A stretch of 64,000 bases of DNA. Source: an uncultured Planctomycetota bacterium. Its GTDB lineage: Bacteria > Planctomycetota > Planctomycetia > Isosphaerales > Isosphaeraceae. The translations under genes were made by a program, and so were the position numbers. The notes beneath the pieces were generated by a model, which was not told where the DNA came from, did no database searches, and saw only the letters and a program-made list of their open reading frames with translations. Where the stretch lies: assembly GCA_963823665.1 (NCBI GenBank), contig CAWGMQ010000010.1:2613473-2677472 (forward strand). Direction: 5' to 3'. Positions 1 to 64,000 of this stretch are shown here, piece after piece (position 1 is the first letter of the stretch; the number at the start of each line of letters is the position of its first letter).

Positions 1-393
1 AAAGACGAGCTGCTGCCCGGCCTTGACCTGACTCTCTCCGGCCTCCTGGTCGATCTCGACCGCCGCGGCTTGCTCGACGAGACACTGGTGGTGCTGCTTT
101 CCGAGCACGGGCGCACGCCCAAGCTTCAGTCGGTGCAGGGGGGTGGCCGCGACCACTGGTCAAGGTGCTACTCGGTCGTGATGGCCGGCGGCGGCATCGC
201 TCGCGGCCAGGTCGTCGGCCGATCCGACAAGATCGCCAGCGACCCGCTCGAGCGGGCGGTCTCACCCAAAGACATCCTCGCCACCATCTATCACCTTCTG
301 GGTATCGACCCGACCGCCACCATCACCGATGTTCAGGGAAGGCCGATGGTGATCGCACCAGACGCCGAGGTGATTCGCGAAGTGCTTGCGTGA
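1..393 (+). CDS. DUF1501-family protein, 3' part (runs off window start)
   Basis: Open frame from base 1 with LLDETLVV..SEHGRTPK..GGRDHW..MAGGG..GQVVG.SD..P.DILATIYHLLGIDP, the typical DUF1501 C-terminus. Confidence 0.88.
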   Translation, partial: KDELLPGLDLTLSGLLVDLDRRGLLDETLVVLLSEHGRTPKLQSVQGGGRDHWSRCYSVVMAGGGIARGQVVGRSDKIASDPLERAVSPKDILATIYHLLGIDPTATITDVQGRPMVIAPDAEVIREVLA

Positions 394-557
394 AACACGG
401 TCGCGACGGCTGAAGCGAAACTCTGGCCCCCTCGCCCGCCGGGAGAGGGCCGGGCGGGCGAAGCGCGCACCCCCCCAGTTCCATGAACCACGCCGGAGCT
501 TCTCTGCCTCCAAAACCACCGATTTGCGACACATCCTTACCACCATTGGGTTTAAGT

Positions 558-715
558 GTGACGATGGAATAATCGGAACCCGGGGGTTTATCGTCGTAAA
601 CACCTGTTCGGCTGGCATTTAGGGCGTGACGATGGAATATTCGGAACCATGCCGATTTTGGATGTAAAATCATATGGCGACTAAAGTTATGGCGTGACGA
701 TGGAATATTCGGAAC
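558..715. repeat. Three copies of GTGACGATGGAATA(A/T)TCGGAAC at 68-bp period (copy A)
   Basis: Repeats at 558-579, 626-647 and 694-715, separated by 46-nt spacers. Confidence 0.95.
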
Positions 716-935
716 TCTGGCTTCTCTATATTGGCACTGAATCCGGCGCCTGGTGTGTCCATTTTTCGGGCTCCCGCCCAGAGAGGAGTTCGTTTTGTAG
801 ATTTGTCGTGCGCCCTTACGCCACAAGGACTACGGGAACGCATTCGCTCGCTCCAGCAAACGAGTCATGGGCCGAACTCGAGGCCTGGTTCAAAGGAACC
901 ACGGGTAGGGTCATACCCGCGATGGATCGCAGCCC

Positions 936-956
936 GTAGGGTGGGTGCAACCCACC
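936..956 (+). repeat. GTAG-type REP-like palindrome
   Basis: GTAG-GGTGGGT-GCA-ACCCACC: GTAG followed by a 7-bp perfect stem. Confidence 0.6.
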
Positions 957-1675
957 GGCCTCTTTGGCTGTCCGACGGACCGCCTGAGGGGTCCAAAACA
1001 TAGTGAACAACGCGAGAGATTCCCGGTGGCGCTTTTGTGTTACCCGCGCCACGAGGTATTCTTGATCGTCAGAAGGCATCGAGATCATATCTTATCCCCT
1101 GGCACCAATCCGACTTGTGGATCGACGTAGCCCATCGTTTATGAGCATTCACACATGGCGCATTGTGGCGCAAAGTGGCGCTTTTTGGACGGTCTCGAGC
1201 ATCCGTGCACAGGTGTAAATCCTGGATTCCGAAAGCGGCCAACGGCCGCCAGCCGTCACCCGTTGAAAGCAGCTCAATGGAGTCGGAATCATGCTCAGCC
1301 CTCGAAAGTAGGTCAGGCTTTCACCCTGACGATCAGTACATCGTTCGCCTCGCTCAGGACGACTTTGCGCGTCGATTTCCCGGTTGTTGCCGTTGATCCC
1401 CCGGTTGAGGCACCGCCCAGCCGGCGCACGCACGCACGGCTCCTATCTAGATGATCTACAAAACCCCGGTTCCATTTGCCAAAAAGATGTGAAATTCGTC
1501 CATTTCGAGTGAGATTCCTCCGCCCTCCGTCCTGATTTGTGCATCGCGGCCGACGCATCATGACGATCTCGACAGTTGGCAGAGCCCTCCTGAGAATTCC
1601 CAAAGAAAATCTGCGCCGCGGTCCGGGTCGGACGCACATTGATTATAGTGCGTAGGCACGAGAGGACTCCGACAC

Positions 1676-4600
1676 ATGGCCATTGAGACACTGGGCGTGG
1701 CCCTGCGACAGCTCAGGGGCTTGTTCGCCGACGGTACGATCGCGGGGCTGTCCGACGCGCAGCTCCTGGAGCGGTTCCTCAGCCTGGGGGACGCCGGGGC
1801 CTTCGAGGCATTGGTGGGGCGGCACGGACCGATGGTCCTGAGCGTCTGCCGTGCGTTCTTGCGCGATCCTCACGATGCCGAAGACGCCGTGCAGGCCACG
1901 TTCCTGGTCCTGGTAAAAAACGGAGGCGCAATCCAGCGGCGAGACGCCTTGGCGGGCTGGCTGCACATGGTCGCGCATCGCGTCGCGATCCAGGCCAACA
2001 AATCCCTGGCTCGCCGGCGCAGGCTCGAGAGAGAGGTGGCAGAGATGGCTGTCGCGACATCCACGAACGGCCAGGCAGCCGGGCATGATCTGCTGCCCGC
2101 GTTGCACGAGGAGATCGCCCGGCTGCCCGAGAAGTACCGGCTCGCGGTCGTCCACTGCGACCTGGAGGGCATGACCCAGGCGCAGGCCGCCGGGCAATTG
2201 CACTGGAGCAGACGGACGCTCCAGCTCCGGCTGGCCCAGGCGCGCACCCGGCTCAAGCGCCGACTGGCCCGACGCGGCCTGGCGCCGGATAGCGCGACGC
2301 TCGGTGTGATACTGCTGCGCGAGGCGCGAGCGGCTGTTCCGCAAGCCTGGTGCGAAGCGACCGTTCGTGCCGCGGTCGCCACGGTCAATCACGCAGTGAC
2401 CGCTGGCGTCGTCTCGGCGGTGGCTCAGCAATGGGGTCAGGAGGTGTTCAAGGTCATGCTGCTTCGAAAGCTCACATGGGTGTCGGTCACTCTGCTGGCG
2501 ACAAGCTTGATCGGCTGGGGGGCGTCGGCCGCCTTCCTCTCTCTTCGTGAGCAGGCCCCGCAGGGGGCGGGAGCCGGGGCGGCCGCGCGCGCGGCGGCGC
2601 CCTCCCGGCCCAGGGCGGAGACCATCGCTCCGCAGGTGGAACCGGGCTCCGCTCTTGCGGCCGGCACACTTCCGGCTCGCGGCCGTGTGCTCGACCCCGA
2701 TGGCAGGCCCGTCGTCGGCGCCGGGGTCTACGTGCGCCATTATGTCGAAGCGCGCTGGAACCCGATCGACACGATCGCCGCGCGGCAGAAGGGCGCGTGG
2801 CCGTGACGGACGCAGACGGTCGGTTCTCTTTCGAGTTCGAGAAACGCGCGAGCGATGGCTCTTACTACAGCAGCCAGACCGGTTGGCACAACGCCCAGAT
2901 CGCCGTCGCCGCGCCCGGATTCGCACCGGCCTGGGTTGAGGCCGGGGATATGGTCAAACGCGGCGAGATGCCGCTCCGGCTGGTCCGGGACGACGTACCG
3001 GTTTGGGGGCGCGTCCTGGATTCGCAAGGCCGGCCTGTCGCCGGGGTGACAGTGCGAATCCGAGCGATCTGGGAGGTCAAGGACGGCTTTGACCTCGATG
3101 CCATGCTTGACTCGGGCGCGGTTCCTGAAAATATGTGGCAGATCGCGCGAGTGTACGGCAAAGTGCTTGGCGAGGCAGCCCCGGCCTGGCAAGAGGATCC
3201 GGCGCCGCTCTGGCCGGGCGGCAAGAACGTTTGGACCAGCGGCGCCGACGGTCGGTTCGAAGTTCAGGGGATCGGGCGCGACCGCATCGCCCGCCTGGAA
3301 TTCCACGGCGGCGGAGTGGCAGACGGTACTCTCGACGTCATGGCCCGACCTGGGAAGGGACCGCCCAAGGCCCGGCCGCTCCCCAACAAGCGCAGGGAAA
3401 TGGGAATCAAGGACCGCGAAGCCGCGTTCCTTGGCATGTACCCTCAGGGTACGCAGCTCGTCGGTGCGACCTTCGACTTTATCGCGGGCCCGACCAAGCC
3501 GATCGCGGGCGTCATCCGTCTGAAGGGCTCCGGCAAGCCGGTCGAAGACGCCATTGTCAGCGGCGCCGACGTGGGAACGCATACCGCTGTCACTGCCCGG
3601 ACCGATGCGTCGGGCCGCTTCCGCCTCGATGGGGTGCCCAAGGGGGAGTACTACCAGATCCAGGTCAACCCAAGGCAAGGAATCGACCCGTTCCTCCGCC
3701 GCTGGGATATTATCGATGACACGGAGGGGCTCAAGCCGATCGAGACGGCGATCGAGGTGCCCCCGGGGGTGATCGTGACCGGACGGTTGATCGACAAGGT
3801 GACGGGCCGGGTCGTCCCGCCTGCGGATGTGGAATACACCAAGGCGCCGGATAACCTGGCCACCGGAGACGCGTTGGCATTCTCCCGCCTCGCCGACGGG
3901 GCGTTCGGACTGACCGTCCCACCGGGACGCGGGATGATTGCCGGGGCCGCAGCCGTCGAGGGGAAGGATGACCCGTACGTCGCCGCTCACCTGAAGGCAG
4001 CGGACCGAAGCCAGAAGGGGATCGAGGCCAGGTTATATCCACACAAGCTCGTCGGTCATCACACCTATCGATTCATCGACGTCCCAGCCCGCTTGGGACC
4101 CCTGGCTGTGGACCTCGAGCTGACCCGCGGCGCGAGCCGCGCGGTCCGACTCACCGGCCCGGACGGGCTGCCCGTCGTCGGCGCCCTGGCTTACGGCGCG
4201 AGTGCCCGCGACTGGTCAGGGACCGAGCGCTCAAGGGCGCTCGACACCGATACCTTCGAGGTCGGGGGTCTGGAGCCGGGCCACCCTCGGCTGTTGGTGT
4301 TCACGCACAAAGCCCGCAAGCTCGTCGGAGCGGCCGTGCTCAAAGACGAAGACCTGAAATCCACCGAACCGCTGGAGATCAAGCTCTTCCCGGCGGGCGC
4401 GATCACAGGACGGCTCCTCGACCAGGATGGCCTGCCGTGGGCGGGGGCCACGCTTCATGTCTGGATGACCGACCCGGACCGGCCCCCAAGCTTGGGCTTC
4501 GGATGTGCCTTCGGCGAGGCGGTCACCGCCGACGCGCAGGGTCGCTTCCGGCTCGAGGCGTTCGTGCCGGGCGTTGAGACTGAGATTATCATCTCAGTCC

Positions 4601-4716
4601 CGAATCGCATCGGCGTCCAGCTCGACGGCGGCAATGCCCTCCGGAAGCCCGCCCTGAAACCGGGTGAGCTCCGTGACCTGGGCGACGTGAAGGCCAAGGA
4701 AATGCATCAACAATGA
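1676..4716 (+). CDS. ECF sigma-70 factor fused to a TM segment and carboxypeptidase-regulatory-like repeats (frameshift ~2790)
   Basis: DAEDAVQATFLVL region 2 and LPEKYR..EG..Q..AA..L region 4; GRVLDPDGRPVVGA repeats continue in ORF 2797-4716 (TDADGRF, GRVLDSQGRPVAGV). Confidence 0.85.
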
Positions 4717-4753
4717 CCGCTTGGAGGGGAGGGGGCCGGTGCGAGCGCACGCC

Positions 4754-6086
4754 ATGCGACGGATTTCGGGCGATTACTGGGCGCCCTATGTCCCCGACGA
4801 AACCCTGCCTTGGGACCTGCGACGGGTGGTCCACCTGCACCGCCGGGCCGGCTTCGCCGCCACCTGGGACGAGCTGCGGCGCGATCTGAACGACGGCCCC
4901 GAAGTCTCGATCAACCGGCTCCTGGAAGGGAAGTCCCGATCCTGCGGCATCCCTGCGGAGTTCACCGAGTTCGCCGATCGCCTGGCGGACCGGGCGGTGG
5001 CCGCTCCCGCGTCCAATCGCCTCAAGGGTTGGTGGGTCTACCGCATGCTCTTCGGTCCGGACCCGCTGACCGAACGCCTGACGCTCTTGTGGCACGGACA
5101 CTTCGCCACCGGCAACCTCAAGGTCAATGACCTGGGCTTGATGCGCCGGCAGAATGAGAACCCTGCGCTCGCTCGGCCGCGCCCCGTTCGGAACGCTCCT
5201 GCGTGCGATGCTCCGCGAGCCGGCCTTGCTCATCTGGTTGGACGCGCCCGATAACACCAGGGACCACCCCAATGAGAACCTGGCCCGCGAGCTGATGGAG
5301 CTCTTCACGCTCGGTGTCGGTGCCTTTTCCGAGGACGATGTCAAGCAGGCGGCCCGCGCCCTGACCGGCTGGCGGCTCGCGGGCGATCAGGTCCGGCTTA
5401 TTCCCTCGCGGCACGACCCGGGCACCAAGACCATCCTCGGCCGCACCGCCGCCTTCGATACCGACGGCCTGACGGAGTTGCTCCTCGACCATCCAGCCAC
5501 GTCCCGCCGCGTGGCCTGGCGGCTGTGCCATGAGTGTTTCGGCGAAGAGGCGGTTGACGATCGGGCAATCGACGCCCTCGCCGAGGGGCTGCGAGCCCAC
5601 CACCTTGACATCGGCTGGGGCATCGCGACGGTGCTCCGATCGCGCCTCTTCTTTGACATCGCCAACCTGGGCCGGCGCATCGCCAGCCCGATCGATTATG
5701 TCGTGGGCACGGTGCGGGCACTCGAGATGTTCGACCCATCACCGAGCACGCCGGTGCTGGCCGACTGGTGCGGCCGGCTGGGCCAGGACCTGTTCGATCC
5801 GCCCAATGTCGGCGGCTGGAGCGGCGGGCGAAGCTGGATCACGACCCGCTCGGCCATCGGGCGGGCCAATTTCGCCGCGGCCCTGGTCGACGGCGCGGAG
5901 GTCGGGCTCGGCAAGTCGTTCGACCCGATCGCGCTGGCCGACCGCCATGGCCAACGTCGCAACCCGTCGTTCTACGCAAACTTGCTGCTCGGTGCCGTTG
6001 GCCCCAAGGTCCCGCTCGATGCGCCGGGACCGGCCCGGCAGGCCCTCATCCGACTGTTGGCATCGTCCGAAGCGCAGCGGATTTGA
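4754..6086 (+). CDS. DUF1800-family protein (frameshift ~5160)
   Basis: HLHRRAGF, ERLTLLWHGHFAT, PNENLARELMELFTLG, FDPPNVGGW across ORFs 4721-5254 and 5154-6086. Confidence 0.88.
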
Positions 6087-6108
6087 CCATTTCTCAGGAG
6101 GTGAGATC

Positions 6109-7315
6109 GTGATCACACGCCGAGGCTTCTTCGCCCGCAGCCTGCGGGATTCGTCGCTGATCGCGCTGGCGCCGGCGCTGCCCGGATTCCTGCGCGCACG
6201 GCGCGCGCCGCCGGCCCGGCGAAAGACGGCCGCATCCTGGTGGTCGTCCAGCTCAACGGCGGCAACGATGGCATCAATACGGTCGTCCCGTTCAAGGACG
6301 AGGGGTACGCCAGGCATCGCAAGGCCATCCGACTGCCCGAGGGGCGGCTGATCAAGGTCAACGGCGAGGTTGGTCTGCACCCGGCGATGCGCGATGCGGG
6401 GAAGCTGCTGGAATCGGGCCGGCTGGCGATCGTTCCGGGCGTCGCCTATCCGAACCCGAGCCGTTCGCACTTCCGCAGCATGGCGATCTGGCAATCGGCC
6501 CGGCTCGACGCCCGCGACCACACCGGGCTGGGCTGGGTCGGCCGCGGCCTCGACGAGGGTCCTGCGACTCACGACGGCGCGCCGGCGGCCATGCTGATCG
6601 GACCCAACGACCTGCCGCCGGCCATTCGAGGCCAGCGCTCGATCGAGCGCCGCGCTCGACCGGCTCGACGACTATGCCTTGAGCGACAAGGAGGCCGCGG
6701 CCAAGCCGACCGGCTCCTCCACAGCCGGGGACGACCTGGGGCTGTTCCTGCACCGCAGCCTGCTGGACGCCTACACGACCGCGGACCGTCTCGAGGCCGT
6801 CAGCGAAGCCCGCGGCGATGCGGCTTATCCCGAGTCGGGAGCTCGCCCGTCGGCTGAAGCTGACGGCGCGGCTGATCAAGGCCGGGCTGGGCACGCGCGT
6901 CTATTATCTCGAACAGGGCGGATACGACACCCACAGCTACCAGGTCCCGCCCCACGCCGCGCTGCTGGAGGAGCTCTCGGCCTCGCTCCGGGCGTTCCTC
7001 GACGATCTGGCCGCGGCGCGGCTGGCCGACAGGGTCCTGGTGCTGGTCTTCAGCGAGTTCGGCCGCCGCGTCGCCGAAAACGGCTCGAAAGGAACTGACC
7101 ACGGCACTTCCGGGCCGGTGCTCCTGGCGGGGCCGTCGGTCCGGCCGGGCCTGCACGGGGCCTACCCGAGCCTCACCGATCTGGTCGACGGCGACCTGAA
7201 GATCGCGGTGGACTTCCGCCGCGTCTATGCCACCGTCCTCGAGGATTGGCTCGGCCTGCGATCGAAGCAATCCCTGGGCGGCGCCTTCGAGTCGCTGCCG
7301 CTTTTTGACTCGTGA
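6109..7315 (+). CDS. DUF1501-family protein, Tat-like N-terminus (several frameshifts)
   Basis: AGGAGG then GTG-ITRRGFF; VQLNGGNDGINTVVP, YPNPSRSHFRS, GGYDTH, SEFGRRVAENGS.GTDHG; classic DUF1800-DUF1501 pair. Confidence 0.88.
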
Positions 7316-7448
7316 GCTCGCCTATACGACAGTATCAACCACGCCCGATCATGGCCTTGATCGCACCCGATCGTGCCGTTGCTCCGATTCGGAATACACG
7401 GCCGCCCGAATCGGCGAGAATCGTCGGCGAGCCCGGCCAGAATCCCTG

Positions 7449-7515
7449 CTTGCCGTGTACACGCTCGATCGCGACGTAAGCGGCGGAGCCCTTCACATCG
7501 GTCATACCTGTTAAC
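7449..7515 (-). pseudogene. 67-bp fragment of a DUF3224-like gene
   Basis: 62/67 nt identical to 13936-14002 and encodes the same peptide LTGMTDVKGSAAYVAIERVHGK. Confidence 0.85.
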
Positions 7516-7940
7516 CCGAACTTACCGATCAATTGCATTGTAATGTGAAGTGAAAGCATTACTTACGCGCGCGCTGCGCGCGCATTTCTGGCTACAGGGT
7601 AACGCTGAGCAGGTCTAAGGCTCGCTGCTGCTGCAGCGATGGCTGGGTTAACTCGTAGAATTCCGAGCCGGTTTCCCCTTCTAGCCGCACTTTGTTCTTG
7701 GCCAGCGTCCCCAGATCGACCAGCAGGGCGCGGAAGCTGTGAACGGGCAAGCTGTCTGCTTGGTCTTATCTTTGGCTCGGGCGGCGTCGGAACGTGGAGC
7801 CGGCTCTACAATCGAGGTACGCGCCGCCTCCGCCGCCTCCCGATCATGATCTTCGAATAAGAGCGGAGCAAGTTTCTCACGCATGTGCCACTCGACATAC
7901 TAGGCCAACATAAAAAGAAATACATGTGCTCGGGTTCGGT
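7511..7940 (-). mobile_element. IS1634-family transposase 3' remnant with probable right end
   Basis: RAHVFLFMLA*YVEWHMREKLAPLLFEDHD...LPVHSFRALLVDLGTLAKN...QQRALDLL; internal stop and frameshift; candidate terminus TAACCCGAACTT at 7512. Confidence 0.78.
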
Positions 7941-7989
7941 CATCTAAGGCCCGTGAGTAGCAACGGAACAGAACACTGGAATATGGCTT

Positions 7990-10969
7990 CTACTCCGGCG
8001 GTTTCTCGGCCCCCTTGCCTGCCACCAGTTCCTTGTGCCACTTCGCGGCTTCGTCGGGCTTGTCCATCGCCTCGTAAAGTTGGACGAGACGCTCCAGGGC
8101 TTCCATCAATCGATTCCTGGCCTCTGGCGGGATCGTTGCCTCCTGCTGGTTCATCCCCTCATAGCCGGCCAGCAGCAGCGGCTCGGCGGCCACATACTTC
8201 TTCTGGCCCAGCAGCGCCCCACCGAGCGCCGATTTGGTGTTGGACGTTGACCAGGCGTCAGGCTGCGTCTTCTCACGGATGGCCAGGCACTCGAAGAGCA
8301 GATGTTCGGCGTCCGTCCATTTCTTTTGGTTCAGCAGAATCCGACCGAGTAGTGCCAACTCGTCGGCATAGGCCGGTGTGTCTCCACCCCATTTCTGTTT
8401 CTCCAAGGGTAGTAGCTCCCGCTGAAGAAACTCGGCTTTGTCGAACTGCTTGACCTGATTGTAGGCAGCGACGATGAGTTTCATGCTTTGGAGTGTGTGG
8501 GGATGTTCGGGGCCGAGCTTGGCTTTCCGGAGCTTCAGCGTCTCCTCGAAGAGCGGCAGGGCCAGGTCCCGCTTCCCGGCAGCCTGATACGCCCCGGCGA
8601 GGTTGTTCATGCTTTGGAGTGAGTCGGGATGTTCGGGACCAAGCTTGGCTTTCCGGAGCTTCAGCGTCTCCTCGAAGAGCGGCAGGGCCAGGTCCCGCTT
8701 CCCGGCAGCCTGATACGCCCCGGCGAGGTTGTTCATGCTTTGGAGTGAGTCGGGATGTTCGGGACCAAGCTTGGCTTTCCCGAGCTTCAGCGTCTCCTCG
8801 AAGAGCGGCAGGGCGAGGTCCCGCTTCCCGGCATCCTGATACGCCCCGGCGAGGTTGTTCATGCTTTGGAGTGTGTCGGGATGTTCGGGACCAAGCTTGG
8901 CTTTTCGGAGCTTCAGCGTCTCCTCGAAGAGCGGCAGGGCCAGGTCCCGCTTCCCGGCAGCATGATACGCCATACCGAGGTTGTTCATGCTCATGAGCGT
9001 GTGGGGATGTTCGGGGCCGAGCGTGGCTTTCCGGAGCTTCAGCAATTCCTCAAGGAGCGGCAGGGCCAGGTCCGGCTTCCCGGCATCGTCATACGCCAGG
9101 GCGAGGTTGTTCATGCTAATCAGCGTCAACGGATGTTTGGAGCCCAAGGTGCGTTGCAGTCCCTTGGCGGCCGTTTCCGCCATCGTCAGGACCTCGGCGT
9201 CTTGTCGACCACGGTGGCGAAAAATGTGCGCGAGTTCGCCTTGAGACCACAAGGCGGCGGCCGACTGCGGGTCGCGTTTCCGCGCCGCATCCACCATGGC
9301 CCGCCACTGCTTTTCGGCCTTAGCCCATGACGCCAGGCCGTGATACGTGTCCGCGATCGTCTGGCGGAGGGCGAGTTCGAGTTCCGGCTGGCCCACGAAC
9401 CTCGTTCCCACCTTCTCTGCCGCGCGGTCGAGCACTTCCAGCATCGTAACATGATCCTCGATTGCGTTGTTTGCCGGCTCAGCCTGGGTCAGCAGATCCT
9501 GCGTCAAGAACTCATTGATTGTCTTGGTCTTCGCCTCGGCTGCGATCGCTTTGTCGCGCTCCACGACTGCCATGGCGCAGTTGCTCGGCTTCCGCTTTCT
9601 GCGATGCCAGCGCTTGCAGCTTGGCCTGCCTTTCACCTTCCGCTCGCGCGGATTCGGCCTGTTGCGCTTGCAATGCGGCTCTCTCCGCCCGCGTCGCCCG
9701 CACCGCTTGCCAGGTGCTGACGGCCACACCCGCCACGAGGAGCAGCGCGATCGCCGCCGCTGTCGTCAAGGCCGCCCGATGCTTGCGCACGAACTTCCAC
9801 AGCCGGTAGCGAGCGCTGGGCGGCGCCGCCAGCACGGGCTCGGAGGCCAGGTAGCGCTGAATGTCCATCGCGAGGCCGTTGGCGGTTTCGTACCGGCGGG
9901 TGCGGTCCTTTTCCAGGGATTTCATCACGATCCAGTCCAGCTCGCCGCGCACCAGCTTCGCCAACCTCGCCGGCTCCGTATGCCGGCCAGCGGCCAGCGA
10001 CGGCAACGCCTGGCTGGAACTCAGCCGCGCGCTCGGCCGGGGCGGCTCTTCCTCCCGAATGATCCGGCGGACCTCGTCCCAGGCCGCCTGCTTGAACCGC
10101 TGCTTCTCCAGCGGCGTCGTCCCGGTCAGCAGCTCGTAGAGCAGGACGCCCAGGGAGTAAATGTCCGAGCGCGTGTCCACGTCGAGGTTGTTGAACTGCG
10201 ACTGCTCGGGGGACATGTACTGCGGCGTGCCCAGCACCGTCTCGTGGGCCGTGTGCAGCGTCCGCTCGGTCAGCGATTGGTGCATCGCCTTGGCCAGACC
10301 GAAGTCGATCACCTTGGGCACCGGCGTGTCGTCGTAGGGAGCAACGAGAATGTTGGAGGGTTTCAGGTCGCGGTGAATGATTCCCTTCTGGTGCGCGTGC
10401 TGGACGGCCCGGCACACCTGTACGAACAAGGTGAGCCGTAGAGGCACGCTCAGCCGGATGGCGTCGCAATACTCGGTGATCGGTACGCCCTTGACGTATT
10501 CCATGACGAAGAAAGGCCGGCTGGTTTCGGTCAACCCACCGTCGAGCACCTTGGCGATGTTGGGATGGTCCATGACCGCCAGGGCCTGCCGCTCGGCCTC
10601 GAAGCGGGCCAGGACGGACTTCGAGTCCATGCCGGCCTTGATGAGCTTCAGCGCCACTTTGCGACGAACCGGTTGCGTTTGCTCGGCGACCCAAACCGTG
10701 CCCATGCCGCCTTCGCCGATCGCTTCGAGCAGCTTGTAGCGGCCGGCGATGACCGTGCCGGGTATTTCCATAAAGGGCGGATCATCCACCGTGGCCGTTG
10801 TTCGGGCGATATGACTCTGAAGAAAAGGGCCGGGCTGGTCGTGCGCCTTCAACAGCGACTCGACCTCCCGGCGCAGCTCGTGGTTCGTCCCACAGGCCCC
10901 GTCGAGATACGCCGTGCGATGCTCCGGAGACAATTTAACGGCGGCCTTGAAAATTCCAGATTCGGTCAT
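7990..10969 (-). CDS. Ser/Thr protein kinase with C-terminal 42-aa TPR repeats (frameshift ~9590)
   Basis: GEGGMG, VALK, HRDLKPSN, DFG, GTPQYMSPE; TM segment; LGPEHPDTLQSMNNLA repeats. Confidence 0.92.
8480..9150 (-). repeat. 126-bp tandem repeat (about 5 units) encoding TPRs
   Basis: TTCATGCT recurs at 8480, 8606, 8732, 8858, 8984 and 9110; central units nearly identical. Confidence 0.93.
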
Positions 10970-11017
10970 GGCGTTCTCCCTCGATCGGATGGCCTCTCAT
11001 CATCTCACAGCTCCCTC

Positions 11018-12616
11018 TCAAAAGATTTCGTGTCCCCTTTTTCCGGGAGGAGGCAGCGGAGTCTTTTTGACAGGTGGGGTTGGTGGGGATTTCTTGGAAG
11101 TCGAATGGAAAGTGAATGAGAATTCCGGCGCGGCTGTGTTGCCATTGCCATCCTGGTCGCGTACGGTTTTCTCCGGAATGTCGACCGTCGTCGGAGAGCC
11201 GTCTGTTGGCCCAATCAGGGTGAAAGAAGACGTCAACGCCGCGGTACTGTCGGGACTGGCGCTCGGGTCGGGAGGCGAGAAATTGCTGATGACGCCGCCT
11301 TTGCTGACGATGAGGTCGCCCGCCGTGAAATCGGTCACGGGCTCGCTGAAGGCCACGTTTACCGTGATGGCCCCCGCAGGTTCAGACGGCTTCACAGGAC
11401 CCCCCACCTGGAGTTCTCGTTGCCGTGTCATGAACACGTTCAGCGCCGATTCTTTGTGAAAGAGGGAGGCCGCCCATTTGAGAGCGGGCTGCAAGTCCGC
11501 AGCCTCCACATCGGCCGCATGGACCTCGATATAATCGACGTGCTGGTTGTCCGCGTTCAGCACCATGCCGTTGTCGATGGATCGCACCAAGGCCAGGGGC
11601 GGATCTCCGTCGGCGCCCATTTTGTCGGATGCCGTTTCGCATGAAGACCCCAGTTGATACCCGGTGGTATCCGTATCCGTTTGCGTGATCACCGAAGAAA
11701 TGGCCTCCGCGTGATACGACAAGTCTCCGGTAAGAGCGCTGCTCTGATAGGAAAACCGGGCTCCCAGTGTCGTCGATGCCTCCGTGAGCAAGTCTTGCCT
11801 CGTCTGGTCTGGGTCCGAGATGCCGTTCCCGTGTGAAAGAGAAACATACTGCTTCGGGAAGTCCGTGGCGTAGTCGCTAAAGATGGTTTGCCAAGCATTC
11901 TCGTAGATTTGCAGTGAATAACCGTAGTCGCTCCAGGTAACATTTTTTGGCGGGTCCGGCTCAGTGAATTCATCGGATACCGATGTCGGCCCGGCTGCGG
12001 CGATCATTCTAAATTGAGAGTCGCCCCCGTACTTTTTCTCAACGAGTTGCAAGAAGTCGTTCCAGTCCGTGAGGTACGTCGTATCCCAGGGCATAGGCAG
12101 CGGCAATTTTCCACTCCCCTTGCTTCCACGCCCGTATTGGGGATGGAACGGGTGATATACGACGCCGCTGCTCTTGGCAAAGATCCATTTGGGAGACCAG
12201 AACCCGGGCATGATGAGCAACTGCACCCACTTTCCTGCTGCATCGGCAGCCTGAAACACCTGATCAAGCCGGCTCCATTTCGGTTTGAATGAAGGAGCCG
12301 GCCCATCCGGCTCGATGTCCCTCCAGTTGATTTGGAAGGCGACACCGCTGATGTACGGAGCGGAGATGGTCGCGAGATCCTTCTTGAAGTCCTTTTCTGA
12401 CACCGGCTCGGCATCGGAACCGTCGTACGGTATGACAGTTGCCAGACCCGTTGGTGGCGAGGGAAGCAGAGGAATACTGATCACACCTGTGAGTAGGGTT
12501 CGTGCCTCCAACACCTCCGGGAACAGGCGCGGCCGGCGGCGGGCACGGACAGTCTGGCTGGTGCCATCTTGTTGAAAACTGTGACGCACGTTGTCGACCA
12601 GGTTGCGGATGCCCAT
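11018..12616 (-). CDS. Exported protein: planctomycete LE.RxLL motif, glycoside-hydrolase-like barrel, Ig-like domain, Pro-rich tail
   Basis: RRRPRLFPEVLEARTLL; NWRDIEP..WSRLD resembles GH42/GH5-type N-termini; VAFSEPVTDFT..D.DGNGN resembles a bacterial Ig-like domain. Confidence 0.62.
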   Translation of the reverse strand: MGIRNLVDNVRHSFQQDGTSQTVRARRRPRLFPEVLEARTLLTGVISIPLLPSPPTGLATVIPYDGSDAEPVSEKDFKKDLATISAPYISGVAFQINWRDIEPDGPAPSFKPKWSRLDQVFQAADAAGKWVQLLIMPGFWSPKWIFAKSSGVVYHPFHPQYGRGSKGSGKLPLPMPWDTTYLTDWNDFLQLVEKKYGGDSQFRMIAAAGPTSVSDEFTEPDPPKNVTWSDYGYSLQIYENAWQTIFSDYATDFPKQYVSLSHGNGISDPDQTRQDLLTEASTTLGARFSYQSSALTGDLSYHAEAISSVITQTDTDTTGYQLGSSCETASDKMGADGDPPLALVRSIDNGMVLNADNQHVDYIEVHAADVEAADLQPALKWAASLFHKESALNVFMTRQRELQVGGPVKPSEPAGAITVNVAFSEPVTDFTAGDLIVSKGGVISNFSPPDPSASPDSTAALTSSFTLIGPTDGSPTTVDIPEKTVRDQDGNGNTAAPEFSFTFHSTSKKSPPTPPVKKTPLPPPGKRGHEIF

Positions 12617-12691
12617 GGCGTTCTCCCTTGCGTTGGATGGTCTCTCAACATCCAGTGCGAGAACGGAGAACAAACCCCCGGTGACTTTTTT

Positions 12692-13276
12692 TTAGCCGGG
12701 CGGATTTCTTTCCTCATCCCGGAGCCACCGCCTGCGCAGCCAGGCTTTGGCGTAGGTCCAATCCTCTTCCGCCGTCGCCGGCGCGACACCCAGAATTTGG
12801 GCCGCTTCGTCGATCGTGCAACCGAGAAAGTAGCGAAGTTTGACCAGCTCCGCCTTGCGAGGCGACTTCTCCGCCAGACGATCCAGGGCCTCATGAACGG
12901 CCATGACTTCGAGCGGGTCGCGAGGGTTTGCCATGGGGAAGTCATCCGGGTCCGCATCTCGGTGGACCAGGCCGCCGCCGTGTTTGTCACTCAGTTTGCG
13001 GCGCGCGTTGTCGATGAGGATGCGGCGCATGGCCTCGGCGGCAGCGGCGAAGAAGTGGCCTCGGCTGTCCCAGTGCCGCTGCTCCCCTTGGCCGACCAGG
13101 CGGAGGTAGGCCTCGTGGACCAGGGCGGTGGCCTGGAGGGTCTGGCCCGGCTTCTCGCGTGCCATCCTCTCGGCCGCGAGCCGCCGCAACTCGTCGTAAA
13201 CCAGCGGCAAAAGCCGCGACCCGGCGCAGGCGTCGCCTTGCTCGATGGCCTCCAGGATGCGTGTCACCTCATTCAT
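12692..13276 (-). CDS. ECF sigma factor of the kinase-associated (TIGR02999/ECF43-like) type
   Basis: LLPLVYDELRRLA, TLQATALVHEAYLRL, HFFAAAAEAMRRILID, ELVKLRYF.G. Confidence 0.9.
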   Translation of the reverse strand: MNEVTRILEAIEQGDACAGSRLLPLVYDELRRLAAERMAREKPGQTLQATALVHEAYLRLVGQGEQRHWDSRGHFFAAAAEAMRRILIDNARRKLSDKHGGGLVHRDADPDDFPMANPRDPLEVMAVHEALDRLAEKSPRKAELVKLRYFLGCTIDEAAQILGVAPATAEEDWTYAKAWLRRRWLRDEERNPPG

Positions 13277-13417
13277 CGACCGTTCCGTTCGACAGGCGAA
13301 TCCCGGCGGGAAAGACACGCCGAGATCATTCAGACAACTACGGAATCTTTCGTCTCCGTTCACGTCTCACTTGTGAAAGCCCATGGGTATAGTGACTGCC
13401 TGGCCCTGATGCCGCGA

Positions 13418-13519
13418 CTACTTCCGTACATCGTCACGAACAATGGCCTGCCGCCCGTTGCCGCGAGCCGTGACATGGTAAATCGCACCGGGATATTGGA
13501 CACGCACGCTTCTTGCCAT
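13418..13519 (-). mobile_element. N-terminal remnant of a Y1/HUH (RAYT/IS200-like) transposase
   Basis: Hand translation MARSVRVQYPGAIYHVTARGNGRQAIVRDDVRK*; below the ORF-track length cutoff. Confidence 0.75.
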
Positions 13520-13594
13520 GTCCCCTATTGCAATCATCTCTCAGGCGAAACGCAAGCAATGGGACGCGCACTGGGATCATTTCCCCGCATGAGG

Positions 13595-13684
13595 ATTGAC
13601 CCGGCTTCCACCATTGCCGATTTTCAAGGAAGGCCCATGGCGATCGTGCCCCACGCCGAAGTGATTCGCGAAGTGCTCGCGTAA
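13595..13684 (+). pseudogene. Isolated copy of the DUF1501 gene 3' end
   Basis: IDPASTIADFQGRPMAIVPHAEVIREVLA* matches 304-393 at 22/29 aa. Confidence 0.85.
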
Positions 13685-13740
13685 CCAGCTTTGTCGAGAT
13701 TTCGGCCCGCGAGACGCGGCTCGAACAGCCCGCATTCCGG

Positions 13741-14220
13741 CTACTTCTCACCGGCAAGCGTGTACTCCAATCGATAGGAGTGCTTGCCGCCAGCGACCTT
13801 GATGTGCATCTCTCCCTCGATCCCGGCGAGGTCACCGGTCCCTGAGTCGGGCACGATTCGAATGACCAGCGATTGCACTCCTTTGCTCATGACTCCCGTG
13901 TGGTGCACGAGAAACGTTCCCTCGCGATCCTTCAACTTGCCGTGTACGCGCTCAATCGCGACGTACGCGGCGGAGCCCTTCACATCGGTCATGCCCGTTA
14001 ACATGCGGCCCTGGCCGGTGGCATTCAGGTCGCCGTGATAGTGCTTCTCGACGGTCATCATTCCCATCTTGTCATCGCCCGTGTCGTGGGGAACAATTTT
14101 GACGTCAAACTCGCCGGTGACTTCGTTCATGAATTTCTTCTCCTGGGGGTGATTCTTGAGTGGCGGATCGGCACGAACGACATTAGCGGCGAACAACGCA
14201 ACCAGGAATGCCGTCGTCAT
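13741..14220 (-). CDS. DUF3224-family protein, possible signal peptide (alternative start 14130)
   Basis: GEFDVK..K.YHGDL.A.G.G.ML..GSAAYVAIE..G.L..REGTF..H..IVPDSGTGDL.GI.G. Confidence 0.8.
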   Translation of the reverse strand: MTTAFLVALFAANVVRADPPLKNHPQEKKFMNEVTGEFDVKIVPHDTGDDKMGMMTVEKHYHGDLNATGQGRMLTGMTDVKGSAAYVAIERVHGKLKDREGTFLVHHTGVMSKGVQSLVIRIVPDSGTGDLAGIEGEMHIKVAGGKHSYRLEYTLAGEK

Positions 14221-14364
14221 CAAGTTTGCACCGGGCATGCCGGCGCGAGGTGGACATATCGGCGATGTGATGTGTCGCATACGATGTTTCCTGTGAGACG
14301 CGATGAGTTGATCGACAAGCAAAGTCTATCGCGGGCCCAGACTCGTTGATTGAAGAAACGCGAC

Positions 14365-15162
14365 ATGCTGAAACGAAAGTCCGAGCCACGACACGGAGTC
14401 CTGCATCTCGCCGAGGCTGAATTCGATCTGCGGTTGGAGCGATTTGAACCGGGCGAGACACTTCGACCGTTCGTCGAACATTACTGGGCGGTTACGTGGG
14501 AAGCCCAGCCGCGCGTGACGCGCGAAACGGTGCCTCACCCCTCCGTGCACTTGGTTCTGGAGCCGGGCTGCTCCAAGCTGCACGGTATCTATCCGCGGCG
14601 ATTTTCTCGAATCATCGAAGGTTCGGGACGCGTGCTGGGAACCAAGTTTCGGCCCGGTGGATTTCGCGCGTTCGCAAGCGAGAGCGTCGCGCGATTCACC
14701 GGCAAAATCGTTGCCCCGTCGGCGATCTTCGGGGCATCGATCGACAAGCTCGAAGCCGAGGCCACCAGGTGTGCGCAGGCGGGTGAGGCGTTCGAGCTCG
14801 TGGACGCGTTTCTGACTCGATTGAACCCGACCACGACGCCCGAATTAGCCAGGATTTCCGAGATCGTCGAGGCGATCGCCGGCGACCACTCCATCACGCG
14901 CGTCGATATGCTCACCCAGCGGTTCGACATCGGGCTAAGACAGCTCCAGCGGATTTTTCGAGACTACGTCGGCGTAAGCCCGAAGTGGGTCATCCAGAGA
15001 CACCGTCTGATCGAGGCCGCCCAGCGCCTTGGTCGTCGCGACCACTCCATCGACTTTGCCGCGCTGGCGCTCGAGCTCGGCTATTCCGATCAGCCGCACT
15101 TCATCCGCGAATTCAAGCAGATGGTCGGCATGTCGCCGGCCGACTATCAGAAGTCGCTTTGA
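14365..15162 (+). CDS. AraC-family transcriptional regulator
   Basis: LRPFVEHYW N-domain; RQLQRIF..YVGVSPK, LALELGYSDQPHFIREFK.MVG.SP. Confidence 0.92.
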   Translation: MLKRKSEPRHGVLHLAEAEFDLRLERFEPGETLRPFVEHYWAVTWEAQPRVTRETVPHPSVHLVLEPGCSKLHGIYPRRFSRIIEGSGRVLGTKFRPGGFRAFASESVARFTGKIVAPSAIFGASIDKLEAEATRCAQAGEAFELVDAFLTRLNPTTTPELARISEIVEAIAGDHSITRVDMLTQRFDIGLRQLQRIFRDYVGVSPKWVIQRHRLIEAAQRLGRRDHSIDFAALALELGYSDQPHFIREFKQMVGMSPADYQKSL

Positions 15163-15169
15163 GCCGCGA

Positions 15170-15366
15170 GACTGAAGTAGCCAAGCGGGCTCGAATCCTA
15201 CTGCTCGCCGACGATGGACACCCGCACGGGCGTCGACCGGATCACGTGATCGCCGGGACTGTCGGCCTATCCGAACGGCAGATCGTCCGGATCCGCGAGC
15301 GGTTCACAGACGTCACGGAGCCACTGCCGATGCGGTCTGGCACGCTCAAGCGGGTCGACGACAAGA
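15170..15366 (+). mobile_element. Internally deleted IS630-family transposase remnant
   Basis: KRARILLLAD..D..IA..VG.S...IVRIRERF (HTH) joined directly to EPLPMRSG...RVDD from the later part of the protein. Confidence 0.65.
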
Positions 15367-15456
15367 TCACGCAACCCCACCGAGAGTGGAACCAGGACTT
15401 CTCCGCCCGCAGAACCACCGATTTGCGTCACGTCCTTACCACCATTGGGTTTAAGT

Positions 15457-15614
15457 GTGACGATGGAATAATCGGAACTCGGGGGTTTATCGTCGTAAAC
15501 ACCTGTTCGGCTGGTATTTATGGCGTGACGATCGAATATTCGGAACGCTGGCGATTTCGGATGTAAATTCCCAGGGTGACTAAGGTTATGGCGTGACGAT
15601 CGAATATTCGGCAC
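15457..15614. repeat. Three copies of the same 22-bp repeat at 68-bp period (copy B)
   Basis: Repeats at 15457-15478, 15525-15546 and 15593-15614; homologous to 558-715. Confidence 0.95.
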
Positions 15615-16335
15615 ATTGGCTTCTTCACGGGCACTGAATCCGCATCATCGTCATTTTCATGGCCGCTCCGATAAACCCAGAAACTGCTCGGTCGCACCAT
15701 GGAAAGGCTCCCTTCCAATGCCCTGAAATTCGGCCCAAAACATAGTGAACAACACCCGGAAAAAAAAATGGCAATCTTGCGTGACCATTGCCAAACGGTT
15801 TTGCCATCGCCGAAGCACGCTTGCCTCTATTCTCATTTCGTTATGTTCATTGCACTTACAGAGTAGCCACTCGACCAGAAGCCATGTCCACGCTCATCGC
15901 GAAAATGGCAATAAGTGGCAATCCTACGGGCCCCTTAGAGCATCCGTACACGAGTGTAAACCGGCCACTTCTTGGTCCCGACTTTTGATTTCATATCTAG
16001 CTCGGACTCCGAGAACCCAACGGCCGTCATCATCCGTCGCACTCCTCCCATAAACGCCCGGCACGAACTAGCTCCCGCCGGCTGCAAAACCCCGAACGTG
16101 CAGCGCACTACCTCATCTACAATATGCGCGGACTTTACGATCTGAGGGCGCCGGCGTCGGGGACGTTTTCAGAAAGTTTCCGGGTTCGAGCGATCAGACC
16201 GATTAGCGCACAGAATTCATCCTGTATGCGCACGGTCGCAGGCGAAACGCCGGCCGCCACAGCCATGTCGCCCAACCCGCGGCTACCGTCCTGCCCTTTG
16301 TTGACTTGGTTAGCTTCTGTTGAAGACCCCTCAGG

Positions 16336-16365
16336 GAAAGCCAGACACCCGAAAGCCAGACACCC
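16336..16365. repeat. Perfect 15-bp tandem duplication GAAAGCCAGACACCC
   Basis: 16336-16350 equals 16351-16365. Confidence 0.9.
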
Positions 16366-16498
16366 AGCGATCGACGGACTGCTACCTTCGTGGAATCTCG
16401 GACGCCCACCTTCCCGAGGGCCTCGCCGACAGCAGCGGTTGACCTTATCCTGGGATTGAAGAGAAGAAGAAATTGCCGGAGCCCGTGGGAACGGTGCC

Positions 16499-17197
16499 AT
16501 GAACCGTCGCCGGAAAACGATCGCGATCGCCGCGCTGCTTTTCTTCGAGCACGCAAACATCGCCCTGGCCGGAATGCCGTCGATCACGCTTTCCGACCTG
16601 GCCCGCATGCGGATCCAGACGATCTCGTTCTTCCTGGTGGTGTTTCTCCTCTGCTCGTGGGTCGTGCGCCGCATCTGGAACGGTCTGCGGAAAGACTTCT
16701 CCTGGCTGCCCTTCCTGTCTTTTCGCCGGGCGATGGGACTCGTGGGTCTTTGGGGACTGCTGTTCGTGCTGGTGCTCACGATGATTTCCGGCGCGCGGGA
16801 GCTGATGACCCCCGGTGCATGGAAGAAGGAAGGCTTCACTTACAAGCTCAAGGATGAAGCTGCAACAGTGAAACCAGCCGAGATCGACCACGAGTTCGAG
16901 CGACGCGCGGCGCTCGACCGACTGAAGGCCGCGCTCTGGACGTACGCCAGGCATCATGACGGGCACTTCCCGCCGGATGAATCCGCACCGGAAATCCCAG
17001 AAGCCGCCTGGCGAATTCCGGACCCTTCGGGAATGCGCTACGTCTACACGCCCGGCCTGATCGCGGAAAACGGTCATGCCCTGCTGGCATACGAGCCAGC
17101 CATCTTCGGCGACGAGCGTTTTGTGCTTCTCTCGGACGGCAAGATCGTCTTCATGACTCACCGCGAGCTGGCATCCACGACGCGAAAGGCACCGTGA
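16499..17197 (+). CDS. Hypothetical membrane protein
   Basis: 232-aa ORF with signal/TM segments; GTGA overlap with the next gene. Confidence 0.75.
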   Translation: MNRRRKTIAIAALLFFEHANIALAGMPSITLSDLARMRIQTISFFLVVFLLCSWVVRRIWNGLRKDFSWLPFLSFRRAMGLVGLWGLLFVLVLTMISGARELMTPGAWKKEGFTYKLKDEAATVKPAEIDHEFERRAALDRLKAALWTYARHHDGHFPPDESAPEIPEAAWRIPDPSGMRYVYTPGLIAENGHALLAYEPAIFGDERFVLLSDGKIVFMTHRELASTTRKAP

Positions 17198-18249
17198 TGC
17201 GCCCCAACGCCCTGTTGATCAGCATCTTGAGTGCCGCGCTGGTTCTACTGACCTGCATGGGATTTGCCCTGCCCGTCGACTTCGCGGTTGCAGTGGTCCT
17301 CGGCTGGCTCTGGTATCTCGCCAGAACTTATTCCGAGGTGCAGGTGGCACCGGAGGGGCTCGCGACCGCGGTCGTCTGTCTCATCCTCTTCGTTGTCGGG
17401 GCGCACTTCTTTCTCAACTGGATATTCACGGCGATCCGTAGTCACACCGGTACCAAGTCTGCCGAGAGCAGCGACCGCTGGAAATGGCGCTGGACGCTCA
17501 GCCTGACAGCCGTGATCGTGCTGATGTTCGTTTCCGGAATGTCGGTCGTGGGCATGACCCATCAGCTCGGATGGCTGCTCAGGTCGAAGGAGCCGTGGGT
17601 TAGCGACTCGTTCGGTTCAACCGGCATTGCCGCGAGGGCGCAGTCGGCGAACAATCTGAAGCAGATCGGCCTGGCGCTGCACTGGTACCATCAAGCCCAC
17701 CAGTCTCTACCGCCCGGCGGCACGTTCGACCCGGAGGGCCGCCCCCTCCATAGCTGGCAGACGTTGATTCTGCCCTACCAGGAAGTATCAGACCTCTACG
17801 ATCAGATTGATGTCTCGGTCCCGTGGAACGACTCTCGCAACGCTGCGGCTTTTCAGACCAAGGTCCCCCACTACCTTCGTCCCGGCATCCTCGCGACCAG
17901 GAATGCTGCCGGCTACGCCTTGAGCCATTACGCTGCGAGCGTTTATATGCTTGGCGGTGACCATCCTCGCAAATTGAGCGACGTCTCCGACGGCACGTCC
18001 AATACGCTCATGGCCGGCGAGGTCACGGCGGAGTTCAAGGCCTGGGGTGATCCCACGAACTGGCGAGATCCCACGCTTGGGCTGAATACGAATCCCCGCG
18101 GTTTCGCCAGCCCGGCTCCCGGCGGAGTGAATTTCCTGATGGTCGACGGCTCGGTGCGATTCATCGAGAACAACGTCGACCCCAAGATGCTCAAGCTCCT
18201 GTCAACACCCGCCGGGGGTGAAACGATTTCTTCTCACCTCGAGTACTGA
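17194..18249 (+). CDS. DUF1559-domain membrane protein
   Basis: AARAQSANNLKQIGLALH.YH, SW...ILPY, DGTSNT, GGVNFLMVDGSVRF. Confidence 0.9.
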   Translation: MMRPNALLISILSAALVLLTCMGFALPVDFAVAVVLGWLWYLARTYSEVQVAPEGLATAVVCLILFVVGAHFFLNWIFTAIRSHTGTKSAESSDRWKWRWTLSLTAVIVLMFVSGMSVVGMTHQLGWLLRSKEPWVSDSFGSTGIAARAQSANNLKQIGLALHWYHQAHQSLPPGGTFDPEGRPLHSWQTLILPYQEVSDLYDQIDVSVPWNDSRNAAAFQTKVPHYLRPGILATRNAAGYALSHYAASVYMLGGDHPRKLSDVSDGTSNTLMAGEVTAEFKAWGDPTNWRDPTLGLNTNPRGFASPAPGGVNFLMVDGSVRFIENNVDPKMLKLLSTPAGGETISSHLEY

Positions 18250-18254
18250 TCAGC

Positions 18255-19136
18255 GTGAGGAACATCCCTGTGCCCGCTCTCGAACCCTACATCGACGCCC
18301 ACTCGCACGTCTGGACGCCCGACGTTGCGCATTACCCGCTGGCCGCCGACTTCACGGTCGCCGACATGCAGCCCGAATCGTTCACGGCGCAGGTGCTCTT
18401 GGCTCTGTGCCGGGCGGCGGGGGTGGGCCGCGTCAACTTGATCCAGATGAGCTATTACGGCTTCGACAACCGCTACATGCTCGACATGATCAAGCTTTAT
18501 CCCGATCGGTTCGTCGGCACGGCGATCGTCGACCCGCTCGCGGATGATCCGGGCAAAGCCATGCGTGAGCTGGCACCGCTGGGGGTTTCCGCTTTTCGCA
18601 TCCAGCCGCGCTACAGCAAGCAGCCGCCCGGGAGCTGGCTTGCGCCGAAGGGTTATGAAAGAATGTTCGCCACGGCGGCCAGGACCGGTCAAACGCTTTC
18701 GTGCTTGATCGACGTCGACGGCTTTCCCGAAGTCGAGCGGATGTGCACCAAGTATCCCGAGACATCGGTGATCATCGACCACCTGGGCCGGATCGGGGCC
18801 GGGCCTGACGGTGCGATCCGTGACGCCGATGTCGAGGCCTTGTGTGCGCTTGCCAAGCATCCGAAGGTTGCGGTGAAGGTTGGTGCGTTCTACGCCCTGG
18901 GCAAGAAGACGCCGCCGTATCTCGATCTTGTTCCGCTCATCAAGCGGGTCGTGCAGGCCTTCAGCCCGAAGCGTTGCATGTGGGAGAGCGACTGTCCGTT
19001 CCAGGTTGTCAAGGATCGTTACACCGACAGCCTCGCGCTGGTGCGCGATCATCTCGAGTTTCTGTCGAAAGACGACCGAGACTGGCTGCTGTTTCGGACC
19101 GCGGAGCAAATCCTGTTCAAGAAGCTCGCACCATAA
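18255..19136 (+). CDS. Amidohydrolase_2-family metallohydrolase
   Basis: IDAHSHVW, IIDHLG, RCMWESDCP. Confidence 0.9.
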   Translation: MRNIPVPALEPYIDAHSHVWTPDVAHYPLAADFTVADMQPESFTAQVLLALCRAAGVGRVNLIQMSYYGFDNRYMLDMIKLYPDRFVGTAIVDPLADDPGKAMRELAPLGVSAFRIQPRYSKQPPGSWLAPKGYERMFATAARTGQTLSCLIDVDGFPEVERMCTKYPETSVIIDHLGRIGAGPDGAIRDADVEALCALAKHPKVAVKVGAFYALGKKTPPYLDLVPLIKRVVQAFSPKRCMWESDCPFQVVKDRYTDSLALVRDHLEFLSKDDRDWLLFRTAEQILFKKLAP

Positions 19137-19147
19137 GAGGATCGGCC

Positions 19148-21855
19148 ATGCTCATTCGCTTGATCTGCGGTCTAATCCTCCTCAACCTTTCCGCGGAATT
19201 CGTCGAACTGACTGATCCAGCGCCTCAAGCTCCGGCGCCCGCTAAACCCGATGATCTCAAGCCCTTCACGATCGCGGTGGTTGACAAGCAGACCCGCAAG
19301 CCTGTTTCGGAGTTCTATTACGACGCCTTCTACATCGCCGCGGGGCCGGGCACTGCCCGGAAAAGCGAATGGCATCACGTCGAATCGCCGTCAGGCACGT
19401 TCATCCTCCAGGCTCCGGCGACGTGCCTCGTGATCGTCCGAATCGAGTCGCGTGAGTTCCTGGGCCAGGGCTATCCGTCCGACTCGAGGTTCGAAGTCCG
19501 TGCCAATGACAAGGATCGCCACCGCGTGGTCGAGCTGGAGCGGGGAATAACCGCTCATGGAACAGTCCGCGACGCCGACACGCGGCGACCGATCGCCGGT
19601 GCAACCGTGAGGCCGCGAATTCTGTACGGCGTCCACGGTGAGCATGCCCCCCCGGGTCCGCTGAACCGGGAATCCAAGAGCGACAACGACGGTCATTACG
19701 AGCTGCATGGGGTTGACCCCAAAATCGGAGTTTTTGCTTACAACCCAGACGACGAACAAAAGCACTACAGCGTCGAGGTGACGAACGGCGAAGGAACGCG
19801 GTTCGATGTTGCGCTACCGGGCCTTGAGAAGGCCACTCTTCGCGGAAACGTCCGGGATGGAAATGGGCAGCCGCTCGAAGGGGTGACGGTTCAGTACAAC
19901 GGACGTGAAATCGAGTCGGCGCGAGACGGAGCCTATGCGTTGAGTTGCGTGCTGGGCTGGCGGGGCCAGCACGTGCGCCGGAGCTGTGGTACATGAAGAA
20001 GGGTTTCATCGCTCGGCATTTCGGGAGCGAAGTAGGAAAAGAGGCCCAAGTGGTACTGGAGCGCCAGATCCCTCTCGAGGGACAGGTGGTCGGTCCGGAA
20101 GGCCAGCCGGTCAAGAGCTTCGCCGTGTGCGCCGTGCCACGGAGCGAGGATTTTCTAAATCCGGGCAGCAATGCCATCGAACTAGCCGTGATCGACGCCG
20201 GCGGCCGGTTCAAGCTCGGGCTCGATCGCGACGGCCCCACCTGGGTTGGCATCCGCGCCCCGGGATATCAGAACTCAGAGATGGTGACCGACGTTCCTCG
20301 CCGCGGCGGCTCCGTGGTCGCGCGTTTGGCATCCGGTGTTCGCGTCGAGGGAAAGATCATTGCCCCAGCCGTCGCGCTTTCGAAGATCGAAGCCCGGCTC
20401 GTCCCTCGGCGCCATCGATCTGATGGCCGGGAATTCGGCTCCGGCTCGAAAGCCGTGGAATGGTTGACGCGGACGACGAATGTCGCCGACGACGGCACCC
20501 TTAGCTTTGATCACGTGCGGCCAGACCGCTACACGCTCTTGCTCAAAGGGCCTGGAGTGACCTCAAGGTTGCTGGCGCTCGATGTCCCGCCCGGCGGCCT
20601 TGACCTCGGCCAGGTTCGCCTGGCCGGAAAGGGCCGCATCCAGGGGCGTGTCTTCGAGTCGACGGTGCGGCGGCCCCCCGGGCAAACATACGCCTTCGGC
20701 CTGGTCGACTTCTATCCCGCGATCAGTTCATCCATGATGAAGTATAAAGAAGAAATCAAGTTCATGACCGACTTCGAGGGCCAATTCTCAATCGCAGATG
20801 TGCCCGTCGGACTCGTCCTCGTCGCATTCCCGGACACAATGGTCCACGTCGTCATTATCGATGGGCCTTGGGTCCGTGTATGCGAAAACCAGACAACCGA
20901 AGTGCGACTTCCTGGCCAAAAGGGTGCTCGGCCCCTTGCCGTCGACATCGTCATCGGAGACGGGTCCATAGCTCAATCCCGGTCTGGAAAAGGGCTCTCC
21001 GGCAAGATCGAGAACAAGAACAGCGACACCAAGCCGCCGGAGCCAAAAGCCGTGCCGCTCCCCGACGTCGCTGGAGTGTTGGTCGAGACGAGCGAACGAG
21101 ACGTCGAGCGCCAGCTCCAAGTGGAATTGATCCCCGGCCCGGGCCAACCGCTCTCGTCGGTTCGATCGGATTCGGCCGCGATCGACGGGAAGGGCCAACT
21201 CGTGGTCCCCGACGTGAGCCCCGGCAAATACCAGCTCCGCGTTGAACAAGGCTTCTTCCGACCAGGTGGCATCGGCTTCATCGAGGTTGTCTTCGAGCGT
21301 GACATCGCGGTGACGGCGGACGTATCAACGATCAAGATCCCGCTCGGTGGCGGATCAATCACGGGGCGAACGGTTAAATACAGCGCAGTCATCGCGATGG
21401 CAAGAGGACGACCAGGCCCGCTACGTCGCACGCGATGTGACAGTGAGGGGTACTTTTGCATGCCCTTCCTCGATCCCGGGACCTACACGCTCTTCATCCA
21501 CAGCCCTGATGACGGGTCTTGGTGCCGCGTCGACAACGTAAGCGTGGCCTCAGACGTGAAAGACATCGGCGAGCTTCGTCTGGCGCGCGGCGGAGCGATT
21601 CGCGGCTCGATTTCCTTCCCTCGGGCTTGTCCAGTTCCGGACGAAGTCATCGCGACGGGGCCATCACAAGTCTCGGTGGAACCGATGAAGCACATAACCG
21701 ATTTCGATCAATTTGAGCTGGGCGGCCTTTGGCCCGGCCGATGGACGATCACCGTTCGCGGGGGCGGAGAGGCGCTCGCGACCGCCGCGATCGAGATCAA
21801 GGGAACGGAGATCGTGACACTCGAGCTTGCCGCGGAAACTGGTAAACGACAGTAG
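19148..21855 (+). CDS. Exported protein with carboxypeptidase-regulatory-like repeats (frameshift ~19960)
   Basis: Signal-like N-terminus; GTVRDADT..PIAGA, GNVRDGNGQPLEGV, GQVVGPEGQPV repeats. Confidence 0.75.
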
Positions 21856-22100
21856 AACGCCCGTAACGATCAACCGAACCGAGATTCGTTGGGTCGCGCC
21901 TGACCCACTTTTGCGACGCGATTGAGTAGAAGAATGCCACTGACAACCTCGAAGCCCTTCGACTTCATTGGTTTTCTGGCATCGGTGACACCGTCCAAGC
22001 GGGACCCTGGGAACAACAGAGCCAACTAGGCGGCTAACCTCCGCCAGCAACGATCGATGGCCGCCGAACGCTCGGCCGAAGTGCGAGGATCCAGAATTCG

Positions 22101-24173
22101 ATGTCGCATCTGTCATCATCGCTGTTGCTCGGGGCGTTGGCACTGTTCGCATTCGAGAACTCCACTCAGGCTTCCGACCCCTTCCGGGACACATTCACCG
22201 ACGGCAACCTGGATCGGTGGCGCATCAAGGACGGGACCTGGCACGTTCGGGATGGACGGGCCATCGCGGAGGGGGGGTTCTCGATGCTCCTTCAGAGGGG
22301 AGTCGCTCTTCGTGACGTCGACGTTACTGCGGACGTAGGATACTCCCACGACGAGGCCCACGCCGCCGCAGGCATCGCGTTCCGCATTGGAGAGGATTCG
22401 ACCGGATATGCCATCGGCCTCAGGGAAATCGAAAAGGGGCGAGATCCGGTATACGGCCCGTGGGAGAGGCCGGTCATCCAGCTCTGGCGCCTGGACAGGG
22501 ACGGTTGGAGACTCCTGCAGGAATCCAAAGTCATGGGGTGCCGGTCGGGCGTCCTGCGTCGCCTCAGGGTCGTCTGCCGCGGACCGGCAATCTGGGCGTA
22601 TTTCGGCGACATGGCAGCGCCGATTCTGAACGAGTTTGACGACCGGTACGACCGGGTTGGAGCGGTCGGATTGTGGAAGGACCATCGGGGTTCGGGGCTC
22701 TTCGACAACGTTGAGATCACCTCCACGAGCTCCGAGCCGGCGCCCCCACTCCGCACAGACTGGTCGTGGGTGCGAGGGGCGGTCTACGTGCGTTCCGACG
22801 CGGTCAACGCGGTGCAGATGTGGCACGACTACTGGGGCCACACCGATGTCATTGACCGCGAGCTCACCTGCGCGTCCCTCTATGGATTCAACATGGTGCA
22901 GGCCTACCTGCACTGGATCGTCTGGGAACGCCACGGCGAGGACTATCTCAAGAGGATCGACGACTTCCTGGCGCGGGCATCCAAGGCCGGCCTGAAGGTG
23001 AACTTTGTCTTCTGGGACGACTGCGGCCATGTCGAGCCGAGCCTGGCGTTCGCCGACCCCGTGCCGGGACGTCACAATTCGCAGATGATGCCGAACCCGT
23101 CGCATCGGACCAGGGACAACGAGCCGGCGCTGCTTGCCCACGAGGCCCGGTTCCGGGCGTACGTCGAGGGTGTGGCCCGCCGGTTCAAGGACGACGAGCG
23201 AATCGCATTCTGGCAGCTCTACAATGAGGGCATGGGCCCGAAAGAGAAATACCGGGACGGCGTGGGCGATGCCAACCTCAATAGACTCCTCGCATGGACG
23301 CGCGAATGGGTCAAGGGGACCGGCACGCGTATCCCGGTCACGGCCACCGGAGGTGGCTTCTACGGACCCAAGTATTCCGACTTCTACACCTACCACTCGT
23401 ACGGTGAGGCAGGGCAGCCTCTGCCGAACGCGGATGGTGGCGCTGAGCACCTCTGCACCGAGACGCTCAACCGGCCCGCCAAGGGGCTCGCGGACTGCTT
23501 GCGCGACCTGGCGGGGAAGGGGAACGGATTCGTCGTCTGGGAGCTGATGATCGGGCGCGACAACTGCCGCTTTCCCTGGGGCCATCCCGACGGCTCAGAC
23601 GAGCCGACGCAGCCGTTCCACGGTGTCGTCTACCCGGACGGGCACCCGTGGGACATCGGCGAGGTCAAGGCCCTGCTGGGCGATTCTGCCTTCGCCGCGC
23701 TCGAGACGAAAGTATTCCGCGCCGAGTACTTTGACGGTCTGTTCAAGACGAAGAAGAAGACCTCCCTCGCACCACACATCGACTTCGACCTTGGGGATGA
23801 GCCCGGCTCCAGCGCGCCGGATGCCTCTGCCGGGATCGGCAAGGACGGTTTTGCGATCCGCTGGACGGGGCGCCTGGTCGCGCCTCACACGGGGATGCAC
23901 ACGCTGCACGGCGATTGCGATGGCACCCTGCGGCTCTGGCTCGACGAGACGCTGGTGCTCGACAAGGGCGACCATCGCCGTGGCAACGTGCAGAGTAAGA
24001 TCGAACTTGCGGGTGGCCGGTCATACCGGATCACGATCGAATACATCCACAGCGACGGCCCAGCGAGCAACCACGTCTACTGGAGCGGCCCAGGTTTTGA
24101 TAAACGTGTTCTCACGCTAGACGGCATTGACGCGGCGAAGCGAAACGGCAGTTCCAGGCGCTCGCCGCAATAA
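22101..24173 (+). CDS. Secreted clan GH-A glycoside hydrolase with N-terminal beta-sandwich and C-terminal PA14 domain
   Basis: Signal peptide; WQLYNE (acid/base) and LCTE (nucleophile) motifs; FAIRWTG..G..RLWLD..Y.I.IEY..W PA14 pattern. Confidence 0.78.
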   Translation: MSHLSSSLLLGALALFAFENSTQASDPFRDTFTDGNLDRWRIKDGTWHVRDGRAIAEGGFSMLLQRGVALRDVDVTADVGYSHDEAHAAAGIAFRIGEDSTGYAIGLREIEKGRDPVYGPWERPVIQLWRLDRDGWRLLQESKVMGCRSGVLRRLRVVCRGPAIWAYFGDMAAPILNEFDDRYDRVGAVGLWKDHRGSGLFDNVEITSTSSEPAPPLRTDWSWVRGAVYVRSDAVNAVQMWHDYWGHTDVIDRELTCASLYGFNMVQAYLHWIVWERHGEDYLKRIDDFLARASKAGLKVNFVFWDDCGHVEPSLAFADPVPGRHNSQMMPNPSHRTRDNEPALLAHEARFRAYVEGVARRFKDDERIAFWQLYNEGMGPKEKYRDGVGDANLNRLLAWTREWVKGTGTRIPVTATGGGFYGPKYSDFYTYHSYGEAGQPLPNADGGAEHLCTETLNRPAKGLADCLRDLAGKGNGFVVWELMIGRDNCRFPWGHPDGSDEPTQPFHGVVYPDGHPWDIGEVKALLGDSAFAALETKVFRAEYFDGLFKTKKKTSLAPHIDFDLGDEPGSSAPDASAGIGKDGFAIRWTGRLVAPHTGMHTLHGDCDGTLRLWLDETLVLDKGDHRRGNVQSKIELAGGRSYRITIEYIHSDGPASNHVYWSGPGFDKRVLTLDGIDAAKRNGSSRRSPQ

Positions 24174-24189
24174 TGTAAGGGCAGTACCG

Positions 24190-25185
24190 ATGAATTCCCA
24201 CAGAACTGCTTCGAGCACGAGATCTCTGCTCATCGTCACAATCATTATCTATTCGAGCCTCATCGGTGGTCATTTTGAAACCCCCGCGCAAGAGAAAACC
24301 AGCGGGTCAGAGCGCGCCGGGCGCCTTCGCGAGACCGTGTTGCGCGCTCTTCGGGCAAATGATGAAAAGCTCGGCGCGGTCGAGTTCTATGTGCAGGATG
24401 TCATGGAGGATCTGACCGTGACCAAGCGCGAGGAGAAGATCTTTCAGCCCGACAGCGACACAAGAGTCATTACCGTCCGAGAGCCGCGGCGAGCCATGCT
24501 TTCGCGTGTACGACTCTTCGGCGATAAACTACGATACGACTACCTGAATTCGGAAGAACTATTGTCCAAAGCTTTCTCCTTTGACGGAGCCCTTTGGACT
24601 GAGCTGAAGCAGCTTGGCCCAAACACCCAGGTGTTAATTCGTCGCCCAGATCAGATGGCGTCGATGTCTCCACTGGATCCTCGACAAGTCGCTGTTTTCG
24701 ACGTGCGCGAGCGACTGTCTGAGTTGCTCGACCAAAGCACCTTCAGCGATCAGGCCGGCCCATCCGGCAAAACGCCGCTAATCACGGCGGAGACAAAGGT
24801 CGCCCTGGGAAGGGCTCGAATGGTGATTTCCTTCGATCCTTCTGTCGGGACGCTTCCAGTCGAAACCGTTGCCTACAATCGCGATTCGACCGTCTCGACG
24901 CACACGCGCATTTCTTATCACAAGATCGAAGCCAGACATGCCTGGGTGCTCGATCAAGCCGTGACACACGCATACAAACCGGGTGAGACTCATGACTCGA
25001 CGTCACCCAAATTCCAGCAGAGGTGGACGAAGACTGTGAGGAATGTGAAGCTCCTCGCGGACCACGACGATGCACTCTTTGCGATTGATCGTCCAGCCAA
25101 ATACCTCCTGCACGATTTCACCAAACCAGGCGGTCAGAAACCAGTGGCTGTTGGATACCCGTCCCGACGTGGGAAGCCAGACTGA
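24190..25185 (+). CDS. Hypothetical exported protein
   Basis: Long ORF with N-terminal hydrophobic segment; no motif recognised. Confidence 0.65.
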   Translation: MNSHRTASSTRSLLIVTIIIYSSLIGGHFETPAQEKTSGSERAGRLRETVLRALRANDEKLGAVEFYVQDVMEDLTVTKREEKIFQPDSDTRVITVREPRRAMLSRVRLFGDKLRYDYLNSEELLSKAFSFDGALWTELKQLGPNTQVLIRRPDQMASMSPLDPRQVAVFDVRERLSELLDQSTFSDQAGPSGKTPLITAETKVALGRARMVISFDPSVGTLPVETVAYNRDSTVSTHTRISYHKIEARHAWVLDQAVTHAYKPGETHDSTSPKFQQRWTKTVRNVKLLADHDDALFAIDRPAKYLLHDFTKPGGQKPVAVGYPSRRGKPD

Positions 25186-25221
25186 ACTGATCCGCTGCAT
25201 GTCACGGGTGACAAGACTGAT

Positions 25222-28200
25222 TCATGAAGAAACGCGCTGTACCCAGGTTTCCGCCACGCGCTTCAAGTCGACTGATTCGCCGTTTGACTCCGCGAAGTAG
25301 TGCCGCTCGATGGAATCAATCGAGCCGGCGAGCTCTTGCAGCGCAGCGGCGGGCAAACCGTTGTTCTGCTGAATATCACGAAGCAGGCCCAGCACCGAGA
25401 AAGGCGTGACGACGTCGGGAACCTGGAACCGCGAGGCAGCGGCTCGCTTGGGCCTGGACCTCAGGATCCGGATCGCGACGACTCCGAATGTTAGCACAAG
25501 GAGCCCGCCGCCGAGCCACCAGAGCCACGCATAGCGCGCCTGCTGGTATCGCTCTTCGAGCGCGACTTCTGCGCCAACCTTGGCCAGGTCGGCGTCAACG
25601 TAGCGCTGAAAGATCTGCTCCGCGCCGTCAACTTTGGCGGAGGCGAAGCGGAACAGACTTGGCGGCTTCGCCTGACCGGGCGCTGCGTGATAGGTGACCA
25701 GCCAGGTGCGCTCCGAGTCGATCACTGTCGCGGGGCTCTCCTGATCGAATTTCGTGACCGAAACACCCTGGTCGTCGATCTTCTCGCGTTCGAAGCCCGG
25801 TTGATCGAGCGAGACGAGCCCGTCGAGGTCGGGAACAAGTCCGTGTGCGGCGGCCTTGATCTCGACAATCAGTTTGCCCTGGCCAGCCTGACGCTCGTCA
25901 AGCGTTTGCGTGAGCTGGAGCTTCTCGAACGGGCGGATTGCGCCCTTTGCCGGCGATGCGTCGACTGGAATCGTCGGCGACTCGACCGGCAGCACGACGT
26001 AGCCGGATGTGTCCATGAAATCGAGGTCGAGCCGGAGCGGAGGCACCTTGTCGACCTTGGGGCCGCGCGCCTTCAAGAGCAGGTATGCATACGGCGTCAC
26101 TCGCCAGCCATATTCGCTCGTCGCCTTCGAGTTGACCTTCTCGTCCTGGAAGGTGACCGACATGACCTCAAAGTGCTCGCCCAGCGCCTGCTTGGCGGCA
26201 TCCTGGAACTTATCGCGATAGTTTTCGAGGGGCCGGCCGAAGTTGTAGGAGAAGTAAGACCCGGAGTTGTTCTGGTTCTGAAGATATCGGCCAAACCCGC
26301 CCGACTCGCGCTCGATCTCGCGCGTGTGGCGAAGGTTGACGAAGAGACCGAACGGCTGCTCGTGGCCGATCAGATCGGGACCGTCGACCTTGGTCTCGAG
26401 CTGAATTTCGGTCACGAGGTCCTTGTAGTAGGCAAAGACCTTGCGGGCTTCATAAGCCTGGGGATGCTCGCCGACGATCTCGATTCCGGCTTTCAAGTAA
26501 CGGAACTTGATCGACGGCTTGACCTGGGTCAGCCGGGTAAAGATCGCGTTTGCAAACTTGCTCATATGCCGCTCGCCGGGCTCGCCGGCAATGGACGCGA
26601 TGGCCTCGCGGATCAGCTTGGGCTGATGCAGGTCTGAAAGCGTTTCCTCGGTGATGTGCTGGGGGTCGCAGGCGCCCAGGCCGGCGCAATACCAGTAGTC
26701 AAAGACCTGCGTGGTTTCATCGTTTTGTTCGAGGCCGGGCGCTTTCGCAACGTAGAGCGAAGCGGCGCGGCGGAATTCGGCAAACGCCTTTTGGCGGCGC
26801 GGAGCGAATTCGGGTGATCGCTCGATCTCCTGGAGGTAGTTGTTTTCGTCGTGCATGAACGTCGGCACGGGCCAGCACGAGCGACCACTCGTCAGGGTGC
26901 TTGGCCAGACCGCGATCGATGACGGCGCGAGCCACCTCGTAGCCGCGCAAGACCTCCGCCCGGATATCTTTCTCACGCCGTTTGGTTTTGCTTTTTTCCT
27001 GCTCGGCCGGCTGTCTCCAGACACCCATCAGGTTGCCCCGCATCTGCTGACAAAGCTCGGCGAGAATCTTGGGCTTGAGTGCGTCAAACGACCCGAATAC
27101 TTTTTCAATCGCGTCCAGGCGATAAACTTCCGCCGAGCTGTGGCAGGTCGTGAACGCCTTGGTCAAAAGCGTCTCGTCAATCTCGCCGATCGGCAGTGCC
27201 CGCAGCTTCTTTACCCAGCCCGACAGCTCGACCAGGTTCCGCTCTTGCTTGGAGCGGGTCAGCGGAATTCCCTCCGCCCGGTTTTCAAATCCGTAGACGT
27301 AAAAGAAGCGGCTGCGGCGAAGCTGCTGTGAGTTCGGATCGTGGTTCTTGGTCCAGACGCGGACGAATTCCTCAGCCAGGTCCTTCGCAGTGCGGGGATT
27401 GGTGCGTGCGAGCCGCTCGATATAGGGAAAAGCTTCGTCTTCCTCGTTGACCTTCAAGTAGAGCTTGGCGAAGACGGTCGCGAACTTGGGCTTGATCCCC
27501 TGGTCGACGAAGGCGACCCACTCATCGCGCGGCCTTTCCCTGACCAGGTCGGCCACCTTCACGGCCATCGGCAGGCCGCGCTGGCGGGCCATCATCTCGG
27601 GCGAGAATGGGTCGTAATTGGAATAGTAGGAATTGCCGTAAGGGTCGTAATACATCCGCGGGCCGAGGCTGGTGGAATAGTCGTAGTAGTACGAGAACTC
27701 GGCTTCGCGGAGCCAGGCTTCAGCCAGAAGCGCGAGGGTGCTGGACCACTTCTGTGCGAGCTGTGGTGCCTTCCGCAAGCAGCGCCTCGACGGCCAGTTT
27801 TTGAAGCCCCAGCGATTTCAAGCGAAAATCGACGTCGAACGCCCGTGTCTGCAGGCCCTGGGCCGACCCGGCGCCGATGGCAGCGATGATTTCCATGCCA
27901 CGCTCCGGGCGGCTCGTGAAGCTCTCTTCCAGCCATGCCTGGCCGAGCGACTCGCGGATCTTCGGTGTCAGCTCGACGGCGCGGCGGATCGCTTCGTCCT
28001 TTTGCGCTGCATCAACCTTTCCGGACGCCAGTGCAGCCTGCGTGACCTGCCAGGCCCGCTCGAGCTGCACCGTCTTCTTGTCACGCGCATGGAGTGCCAG
28101 GTAGTGGCGGGCGAGCATGTTGAGCGCCTCGCGATCGTTGTCTTTCTCGGCCTTTTCGGGCGGGGGCAGAAAGCTCACCGGCCTCGATCATGCAGTCGGC

Positions 28201-29225
28201 GGCAATCAATAGCTTCGCGGCCTGGCGCTCGGAAAGTGGTGGCTTGCCCTGCGGGGGCTTGAGCGCTTCCCGAAGGCGCATCACGAAATCTTCGATCACG
28301 CTGCCCGAATCGAGGGCCAGGCGGAGAATTCGCCCCAGGCCATTTGCCCGCTCATCGTCCACACCGTGTGGCGCAACCCGAGCCAGCTCGATCAAGTCCT
28401 GATTCGAGATCGAATTCCGCTCCATCATGAACTGCTGCGGATTGGGCGGCGCCGCGCGCGCCCTGGCCAAGCGACATCCCCATGTTCATCTGCATTTGCA
28501 TCTGCATTTGCTGCATTTGCATTTGCTGCTGCATCTGAGCGTTGCCCTGCATCACCGGGGGGTTGCCCAGACCTTGAATCAGTTGCTCAAAGGCGGCCTT
28601 GCCCTCGTCCTCGGGTAGTTTCGCCAGAAACGTCTTCACCAGCGGCCAGTTGCCGACTGTGACGTCGTACTGGAAGCCGCGCAGCTCGCCGTCGAATGGG
28701 TCGGGTACTGCGGTCGCAGCGGCTGAGCCCGGCTGCATGAGGGACGCGGCGTCCGGAGTTGGCCCGACATTTGGGATCGTCGTCGTCACGACCACGCCGT
28801 TCACCACCCGTCGCGACGTCCTGACCGGCCCAGGCACGGCGCCGGCGGCGAGCGTCGCTTGCGGATTCAATCCGTTCTTGATCGCTTCCTCGCGCGGCGT
28901 CGACCAGGCTTTCAAGATCGCTGTGGGACGCCGGTCAAACGTGAGCTGGCGGATTTTTTGGAGCCGCTCTTGTTTCTTGGGATCGACCGCGGCTGCCGCA
29001 ATGGCCTGGTTCTTGGCAGCCGCGGGCTCAGCAAAAAGCTGCGCCGGGAGCTCGTCCCGCGGCCGACTTGGCGGTGACCGAGCCGCTCAGTTTTGCCTGG
29101 GCCGGCGCCGCCCGCGACGTGACAGTGGCGGGAGCCGTCGCTGGCCCCTGGCCTTGCGCCGTGCCCAGCGCGATCACAGACGCTGCGCCGAGAAACAGTG
29201 CGGCCAATCGACGAAGAGCGCTCAT
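25222..29225 (-). CDS. Large exported/membrane-anchored protein closing the MoxR operon (multiple frameshifts)
   Basis: Signal peptide MSALRRLAALFLG; chain of overlapping ORFs (28352-28915, 28081-28470, 27720-28178, 26717-27778, 25222-27024); C-terminal TM segment. Confidence 0.7.
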
Positions 29226-29346
29226 GGCGGTGCTCAACTACGAGTTGTGAATGCCTGGTTTACGAAGCAAGCCGGCGCCGGTCAGGGTTTACCGGCGCCG
29301 GCTTGAAGGTCGGGGAGCGAGGCGTGCAATCGCGGGCAGCAGGCGA

Positions 29347-30063
29347 TCACGAGCCCGACTTATCGGGCGGAGGGCCGGAGCTGGCGCCGCGAGCGTCTTT
29401 CTTTTGCTCGCTCTTGCTGTTGCTCGGCTTCCGGCCGGGCTTCTTGCACTGGCCGCTCTTGCATCCCTGGCATTGCGTGGGAATGGCGAGCCCTTGAAGC
29501 TCGCCCACATCCAGTCGGGCGAGGCGGATCGCGCTTTCAAGATCCTCACGGTGCCGCCGCGCGGCCACTTGATCGCCGGCAGATTCGGCTTTCTCGGCTA
29601 GCAGGCGATAGGATTGCCGCGCGCTTTCAATATCGGGCTCCCACTCTGGCGTGCCGAGGCCCTCGAGCCGCTTCAGCCATGTGATGTAATACTGGGCGCT
29701 GGCCTGGGCCTCGCGGGCCTCATCGCGGAGCCCGGCACTCGCGGACTTGTCGTCCTGCAACTGTTCGACCAGATCCTGGAGAGCGGCGCTGGCCTCGGGC
29801 AACTGGTGGGCGAACATCTGGGCCTTGGCGCGCTTGAGCCGGATGCGGCGAACGTCTTCAACCCGCCCTTCCGGCAACATCGCCTGGGCTGCGTCATACT
29901 TCGCGACCGCGGACTGCCAATCTTGCGCGGCAGCAAGGCGATCGGCGTCGGCGAGCACGGTCGCCGCGTCATCCAGCCGCAAACGCTCCTGGCCCGGGCC
30001 ATAATGGTATGCCCCGAAAGCGACCGGAACCAGCAGCCAACCGAGAAGCACGAGCGTTCGCAT
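29347..30063 (-). CDS. Membrane-anchored helical/TPR-like protein (BatC-like position)
   Basis: N-terminal TM, helical body, CQGCKSGQC and charged tail; operon context. Confidence 0.7.
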   Translation of the reverse strand: MRTLVLLGWLLVPVAFGAYHYGPGQERLRLDDAATVLADADRLAAAQDWQSAVAKYDAAQAMLPEGRVEDVRRIRLKRAKAQMFAHQLPEASAALQDLVEQLQDDKSASAGLRDEAREAQASAQYYITWLKRLEGLGTPEWEPDIESARQSYRLLAEKAESAGDQVAARRHREDLESAIRLARLDVGELQGLAIPTQCQGCKSGQCKKPGRKPSNSKSEQKKDARGASSGPPPDKSGS

Positions 30064-30239
30064 CGGTCCACCTCTCGAATCGTCAAACCGCAAGCAACAT
30101 CGTCGGTCCACCCGACGTTTGTCACGGAACCGTGGTGTAGCTTACCCGATCCGGCCGTGCGGTGGAAACGGGATCATTTATTTTCTGGAAGTTTTTGCTC
30201 GCCCGGCCGGTGCGTCGCCGGATCACGCTGGAGTCTGCC

Positions 30240-31271
30240 TCACCTCCGGGCCGAGCCAATCATGCGAGTTCGACCTCGAGCGCCGGCCGCTTCGCGCATC
30301 GCCGGCGAACGCGGCACGCCCGGCCTCCAGCGCGTGCCGAACTGATGCAGCAAGACCGGCAGCACGGCCAGCAAACTCGCGCCAATCCCACAGGCCAGCA
30401 GTGCGTATTCGCGGCGGGAGAGTCTTTCAAACGCGGTCTTGCGAGGAATGACGGTCATCGCGTTCAGCGTGGCGGTGCTGATCTGTTTGGTATTTCCATC
30501 GTGGTAGACGCCCCCCAGCCGCGCCGCAATCTGCCGGAGCGTCGAGGTGTCTTGCCGCGACATCCGGCCGTCGATGAACGAGCCCTGGCGCGGGTCGCCC
30601 ACGCCCACGATCAGCACGTCGGCCACCGACGCCGGCAGCTTGGGCATGCCCGTGGCCGGGACTGTGTCGCCGTCGGAGAGCATGAGCAGAAGCGTGCTTT
30701 TGGGCTGCCAAGGCCGCGCAATCTTCGCGGCTTCGGCAAGCCCTGAAAAAAGATCCGTCTTGCCGGCGCTGAAAGCGTAGTGCATCGGCAAGTCGCCGAA
30801 GATGTTGCGCACGACTTCGAGATCCTTCGTGTCGACGACGACCGGCTTCGAGCCGTTGTAACAGGCAACGACGGAAAGAAGGTAAAGCTCAATCGGGACT
30901 CTCTGAAGAAATGACTCCATCACGACCGACGCTCGCTTCATCCGGCTTTCATCGGCATTTGGGCCGGCGTCCTTCAGTCGCATGCTCGGCGAAACGTCGA
31001 GCACGATCAGGACATGCCGGCGCTCGTTGTCCGGAATGGTCTCCGCCACGTGCACCTTGGGCGGCAGCTCGAGCAGCGTGATCAATCCCCAGCAAAGTGC
31101 CGCGAGCGCCATCACGCGAAGCACAGGCGCCATCCTCGCCCAGGCCGCCGGCTTCTGCCCTGGCCCGAATGCCAGCCGAGCCAGCCGCCGGGTTCGTGCT
31201 GCGTGCAACGCCTCAGCCGCAAGAGCCAGGATCGCCACGGCCAGGGCGGCGAGCTCAGCGTGCATCACCAT
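30240..31271 (-). CDS. VWA-domain membrane protein (BatB-like)
   Basis: MIDAS DVSPSM, LSDGD, flanking TM segments. Confidence 0.88.
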   Translation of the reverse strand: MVMHAELAALAVAILALAAEALHAARTRRLARLAFGPGQKPAAWARMAPVLRVMALAALCWGLITLLELPPKVHVAETIPDNERRHVLIVLDVSPSMRLKDAGPNADESRMKRASVVMESFLQRVPIELYLLSVVACYNGSKPVVVDTKDLEVVRNIFGDLPMHYAFSAGKTDLFSGLAEAAKIARPWQPKSTLLLMLSDGDTVPATGMPKLPASVADVLIVGVGDPRQGSFIDGRMSRQDTSTLRQIAARLGGVYHDGNTKQISTATLNAMTVIPRKTAFERLSRREYALLACGIGASLLAVLPVLLHQFGTRWRPGVPRSPAMREAAGARGRTRMIGSARR

Positions 31272-32180
31272 GGGGTGTACCTCAGGCCAAAGAGCGCGCA
31301 CCCCGAAAGACCCAGGAGCGACAGACCCGCGATGCACACCGGCACAAAGTTGTCCAGGAGCTCCGACGCCGTCTTCTCGAGCTTCGTCTCGCGCATGGCG
31401 TCGATTCGCTGAAATACAACTGTGAGAGCACCGGGATCATCCACCGCAAAGACCTCGCCGCCGGTGAGCGCGGTGACGTTCACGATCGTCGGCGGCGCGG
31501 GCCGGTCCGAAATGTGGATCGCGTAGACGGCGATGTTGCTGCGCTTCAGCGTCTGGGCGATTGACTCGTCGTTGCCGCCGGCCAGGTCGAAGCTCTCACC
31601 ATCGGATACCAGAATGATCATCCGGTCGCCCTCCTCGCGACTGGTCAAGATCTCTTTGCAGGCCAGGAGGGCCTTGCCGATCATTGTCCCCCCCATCCAG
31701 TAGGGTACGTTTTCCGGCTTCATGAACGGAGGCGCGCAGCGGATCGCCGAGGGATCACTCGTGAGCGGCACCCAGTGCAGCACGTTGTTGCCGAAAAACG
31801 TCAGCCCGAACGCGTCTCCTTTGCGAATGTCAAGGAAGCTGTCGATGGCCTTCATCGAGCCGTCATAGCGCGTGCCGTCGCCCAAGGGCGACATCATGCT
31901 GCTCGAGACGTCGACACAGAATTCGATATTCGTGAGCACACGCTTCGTTCGCGGGGCGCTCAACTTCTGCGGTCCGGCCAGGAGCACGATGACCACGGCC
32001 AGGATCAGGGCCGGCATCGATCTCGGCGATGCCCAGCGTCACCGCCCAGCCTCGGCCGCGGGATTGGCCGCCGTGATCCAGCGGCAGCGCGATCCGCCCA
32101 CTCTCGCGCCGCCAGACCCACGCAATCAAAAGCACCGGCGCGGCCAGGAACGCGAGCACGGAGGGATAGGCGAAGCTCAT
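31265..32180 (-). CDS. VWA-domain membrane protein (BatA-like; frameshift ~32020)
   Basis: MSFAYP..L BatA-type N-terminus; DVSSSM, GGTMIGKAL, VSDGE. Confidence 0.88.
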
Positions 32181-33074
32181 CGTGTGTGCTCCTTGATCGC
32201 ACTCGATCCTGCTTCCGGCCGGGCCGAAGCGGGCGCCGCCTCTTCGAGCTCGTCGGCCGCGATCGCTTGATACGGCTTCAAAAGGGCCGTGACGTCGACC
32301 GGCCCGGCGGTTCCGGCCGGCCGATGCAGCCAGTCTTCGAGCCGGCGCAAGAGCGGGCCTGCCTCGTCGTGATTTCGCAGCAGCGTGATGAGCTTCGCCG
32401 GCGGCGCGTCTTCCAGCTTGAGCCGGCGGCGCCAGTAGCCGATCAAGAGTCGCTCGAGCTCCGCTTGCTCGCCGGCGCCGAGCTCACCGGCGACAGCCTC
32501 GTCGACCAGCGGTTTGAGACGGTCGGCCAGCGTCAAGGCGCGGCCTGCGGCCTCGCCCGAAGCGACGCGTTTCCCTCGGCGGACAAGCAGAATCGCCGCC
32601 AGCCCCAAAAGCCACGCCACGCCGCCGATCAGCATGTAGAGGCGATACCCTCCCAGCCACGGCGATTCAGAAAGCGAAAGTGGATGCGGCTCGAGCTGAC
32701 CTGGCGGGAGGAGCGGTTCGATCAGCACGGGAATCGGCGGCAAGCCGGCTGTCGATGAGCCGTCTTTGCGCCGCAAGCAAGTCTTTGAGGTCATACGTAC
32801 CCGGATCAAGGCCGTAATAGACGAAGTCGTAGCGAAACGCCGTACCGTGAGGATAGACACCCAGGATCCGGAGCACGATCGGTGCCCGGCGGTCATCAAT
32901 CGGACGCACCTCCAGCTCACTTCCCGGCAGCACACGCTGCTCGATCCGCGCGGGCATGCCGACCGTCGACTTTGACGCTGGCGGCGCATCGTCGGCATGC
33001 GCGGCCGGCGCGGCAAGGAGCGCGATCAGCAGCAGTCGCATCGACCATCCGTGCCTTGAGACGGTTTGCTTCAT
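32177..33074 (-). CDS. Hypothetical membrane protein of the MoxR operon (frameshift ~32770)
   Basis: Signal peptide, TM segment; tight spacing with both neighbours. Confidence 0.7.
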
Positions 33075-33076
33075 TG

Positions 33077-33958
33077 TTAGCGAGCTCCTTTGCCAATCAA
33101 GCCGCGAAGCTTGAAAAACTGGCGGAGCTGTGAGACGAACGGCTGATCGGTCGGGATCAGCAGATAGTCGACGCCGGCCCGCTTGAGCTCGCGCTGGGCC
33201 AATGCCGGGTCGGTGCCGCGAAGCTGGCCGCGAATGACGAACTGACGTCCGGTTTCCGCCTCGCGGGCCCGGACAAACCCCACACCGCGCAGCCGGTCTT
33301 CGGCGGGATCGCGCAGTTGCAGCACGACGCAGTCATGCTCCTGCGAGATCCGCTTGAGCGCAAGAACGGCAGTGGGATCGTGCAGATCGGAAAGCACGAT
33401 GACCAGCACCCGTTGGGGGAGGCTCGGCGTCAGCTCAAACAAGCGCGAGCCGAGCGATGTGGACTCGTCGTAGCGATACGTGCGGAGCGTGTGCAGCCAC
33501 TGGAGGATCTGGTCTTTTGAGAGGCTCGGCCGCACGTGCAAATTCTGGCCGCCCACTCCCAGCATACCAACCGGGCTGATCCGATCCAGGCACGCCAGGG
33601 CCAGGCCGCCGGCGATGAAGACCGCTGTCTCGTACTTGCTGGGGTGGTGCGAGCTGATGGTCATCGAGGCCGACGTGTCGACCAGCAGGTAGACCGGCAT
33701 TCGCTTGGGCGCTTCATATTCCTTGACGTGGACCTTGCGGGTGCGAGCGGTCACGCGCCAGTCGATGAGCTTGATCGGATCGCCATACTGGTACGGCCGC
33801 GACTGCACGTATTCGACCCCGGCTCCCAGAAACGGCGAATGGTCCGTGCCGTAGCTCAGTCCGTCAGCAAGCCTCTTGACGGCCAGATAGAACTGCCGGG
33901 AGTCGAGGACGTCGTGATGTTCGATTCGGCCTTGCACGGCAGATCCCAGTTGCAACAT
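33077..33958 (-). CDS. DUF58-family protein
   Basis: G.EY...RPYQYGD..K.IDWRVTAR, VDTSASM, VLSD. Confidence 0.92.
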   Translation of the reverse strand: MLQLGSAVQGRIEHHDVLDSRQFYLAVKRLADGLSYGTDHSPFLGAGVEYVQSRPYQYGDPIKLIDWRVTARTRKVHVKEYEAPKRMPVYLLVDTSASMTISSHHPSKYETAVFIAGGLALACLDRISPVGMLGVGGQNLHVRPSLSKDQILQWLHTLRTYRYDESTSLGSRLFELTPSLPQRVLVIVLSDLHDPTAVLALKRISQEHDCVVLQLRDPAEDRLRGVGFVRAREAETGRQFVIRGQLRGTDPALAQRELKRAGVDYLLIPTDQPFVSQLRQFFKLRGLIGKGAR

Positions 33959-33987
33959 GAAAGATCAGAATGATTCGTCGACCGCCC

Positions 33988-35119
33988 TTACCCTGTTTCT
34001 CCCACAGAGCGGATGCGCTCAGCGGGCTCGGCCATTCGTGAGCAGGCCGGCTGTCGAGAGCGACTGGGCGCACGACCCGGGCCCGCGCCGAATGGCCCCA
34101 GTATCTCGCGCAGGAGCGAGGCGCCCGTGAGTCCGTCAGCAAGCGCTTCATACGTCAAGCGGATGCGATGAAGGATGACGTCTTCAGCCAGGGCAAACAG
34201 GTCTTCCGGAATGACGTAATTGCGGCCATGGATCGAGCGCTCGAGCGCGCGAGCCTTTGATCAGCGCGATGCCGGCCCGCGGGCTCGCCCCCAGCTCGAT
34301 GCGCGGGTGGTTCCGCGTGCGACCAACGATTTCAACGACATGGTCGGTGAAGGTCTCGCTCACATAGACGTTGTGGACTGCCTCCATGGCGCGAACAAGC
34401 TCTTCAGTCGTGGCGATCGGCCCCCCTTCGAGCACGTCGAATTCGGTGCGGGCAACTGCTCCGCGGTCTTCGCGGCGAATGCCGAGCGAAGCGTTCCGCC
34501 GCAAGATTTCCTTCTCCTCGGCTGGCTCGGGATAGACCAGGCGGTGGCAGAGCATGAACCGGTCAAGCTGCGCCTCGGGCAGCTCGAATGTGCCGCTCTG
34601 TTCGATCGGATTCTGGGTGGCAATCACCACGAATGGCGCGGGCAGCTTGAACGTCTCGTTGCCGATCGTCACCCTGCGCTCTTGCATGGCTTCGAGCAAC
34701 GCGCTCTGGACCTTCGGGGCCGCGCGGTTGATCTCGTCTGCCAGCAACAGGTTCGTGAAGATCGGCCCCTTGTGCACCCGGAAGTCATTGCTGCGCTGAT
34801 CCAGGATCTCCGACCCGATGATGTCTGAAGGGAGCAGGTCAACCGTGAACTGGATTCGCGCGAAATGAAGGTCGATCGTCTTCGAGAGAACCGCGACCAG
34901 CAGCGTCTTGGCCAGGCCGGGCACGCCTTGAAGCAGCAGGTGGCCGCCCGTGAAAAGTGCGACCAGCAGCCGCTCGACCACCACGTCCTGGCCGACGACC
35001 ACTGTCCCGACGCGCTCGCGCACCGAGCGGATGAATTCGAGCGTCTCTGCGGGAATCAAGCCCGAGCCGTGATCGATGCCCTCGCGGTGTTCAGCGGATT
35101 CTGTGGTCTTGTGATCCAC
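33988..35119 (-). CDS. moxR: MoxR-family AAA+ ATPase (frameshift ~34240)
   Basis: GVPGLAKT, RIQFT.DLLPSD, LADEINRA.PK.QSALLEAM, ATQNP.E, LPEAQLDRF, GASPR. Confidence 0.95.
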
Positions 35120-35196
35120 GAGGACTTCCCTTCGGCGGGTTATTCGACCGTGACCGAATCGATCAAAGTGCGGCTTCGAGCCGTTTCTATCCCATA

Positions 35197-37636
35197 CTAT
35201 TGGGGCGGTTGCAAGTTCATGCAAGTGTTTTCTCTGCATTCTCTCGGAGTGCGCTGCATCTGCGAAGACGGCCTATTTCTGAGCTTGCGCGGTGTTAGAG
35301 TCGCGCGCGAAGACATGCCTTCGACTTCCCACACGACGATTCGTCCGTCTCCCAGACCGGCTGCGAGCAGAGAGCGCGACCGCAGAGTGAAGGCGGCAAG
35401 TGATTGCACAGAACCGGAAGAAGTGAATTGACACAACTTGCGACTGCGGCCGGTCTCGATTGTCCGGACTTCCCAGAGACAGACCCGACCGTCATCGCCG
35501 CCGCTGGCCAAACCCACGCCTTCACCACACCACTCCAGGGCCGGTACGAAGCCGCCGTGTTCGAGCGTCAGCCGGGGCTCGCAGGTTTCCAGGTCCCACA
35601 GCCGCACCTGGCCGTCGTCGCCGCTGCTGGCCAGGCGAGCACCCTCGCCGCACCACGCCAGAGTCCTGACCCAGGCACCATGGTTGAAAGTCACCTGCGG
35701 CAAACGACTCTCGAGGTCCCACAAGCAGACGCGGCCGTCTTCCGCCCCGCTGGCCAGACCTCATCCTTCGCACGACGCAAGAGCAATGCCCCGGGAGCCA
35801 AGCTTTCCGAGCTCCCAGCAGGAACCGGATCGCGGGCTGCAGATGCGAATTGAACGCGATTCGTCGGCGAAAGCGATGTCTCCGTTATTCAAATCGGTCA
35901 TCGCGGTCACGGCGGAATGCGTCTTGAAAAGCGCGAGCCGGGCGCCTGGCCTTCCTGCGACAAGCCGCAACCAGGCGCGCGACGTGGCCGCCAGACCGTC
36001 GCTCAATCTTAGCGCGAAAGCCCGCGCGGGATCGCTTTGGCTCTGGTACAGACAAGCGTAGGCTTGCGCCGGCAGCTCCTCGGGTGAGCTACTGTAGAAC
36101 GAGCCGCGGTCTACCATCATGCGATGGAGCGCCGTCGCAACCGCTGAGCGGCCGCTGTCGCCGCGCGAGCGACTCGAGCAGCCTGCTCCACTCCACCGGC
36201 GCGTCGTCCACCAGGAGGAACGCCATCAGCAAGGATTCGATCTGTTCCGGCGTGAGCAATCCTCCGAGGAATTCGAGAGCGCAAAACCATCCCGAGGGAT
36301 CCGCACGGACGCTCGCAACGACCTCGTGCGCCCATCGCGGGTCGAGGTCTTCCGCCATGCGCACCGCCTCCAGGCCGAGATGCGCATGAAGGTCTCGCGC
36401 CTGGAAGTAATCGAGAAACGAGTCATGCACCAAGGCCATCCGCGCCGGGCCGGACCGCATTTCCCCCGTCTGGTGCGGCGACATGCCGTGCCGGCGTTCT
36501 TGCCCGGCGAGCAGCTCTTCGGTCACAACCCCGTAGAGGTCGGCCAGAGACTCCACCTGGCTCATCCGCCCGGCGTCGAGCACTGCGAACAGGTGCATGA
36601 CCAGCGGCGTCGAGATCAGCCCGCCTTTTCCTCGACCGTGGCGCGAGAGGAAACGCTCGAGCTTGGCGCACTCGGCATCGACGTCGCGGTCGGTCCGGCT
36701 GCGACCCAGCTCGCTATCGACCTGCTGCTCGAACCGCCGGTAACGACGAAGGTAGCCGACGGCCCGGCCGGGCTCGATCGTCGCCAGGTCGTAGGCTCGG
36801 AAGACCGGCTCCGCGAGGGCGCCCAGGATGTCGTCCCCGTCCTGGCTCGAGCGGTACGCGGCAACGCAACGGACTCGATCGGCGTTTGTAGCTTGAAAGA
36901 GACGGAGCGACCTGGCCACGGCGTAGCGCACCGCCTCGGAGGAAATCTCGTTGAGGTCGATGAAGATCACGAGTCGGAGTCCGTCGGCCAGTTCACGCGA
37001 AATCAGCCCACTATTACCCGCGTCGAGCCCTGCCGCCTGTGCGAGCAGCTCGTGGACGATGAGCGGGCCCGCGACTTGATCGGCATCCTCCAGGGCGAGC
37101 TCCGGGGCGGTCCTCTCTTCGTCTTCCAGCTCGGCGAGCGCCTGTATGCAGGAAGCGCTCGTCCGCAGCCGAACAGGGAGCCACTTTGGCTCCGCCGAAC
37201 GGACCGAGGGACCACCGCAGATAGAAAGCGCGCTCGCCACATCACGAAAAGCCCGAATCGCGGCCAGCGTCTTGCCCGCGCCCGCTGGCGCGGCGAGCGC
37301 GATCCCCGCCGGTTGGCCCGCCGGCACCGGGGCTTGCAACGCCAAGGTCAACGAGCTCCAGCCCCGAGCGCCTTTCACCTTTTGGACCGGCTCGAGGGAT
37401 AGGGGCAAGTGGAGCTGGTCGTCGCACTCGCCAATACCGAAGAACTGGTCGAGCAATCTCCGCCGATCCCCGTCGGAAACCACGCAACCGAACCCGGCCA
37501 GTCGATCGAGAATTGCCTGCACAGGCAAGTCTTCGCCCGCACAACCGTGCTCGGCCGCGATGTGGGCGCCAAAAAAGGCCGGGCAATATTCGGCGGTAGG
37601 GGACGGACCTTCCTCGGGATGCGGTTCCTTGCTCAT
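35197..37636 (-). pseudogene. Divergent NACHT/STAND-like NTPase with WD40 repeats; broken or degenerate
   Basis: APAGAGKT, LVIFIDLNE, TPLVMHL, HDSFLDYF; LASSGDDGQVRLWD repeats in shifted frames. Confidence 0.62.
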
Positions 37637-37912
37637 CGTCACTCACCATTCGCGCTTCGGCGCGCCGCGGATATCGAGCGTTGAAAGCGAACCACGCGGC
37701 GTGTGGAGCGGCGGACCGAACGTCCGGATCGATCGAAACAATATGACTGTCCCAGCGCCTACCGGCAACCAGCCGCCGCGGCCGTCGCCACACTTGAAAA
37801 GTAAATCGCGAAGCCGCAGTCAGATATCGGGAGCAGTGCTGTAGAAGAGTCGGCGGAGGTCCGAACGTCGCGGACGTGCTTCACAACCTCTGAAAAAGGG
37901 AAAGAGTGCCCC

Positions 37913-39052
37913 ATGTCTCACAGCCATAATAAGTTACGTCAGCTCGTGAAGCTGGCCGTTGCCTTGGCAATCGTCATCGAATGGGCCGCCGTTGGGGAGA
38001 GCCGGGCCGACGAGACGCAATATGAGCGCGCGCTGCCGTCGGTCGCGCTCGTGATGTCACCTCATCCCGGCTCGGACCAGGCCAGTATCGGCACAGGCGC
38101 ACTGCTGGAGGTCCGGCGGAAGCTGATCCTGACGGCGTATCACGTAGTGGGTGAGCGAGCCGCAGTGGTCGTATTCTTCCCGCACACTGAAGCGGGAAAG
38201 ACGATCTCGGACCCGAACTACTACCTGGCTCGACGCCAGGAGCTCGGTATCATCGGAACTGTCATCGCGAAAGATCGGGGGCGTGACCTGGGGCTGATCG
38301 AGCTTGAGAGGCTGCCGGCGGGTGCGAAAGCCATGCCACTTGCCGCGTCCAGTGCCAAACCGGGGGAGACGATCTTCACGATCGGCAACTCGGGAATAGC
38401 AGCCGGTGTCTTGTGGAGGTTCATGGACGGGAAAGTCCGTCAAGTCTATGCAGGAACGAAAGGTCTCGACACGGGAGTCGAATTGATCGCACGGTTTGTC
38501 GAAATGACTGTTCCGATCAACGAAGGCGACAGCGGTGGCCCGCTGATCAACGGCGCCGGTGAGCTCGTGGCGATCACCTGCGGCGGGAATCAGAAGCAGG
38601 AATTGGTGCAATACGGTATTGATGTTGAGGAGATCCAGGCAATGCTTGGACATCATCTCCCGATGAACGGCCGGCTGGATTCAGTCGCCCAGCGGGAGCG
38701 CACCAAAGAACGCTCGTCCCGCCTATCCTACGGCGACGCCGATTATGTGCCGGGCCCACCTTCAGACTTCGCGAAGTTCTACCGGCCGAGAACGGAGATC
38801 AACGGCACGCAAGAACCCGCGGCGAGGTCGCCGCGACCCGCGACAAGATGGTCGATCCCGACGGACTGGTCCGCTTCCCGGCCGGCTTTCGGGCTTGATG
38901 CTCCGGGAGCCCGTCAGATCGGGGGCATGCGTCCGTCGATCTGGGACGAAGTTTACAGCGGCAGCCCTTTCACTGGCTCTGCCAGTCGGTGGCGCAGCTC
39001 ACTCGAACGTGATATTACGGGGACGGGCAATGCAACCGCGCGAGGACAGTGA
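37913..39052 (+). CDS. Exported trypsin-like (S1) serine protease
   Basis: Signal peptide; LTAYHVV, DLGLI, GDSGGP catalytic triad. Confidence 0.92.
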   Translation: MSHSHNKLRQLVKLAVALAIVIEWAAVGESRADETQYERALPSVALVMSPHPGSDQASIGTGALLEVRRKLILTAYHVVGERAAVVVFFPHTEAGKTISDPNYYLARRQELGIIGTVIAKDRGRDLGLIELERLPAGAKAMPLAASSAKPGETIFTIGNSGIAAGVLWRFMDGKVRQVYAGTKGLDTGVELIARFVEMTVPINEGDSGGPLINGAGELVAITCGGNQKQELVQYGIDVEEIQAMLGHHLPMNGRLDSVAQRERTKERSSRLSYGDADYVPGPPSDFAKFYRPRTEINGTQEPAARSPRPATRWSIPTDWSASRPAFGLDAPGARQIGGMRPSIWDEVYSGSPFTGSASRWRSSLERDITGTGNATARGQ

Positions 39053-42000
39053 AGAGTTCCACCCACCGCGAGCCCCCAGGTTCCCGGCCTTTGATGGGTT
39101 CGAGATCCAGGGCGAGCTCGGACGCGGGGGCATGGGCATCGTCTACAAGGCCCTTCAGGTCCAGTTGAAGCGGGTTGTGGCGCTGAAAATCATCCGTAGC
39201 GGCGAGCTTGCGTCGCCCTCGGAACAGGCTCGCTTTCTTGCCGAAGCCAAGGCCGTTGCCAAGCTGCTGGACCCACGAATCGTCCAGATCTTTCACGTCG
39301 GCGAGGCGCATGGATTGCCGTTCCTGGTGCTGGAGTACGTTGAGGGGGGAAGCCTGGCAGACCGGCTCAAGCACGGACCGTTGCCGGCCAACGAGGCGGC
39401 CAAGCTGGCCGAGACCGTCGCGCGGGCCGTTCACGTCGCTCACCAGCGCGACATCATCCATCGCGATCTCAAGCCCTCGAACGTGCTCTTGACGACTGAC
39501 GGCGCACCGAAAATCAGCGATTTCGGGCTGGCTAAAGCGCTCGGCGATCCCCAGCTTACCGCGAGCCGAGACGCCGTTCTGGGAACGGCCCGGTACATGT
39601 CGCCCGAGCAAGCCTGGGGGTTCCACCGCGCCGGGGAGCTCGGCCCGCCAACCGATGTCTATTCGTTGGGCGCGATTCTCTACGAGCTTCTGACCGGTCA
39701 GACCCCGTTCGCAAGCGAATCGGACCTCGAAGTTCTGGCGCGGCTCTGGTCGGAGGAACCTCAGCCGCCAAGCGCTCTCCGTCCCGGCGTGCCGCGCGAC
39801 CTGGAGACGATCTGCCTCAAATGTCTCGAGAAGGAGCCGGCGCGTCGTTACGCGAGTGCCGAAGGCCTGGCGGCAGACCTCGAGAATTATCTTCGCGGCA
39901 AACCGATCGAGGCACGCCCGGTGGGGCGGGCGGAGCGTGTGCTCAAGTGGGCCAGGCGCCACCCGGCGGTCGCGGCGCTTTCTTCGGGACTGGCCACCAC
40001 GATCGTTGCGAGCTTCGTGGGGCTCTTGATCTTTCTCCAGGTCGTGCGCCACGGGAATCAAGACCTCGCGAAGGCTAACATGACGGAACGGGCAGCGACC
40101 AAACGGGCGGAGAGCGCGCAAGAGGAAGCCGAGCGCGGGCTTTACCGTGCGAGGATGAACCTTGCCTCGGTTGCCCTGATCGAGAACGACGGCGCGAAGG
40201 CTCGCACGCTGCTGTCGGCGCAGTTCCCGCGGCCCGGACAGCAGGACTTCCGACGCTGGGAATGGTACGTACAGTGGCGATTGTTGCACCAGGAGCGCCG
40301 GGTGCTCCAGACGCCGGGGACTGGAAGGGCAGCACCGACGCTCGCGTTCTCTCCGAAGGGCCGGACATTGGCGACCGGCTGTCGCGACGGCAGCGTGCTG
40401 GTCTGGAACCTGGACAAAGAAGAACGACTCACGCTGGTCGATCAAACCCACGTTGCTTCTGAATCGTCGCTCACGCTCGACGGCAAGGCCTTGGAGCTGA
40501 TCCATCCAACCGCAGTGGTTCCTGAAGTGGCGTTCTCGCCCGACGCCGAGACCCTTGTTTCGACGGGAAACGACGGGAGGATCAACGTTTGGAACATGAA
40601 GACAAATGGTCCGCCGAATCGCATCACTGGCCCGAAGCGATTGTATATTGCGTTGGCCTACTCACCTGACGGTACTTATCTAGCCACTGCCGGAGCCGAC
40701 GGCACCGTGCGGCTCTGGGACGTCGCGAAACAACAAGAGCTTGCCATTCATTTGGAGCAACGGAACACGATCGTCCCCTCGGTGGCGTTCTCCCCGAGTA
40801 GCCGATTCGTGGCCTTCTGCGGAATTGACGGTTCGGTGCAGCTCGTTGACCTGCAAAACGGCAGGCTGCTTCAGATTGACCTTAAAGTCTTGGCGACTTC
40901 GATCGCTTTCTTCCCGAACGGCAAATGGCTCGCAGTTGCCAACGGGATCTCAGGTCTGCGGCTGTTTGACGAAGAACTTCGGGAAGCGTTCTCCTGGGGC
41001 ACTACTGATGTCGTCAGCTCCGTGTCCGTTGCCCGGTCCGGACGCCTGATCGCAATCGGTAAGTCACCCGCCGGCGTCACGGTTTTCGCCGTCTCTGCGA
41101 ATGCGTCGGGCAGGCCGATCCTGGGCGCATCGAAAGATCTTTGGCTGCAGGGAGGGATCGCTTCTTTGGCGTTCAGCGCAGACGACAAGGAGCTGGCAAC
41201 AATTGACGTTGAAGGCCGATTGACCCTTTGGCGCACAGACGAGTTGGAGCCACTTCACCTTTCCGGACATGCGACAAAAGGTGCACCATATGATGGAAAG
41301 TCCCCGCTTGACTCGGTTGACCAGCTATTAACTGACCAAGCGGTCATCACCGTTGCGTACTCGAGCGATCACAAGATTCTGGCCTCGGCTTCGAAAGGAT
41401 CGATCATCCTCCGCGATGAGACCGGGAATGTCCGAACGCATCAGCCCCACGCGGGTCGAACGATGTCCATGGCCCTGTCGCCGGACGGTAAGCTTCTCGC
41501 GACAGGAAACGAGCACGGAGTAATCTTGCTAGCGCGGACTACGGACGGGAAGACACTTCACCTCCTGGCCGAACTGGGAGTGCCATACACTAGCTTGGCG
41601 TTCTCCCCCGACGGTGCGACCCTGGCCTTGGGGTCGGAGGGCGAGACCGGCAGCGTTACGCTCTGGGATCCGAACCTCGGAACGAAATTGCCCCCGCTTC
41701 CAAACTGCTCGTTCGACACCGCCGCACTGGCGTTCTCCGCTGACGGCCGGAACGTGGTGGGTCTCGGCAAGCGCGGGGTGATCCGGATCTGGGATATCGC
41801 TGCACGAAAAGAGACCGCCGTCTTGCTCGATCCGACTGTGGAATTCGCGCGCGTCGCGATGACGCCGGACGGTCGTACGCTGTTCGCGGGAACAGAGGAC
41901 GGCACAATCCAAGCGTGGGACCTGGCAACCCGGCAGTGTTTTGCCGCTGCCCGGGCCCACGCGGGTAGAACCTCTGGAATGGCCGTCTCTGGGGACGGCT

Positions 42001-42446
42001 CAACCCTGGTGACCTCGGGCGATCGGCGTCTCCGGTTTTGGGACACAGCGACGCTGCAAGAACAAGCCTCCATTCAGTGCAGTCACAGCATATTATGCCT
42101 CGCCTTTTCCCCGGACGGCCGTACTCTCTGCGGAGGGGGCGGCGACGGGATTGTGAGGCTCTGGCGCAAGTGCACCGATCAAGAGGTCTATGAGGGCTGC
42201 CGGCGTCGCGCCGAGCAGATCCCGACTGACGTCGCGGTCCTGGAGGATTTCACCCTCGCATGCTGGTCGCGTTACCTGGACGTGCTACGGGGCGAGAGTG
42301 CGCCGCGCGCGGGCGCCGTTCGCGTCCTTCAGGAGGGGCTCGACCTGCTCGATCGCACGAAAGACGCCGCTAGCTGGGGTGATCGGGCCTACTGGACTCG
42401 AACCTTCGAGGCGACCATCGATGAAGCGAAGCGCCAGCGACTCTGA
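39030..42446 (+). CDS. Ser/Thr protein kinase with WD40 repeats
   Basis: GRGGMG, VALK, HRDLKPSN, DFG, YMSPE; TM segment; many AFSPDG..LA...W repeats. Confidence 0.93.
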   Translation: MQPREDSEEFHPPRAPRFPAFDGFEIQGELGRGGMGIVYKALQVQLKRVVALKIIRSGELASPSEQARFLAEAKAVAKLLDPRIVQIFHVGEAHGLPFLVLEYVEGGSLADRLKHGPLPANEAAKLAETVARAVHVAHQRDIIHRDLKPSNVLLTTDGAPKISDFGLAKALGDPQLTASRDAVLGTARYMSPEQAWGFHRAGELGPPTDVYSLGAILYELLTGQTPFASESDLEVLARLWSEEPQPPSALRPGVPRDLETICLKCLEKEPARRYASAEGLAADLENYLRGKPIEARPVGRAERVLKWARRHPAVAALSSGLATTIVASFVGLLIFLQVVRHGNQDLAKANMTERAATKRAESAQEEAERGLYRARMNLASVALIENDGAKARTLLSAQFPRPGQQDFRRWEWYVQWRLLHQERRVLQTPGTGRAAPTLAFSPKGRTLATGCRDGSVLVWNLDKEERLTLVDQTHVASESSLTLDGKALELIHPTAVVPEVAFSPDAETLVSTGNDGRINVWNMKTNGPPNRITGPKRLYIALAYSPDGTYLATAGADGTVRLWDVAKQQELAIHLEQRNTIVPSVAFSPSSRFVAFCGIDGSVQLVDLQNGRLLQIDLKVLATSIAFFPNGKWLAVANGISGLRLFDEELREAFSWGTTDVVSSVSVARSGRLIAIGKSPAGVTVFAVSANASGRPILGASKDLWLQGGIASLAFSADDKELATIDVEGRLTLWRTDELEPLHLSGHATKGAPYDGKSPLDSVDQLLTDQAVITVAYSSDHKILASASKGSIILRDETGNVRTHQPHAGRTMSMALSPDGKLLATGNEHGVILLARTTDGKTLHLLAELGVPYTSLAFSPDGATLALGSEGETGSVTLWDPNLGTKLPPLPNCSFDTAALAFSADGRNVVGLGKRGVIRIWDIAARKETAVLLDPTVEFARVAMTPDGRTLFAGTEDGTIQAWDLATRQCFAAARAHAGRTSGMAVSGDGSTLVTSGDRRLRFWDTATLQEQASIQCSHSILCLAFSPDGRTLCGGGGDGIVRLWRKCTDQEVYEGCRRRAEQIPTDVAVLEDFTLACWSRYLDVLRGESAPRAGAVRVLQEGLDLLDRTKDAASWGDRAYWTRTFEATIDEAKRQRL

Positions 42447-42615
42447 CCTCCCACGAGGCTAGCCCGCGCCTCGCCCGGCGATCGTTTTTCGCGCGACTCG
42501 GGCGAGCGCTCCCAGCAACCTCGCGCGTTCAGAAAGGAGGGCATCGCATGCGTAATTGGAGACACGACAGGGTTGGCGATGGCTGGCCACTGATTCGCGA
42601 TGCTAGAATCATGAT

Positions 42616-43266
42616 ATGGTGGAGACCGACACGGCACTCATCCGCCGCCTCCGCGATGTGCACGACTCCGAGGCGTGGGCGCTCTTCAGTGCGCATTACC
42701 GGCCACTCTTCGACGCTTATTCCCGGCGGATCAGCCGCAAGCTGGGGCTGGCCTGGGCGAACATTGATGTTGAGGAAGTCGTCCAGGACGTCCTCATCCG
42801 GCTCGCACGGGCCCTTCCCAAGTTCACGCTGGACAAAGACCGCGGCAAGTTTCGCTCCTACCTGTGGCGCGTGGTCATGAGCGCCATCGCCAGCCGGAAG
42901 CCGGCCGGCCCGGACGTCCGGAGCCAGGGAGATTTCGACCTGGCCACGCTGCCCCAGCGCGAGCCGGACGAGGAATGGAACGATGAGTATCACCGGGCCA
43001 TCAAGGACCGCGTCCTGGGCGAAGTGCGGCAGAAGTTGTGCGCGACCAATGAGACGAAATGGCGTTGCTTCGAAGGCCAGATCATGAACGGCCGCCCTGC
43101 CGCCCAGGTTGCCGCGGAGCTGGGAATCAAGAAAGACCTGGTTTATCAGAACTCGAAGCGCGTGCTGGACCTGGTCCGTGCGCTTTGCCTGGAGCGATTC
43201 GACGAGGAATTCGCCGATGTGGTGTCAAGTCCGGCAAGCGAAGGCCGCGTCGGGAGCTCGCTGTGA
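42616..43266 (+). CDS. ECF sigma-70 factor
   Basis: AW..F...Y, DVEEVVQDV, RGKFRSYL, AAQVAAELGI...VY. Confidence 0.88.
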   Translation: MVETDTALIRRLRDVHDSEAWALFSAHYRPLFDAYSRRISRKLGLAWANIDVEEVVQDVLIRLARALPKFTLDKDRGKFRSYLWRVVMSAIASRKPAGPDVRSQGDFDLATLPQREPDEEWNDEYHRAIKDRVLGEVRQKLCATNETKWRCFEGQIMNGRPAAQVAAELGIKKDLVYQNSKRVLDLVRALCLERFDEEFADVVSSPASEGRVGSSL

Positions 43267-44260
43267 CGGCAAGAGCACCCTGTCCGGACGGGGGCGAGCT
43301 CCTGGCGTTCGCAATTGATAACGAAGCGTCCGACCAGGTCAGGACACACGTGGAAGGGTGCCGCGCATGCCTCGAGCAGGCGGAACGCCTGCGTCGCGAG
43401 GTTCTCGACCGCCCGCATCATCTCGCGCACGCCAATCGCCGACTCGCCCCTGCCGCAACCACCTTATCCGCCAGTCATCGGCAAGTTCTACGTCAGCGGA
43501 ATCGTCGCGGAGACCGAGAGAGCTCATCACTTATCGCGGTGTCCATCCGATTGTCGGGCAAGAGGTGCTGATTCATCAATCGCGTGCGCTGGTGCTGACC
43601 GACGCAGCCGCGCGGACGATGCTCCTCGCTTCATGCCGTCCGCTCTTTGCGCTCAACGATGCACGGATTGCCCGGATCTACGAGGCCGATTTTTTTCAGG
43701 ATAGGCCTTACCTTGTCGTCGCCTCGGTACACGGTCGCACCCTTCTGGGCCAGAAGCTCGAGCGCGCTCGCGCGGTCGCGCTGATCGGCGAGCTGGCGCA
43801 CGGCATCGCGGCCGCCCACCGGTTAGGGTTGGTCCACGGGCACATTTCACCGCGCGGGATCGTCTTGGACGACGAGGGAAATCCCCGGGTCATCGATTTC
43901 GGCGTCGACTTCTTGATGAGCCCGGAAGCCAACCGGCACTCCGCCGCTTCGAAGGCCGAAGGCCCGGCCAGCGCGGCCGACGACATCGCGTCGCTCGGTG
44001 CGCTGCTGCACGGACTTCTGACCGACGGCTCGTCTCAAAGTGGTGCAGGGCTCGAAAACTCCAGGCCGCCCGAGCTGCCCCGGCCGCTCTCGGCGCTGAT
44101 CGCACGCTCGAAGGCAGGCGAGCTCGAGGACGCCGATTCGTTCGCACGCTCCCTCGATCGCTGTGCCCGGCCACGCAATTGGCCGCTGCTCGTGCTGGCC
44201 ACAGTCTTCCTGTCGCTGCTTGCTGCCTTTGTCCTGTGGGTCATGTTGCGCCCACATTGA
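43263..44260 (+). CDS. Zinc-finger anti-sigma-like domain fused to a degenerate kinase and C-terminal TM (two frameshifts)
   Basis: GTGA overlap with ECF stop; HVEGCRAC (HxxxCxxC); HGHISPRGI and IDFG; hydrophobic C-terminus. Confidence 0.72.
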
Positions 44261-44420
44261 GCTCACGGACAGCCACGCTCCGCCACGAATACACGGGGAC
44301 GCGCCAAAATTCTGTGCCAACCCTGTCAGAAGCGAGACAGCGCCCGGTAACACAGGGTGCAACAAGGATAAACGATGACCCGCGGGGTCTGATCCTTTTG
44401 TCCCTCAGAGGAAACGAGAA

Positions 44421-44685
44421 AATGAACTTGCTAGGTCGTGCGGCCTTTGGAGCGTTGGTTCTCGGCCTCGCGGGGCCCTTGCTCCTCGCGTGCATGGGGC
44501 CCGGCGGGCACGGGCAAACCGTGATGAATCAATGGCAGGCGTTGCCGCTCGGGGAGTTTCTCTCCTGGCTATTCGCCGCATTCGCCTCCACGAGAGGACT
44601 CGTGATCGGCGGATTGATCGGGGTGGCCGGCGGCTTCAAGGCGAAGCCGGCAGACCCCGCGAAAACGCCGCCCGCCGCCGGCTAA
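44421..44685 (+). CDS. Small membrane protein
   Basis: ATG after purine-rich stretch; two hydrophobic segments. Confidence 0.55.
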
Positions 44686-44782
44686 AGGCAAACGTTTGGA
44701 AACCCCGCGCCCGTCCGGGAGGCCGTTCCCGGACGGGCCGATTGTTGTATGATCTCTGACTTCTCCTTGAAGGGACGAATTC

Positions 44783-45205
44783 ATGAAGCGGATCGCGTTT
44801 GGGTGTGCGTGCTCGTTGGGCCTGGTGCTGGGGTCTGTTGTGGCGGCCGCCGCGCAGGCTCAGCCGGCACCACAAGAATCCACAAAGCCTGATTCCAAGC
44901 CATCGGGAAGTGCTCCAGGCCTTCCAGGACCGATCGGCGGGTTCAGCGAACGCACGAAACGACAACAGGAGATTTCGGACCAAGAGCTCAAGAAGGTCCT
45001 GAAAGGCATGAAGGACGCTACGGATAAGACAAATGCGGCATTGAAGCACCTCGATGAGAGTCTCGCAGCAGATCGCGCCAAACAGAAGTGGCCCGCAATC
45101 GTAACCACGCCCATAGCGGTTTTGGTGTGCGTGATCCTGTTTGCGCCGTTCTTCTTCGTGATAGTCATTCTCAAGAAGAAGTTTGCGGCGTCGGGGACGA
45201 AGTGA
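44783..45205 (+). CDS. Small exported protein with C-terminal TM
   Basis: Signal peptide, helical middle, TM followed by basic tail. Confidence 0.65.
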   Translation: MKRIAFGCACSLGLVLGSVVAAAAQAQPAPQESTKPDSKPSGSAPGLPGPIGGFSERTKRQQEISDQELKKVLKGMKDATDKTNAALKHLDESLAADRAKQKWPAIVTTPIAVLVCVILFAPFFFVIVILKKKFAASGTK

Positions 45206-45235
45206 CCCGATGCAATAATCGAGGAAGCAACTCTC

Positions 45236-46162
45236 ATGGATTTCAGGGACCGTCAACGCGGAGCGATTCTCGGACTGGCGATTGGTGATGCCTTGGGCGC
45301 CGCAGTCGAGTTCGAGCCGCCAGGATCGTTCCTGCCTGTCACCGGCTACCGCAGCGGCGGCCCGCACGGACTGGAACCCGGTGAATGGACCGACGACACC
45401 AGCATGGCGCTGGCACTGGCGGACAGCATCGCCGAGGTGGGATGGGATCTGGATGACCAGGCGACGCGCTACGTTGCGTGGTGGAGGCGCGGACATTATT
45501 CCGTCAATGGCCGCGTGTTTGACGTCGGAATCACCACGGCGTCGTCGCTGTTGCGTTTTTGCGAAACGGGCGATGCGAGGGCGTCCGGCGACCCGTCCGG
45601 GCGCGCGAGCGGGAACGGCTCGATCATGCGACTGGCGCCGGTGCCGGTTGCGTTTGTTCGTCTCTTCCCAAGGCAGATCAATCTCCTGGTCGAACGTCTG
45701 GTCGAGTCGAGCCGGCCAACTCATGCGAGCCAGCAGTGCCTTTCCGCTTGCGCGTATATGGGAACGGTCCTGGGCGGGCTGCTGCACGGGCTGGCACGTG
45801 AGGAAGTGCTTGACCCCGGCTGGCCTCCGCTCCGGGAGGTGCAGCAGAGTTTTCCGCTGCATCCGGAAATCCGGGAAATCGCTCAGGGCAGCTTTCGCAC
45901 CAAGCATCCTCCCGCGATCACGGGCTCCGGCTACGTGGTGAAGAGCCTCGAGGCTGGGCTGTGGGCCTTTCACGATGCCGGCAGCTTTGCGGAAGCCGTC
46001 CTCAAGGCCGTGAACCTCGGAGACGATGCAGACACTACGGGAGCAGTCTGCGGTCAATTTGCCGGGGCTTGCTTCGGCGAGTCTCGAATCCCGGAAGAGC
46101 TTCGAACCGGTCTCGCCGCGCGCGATCAGATCGAACCGATTCTGGAGCGGCTCATCGGATAA
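45236..46162 (+). CDS. ADP-ribosylglycohydrolase (DraG/ARH family)
   Basis: GDALGA.VEF, WTDDT, GNGSIMRLAP, TH, NLGDDADTTGA. Confidence 0.95.
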   Translation: MDFRDRQRGAILGLAIGDALGAAVEFEPPGSFLPVTGYRSGGPHGLEPGEWTDDTSMALALADSIAEVGWDLDDQATRYVAWWRRGHYSVNGRVFDVGITTASSLLRFCETGDARASGDPSGRASGNGSIMRLAPVPVAFVRLFPRQINLLVERLVESSRPTHASQQCLSACAYMGTVLGGLLHGLAREEVLDPGWPPLREVQQSFPLHPEIREIAQGSFRTKHPPAITGSGYVVKSLEAGLWAFHDAGSFAEAVLKAVNLGDDADTTGAVCGQFAGACFGESRIPEELRTGLAARDQIEPILERLIG

Positions 46163-46313
46163 GCTTCCGCTTCGTCGGGAGGGAGAAGCTGCCGGGATGA
46201 GTCCCATCTGCCCGGCTCAAACTCTCCGCTAAATGGCTTTTCGCGATTCCAGGACGGCGATTCGCCCGAGCATGGAGCACTGACCTGGCCAGTGCCACCC
46301 ATCGGCAACTTCG

Positions 46314-46342
46314 GCGGACGGCACACGGAGTGTGCCTGCTAC
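46314..46342 (-). repeat. GTAG-type REP-like palindrome
   Basis: Minus strand GTAGCA-GGCACAC-TCC-GTGTGCC. Confidence 0.6.
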
Positions 46343-46531
46343 ACCGGACTATCGGCGAAGCTAGGCGGAGGGTAAGCTCGCCCTGATGGAGCGTCGGCGA
46401 ACCCCCCCCCTGGCAGCGCTGGATGGGCCGGTTAGCACAGCCGCTTTGCGGCTTGTTGACTATCGGTTGCGGATACCGCCTTCTGACGGCCAACCCCGCG
46501 GAGCCGCGCGAGTGGATACCGGGTGCGCTTG

Positions 46532-47721
46532 CTATTCGGCGCGCTTTTTTAGCCTTCGCATCACCTCGTCAGACACACGGAGCTCGTAGTCCACCTTCTC
46601 GCCATCGCGAACCTTCCGGACCCCGTCGAGAACGATCCTGTCGCCGACACCGACGCCCTTCTTGATCACATAGACGTCATCCAATTCGTGCTCGGCAACG
46701 ATCTCGCGCAGATGCGCTACGCCATCTTTGTCGACGACGTGAACGTACCGCTTGTCTCGAGTCGCGAGAGTCGCTCGGATGGGAACGACGATGGCGTCAT
46801 GCAACTTTCGGTGCATCACGATGGTACCGCTCTGACCGTGACGCAGCAGGCCGTCTGGGTTCGGGAAATCGGCGCGGAAGGCAATGGTTCCGGTTTCGTT
46901 GTTGAATTTGGCTTCTATCGCCGCGATCTTGCCGGGCTGCGGGAATATCGTCCCGTTCGTCAGCATGAGCTCGATTTTGCTTTCCTGATCCAACTTCCGG
47001 TTGGCCATGTATTCGAGGTACCGGTTTTCGGGAACGTTGAAATAGACCCAGATCGTGCTGTTATCTGACAACGTCGTCAGGGTGTCGCCTTCCTTGACCA
47101 GGCTGCCCACATGTTGTTGCAGGCGGTCGAGGATGCCGTCGAAAGGTGCTTTGATGTCGGCTGACGGGGCCTGTCCCTTTTCAAGAACTGGCGTGATCTT
47201 GAACAGCAGGTCGCCCTTCTTCACGGCCTGCCCTTCGTTGACCGCGATCTCGGTGAGATACCCGTTTTCCAAGGCACCGATGTTGATGTGTTGCCGCGCG
47301 GATCTGGCAGACATATTGCTGGCTGATGTCGACGTCCATTGCATAAGGGTTCGTGAGCACGAACTTTCGGTGCTTCTGGTCGCTGCCGGATCGGGCTGGA
47401 TTCGCCTCCGGCGATACGGCTGTGGTGGTCGGTTCGCCGGAGTCGCCGTCGCGCTTGGGCTGAAAGAGAATGAGCGCACCTTCTGCGTCGACGCGTATCG
47501 GTGTGTCGCCGGTCATCTCGACGACCGCCACCTTGCGCGGCGGCTCGCCGTTGCGAGAGGCCAATATGTGGAAGGTCCAGCCCGATGAGCCGGCCTGACG
47601 GGGCTTGTCGGTCTTATCCTGCTGTCGAGCGATTCCCGATTGGGCGAAAGCGACGGCACCGGCGGCGAGTGCTGCCACGACTGCTGTGGCAGTCATCACG
47701 ATTTTGACCTTGCGCGAACAT
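46532..47721 (-). CDS. RND efflux periplasmic adaptor-like protein, lacking the alpha-hairpin (frameshifts)
   Basis: EGQAVKKGDLLF, IKAPFDG, VYFNVPE, TGTIAFRADFPNPDGLLRHG. Confidence 0.8.
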
Positions 47722-47976
47722 GGATGTCAGGACTCCTTCGGTAATGACAGCGACCGATGTTGGAACGGCGCTCGCCGTTGCCGCGTAAACGACTGTCGAC
47801 TTTGCTAATCTCACGAGTAAACGCCGCGAGCGGCCTCGCGCGTTCCCGACTTGTTGCCGACGAGACGATTTTCAGCCCGGGTTGCGAACACCGTACCTGA
47901 TTCTTGGGGTAACCGCTCGTGATGAACAGGGACCGACGTTATTGCTATATTACTCGTGCGCGGCCCACGATGTGAA

Positions 47977-48046
47977 ATGGGAACAGTCCTCTGCGGGCTG
48001 CTGCACGGGGTGGCGCGTGAGGAAGTGCTTGATCGGATAAGCTTCC
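47977..48046 (+). pseudogene. Internally deleted copy of the ADP-ribosylglycohydrolase 3' half
   Basis: 47977-48032 matches 45758-45813; 48032-48046 is identical to 46154-46168. Confidence 0.82.
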
Positions 48047-48096
48047 AGCTCGCCGCGAGGGAGGGCGCGGAGCCCGGTGGCGGTAGGCCTGTTCCG

Positions 48097-48552
48097 TCAT
48101 TTCTTCTTCCCGCGCTGCACCGCGTGGACCAACTCATCGAGCTTGCCGAGGAACCTCGAGCGATCGGCTTTGGCGAACGGGGCGGGGCCGCCGCCGAATG
48201 AGCCTGACTGCCGCAGCATGTCCAGGAGAGCGCGGGTCGCCAGCGCGTTCCCCATATCATCTTCTGTGAACTCGACGCCCTTCGGGCCCAGGACTCTTGC
48301 GCCAGCCCGAATGCAGCGGTCGGCGAGCGGGATGTCGGTGGTGATCACGATGTCGCCCGCCACCACATTCTCGACGATCCGATCGTCGGCCGCGTCGAAC
48401 CCGCCTCGCACCACGACCAGCTCGATCAAGGCTTCAGCGGGTACCCGGATCGGCGTGTTGGCCACGACGAACACCTTGATCTCGTACCGCCGCGCAACCC
48501 GGTAGACCTCTTCCTTGACAGGGCAGGCGTCCGCGTCGATGTAGATGGGCAT
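48097..48552 (-). CDS. yaiI: YaiI/YqxD (DUF188) family protein
   Basis: [34 protein letters not shown]...DRSRF. Confidence 0.92.
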
Positions 48553-48572
48553 CGGCAGCTCCGGGACCCGGC

Positions 48573-51543
48573 TCACGGTGCGAACGGCTTTTCCGGCATC
48601 GCCACGTCCATCATCAGGAGCTGGAAGTCCTGGCGCGATCGCAGGGGGTCGAGGTCGGAATCGTTGCGCATGACTGCGAGGTCACGGAATCCCCGAGCGA
48701 CGGCCTTTCGCAGGAAGATCATGGCCCGATCAGCCTCGGCGGCGCCCTCCGCGGCGGTGAGCCCCGAGCGGGGCAGGGCCGCTATTCCGGCCAGCCGGGC
48801 GTGCGCACAGGCCGCGTTGTAGTAATCGAAAAGTGTGGGTGATGAAATCATCGCCCACATCGCGAGAGCCTTACGGTATGCGTCGGCCGCCTCGGCCGCC
48901 TGGCCGTCGGCTTGACGGAACGAACCGACCCTGAGCACCGACTCGGCGAGCATGCGCTGGAACTCGGTCACGCTCGGGTTGGCGTCAGCCAGCCTCCGCA
49001 AAATCTCCCGCACTCGCTCGTACGCCGCCAGCGCTTCGGCACGCTTGCCCATTCGGGTCAGCAGATCGCCGACGTAGGTCTGGTTCATCGCAAGGACACG
49101 CTGGAACTCGGTAATCGAAGGGTTCGCGTCAACCAGCGTCTGAGTGATCGCCCGCGCGCGGTCATAGTCTTCCAGCGCTTCGGCCCGCTTGCCAAGTCTC
49201 TCGTGCGCGATGCCGACATTGTTGAAGATAAAAGCCAGGTTACTCTGGAACTCGGTGACTCCCGGATTGGTGACGGCCAGCTTCTGAGCAATTACCCGAG
49301 CTTTCTCATACCACGTGAGCGCCTCGGCCAGCTTGTCCTGGCTTGCCAGCGCGACGCCGATCTGATTGAGAGTGGCCGTCAGGTCGCTCTGAAACTCGGT
49401 GACGGAAGGATTGGCGTCGGCGAGCGTTTGGCGGATCGACAGAGACTCTTCGAGCGACGCAAGCGCCTCGTCGTGCTTGCCCATGTTTTCTCCAAGCAAA
49501 CGGCCGATTCGAAGGTGTGCCTTGCCCAGGACGGCTTGGACCTGCCCGGGCGCGAGGTCGGTCTTACCGAGCCGCTCGGCCAGCCCCCGAGCCTCCTGGA
49601 ACGCCACCATCGCACCGGCCAGGTCTCCTGTGTCTCGCTGCAAGGAGCCCGCGGCAAGCAGGCTGCGCGCCAGGTCGAGAGTCGCCCCCGCATCCGCTGA
49701 CCGCCGCGACTGCAAGCTCCCGCCGCACCGCGATCGCCTTCTGGTAAACGGCCAGCGCGTCCTGCTTGTTCCCGATGTTTCCGCTCAAGCCCGCCAGCTC
49801 GTCGTAGGCGGTGGCCAGGGCCGCGCGCGACTTCGGGTCGGTGTGACCCGTGAGCAGGCCCTCCATCTTCCCGTAGAAATCGGCCGCGCCGCGCAGCAGC
49901 TTGGAGCGCAGTCCATCGAACTCTCTCTCTTTCAGGAGCAGATCCTCGCTCACCTCGCCGTGGAACAGTTTGATCGCCGACATCGCCAGGTCGAATCGCT
50001 CCCGCTCGCGCCCGTAGGACGGCAACGAGATCGGCGTTGGACCTTTTGACCTGGGCGTTGGCGATGGCCAGGTCGATGTTGGCCGAAGTCAAGTCGTGAT
50101 TGGCCTGGGTCTGCACGGCGAGCACCGACGCGGTACCCGCCAGCGCGACCAGCACCGCCGCGGCGAGCGCGGCGACCGCGGCCCGGTTGCGGCGGCCCCA
50201 CCGCCGCGCCCGGCGGGAGAGTGGCTCGCGCCAGGCCGTCACGCGCTCGTCGGCCATCCAGCGATCCACGTCGCCGGCCATTGCCGGGGGGTGGCGTAGC
50301 GATCGGCGGGATTCCTGGCCATCGCCTTCAGGCACACCGCTTCGAGGGCACGGTCTAACGTGGGGTCAAGAGCCCGCGGCGGCCGCAAGTCGCCGGTTTG
50401 CACGGCCCGCAGCACGTCCACCACATCGCCTGCCTGCGGCGGCTTTCCGGTCAACAGGGAGTAGAGAACCGCCCCCAGGCTGTACACGTCCGACCGCGGG
50501 CCGATTCGGTCAAAGTCGCCGAGCGCCTGCTCGGGGCTCATGTACGCCGGCGTGCCGAGTGCCGAGCCCGGCAGCGTTTCCGAGCTGCCGCGCGGCGAGC
50601 CCGGCAGGAGCGTCCGCTCGCCGGACGATGGGTCCGACCTGCCGGTCGCCTTGGCCAGCCCCCAGTCGACGACCAAAGTCTCACCGTGCTTACCCAGGAT
50701 CACGTTGGCCGGCTTGATGTCGCGATGCAGCACACCTCGGCTGTGGGCGTACTCGATGGCGTTACAGACGTCAGTGAATGCGTGAAGCAGCTTGCGCAGC
50801 TCGAGCGACCGCCGGCCTGGATCCTCGTTGAGCGTCACGTCACCGTGAAAGTGCGCGATTGCTTCCTTGAGCGATTCTCCGCGAATGAACCGCATCGCGT
50901 AATAGGGCCGGCCGTCTGCATACGTTCCCAGGCCGTAGACCGGCACGATGCCGGGGTGCTCGAGCCCGCCAGTGATCTCGGCCTCGAGCACAAAGCGGTC
51001 CCGGCTGTCAGGGTCGTCGGCATGCGCGTCGAGGATCTGCTTGAGGGCGACCTCGCGATTCAATTCAGCATCAAGCGCGACGAAGACCGCGCCCAGGCCG
51101 CCCTTGGCATGTGGCCGCAACACACGAAACCGCCCGCCGGCCGAGGTGGCCGCGCCAACGGAACTGGCGATTGTTGTGTCTTCTTCCACGCTCGCGCTCT
51201 CGGAGCCGTCCACCCCGACGCGGGCGAGCGAGGCCTCGATCTGAGGTCCGCCGATCCGCGCTAGGCTCTCGCAAGTCGCACGGCCGGCCGGAACGGCGGC
51301 GAGGCTCCTCTCGACGTCCGCGCCGTGTTTCTTCAAGTGCAGGCCTACCATCGCGTCAATCACGGCGCGCTGATCGGCGTCAAGTTCACCGCGCGCGACC
51401 AGGTGAGCGGCGAGGTCCCGCGCCTTGTCGAGGTTCCAGGCCTGAAACGCGGCCACGAGCTGACCCTGGTTGATCAGGCCGACCTGAAGCGCGAGCAATC
51501 CGAAGAGTAGATTCCGCTCGGGAGACGTGGAGGCAGCGCCCAT
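48573..51543 (-). CDS. Ser/Thr protein kinase with TPR repeats (frameshifts ~50290, ~50020, ~49700)
   Basis: [11 protein letters not shown]-terminus, [29 protein letters not shown] repeats; YNAAC..D.DLDPLR end. Confidence 0.9.
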
Positions 51544-51759
51544 CAGTCGAGGCTCCGGTGTCGGTCCGGCGGAGTTTGCATGATCTCATGCGCATCGGGC
51601 CCGCCGGCTCTTCGAGGCTACGTTGCCAATATGAGGAGTGCAATGGCGAGCCCGAGCATGCCGGCGGCCACCGCACGTCCAGTTCGGGCCGCCCGAATGC
51701 TTTCTCCTCGTTCACGCTATGAGGCAGTACGCGTCCAACCTCGGATCATTGGCAACGGG

Positions 51760-51788
51760 TTGACAATAATTGTCAAGTCTGGCATGAT
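51760..51788 (+). promoter_or_regulatory. Sigma-70-type promoter overlapped by a palindromic operator
   Basis: TTGACA-17 nt-CATGAT with TGn; TTGACAAT-A-ATTGTCAA inverted repeat at 51760-51776. Confidence 0.72.
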
Positions 51789-51810
51789 CGTCCGAAAGGA
51801 CGTAGCCAAA

Positions 51811-52073
51811 ATGGAAACTATGAATATCGCATTGCCCGAATCGATGAAGCACTTTGTGCAGGAACGGGTGATCGAAGGCGGATACAGTAGCGTCAGTGAA
51901 TATGTCCGTGAGCTGATCCGAGCGGACCAGAAACGCAAGGTCAGCGAGCGCATCGACACTCTGCTGCTCGAAGGGTTGGATTCCGGGCGCCGATCTCCGT
52001 GACGCCCGAGTACTGGGACGAGAAGAAACGCCGCCTGACCGAACGGTTGAGCAAAGTGACGCCGCCGCAATGA
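51811..52073 (+). CDS. parD: ParD-like ribbon-helix-helix antitoxin (frameshift ~51990)
   Basis: MNIALPE.MK.FV..RV..GGYSS.SEYVRELIR..LLEGLDSG; shifted tail stops with ATGA overlap on the toxin. Confidence 0.88.
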
Positions 52074-52399
52074 CCGCGCACTACCGCGTCCTCCCCGCCG
52101 CCGACCGGGACCTGGACGACCAGGCCTCTTATCTGGCGGCAGTAGGCAGCCTGGAATTAGCCCTCCGATTTTATGACGCGGCCAGCGCCACCTTCGCCAC
52201 GATCGCGGGCATGCCCGCGGTAGGCGAACGGTGGCGGTCAGATAACCCTCGCCTGGCCGAACTGCGTGTCTGGCCAGTCGCGGGTTTCGAGAAGCACCTG
52301 ATCTTCTACCGACCTGTCGTCGAAGGTATCGAAATCGTCCGGGTGGTGCACGGGCCACGCGACATCGATGGTGTGCTCGAATCTGGTCACACCGAGTGA
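52070..52399 (+). CDS. parE: ParE/RelE-family toxin
   Basis: A.RDL, P..G, LR..PV..F.KHLIFYR, IEIVRVVHG.RD. Confidence 0.9.
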   Translation: MTAHYRVLPAADRDLDDQASYLAAVGSLELALRFYDAASATFATIAGMPAVGERWRSDNPRLAELRVWPVAGFEKHLIFYRPVVEGIEIVRVVHGPRDIDGVLESGHTE

Positions 52400-52589
52400 C
52401 AGCCTGAAGCAATCCGAATTCTGACTGCAACCGGCTCGTGCTCGCTATCGCTGTGCGTTATCCTTGATCCACCGAAACCAGAAATCGCGATCTTCGAGAC
52501 TCGCTGAGCCTGAGTGCGTAGCTCATCTTTCCGGTGGATTCGCCCGACGCGACGTTGGCGATGACTTCGCCGCCCTGGAGGGCGTGAGC

Positions 52590-54608
52590 ATGCCTGAGAG
52601 ACCCGCGCAACGCGTTGATCGCGCTCTATTGATCGGCGTGGATCGATACCAGTACATTCGCCCCAACCTGGGAGGTTGCGTCGGCGACGTCAACCGGCTG
52701 CGCGATTTGCTGGTCGGGCAGCTCGCCACGTCGCCCCGCCGGATCATCCAGCTCACCTCGAGCATGCGGCTGAAAGAGAAAGCACCCAAACGACCCACGC
52801 GCAAGAATATCATTAACAGCCTCAAGAGGCTGGCCGCCGTCGCGAAACCAGGGGAGCAGATATACATTCATTATTCCGGTCACGGGATGCGCAACGCCAC
52901 AACGATCTTGCCAGGCATCGAAGCCGACGGGCGCGACGAGGCGATCGCACCCATGGACAGCGGCTCGAGCGATCCGGCGAGCTATTACATCCTTGACAAG
53001 GAGCTGGGCTGGCTGCTCGGGCAGATCACGAACACCGGCGCGTTCGTGACGGTTGTGCTCGATTGCTGCCACTCGGCGTCCGGGACGCGTGAGATCGGAG
53101 GGCCAGGGTCGGGCCGAGAGCCGAAGGTGCGCCGCGGCTGGGAGGGGGAGGACCGGAGACCGCGGACCGACGCGAACCTGGTTGCGCCGATTGCCGAGCT
53201 CAAGATGGTCGCAACCTCCGCACCTGGAGCGACGGGCAGCCTGTTGCCAGCTCCGAAGGATTACATCTTGATGACGGCCTGCCGCGAGCGAGAGACGGCC
53301 AAGGAGTATGAATCCAACGGCGTTTTCACTTTTTTCATGCTCGAGCATCTCAAGAACGGCCTGGCCGGCTTGACATTCCGCGACCTCCAGGACCGGATCG
53401 CCGGCAGTATCCGGAGCCTGGCATCGGGTCACCGCGACTACGACGAACAGACGCCGCAACTGGAGGGAAACGGCAACCTCGTCGTTTTCGGCGGCGGCGT
53501 CGTGGCCGAACCGACGGCGCTTCCGGCAGTCTTGCAGGCCGACGGCACCATTTTACTCCCGGGTGCAGGCGCAGCGGTGGGCGTGGTCGTGGGCACAACT
53601 GTGGGCCTCTACTCGCCGGGGACGATCGATTTCGCCGACCCAGGCTGTCAGATCGGAGTCGCGACCGTGAAGCGCGTTCGCGCCGACGCTGCCGTGTGCG
53701 ATGGCGCCGGCGATGTGCCTGCGGAGAAGCTCGTGCCAGGCATGCGAGCGATCGTGATACGTCCGGGCGTCGCGAAGATCCGGCGGCGCGTCGCGGTGAT
53801 CGGTGGCACCGTGCTGGACGAGCTGCGTCGGTTGATCGCGCCGCCGGGCGCGGCCGGGCTGCCTTCGGCAGTACTCGAGCTGGTCGAAGAGGACGAACGG
53901 CCCGAGCTGTCGGTCGTCATCTCGGACGGGATCTACTCAATCCGCGACAACCTCGACCAGCCCCTGCCGCGCATCAGCCCGCCTGTCAGGGCCGGCCAGC
54001 CGCGGGCCGCCGCCAGGGTGCTCAAGCGGCTCGAACACATTGTTCACTACCGCAACGCGTGGGACCTTTATAATGGCGACGAATCCTCGAAACTACGCAA
54101 TGCGCTGGCGATCTCGATCAAGCGGGGCGTCACGCGCTCCGGCGGACGGGTCGGGCTGGAGCCGGGCGACCAGATCACGATCTGTGTGCACAACCGGTCC
54201 GCGGCCCCCTTGAGCGCGGCGCTTCTGTACTTCGCTCCGGACTGGAGCGTCGTCCGCGTCTGGCCGGACGGCGATACCGCGTATACCGAATTGGGGCCCA
54301 CCGGCGATGTCGGCTTCGAGGTCCAGGTGATGGAGGCCAGTCTGCCAGCGGGGGTGGCATCGAGCATCGACCGGCTCAAACTGTTCGCGACACAGAAAAA
54401 CCGGCCAACCAGCTTCGATATCCTGCACCTGGAAAAGCTCGATCAGGCACGGGCCACGAAGCGTGCGGGGCTGGCCGGCCCGCAGAATGAACTGGAGGCG
54501 ATCCTGGACTCCATGGTTGCGGGAGCGGTCTCGCGCGAGTTGGTCTCCGTCAAGCGCACGGGCGACTGGGGCACCGCTCGCCTCGAGCTAGAAACTTTGC
54601 CTGGCTGA
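52590..54608 (+). CDS. Caspase-like peptidase (C14) with long C-terminal region ending in a DUF4384-like beta domain
   Basis: ALLIGVD.Y, L.GCV.D, HYSGHG, LDCCHS dyad, GVFT, QTPQLEG; GGAGG upstream. Confidence 0.9.
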   Translation: MPERPAQRVDRALLIGVDRYQYIRPNLGGCVGDVNRLRDLLVGQLATSPRRIIQLTSSMRLKEKAPKRPTRKNIINSLKRLAAVAKPGEQIYIHYSGHGMRNATTILPGIEADGRDEAIAPMDSGSSDPASYYILDKELGWLLGQITNTGAFVTVVLDCCHSASGTREIGGPGSGREPKVRRGWEGEDRRPRTDANLVAPIAELKMVATSAPGATGSLLPAPKDYILMTACRERETAKEYESNGVFTFFMLEHLKNGLAGLTFRDLQDRIAGSIRSLASGHRDYDEQTPQLEGNGNLVVFGGGVVAEPTALPAVLQADGTILLPGAGAAVGVVVGTTVGLYSPGTIDFADPGCQIGVATVKRVRADAAVCDGAGDVPAEKLVPGMRAIVIRPGVAKIRRRVAVIGGTVLDELRRLIAPPGAAGLPSAVLELVEEDERPELSVVISDGIYSIRDNLDQPLPRISPPVRAGQPRAAARVLKRLEHIVHYRNAWDLYNGDESSKLRNALAISIKRGVTRSGGRVGLEPGDQITICVHNRSAAPLSAALLYFAPDWSVVRVWPDGDTAYTELGPTGDVGFEVQVMEASLPAGVASSIDRLKLFATQKNRPTSFDILHLEKLDQARATKRAGLAGPQNELEAILDSMVAGAVSRELVSVKRTGDWGTARLELETLPG

Positions 54609-54730
54609 CGTTCGTGTGAAAGAATGGTCCGAGACGACCGCCACCGCGAACAGGTGGGGAAGCGAACGGCGGCGCGCACGAGTCGAGAATCCCCGACGGC
54701 AGGTGCCGATGATTCCGGCGAAAGGGATCG

Positions 54731-56552
54731 ATGATGGAGATGCATAAGGTCGATTTCAGCGGGGCTTGCGCTCTGGTCATCGGGATCGCCTCCTACCAAC
54801 ACGTCCGGCCCCTTCCCAAGGTCGATGATGCCAAGGCGATCTCCGAAGTGCTCCTGGACAACGAGCTCTGTGGGTACGGGAAGGTCACAACGCTGGAGGA
54901 AGAGAAGGCCACCAAGCAGGCAATCCTCCACGAGCTGGACGAGCTGGCGAATGAACCGACAAAGACCGCCGTGCTGATCTACTTCTCGGGCCACGGGGGG
55001 CGGATCGACGAGGGGGAATACCAGGGGCAATACCTGCTGCCCGTCGAAGCGATCTACAGTTCCGACGCGGAGCTCGCCAGGACGGCCATCGACGGCAAGC
55101 TACTGACAGAGAAGCTCGGGGGCATCGCCAAGCGCACGAGGCAATTGACGGTCATTCTCGACTGCTGCCATGCGGGCGTGCTCGTCGAGGACGAGGCCGT
55201 TGCGAAAGACCTCACCGTGGTGGGTATGCACCCGGGCCTATCGCCGGGCTTTCTGGAGAAAGAAATCCTGGGCAAGGCCCAGGTGATCCTCGCCGCTGCC
55301 ATCGACAAGGCTTACGTCTATCAAGATGACCAGTACGGCGCGTTCACAAAGCACCTATTGAATGGCTTGCGTGGCGAAGCCGGAGGGTCGGGCGGGATCA
55401 TACGGGTGACGGAGCTCTACAACTACATCCAGGAGCGCCTTGCGAGCGAGAAAGCCAAACAGCGCCCCTTTTTCAAGGCCGCGTTTGAAATCGACTACCC
55501 GATCGTGCGCCACCTGGGCAGCAAGGCCGGATCGGGCATCACGATCACGACTGGCCTCGAAGTGCTCAGCAGGTTGATCGGCGAGAGTGCCCTGGTTCGG
55601 CAGATGGTCAGCAATATCAAGAACAATCTGGAAGCAGAGCGCGAGCAGATCAACAGCGTGGCGCTCCTGAAGTCACTGCACGACCGGCTCCATGAGCTGC
55701 AGGCGCACGACTTCCGCGAGATCCAGCGTGAACAGGAGCTTCTTCCCGCCATCGCGCGAGCCTGGCCGAATCTGACCAATCTGGCGGATTGGGTCAAGAG
55801 TCGCGCCGAGGTGTTGCGTTCCATTGCGACCATGGTCTATCCGGAAGAGGAGGCGATGGAGTGGGTCGACGAGCTCGTCGAGCGCGGCCGAGCAACTCCA
55901 TCAGGGCGCTCTGCATCGCGACGAGAACGAGGTCGAAGACGGGGTATTGGGGCTCAGTCGCGTGCTGAGCACGCGTCCAGCGCAGGTCAACACGGACCTT
56001 CTGAAGGCGATTCGCGGGATGAAGCTGCGCGTGCTATTTGGCGAGCTGATGAGGATTGGCGAGGAGATGGCGCGGGCGGAGGTCGCCGAGAACGACGTGC
56101 GTACCTTTACCACGGGCGGACGGGACCTGGGCCGATTCGATCGCGAGATCACCGACTTGATGGAACAGCACGATCGCTGGCAGGAGATCGACGTGGAAGC
56201 GAGCCGGATCGATAATAACTGGAAGGGGCATCCGCGAGAGCTGAACGCCTCCTGGCCGAGACTGTCAACGATGGTCCGGGAGCAGCTCGAATTCGTGACA
56301 GCGCCCCACGACAAGGACCTGGATGCGGCTATCGAGGCGGTGGCCGGTGTGCTCGACGAAACCGGACCGGGTTCGACGGAGAACAAGTATGACGCGTTTC
56401 GGAAGTTGCGAAAGCACGCCGTCGACTGGTTCCATACGCTGGACACAATTCTGCTCGGTCGGTGTAACGAGCTGAAGGCGATTGACGCCGCATTGAGCCT
56501 GACAATTGCCGCCGTCGGGAAAGCCACTTCCCAAGGGAATTCCGGACCATGA
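54731..56552 (+). CDS. Caspase-like peptidase (C14) fused to an uncharacterised alpha-helical domain of about 330 aa (frameshift ~55885)
   Basis: ALVIGI..Y, YFSGHG, LDCCHAG, GAFT..LL.GL.G, QRP; helical part continues in ORF 55824-56552. Confidence 0.88.
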
Positions 56553-59500
56553 GCACCAGCGACCAAACAACGGCCGTCGCGAGCGATTTCGAGGGGGCAG
56601 CCCAGGCGGCCCTCCGGGAGGCCGAGGAGAAAGGCCGATTCGAGTCGCTCGAGGCGCTGCGGGATGTTCACTCGTTTCTCCTGGCGAAGCGCGGCGCGGC
56701 CAAAGATGACGAGGGTCGCGCCCCGCCCGATATCCTCGATGTCCGGGAGCGATTCCTCACTTTGGGGGCTGCAACCGGCGTCATCGTCGACGCGAAGCAA
56801 GACCGCTGGGAGACCCAGAGCCTGCTGGATTACTGGTATACCGTACAGTACCGCGATGGCAAGCGGCCTGCGAAACCGCGACTGGCCCCGCTTGACGAGA
56901 GCCTGCTCCTGGACCTGGACAACTCGGCCTGCCCCTACCGGGGTCTGGATGCCTTCCGTGAGAAGGACAGCCCGTACTTCTTCGGCCGCGACGGGCTACG
57001 AAAAGACCTGCTCGACATGCTCGCAGAAGCCCCCATTCTGGCAGTGGTCGGGCCTTCCGGCAGCGGCAAGTCATCGGTCGTGCGAGCAGGGCTGATACCG
57101 GACCTGCGCACCGGTGGGCTTCCGGGAAGCGAGTCGTGGACCATCTTGCCGCTCATGGTGCCCGGTTCCGACCCGCTCGATAGCCTGGCGCGGCTCGTCG
57201 TCGACCACCAGACCGACCCAATGGCGACGCCGGCGCCCGCCCCGCCCTCTCTCGAGCCGGCGGCGACGCTGGCCAAGGAAGCGCGCCAGGATAAGCATTG
57301 CCTCGCCAAGCGGCTCGACAAGCCCTCTGGCCCGCCCGTTGTCGTGGCAATCGATCAGTTCGAGGAGGTGTTCACCCTCTGCAAGAACGCCAAGGACGCC
57401 CAGGCGCTGATCGATAACCTGCTCGAGCTGGTCCGGACAAAGCCCGACGCCGCGGTGAAAAACCGGGTGATCTTGACGATGCGCAGCGACTTCCAGGTGC
57501 ACCTCCAGAAGTATCCGGAGCTACTCGAGTTGTTTCGCGCCGGACGTGTGCCGGTCATGCCCATGGCAAAGGACCAGTTGCGCAAAGCAATCGAGGGGCC
57601 GGCGCAGCAAGCCGGTTTGGTTTTCGAGAAGGGGGTTGTCGAGGCGCTGGTCGAAGACACCTTCGCCGAGCCGGGGGCGTTACCCCTCTTGCAATTCGCG
57701 CTCCTCAAGCTGTGGGAAGGCCGCTGGCACAATAAGGTCACGATGGAGGCGTACCGCCGCCTGGGGGGCAGCCGGGAGGCACTGGCGACCGCTGCCGATG
57801 AGCTCTTCACGCACATGAACCGTGAGAACCAGGACGCGGCCAAGCGCATTTTTCTGCGCATCGTCCGGCCGGGCGAGGGGCTGGAGGTCACCAACAAGCG
57901 CATCCCGCTGGGAGACTTGCACCCGCCCGGCGAGGACCATGCGCGAACCGATGAGGTTCTCGACAAGCTGGTCAAGGCGAGGCTGGTCCGGCTCACGCCG
58001 GGCCTGAGGAACGAGGACACCCAGGTTGAGGTCGCGCATGAGGCGCTGGTGCGCAACTGGCCGCGGCTGGTCAACTGGCTGGAAAAGCAGCGGGGGGCGA
58101 TCGTCGCGCGGCAGCGATTGGAGCTGAAGGTGGCCGAATGGGTCGGCCGGGGCCGCGGCGACGACGCGCTCCTGGATGAGGCCCAGTTGCCCGATGCGAG
58201 ATCATGGCTGGACAGCACGGATGCGGCGGAACTCGGAGTCATCCCTTACCTGCGGGACCTCGTCGACGCGAGCGCACAGGCCATCAAGAAAAAGCAAAGG
58301 CTCTGGTACGGAGCGATTTTCGCGCTGGGCATCCTGACCGTCTCCTCGGTCATCGCCGCGGGCATCGCGGTCCGCCAGAGCGACAACGCGCGGAAGGAGA
58401 GCGAAAAAGCCAAGGAGGCGTTCCGGCAGGCTGACGCAAACTACGTCAAGTTTGTCTCCAGCAAGCTTCTCCAGGCCGCCAAAGAGGACAGCGGCAATTC
58501 CGATCGCAGTCTTCTCCTGGCACAGAAAGCCGTCGCCGCGCTCCAATCGCGAAATCTCCCGATACCGGCTGAGTTCTCACAGACCCTGAAGGCGCTGGTC
58601 AGGCAACCCGCCGTGAAATTCGATATTTCACATGTTGAGAAGGTTCTTGTCTACTATGATCGTAGTGGCCAACTACTAGCAACAAGTACCTACGGGAGCA
58701 ACGCGGCTCTCTGGGACGCGAACACAGGAAAGAAGCTCTCGGAGCTGGCCGGCACGGCGGACAAGGCTCTGATGGCGCTGGCATTCAGTCCGGACGGCGA
58801 GCACCTGGCCACCGCCGACCTCGAGGGAAGAGCCAAGATCTGGAGATTCTCGACCGCGGGCCAAGACCCGAAGCCCGCCGCCACCCTGGGTGGCGGCCAC
58901 AAAGGAGCTATCTTTGCGGTCGCGTTCGCACCTGCTGCTGCGGCGCAGAATCGTCTGGCCACGGCCGGCGACGACGGCATGGTGGTCGTCTGGGACGGCA
59001 ATACCGGCAGACAGATTTCCAGACTTTCCGGCCACAACGGCAAAGTCTTCACAGTGGCCTATTCGGCTGACGGCCGCCAGCTCGCTAGTGGCGGCCTTGA
59101 CGGGACGGCCATTCTCTGGGACACGTCTCTGAGCAAACCGACCCGGGTGCTGCAACATCCTCATGGAGTCGTCACGGCCGTCGCATTTGACCCGGGCGGT
59201 ACCCGGATCGCAACGGTTTGCACGGACGGTCATGTGCATTTGTGGGACACGCGTACAGGTGATTCTCTCAAAACACTGCAGTCGGGCAAGGTCGCCTGGT
59301 ACGGAGGTCTCGCGTTTTCACCGGACGGCCAGATCCTGGCCACTTCGGGCATCGACAAGAACGTCGTGGTGAAGCTCTGGAGAATTCCGAGCGGGGAACG
59401 AGAACTCTCCATCACCGTGGGTGACAACTACGCGCACGCGCTGGCCTTCCGGCCTGACTTGAAACGATTTGCAATTGCAAGCCCGGCTGCATCGGCCGGC

Positions 59501-60527
59501 TCGGTAACCGGCCAGCGCCAGGATCAGCCGGCGCTGGGCTCGACCCAGACCGTGAAGATTTTTGAGATCCGGAAGATCGAGAATCTGCTAGAGTCAATCC
59601 GGAAACCGGAACAATACGACCTCACGGTGGACGACTACCTCGAGATCCTGAAGGATCTGTCGCCCGACCATTTCGATCACATGGTCGAGGCCAGAAACCT
59701 GGCGAAGAACGACGATGTGGACGGCGCTCTGGCCAAGATCAACGAGGCGCTCAAGCTGCCCGGCCTCGATCTGAATATCGACCGGGAATCAAAACGACTT
59801 GTCGCGGAGTTTCTGCTCGAACGCGGCTGTATGCTGGCACGCGAGGGCAAACCGGACGAGGCGCTCAAGATGTTTGGGAGGGCCCAAGAGACTCCACAAT
59901 AAGCCATCTTTCGACCCGCAATCGGAGGCTCGCCGGTGCGAGGCTTTTGGCCTGTTCGAGGAGGGAGAGCGGCGAGCAGCCCAGGGCGACTACGAGCGAG
60001 GAGCACAGGCATTTCGCAGGGCCAAAGAACTCAACGATCGGTACAACTTCGACCCCGACTCACTTGCAAAGAAGCTCGCTGCGCCGGCCGTGGTCAACCG
60101 GGGATTGGGTCTGGTTCGGGAGGGAAAGGTCTCTGAGGCGCTCGAGGCGTTCCAGGAGGCACCAAAACTCGATTCGATGCTGGAAATCCCGGTGTCGAGC
60201 TGGAACAATCTCTGCTGGTGGGGCAGCCTGCACGGAAAGGCGGCAGACGTGCTTTTTGCCGGTGAGCGGGCGGTCAAGCTCGCCCCGGCCGAGACGGTAG
60301 GCTCCGTTCGCGACACGCGAGGCCTGGCCAGAGCGCTCACAGGTCAGACTGCAGGGGCCATCGAAGACTTCCAGGCCTACCTCGAATGGGCGAAGGCCAA
60401 CCCCGGACGAGCCGATCAGCAGGAAATCTCCGACCGCCTCAAATGGATCGCGGAGCTGAAAGCCAATCGTAATCCATTCGACAAGCGCGAACTGGATCGA
60501 ATGCTCAAGAACGAACTCGAAAAGTGA
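56549..60527 (+). CDS. STAND NTPase (nSTAND1-like) with unknown N-terminal domain, TM segment, WD40 propeller and TPRs (frameshift ~59890)
   Basis: CPYRGLDAF..D...FFGR, GPSGSGKSS, IDQFEEVFT, LPLLQFAL, EVAHEAL.R.WPRL; WD40 repeats; WNNLCW.G and RDTRGLARAL TPRs. Confidence 0.9.
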
Positions 60528-60663
60528 AGTGACGATCGACTACCAGCCACCTCCGCTTGACCCATCTCGCAGCGAAAGTATAAGATTCTCTGACAGTTGA
60601 GTTCACCAGGGTCGCCGTTTGCCGGTTGTCTCTGCGATCACTCGCCGGCATGAGGTTTGAAGG

Positions 60664-61635
60664 ATGAAGAAGCAGTCGCTTCGCTCACGTTCGCGCTCAG
60701 GTTCAGGCACAGGCTCGGGCTCGAACACACCGGTACCGGTGCGGCATCAGTTCGACCACGAGGTTCCCACCGTCATCCACCATCCCGAAGAGAAGATGAC
60801 GGCGCTGGCTCGGCTGACGCGACGCCTGCTGCTCGAGCCGGGCAGATTCGCGACCTGGGCCCTGGGAATCCTCGCCGTTATCCTTGCCGTTTACGTCGCG
60901 GCGAACTGGACCTCGTCCAGCCGCTCCAAGACTTCCGAGCTGTGGAATTCGCTCTACACGGAAACCAAGCCGGAAGTCCTCGCCGAGAACGCCAGAAAAT
61001 ACCGCGGCACAGCCGCTTCGGAATGGGCGCTCCTGCATGCGGCCAACGAGTATTACACAACGGCCATGGGCGACCTGCCCAATAACCGCGACGTCGCCAT
61101 CAACAACGTGAAGAAGGCACTTGAGCTTTACGAGCAGATTGCGAACGAGGCACCGAAGGATTCCTTCCAGGCCCGTGCCGCGCTATTCGGAAAGGCACGC
61201 TGCATGGAAGCGCGCAACGAGCTTTCTCAGGCGATCGCGCAATACGAGCTCGTGGCCAGCACCTGGCCCGGCACGCCCGAAGCGGAACAAGCCAAAGAAT
61301 TCGCCGAAGCACTCAAGAAGCCGGAAGCGGCTGCCTTCTACAAGGAGCTGTTCGCGTATTCTCCACCGAGGGTCACGCTGCCGCCCCTGGGCAGCGAACG
61401 GTTCAACTTCCCCGGCAGCTCGAGCGCGAAGGGGGCAGCCTCCAAGGGGACGACTAACATGGGCCCCTCCGCCACCGTCCCGCCGCCGCCGGTTGAAGTG
61501 ACGCCGCCCGGCGTGAACGAGCTCAAGCCTGCCCCGGGCACCGGGCAAATTCCAATCGACGTTTTCGGGCCCGAGACCACGACCAAGACCGAGTCCAAGA
61601 CCAAGACCAAGGCGCCCCCGATCGCTCCACGCTAG
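60664..61635 (+). CDS. Membrane-anchored TPR protein (YfgM-like)
   Basis: Single TM, TPR-like helices, Pro-rich tail; TTGACC..TATAAG promoter-like sequence at 60557-60584. Confidence 0.7.
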   Translation: MKKQSLRSRSRSGSGTGSGSNTPVPVRHQFDHEVPTVIHHPEEKMTALARLTRRLLLEPGRFATWALGILAVILAVYVAANWTSSSRSKTSELWNSLYTETKPEVLAENARKYRGTAASEWALLHAANEYYTTAMGDLPNNRDVAINNVKKALELYEQIANEAPKDSFQARAALFGKARCMEARNELSQAIAQYELVASTWPGTPEAEQAKEFAEALKKPEAAAFYKELFAYSPPRVTLPPLGSERFNFPGSSSAKGAASKGTTNMGPSATVPPPPVEVTPPGVNELKPAPGTGQIPIDVFGPETTTKTESKTKTKAPPIAPR

Positions 61636-61686
61636 ACCGTTTCACGCCCGTTGTGCGCACGCGGATTGCGGCGGCCGTGATATACT

Positions 61687-61741
61687 AACCCGAAGCGTCA
61701 GCGAGGAACTGAACAGCGAGTCCTCGCTGACGCTTCGGGTT
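61687..61741. repeat. Perfect 21-bp inverted repeat (REP-like hairpin)
   Basis: AACCCGAAGCGTCAGCGAGGA-13 nt-TCCTCGCTGACGCTTCGGGTT. Confidence 0.9.
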
Positions 61742-61831
61742 GGTGTGCTCTCGGCCACACGCCATCGCGAACCACTCCAGCCGAATTGCACGATTGATCG
61801 TTATGTGGCCCCCTCCGCTTTCTCAGACGCC

Positions 61832-62815
61832 CATGGAATTCGAAGTCAAATCTCGCATTGATGGGAAGCGGATTGACGCGTATCTGGCCAGCCGGTTCAC
61901 CGATTATTCGCGCCAGGTACTGCAAAAGGTGATCGATGCCGAAGGTGTACGGGTCAACGGCCGCACTGTGAAGGCGTCATACCGAGTCCGGTCCGGCGAC
62001 CGGATCTCGATCCATCTTCCGGAACTGCCGGAAGTGAGCCCGCAGCCCGAAGACCTGCCGATCGAGGTCGTCTACGAAGATGAGCATCTTGCCGTCGTGA
62101 ATAAGCCGGCCGGGATGGTCACACACCCGCGCGCGGAAACTGGCGAGGCACGCTCGTGAACGCCCTCCAGTTTCATTTCGATCGGCTTTCGACGCTTGCC
62201 GGCGAAAAGCGGCCGGGGATCATCCACCGCCTCGATCGCGACACGACGGGCCTTCTGGTCGTCGCGAAGGACGAGCGCATCCACCATAAGCTCGCTTATC
62301 AGTTCGAGCGCCGCAGCGTCCAGAAAGAGTACCTGGCCCTGGTCTACGGCGTTCCGCAGCGCGACAGTGACTACATCGAGCAGCCGATCGGCTTTCATCC
62401 CGTTTCGCGTGAGAAGATGGCGATCCGGTCTCCCACGGACGGCGGCAAATCGGCCATGACATTTTACCAGGTCGAGGAGCGGTTCCGCGGGTACGCCCTG
62501 GTGCGCTGTCAGCCGAAGACCGGGCGCACCCATCAGATCCGAATTCACTTGACCCACATCGGGCACCCGATCGTTGCCGACAAGCTCTACTCGGGGAGCG
62601 ACCGGCTGACGCTGGAGGGGATCACAATCACGGAAAAGCCACCCATTCGGCTCGCCGAAGTGTCGGAGACCGTGCTGATCGACCGGCAGGCCCTGCATGC
62701 GCACGTGCTCAAGTTTGTGCACCCTGCGACGGGCAAGGAGCTCAGCTTGACAGGTACGCCGCCGGCAGACTTTGCGCGCACCCTTCTTGCGATGCGAGCT
62801 TATTTGCCGGCTTGA
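61832..62815 (+). CDS. rluD: RluA-family pseudouridine synthase, RluD-like (frameshift ~62135)
   Basis: S4 domain, VVNKPAGMVTHP, HRLDRDTTG, TGRTHQIRIH, RQALHA. Confidence 0.9.
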
Positions 62816-62842
62816 ACCAAACGGCCACGGCTCTCTTGAATC

Positions 62843-64000
62843 TCACGGATTGGGATCAACTGACCCGGCGGGTGACAGGCCGTGGGTCGCAATCTCGTGC
62901 GCAAGCTGCTTGGCCAAGGCGCTATGGCGCACACCATACGAAAAGTAAATGCCGAAGCCGACGCCGAGCCAGACCACCAGCCGGGCCCAGTTCTCCCAAG
63001 GGAGCGAAAGCATCAGGATGAGGCACGTCACAATGCCGAGGATAGGGGTGACCGGCATGAACGGAACCTTGAACGGCCGCTCGGCGTCGGGATTCGTTTT
63101 TCGCATGATCAAAACGGCCGCGCAGACCATCAAGAATGCCAGCAGCGTCCCGATATTGACCAGTTCGGCCAGCACGTTCAGCGGGAGAAGAGCGGCGAGC
63201 GTGCCGACGAATACCCCGGTGAGGATCGTCGATTTCCAGGGAGTCTGGAAGCGAGGATGAATCGCCGCGAAGAAACTGGTGGGGACCAGCCCGTCTCGTG
63301 CCATTGCCAGCAACACCCGCGGCTGGCTGAGCATCATCACGAGCAGGACGGACGTGATGCCGGTGATCGCACCGACGGCGATCAGGAACTGGGCCCACGG
63401 GCAGGCCGACCTGTGCGAATGCGTCGGAAACCGGTGCATCGCGGTTGATCTTGTCATAAGGCACCATGCCGGTGAGGATGCTCGCGACGGTGATGTACAG
63501 AATCGTGCAGATGATGAGGGACGCGATGATCCCGATCGGCACGTCGCGCTGCGGGTTCTTCGCCTCTTCGGACTGCGTCGAAACTGCGTCAAAGCCGATG
63601 TACGCAAAAAAGATCGTGGCCGCACCCGCTAGCATTCCGGCAAGCTGGCCGTTGTGCTCCTGGCCCCAGATGGGATATCCCAGGAAGCCGATGCCGCCGT
63701 ATCCGTAGGGTGCGAACGGCTTCCAGTTCGCGGGGTTGACGTAAAATGCCCCGACAACGATGACGAAGAAAACGACCGCCAGCTTGACGATCACCATCAC
63801 GGCGTTGAAGCCCGTGCTTTCCTTGATTCCGATCACGAGAATGGTCGTGATGATGGCCACGATCACGATCGCCGGCAGATCGAAGTAGGCGTCAGTCCAC
63901 AGGAATTTTCCGTTCTTGTAATCGAACGGCGAGTTGGCAAGCGCCGCCGGCCAGAGCGCTTTACCTCCGTTGAAGAATTTCAGCAGGTCCTGAAAGTAAT
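62843..64000 (-). CDS. APC-family amino-acid permease, 3' part (frameshift ~63400)
   Basis: FFAYIGFDAVST..EE.KNPQRD.PIGII.SL, AMARDGL, LAELVNIGTL.AF, RPFKVP. Confidence 0.92.

Follow-up and report, generated by a model that had tools for sequence, protein, structure and literature searches.

We identified a locus that probably (at a little under 60%) encodes a two-gene, membrane-anchored receptor–effector module of the nSTAND1 type, whose receptor and protease are coupled by a new heterotypic pair of adaptor domains, X and Y. The initial annotation of the window (the whole 64,000-nucleotide stretch analysed) had proposed two caspases plus a STAND receptor as the unit; as read from sequence, the conserved unit is instead domain X at the C terminus of caspase 2 together with domain Y at the N terminus of the receptor. 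The three co-oriented genes stand as annotated, all on the forward strand: caspase 1 (52590..54608, an open reading frame with a Peptidase_C14 match), the caspase 2–X gene (54731..56552) and the receptor gene, with the order Y-nSTAND1-TM-WD40-TPR (56549..60527), the last two overlapping in an ATGA at 56549-56552. They lie in a variable insert (51654-60526), missing at the same site in a same-genus genome (G329), together with a parD-parE toxin–antitoxin pair (51811..52399); apart from parDE, the window holds no defence island. Kinases and ECF-type sigma factors are among the neighbouring genes. A promoter and terminator scan of the locus stayed near chance level, and no RNA run containing the locus was found among the public runs listed.

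Both caspases match Peptidase_C14 above its cut-off (E 9e-19 and 2.3e-20) and keep the annotated His-Cys dyads (SGHG/LDCCH at residues 96/157 and 86/143, respectively); fold and dyad place both among the C14 peptidases, with predicted activity. In caspase 2 (~606 aa if a single gene), the C14 domain (54770..55480, SGHG and LDCCH intact) precedes domain X (55544..56495), an unnamed putative adaptor of ~330-336 aa that forms the C terminus and is modelled as two long four-helix bundles in tandem (pLDDT 92). Neither caspase 2 reading frame has a transmembrane segment, and sequence search found no solved relative of the caspase 2 domain. Intact caspase–X fusions number seven among the 120 homologues listed (588-618 aa), plus one at a further locus (L137). 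Searches of Pfam (18 X and 20 Y members), NCBIfam and PADLOC matched X and Y to no family, and the PDB gave no match by sequence. Fold searches returned generic helical bundles for X (best Z 13.6, rmsd 3.3, 123 aligned, a designed bundle) and Y (best Z 7.5, rmsd 1.7, 64 aligned), in lists from which the absence of a fold excludes nothing; for X, Foldseek gave no match at E 0.001 and the ESM Atlas no usable match, which shows neither absence nor novelty. A pore-forming role for X was not favoured, since the window's X lacks a hydrophobic segment and X is C-terminal in 149 of the best 150 of 1,973 representatives.

The receptor (~1325 aa if a single gene) begins with domain Y (56615..56926), an unnamed three-helix domain of ~108-110 aa (model pLDDT 84) with a QSLLDYW motif and the predicted docking site for X; as annotated, the protein has no recognisable enzymatic effector, its N terminus being Y. 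The nSTAND1 NTPase module follows (56933..58159), assigned by a match to Pfam PF20703 over its length (1-377 of 379, 389 bits against a cut-off of 27.1, E 4e-116) and by intact Walker A (GPSGSGKS, 168) and Walker B (VAIDQFEE, 266) motifs, both already noted in the annotation. A single transmembrane helix is predicted between the NTPase and the WD40 part (58316..58372, receptor residues 590-608), with basic residues on its N-terminal side. Profile searches recovered the annotated repeat sensors, a WD40 beta-propeller (58652..59482) and TPR-like repeats (59650..60527). Because the transmembrane helix precedes the WD40/TPR part, this sensor probably faces outward, a prediction from hydropathy and charge that would place the propeller outside the cytoplasm. 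Of 50 long Y proteins, 49 have the predicted helix, and net charge is greater on its N-terminal side in 47 of 59 cases; that it is a feature special to Y receptors was ruled out, as 56 of 56 Y-less nSTAND1 proteins also have it.

Caspase 2 and the STAND had been taken for single open frames, which proved incorrect: each has a one-base frameshift. The break in caspase 2 (~55880) separates reading frames 54731-56215 and 55824-56552, and domain X profile positions 12-123 and 122-324 join there; that in the receptor (~59875-59890), spanned by the TPR-like repeats, separates 56549-59902 and 59799-60527. Were both real, the locus would be decaying and the module dead in its source organism, as might be suspected from two breaks within three genes and from the contigs of four public runs, short pieces over the locus that bridged neither. 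However, a protein from a short-read assembly (P0225), which matches the window exactly to either side of the first break, reads through it in frame, so this break is likely an assembly error; moreover, a DUF1800 gene, an amino-acid permease gene and an RluA-type gene of the window are also split, the last being a single frame in G329, and the catalytic motifs are all intact. No independent record gives an in-frame counterpart of the second break. We consider assembly error the most likely cause of both frameshifts, and decay highly improbable.

Domains X and Y travel together. In 80 nSTAND1 loci, both were present in 19, Y without X in one, X without Y in none and neither in 60, a set that is partly circular in that 18 of the 19 positive loci built the X profile. 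In an independent set of metagenome loci found through X, Y lay at most 400 bp downstream in 71 of 72 with room (7 of 79 were left out as too short), and in another, of loci found through Y in family relatives, X lay just upstream in 12 of 12. Full X–Y pairs comprise 54 distinct loci below 90% X identity, and X alone about 2,000 sequence clusters (1,973 representatives), named by no library. Each domain is single copy in the source genome, where the two are adjacent, and the module's distribution is patchy and insert-like: it is present in 10 of 120 family genomes and in none of the 300 other genomes sampled from the phylum. The correlation between X and Y identities (r 0.89) is expected from linkage alone and is not counted as evidence.

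We found that the X–Y pair of a relative (L003), folded in place of the window's own, gave a complex model scoring 0.85 in three runs (best of three controls, 0.00), with at least 92% of contacts agreeing and a partner pLDDT of at least 78; in comparison sets, 116 of 157 solved complexes attained this mark, as did 2 of 215 mismatched pairs, counts that apply only roughly to these alignments. At the centre of the modelled interface lie Q71, D75 and Y76 of Y, 0.88-0.99 conserved and retained in the window's Y; interface residue Arg234 of X, present in 85% of relatives, is Ser in the window's X. As sets, the interface residues are no more conserved than the rest in X (0.47 versus 0.49, p 0.64) or Y (0.63 versus 0.56, p 0.14), and no solved complex resembling X–Y was found by sequence. 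Linkage and the model of the relative's pair together support the annotated recruitment of caspase 2 in trans, with Y predicted to dock X on caspase 2: linkage is the strong support, the relative's complex the structural model.

Domain X carries exchangeable heads. Among the best 150 of 1,973 X representatives these were TIR_2 (34), CHAT (25), EAD7 (11), EAD1 (8), EAD10 (5), EAD9 (2), DUF4062 (2) and single cases of EAD8, kinase, BTAD and HEPN, with 60 heads bearing no Pfam label. A short head also occurred on a neighbouring gene in 11 of 18 loci, a long head in 1 of 18. With regard to bacterial amyloid signalling motifs (BASS), the shared heads of relatives are G/V/D-rich, and heads of this kind are absent from the pair in the window. 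One gasdermin locus (L013), noticed in a scan of part of the loci, has the gene order caspase, bGSDM (E 1.9e-87), caspase, X, Y-nSTAND1, and the second caspase and X have a common 33-aa motif, 79% identical. The source genome (G000, 92% complete) bore out the annotated lack of a visible gasdermin, with 0 bGSDM matches to PDLC02986 and L013 protein queries in a search that detected the positive control G421 at 1.6e-86; searching the genome with Pfam Gasdermin gave no information, the controls also going unmatched.

These heads bear on whether the module serves immunity at all. A transmembrane module that signals in development, stress or cell–cell contact, with the caspase trimming a regulator, would accommodate the one kinase and one BTAD head, the kinases and ECF-type sigma factors nearby, the 37 nSTAND1-profile and 8 C14 matches in the 16.5-Mb source genome, and outward sensors, a poor fit to the way Avs sense phage proteins in the cytoplasm; the dominance of TIR, CHAT and EADs among the heads, the gasdermin in one locus and the patchy presence of the module nevertheless make such a role seem quite unlikely.

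The initial annotation had further proposed a two-step cascade; in its strict form, caspase 2 would cleave caspase 1, an executioner indispensable to a fixed three-gene system. Caspase 1 (672 aa, C14 domain at 11-292) is distant from caspase 2 (26% identity over 155 columns), and its C-terminal region matches no Pfam family, with a DUF4384-like lead only. Circumstantial hints of a three-gene arrangement do exist: the genes are co-oriented within one insert, a protein 72% identical to caspase 1 (P0156) and a caspase–X protein (P0191) come from the same source, both on contigs of 131,149, a caspase-1-like gene precedes a caspase–nSTAND1 fusion at L193, and L013 has two caspases. Against them, none of 40 X loci with 3.5 kb or more of upstream sequence had the C-terminal region of caspase 1, none of 15 loci of caspase-1 homologues had X or Y, and nSTAND1 was absent from a 20-kb region around the closest homologue (58-62%, G311). 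The cascade is thus weakly supported and very unlikely as a fixed system; caspase 1 is accessory, outside the conserved unit.

Consistent with the annotation's recognising no full named system, PADLOC 2.0.0 returned only a 37-residue mad8 P-loop match (E 6e-4) and no Avs match, from a library that excludes Avs families named after 2023 and has no model for the receptor. Loci with a caspase and an nSTAND1-TM-beta-propeller protein are already listed, such as CASPASE+EAD10 -> EAD10+nSTAND1+TM+BetaPropeller (Kaur et al. 2021, PMC8195603, Figure 2 source data 1). These EAD-coupled loci share with the X–Y locus the NTPase family, a transmembrane beta-propeller receptor, a neighbouring caspase gene (the neighbouring caspase, TIR or trypsin effector gene of Kaur 2021) and a small non-enzymatic domain that couples the genes. 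There, however, the same EAD stands homotypically on both genes, whereas X and Y are unrelated: a homotypic X–Y pair was rejected because the halves of X and Y are not homologous (hhalign probability 0.2-0.3%), and none of 18 X or 20 Y members matched an EAD. Unlike in those loci, X can itself bear an EAD and so form a bipartite adaptor. All-in-one CASPASE+nSTAND1+TM+BetaPropeller proteins (PMC8195603; also L193) have the same functional parts with the caspase fused to the receptor, whereas here it is predicted to dock in trans.

Other systems are more distant in architecture. EACC1/EACC2 (Kaur et al. 2020, PMC7159879; 2021) are likewise two-gene systems associated with the membrane that combine a constant component with a caspase, but EACC1 has its transmembrane domain on the 5' gene and its caspase on the 3' gene, whereas here the 5' gene bears the caspase and no transmembrane domain; the EACC1-type caspase model NF047832 scored 93.4 and 36.8 bits, below its cut-off of 140. 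The Lysobacter gasdermin system (Wein et al., PMC10312443) resembles L013 in its NLR-like STAND, two proteases and swappable effectors, but has a gasdermin, in contrast to the window's genome with no detectable bGSDM, and six-helix CARD-like domains, in contrast to the three helices of Y and two four-helix bundles of X; judged on the X and Y models, receptor and protease carry no six-helix death-fold adaptor. Avs and bacterial Apaf-1-like STANDs (bioRxiv 10.64898/2026.01.04.697583) share a STAND NTPase and a C-terminal repeat sensor with the receptor, which differs from Avs in having its effector on a separate gene rather than fused N-terminally, and a transmembrane helix between NTPase and sensor rather than a cytoplasmic sensor, by predicted topology. 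The annotated likeness to Apaf-1 and inflammasomes calls for correction: the receptor is predicted, unlike Apaf-1, to span the membrane. ASC, FADD and RAIDD, animal bipartite adaptors, engage a receptor at one end and recruit an effector at the other; X with a short head may play a similar two-ended role, an analogy only; X lacks a death fold. Literature and supplement searches found no description of the X–Y pair, and a heterotypic adaptor pair would be new within predicted nSTAND1 conflict systems.

In the module that we propose, the receptor would be anchored in the inner membrane, its Y domain and NTPase on the cytoplasmic side and its WD40/TPR repeats outside, as hydropathy and charge predict, and Y would bind the X domain of caspase 2, whose gene is translationally coupled to that of the receptor, as linkage and the relative's model suggest. 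From the biology of STAND proteins, ligand binding to the outer repeats would switch the NTPase and cluster Y, and clustered Y would gather X-bound caspase molecules, leading to their activation. The swapped heads and L013 suggest that the protease would then bring about cell death or dormancy as defence, through a substrate other than a recognisable gasdermin in the source genome; caspase 1 would be an optional neighbour, possibly a downstream protease. NTP-driven oligomerisation cannot be universal, because the NTPase core is missing from nine family-level loci (L166-L174). That these relatives retain X, Y, a winged-helix part and the transmembrane helix also suits the opposite logic, in which the receptor at rest would keep the X-effector silent at the membrane until a signal or receptor damage releases it, in the manner of a guard or antitoxin; the ATGA coupling, which suggests fixed stoichiometry, and the model, where X and Y pair as isolated domains with no oligomer present, would fit as well. 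We nevertheless think this unlikely, since Walker motifs are intact in most Y proteins, and TIR and caspase effectors are switched on by proximity.

To our knowledge, the bacterial STAND immune proteins tested so far are cytoplasmic and mostly carry the effector in the same chain; predicted split STAND systems use homotypic adaptors. More tentatively, X–Y could be a widespread, death-fold-independent heterotypic code linking outward-facing single-pass receptors to interchangeable killers (caspase, CHAT, TIR and, via a second motif, gasdermin), even without an NTPase, and thus a parallel in bacteria to death-receptor or Toll-like signalling rather than to a cytosolic apoptosome. In about 2,000 sequence clusters, the pair offers an interface for recruitment in trans that is specific, modelled and open to mutation; soluble Y (108 aa) and X (336 aa) are simple to express, and L013 offers a gasdermin-cleavage read-out. 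It thereby makes testable how bacterial caspases and TIRs encoded on separate genes become active, and whether programmed death in bacteria can be set off by receptors at the cell surface.

Using the receptor's first 584 residues as a query, we analysed the best 80 of 575 loci, 20 of which had relatives of Y, the receptor's N-terminal 110 residues. A gene ending in X, the C-terminal 330 residues of caspase 2, lay directly upstream in 19 of these 20 (L011 offers a fragment only), and X was absent from all 60 Y-less loci among the best 80. Because the X profile was built from 18 of these loci, we retested the linkage on independent sets. Searching metagenomes with X alone gave 79 loci (the best of 134), seven of which were too short to use; Y lay within 400 bp of X in 71 of the remaining 72 and 2.6 kb on in the last; among relatives in the window's family, loci found with Y alone had X upstream in 12 of 12. 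Two loci, L092 and L103, have two X genes each, and in L092 each X is followed by its own Y-nSTAND1 gene as tandem modules.

The window's X and Y sit in the second and third of three genes on the plus strand. Caspase 1 (52590–54608, 672 aa) and caspase 2 (from 54731) both match Peptidase_C14 above cut-off, retain the reported His-Cys motifs (SGHG and LDCCH) and share 26% identity over 155 columns; the receptor gene starts at 56549 within the expected ATGA overlap and encodes nSTAND1 (E 4e-116), then WD40 and TPR repeats. Two of the three, caspase 2 and the receptor gene, are interrupted by a shift of frame. Decay of the locus is one main rival reading of such breaks. Around 55880 in caspase 2, a single X profile spans positions 12–123 in one frame and 122–324 in the next; P0225, a homologue from a short-read assembly, is identical to the window, in a single frame, over the 101 residues that precede this break and the 223 that follow it, and intact caspase-X fusions of 588–618 aa make up 7 of the 120 listed homologues. 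The receptor's frame change (~59875–59890) falls inside a TPR-like repeat; the units on either side of the break are 41% alike, and no independent in-frame record spans it among the contigs examined. Frame shifts also split genes for a DUF1800 protein (4691–6086), a kinase-TPR protein (48573–51543), an RluA-type protein (61740–62815; a single frame in the same-genus genome G329) and an amino-acid permease (62843–63998), indicating a high indel rate in this assembly and urging caution over its apparent split genes; our reading is that the caspase-2 and receptor breaks are probably assembly errors too.

The AlphaFold model of X is all-helical and confident (pLDDT 92), its halves aligning to each other as a repeat (probability 79%), and that of Y has three helices (pLDDT 84). 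Fold searches of both gave generic matches only, Pfam has no family for either and NCBIfam none for X; the idea that X and Y are related domains was rejected, as profile comparison shows no relationship. The intact pair from locus L003 folded as an X-Y complex: three runs each scored 0.85 and shared at least 92% of their contacts, with partner pLDDT of at least 78, while the highest-scoring of three controls reached 0.00. Of 157 solved complexes, 116 reached the score mark, as did 2 of 215 mismatched pairs, counts that are only rough for the alignments used here. Modelling thus supports X-Y binding in L003, through the QSLLDYW helix of Y and X residues 145–164 and 231–253. Conservation of the whole interface did not exceed that of the remaining residues, and the window's X has Ser in place of the usual interface Arg234; both points count against docking. 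Release of the effector from a guard is a main rival to its activation by proximity.

X is widespread: at a threshold of E 0.001 its profile matches 1,973 representatives, and at 1e-10 it matches 1,687. Among the best 150 of the 1,973, no more than 20 residues follow X in 149, and the preceding head is swapped; Pfam labels gave TIR_2 (34), CHAT (25), EAD7 (11), EAD1 (8), EAD10 (5), EAD9 and DUF4062 (2 each) and EAD8, kinase, BTAD and HEPN (1 each), with 60 unlabelled and no C14 head in these 150. The head at locus L001 we take to be SIR2-like. The closest relatives of the caspase-2 catalytic domain (P0200–P0308) are mostly caspase-TIR fusions of ~415 aa, so this domain also swaps its C-terminal partner.

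Short heads on X tend to be shared with a gene nearby: this held for 11 of 18 short-headed loci, in one of which the nearby gene is itself another X, and for 1 of 18 long-headed ones. Caspases carry the shared head in L005, L102 and L013. L013 (3392–13247, Nitrospiraceae) encodes, in this order, a caspase, a bacterial gasdermin (bGSDM; E 1.9e-87), a second caspase, X and Y-nSTAND1-TM-repeats; the second caspase and X share a 33-residue motif. These shared heads and L013 suggest that a caspase can be coupled to the receptor in two ways: fused to X, which is the window's arrangement, or via X as a bipartite adaptor. The outer repeats of L013 are long, and by gene content the locus is a complete receptor-adaptor-protease-gasdermin chain. 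In nine family-level loci (L166–L174), all that is left of the nSTAND1 module after Y is its C-terminal part, with varied outer domains and a TM in eight; lacking the NTPase core, they indicate that X-Y outlasts the NTPase. Judged by eye, the outer part is trypsin-like in L166 and has an HEFGH zinc-peptidase motif in L171–L173.

The two-step cascade first proposed would make both caspases obligatory and is a main rival reading. Caspase 1 belongs to its own full-length family. In 40 X loci whose upstream DNA extends for 3.5 kb or more, its C-terminal region was never found, and any C14 domain in 4 (two nearly the same locus). X and Y were absent from all 15 caspase-1 homologue loci, including four for which the region was extended to 18–20 kb. 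Counting for a partnership, the homologue P0156 comes from the same source as the caspase-X protein P0191 and from a contig of equal length, a circumstantial hint of linkage, and in L193 a caspase-1-like gene immediately precedes a caspase-nSTAND1 fusion. On balance, caspase 1 is regarded here as an optional partner. L193:500–16611 is a cluster of several caspase genes with the fusion last; in the window's own genome (contig C4), L196:8822–17884 holds four tandem C14 caspase genes on one strand; their hydrophobic N-termini resemble signal peptides, and a kinase gene and a sigma-like gene lie next to them. The absence of a visible gasdermin extends to the whole genome (92% complete), where no bGSDM was found and the positive control worked. 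Non-immune signalling is a further main rival.

At the matching site in G329, 1.7 kb of unrelated DNA stands in place of the window's 8.9 kb insert, which comprises parDE and the three genes. The parD-parE pair (51811–52399) has a seemingly shortened parD frame (profile 6–62 of 81). Long stretches at 7516–13734 and 19128–48091 are also absent at the matching place in G329, which makes the window a patchwork of variable inserts; 29347–35272 holds MoxR AAA, DUF58 and vWA genes, then several unannotated minus-strand ORFs. X and Y occur once each in the window's genome, and Y in 10 of 120 other genomes of its family and 0 of 300 sampled from its phylum; carriers named by the receptor-based search include Chloroflexota, Cyanobacteria, Acidobacteriota, Nitrospiraceae and one Desulfobacterales genome.

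A hydrophobic helix lies at receptor residues 590–608. Of 50 long Y proteins, 49 have a TM helix, as do 56 of 56 Y-less nSTAND1 proteins, and in 47 of 59 Y proteins the N-terminal flank is the more positively charged, predicting Y and the NTPase inside and the repeats outside. This predicted TM between NTPase and repeats removes the direct likeness to Apaf-1 that had been suggested.

Kaur et al. 2021 (PMC8195603), in the part considered, name nSTAND1 and list caspase-fused nSTAND1+TM+beta-propeller loci, as well as EAD10-coupled ones resembling the window's receptor layout; the small part of their table examined has no X-like or Y-like label. Also as seen in part, Kaur et al. 2020 (PMC7159879) describe EACC1, Wein et al. 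(PMC10312443) CARD-like coupling within a gasdermin system, and further context comes from 10.1101/2023.09.22.558884, 10.64898/2026.10.19.760177 and 10.1101/2020.01.06.895854; a STAND survey (10.64898/2026.01.04.697583) may include the X-Y clade. Literature searches, with subscription journals mostly outside their scope, found no description of the X-Y pair. Earlier work had already predicted this receptor family, and also a caspase on a gene separate from that of the receptor; heterotypic X-Y coupling, its breadth and the NTPase-less forms appear undescribed so far. The observation is real, and the adaptor pair is more interesting than the two caspases. In the proposed mechanism, a receptor that probably spans the membrane would be clustered by ligand, activating the caspase by proximity, and defensive cell death would follow.
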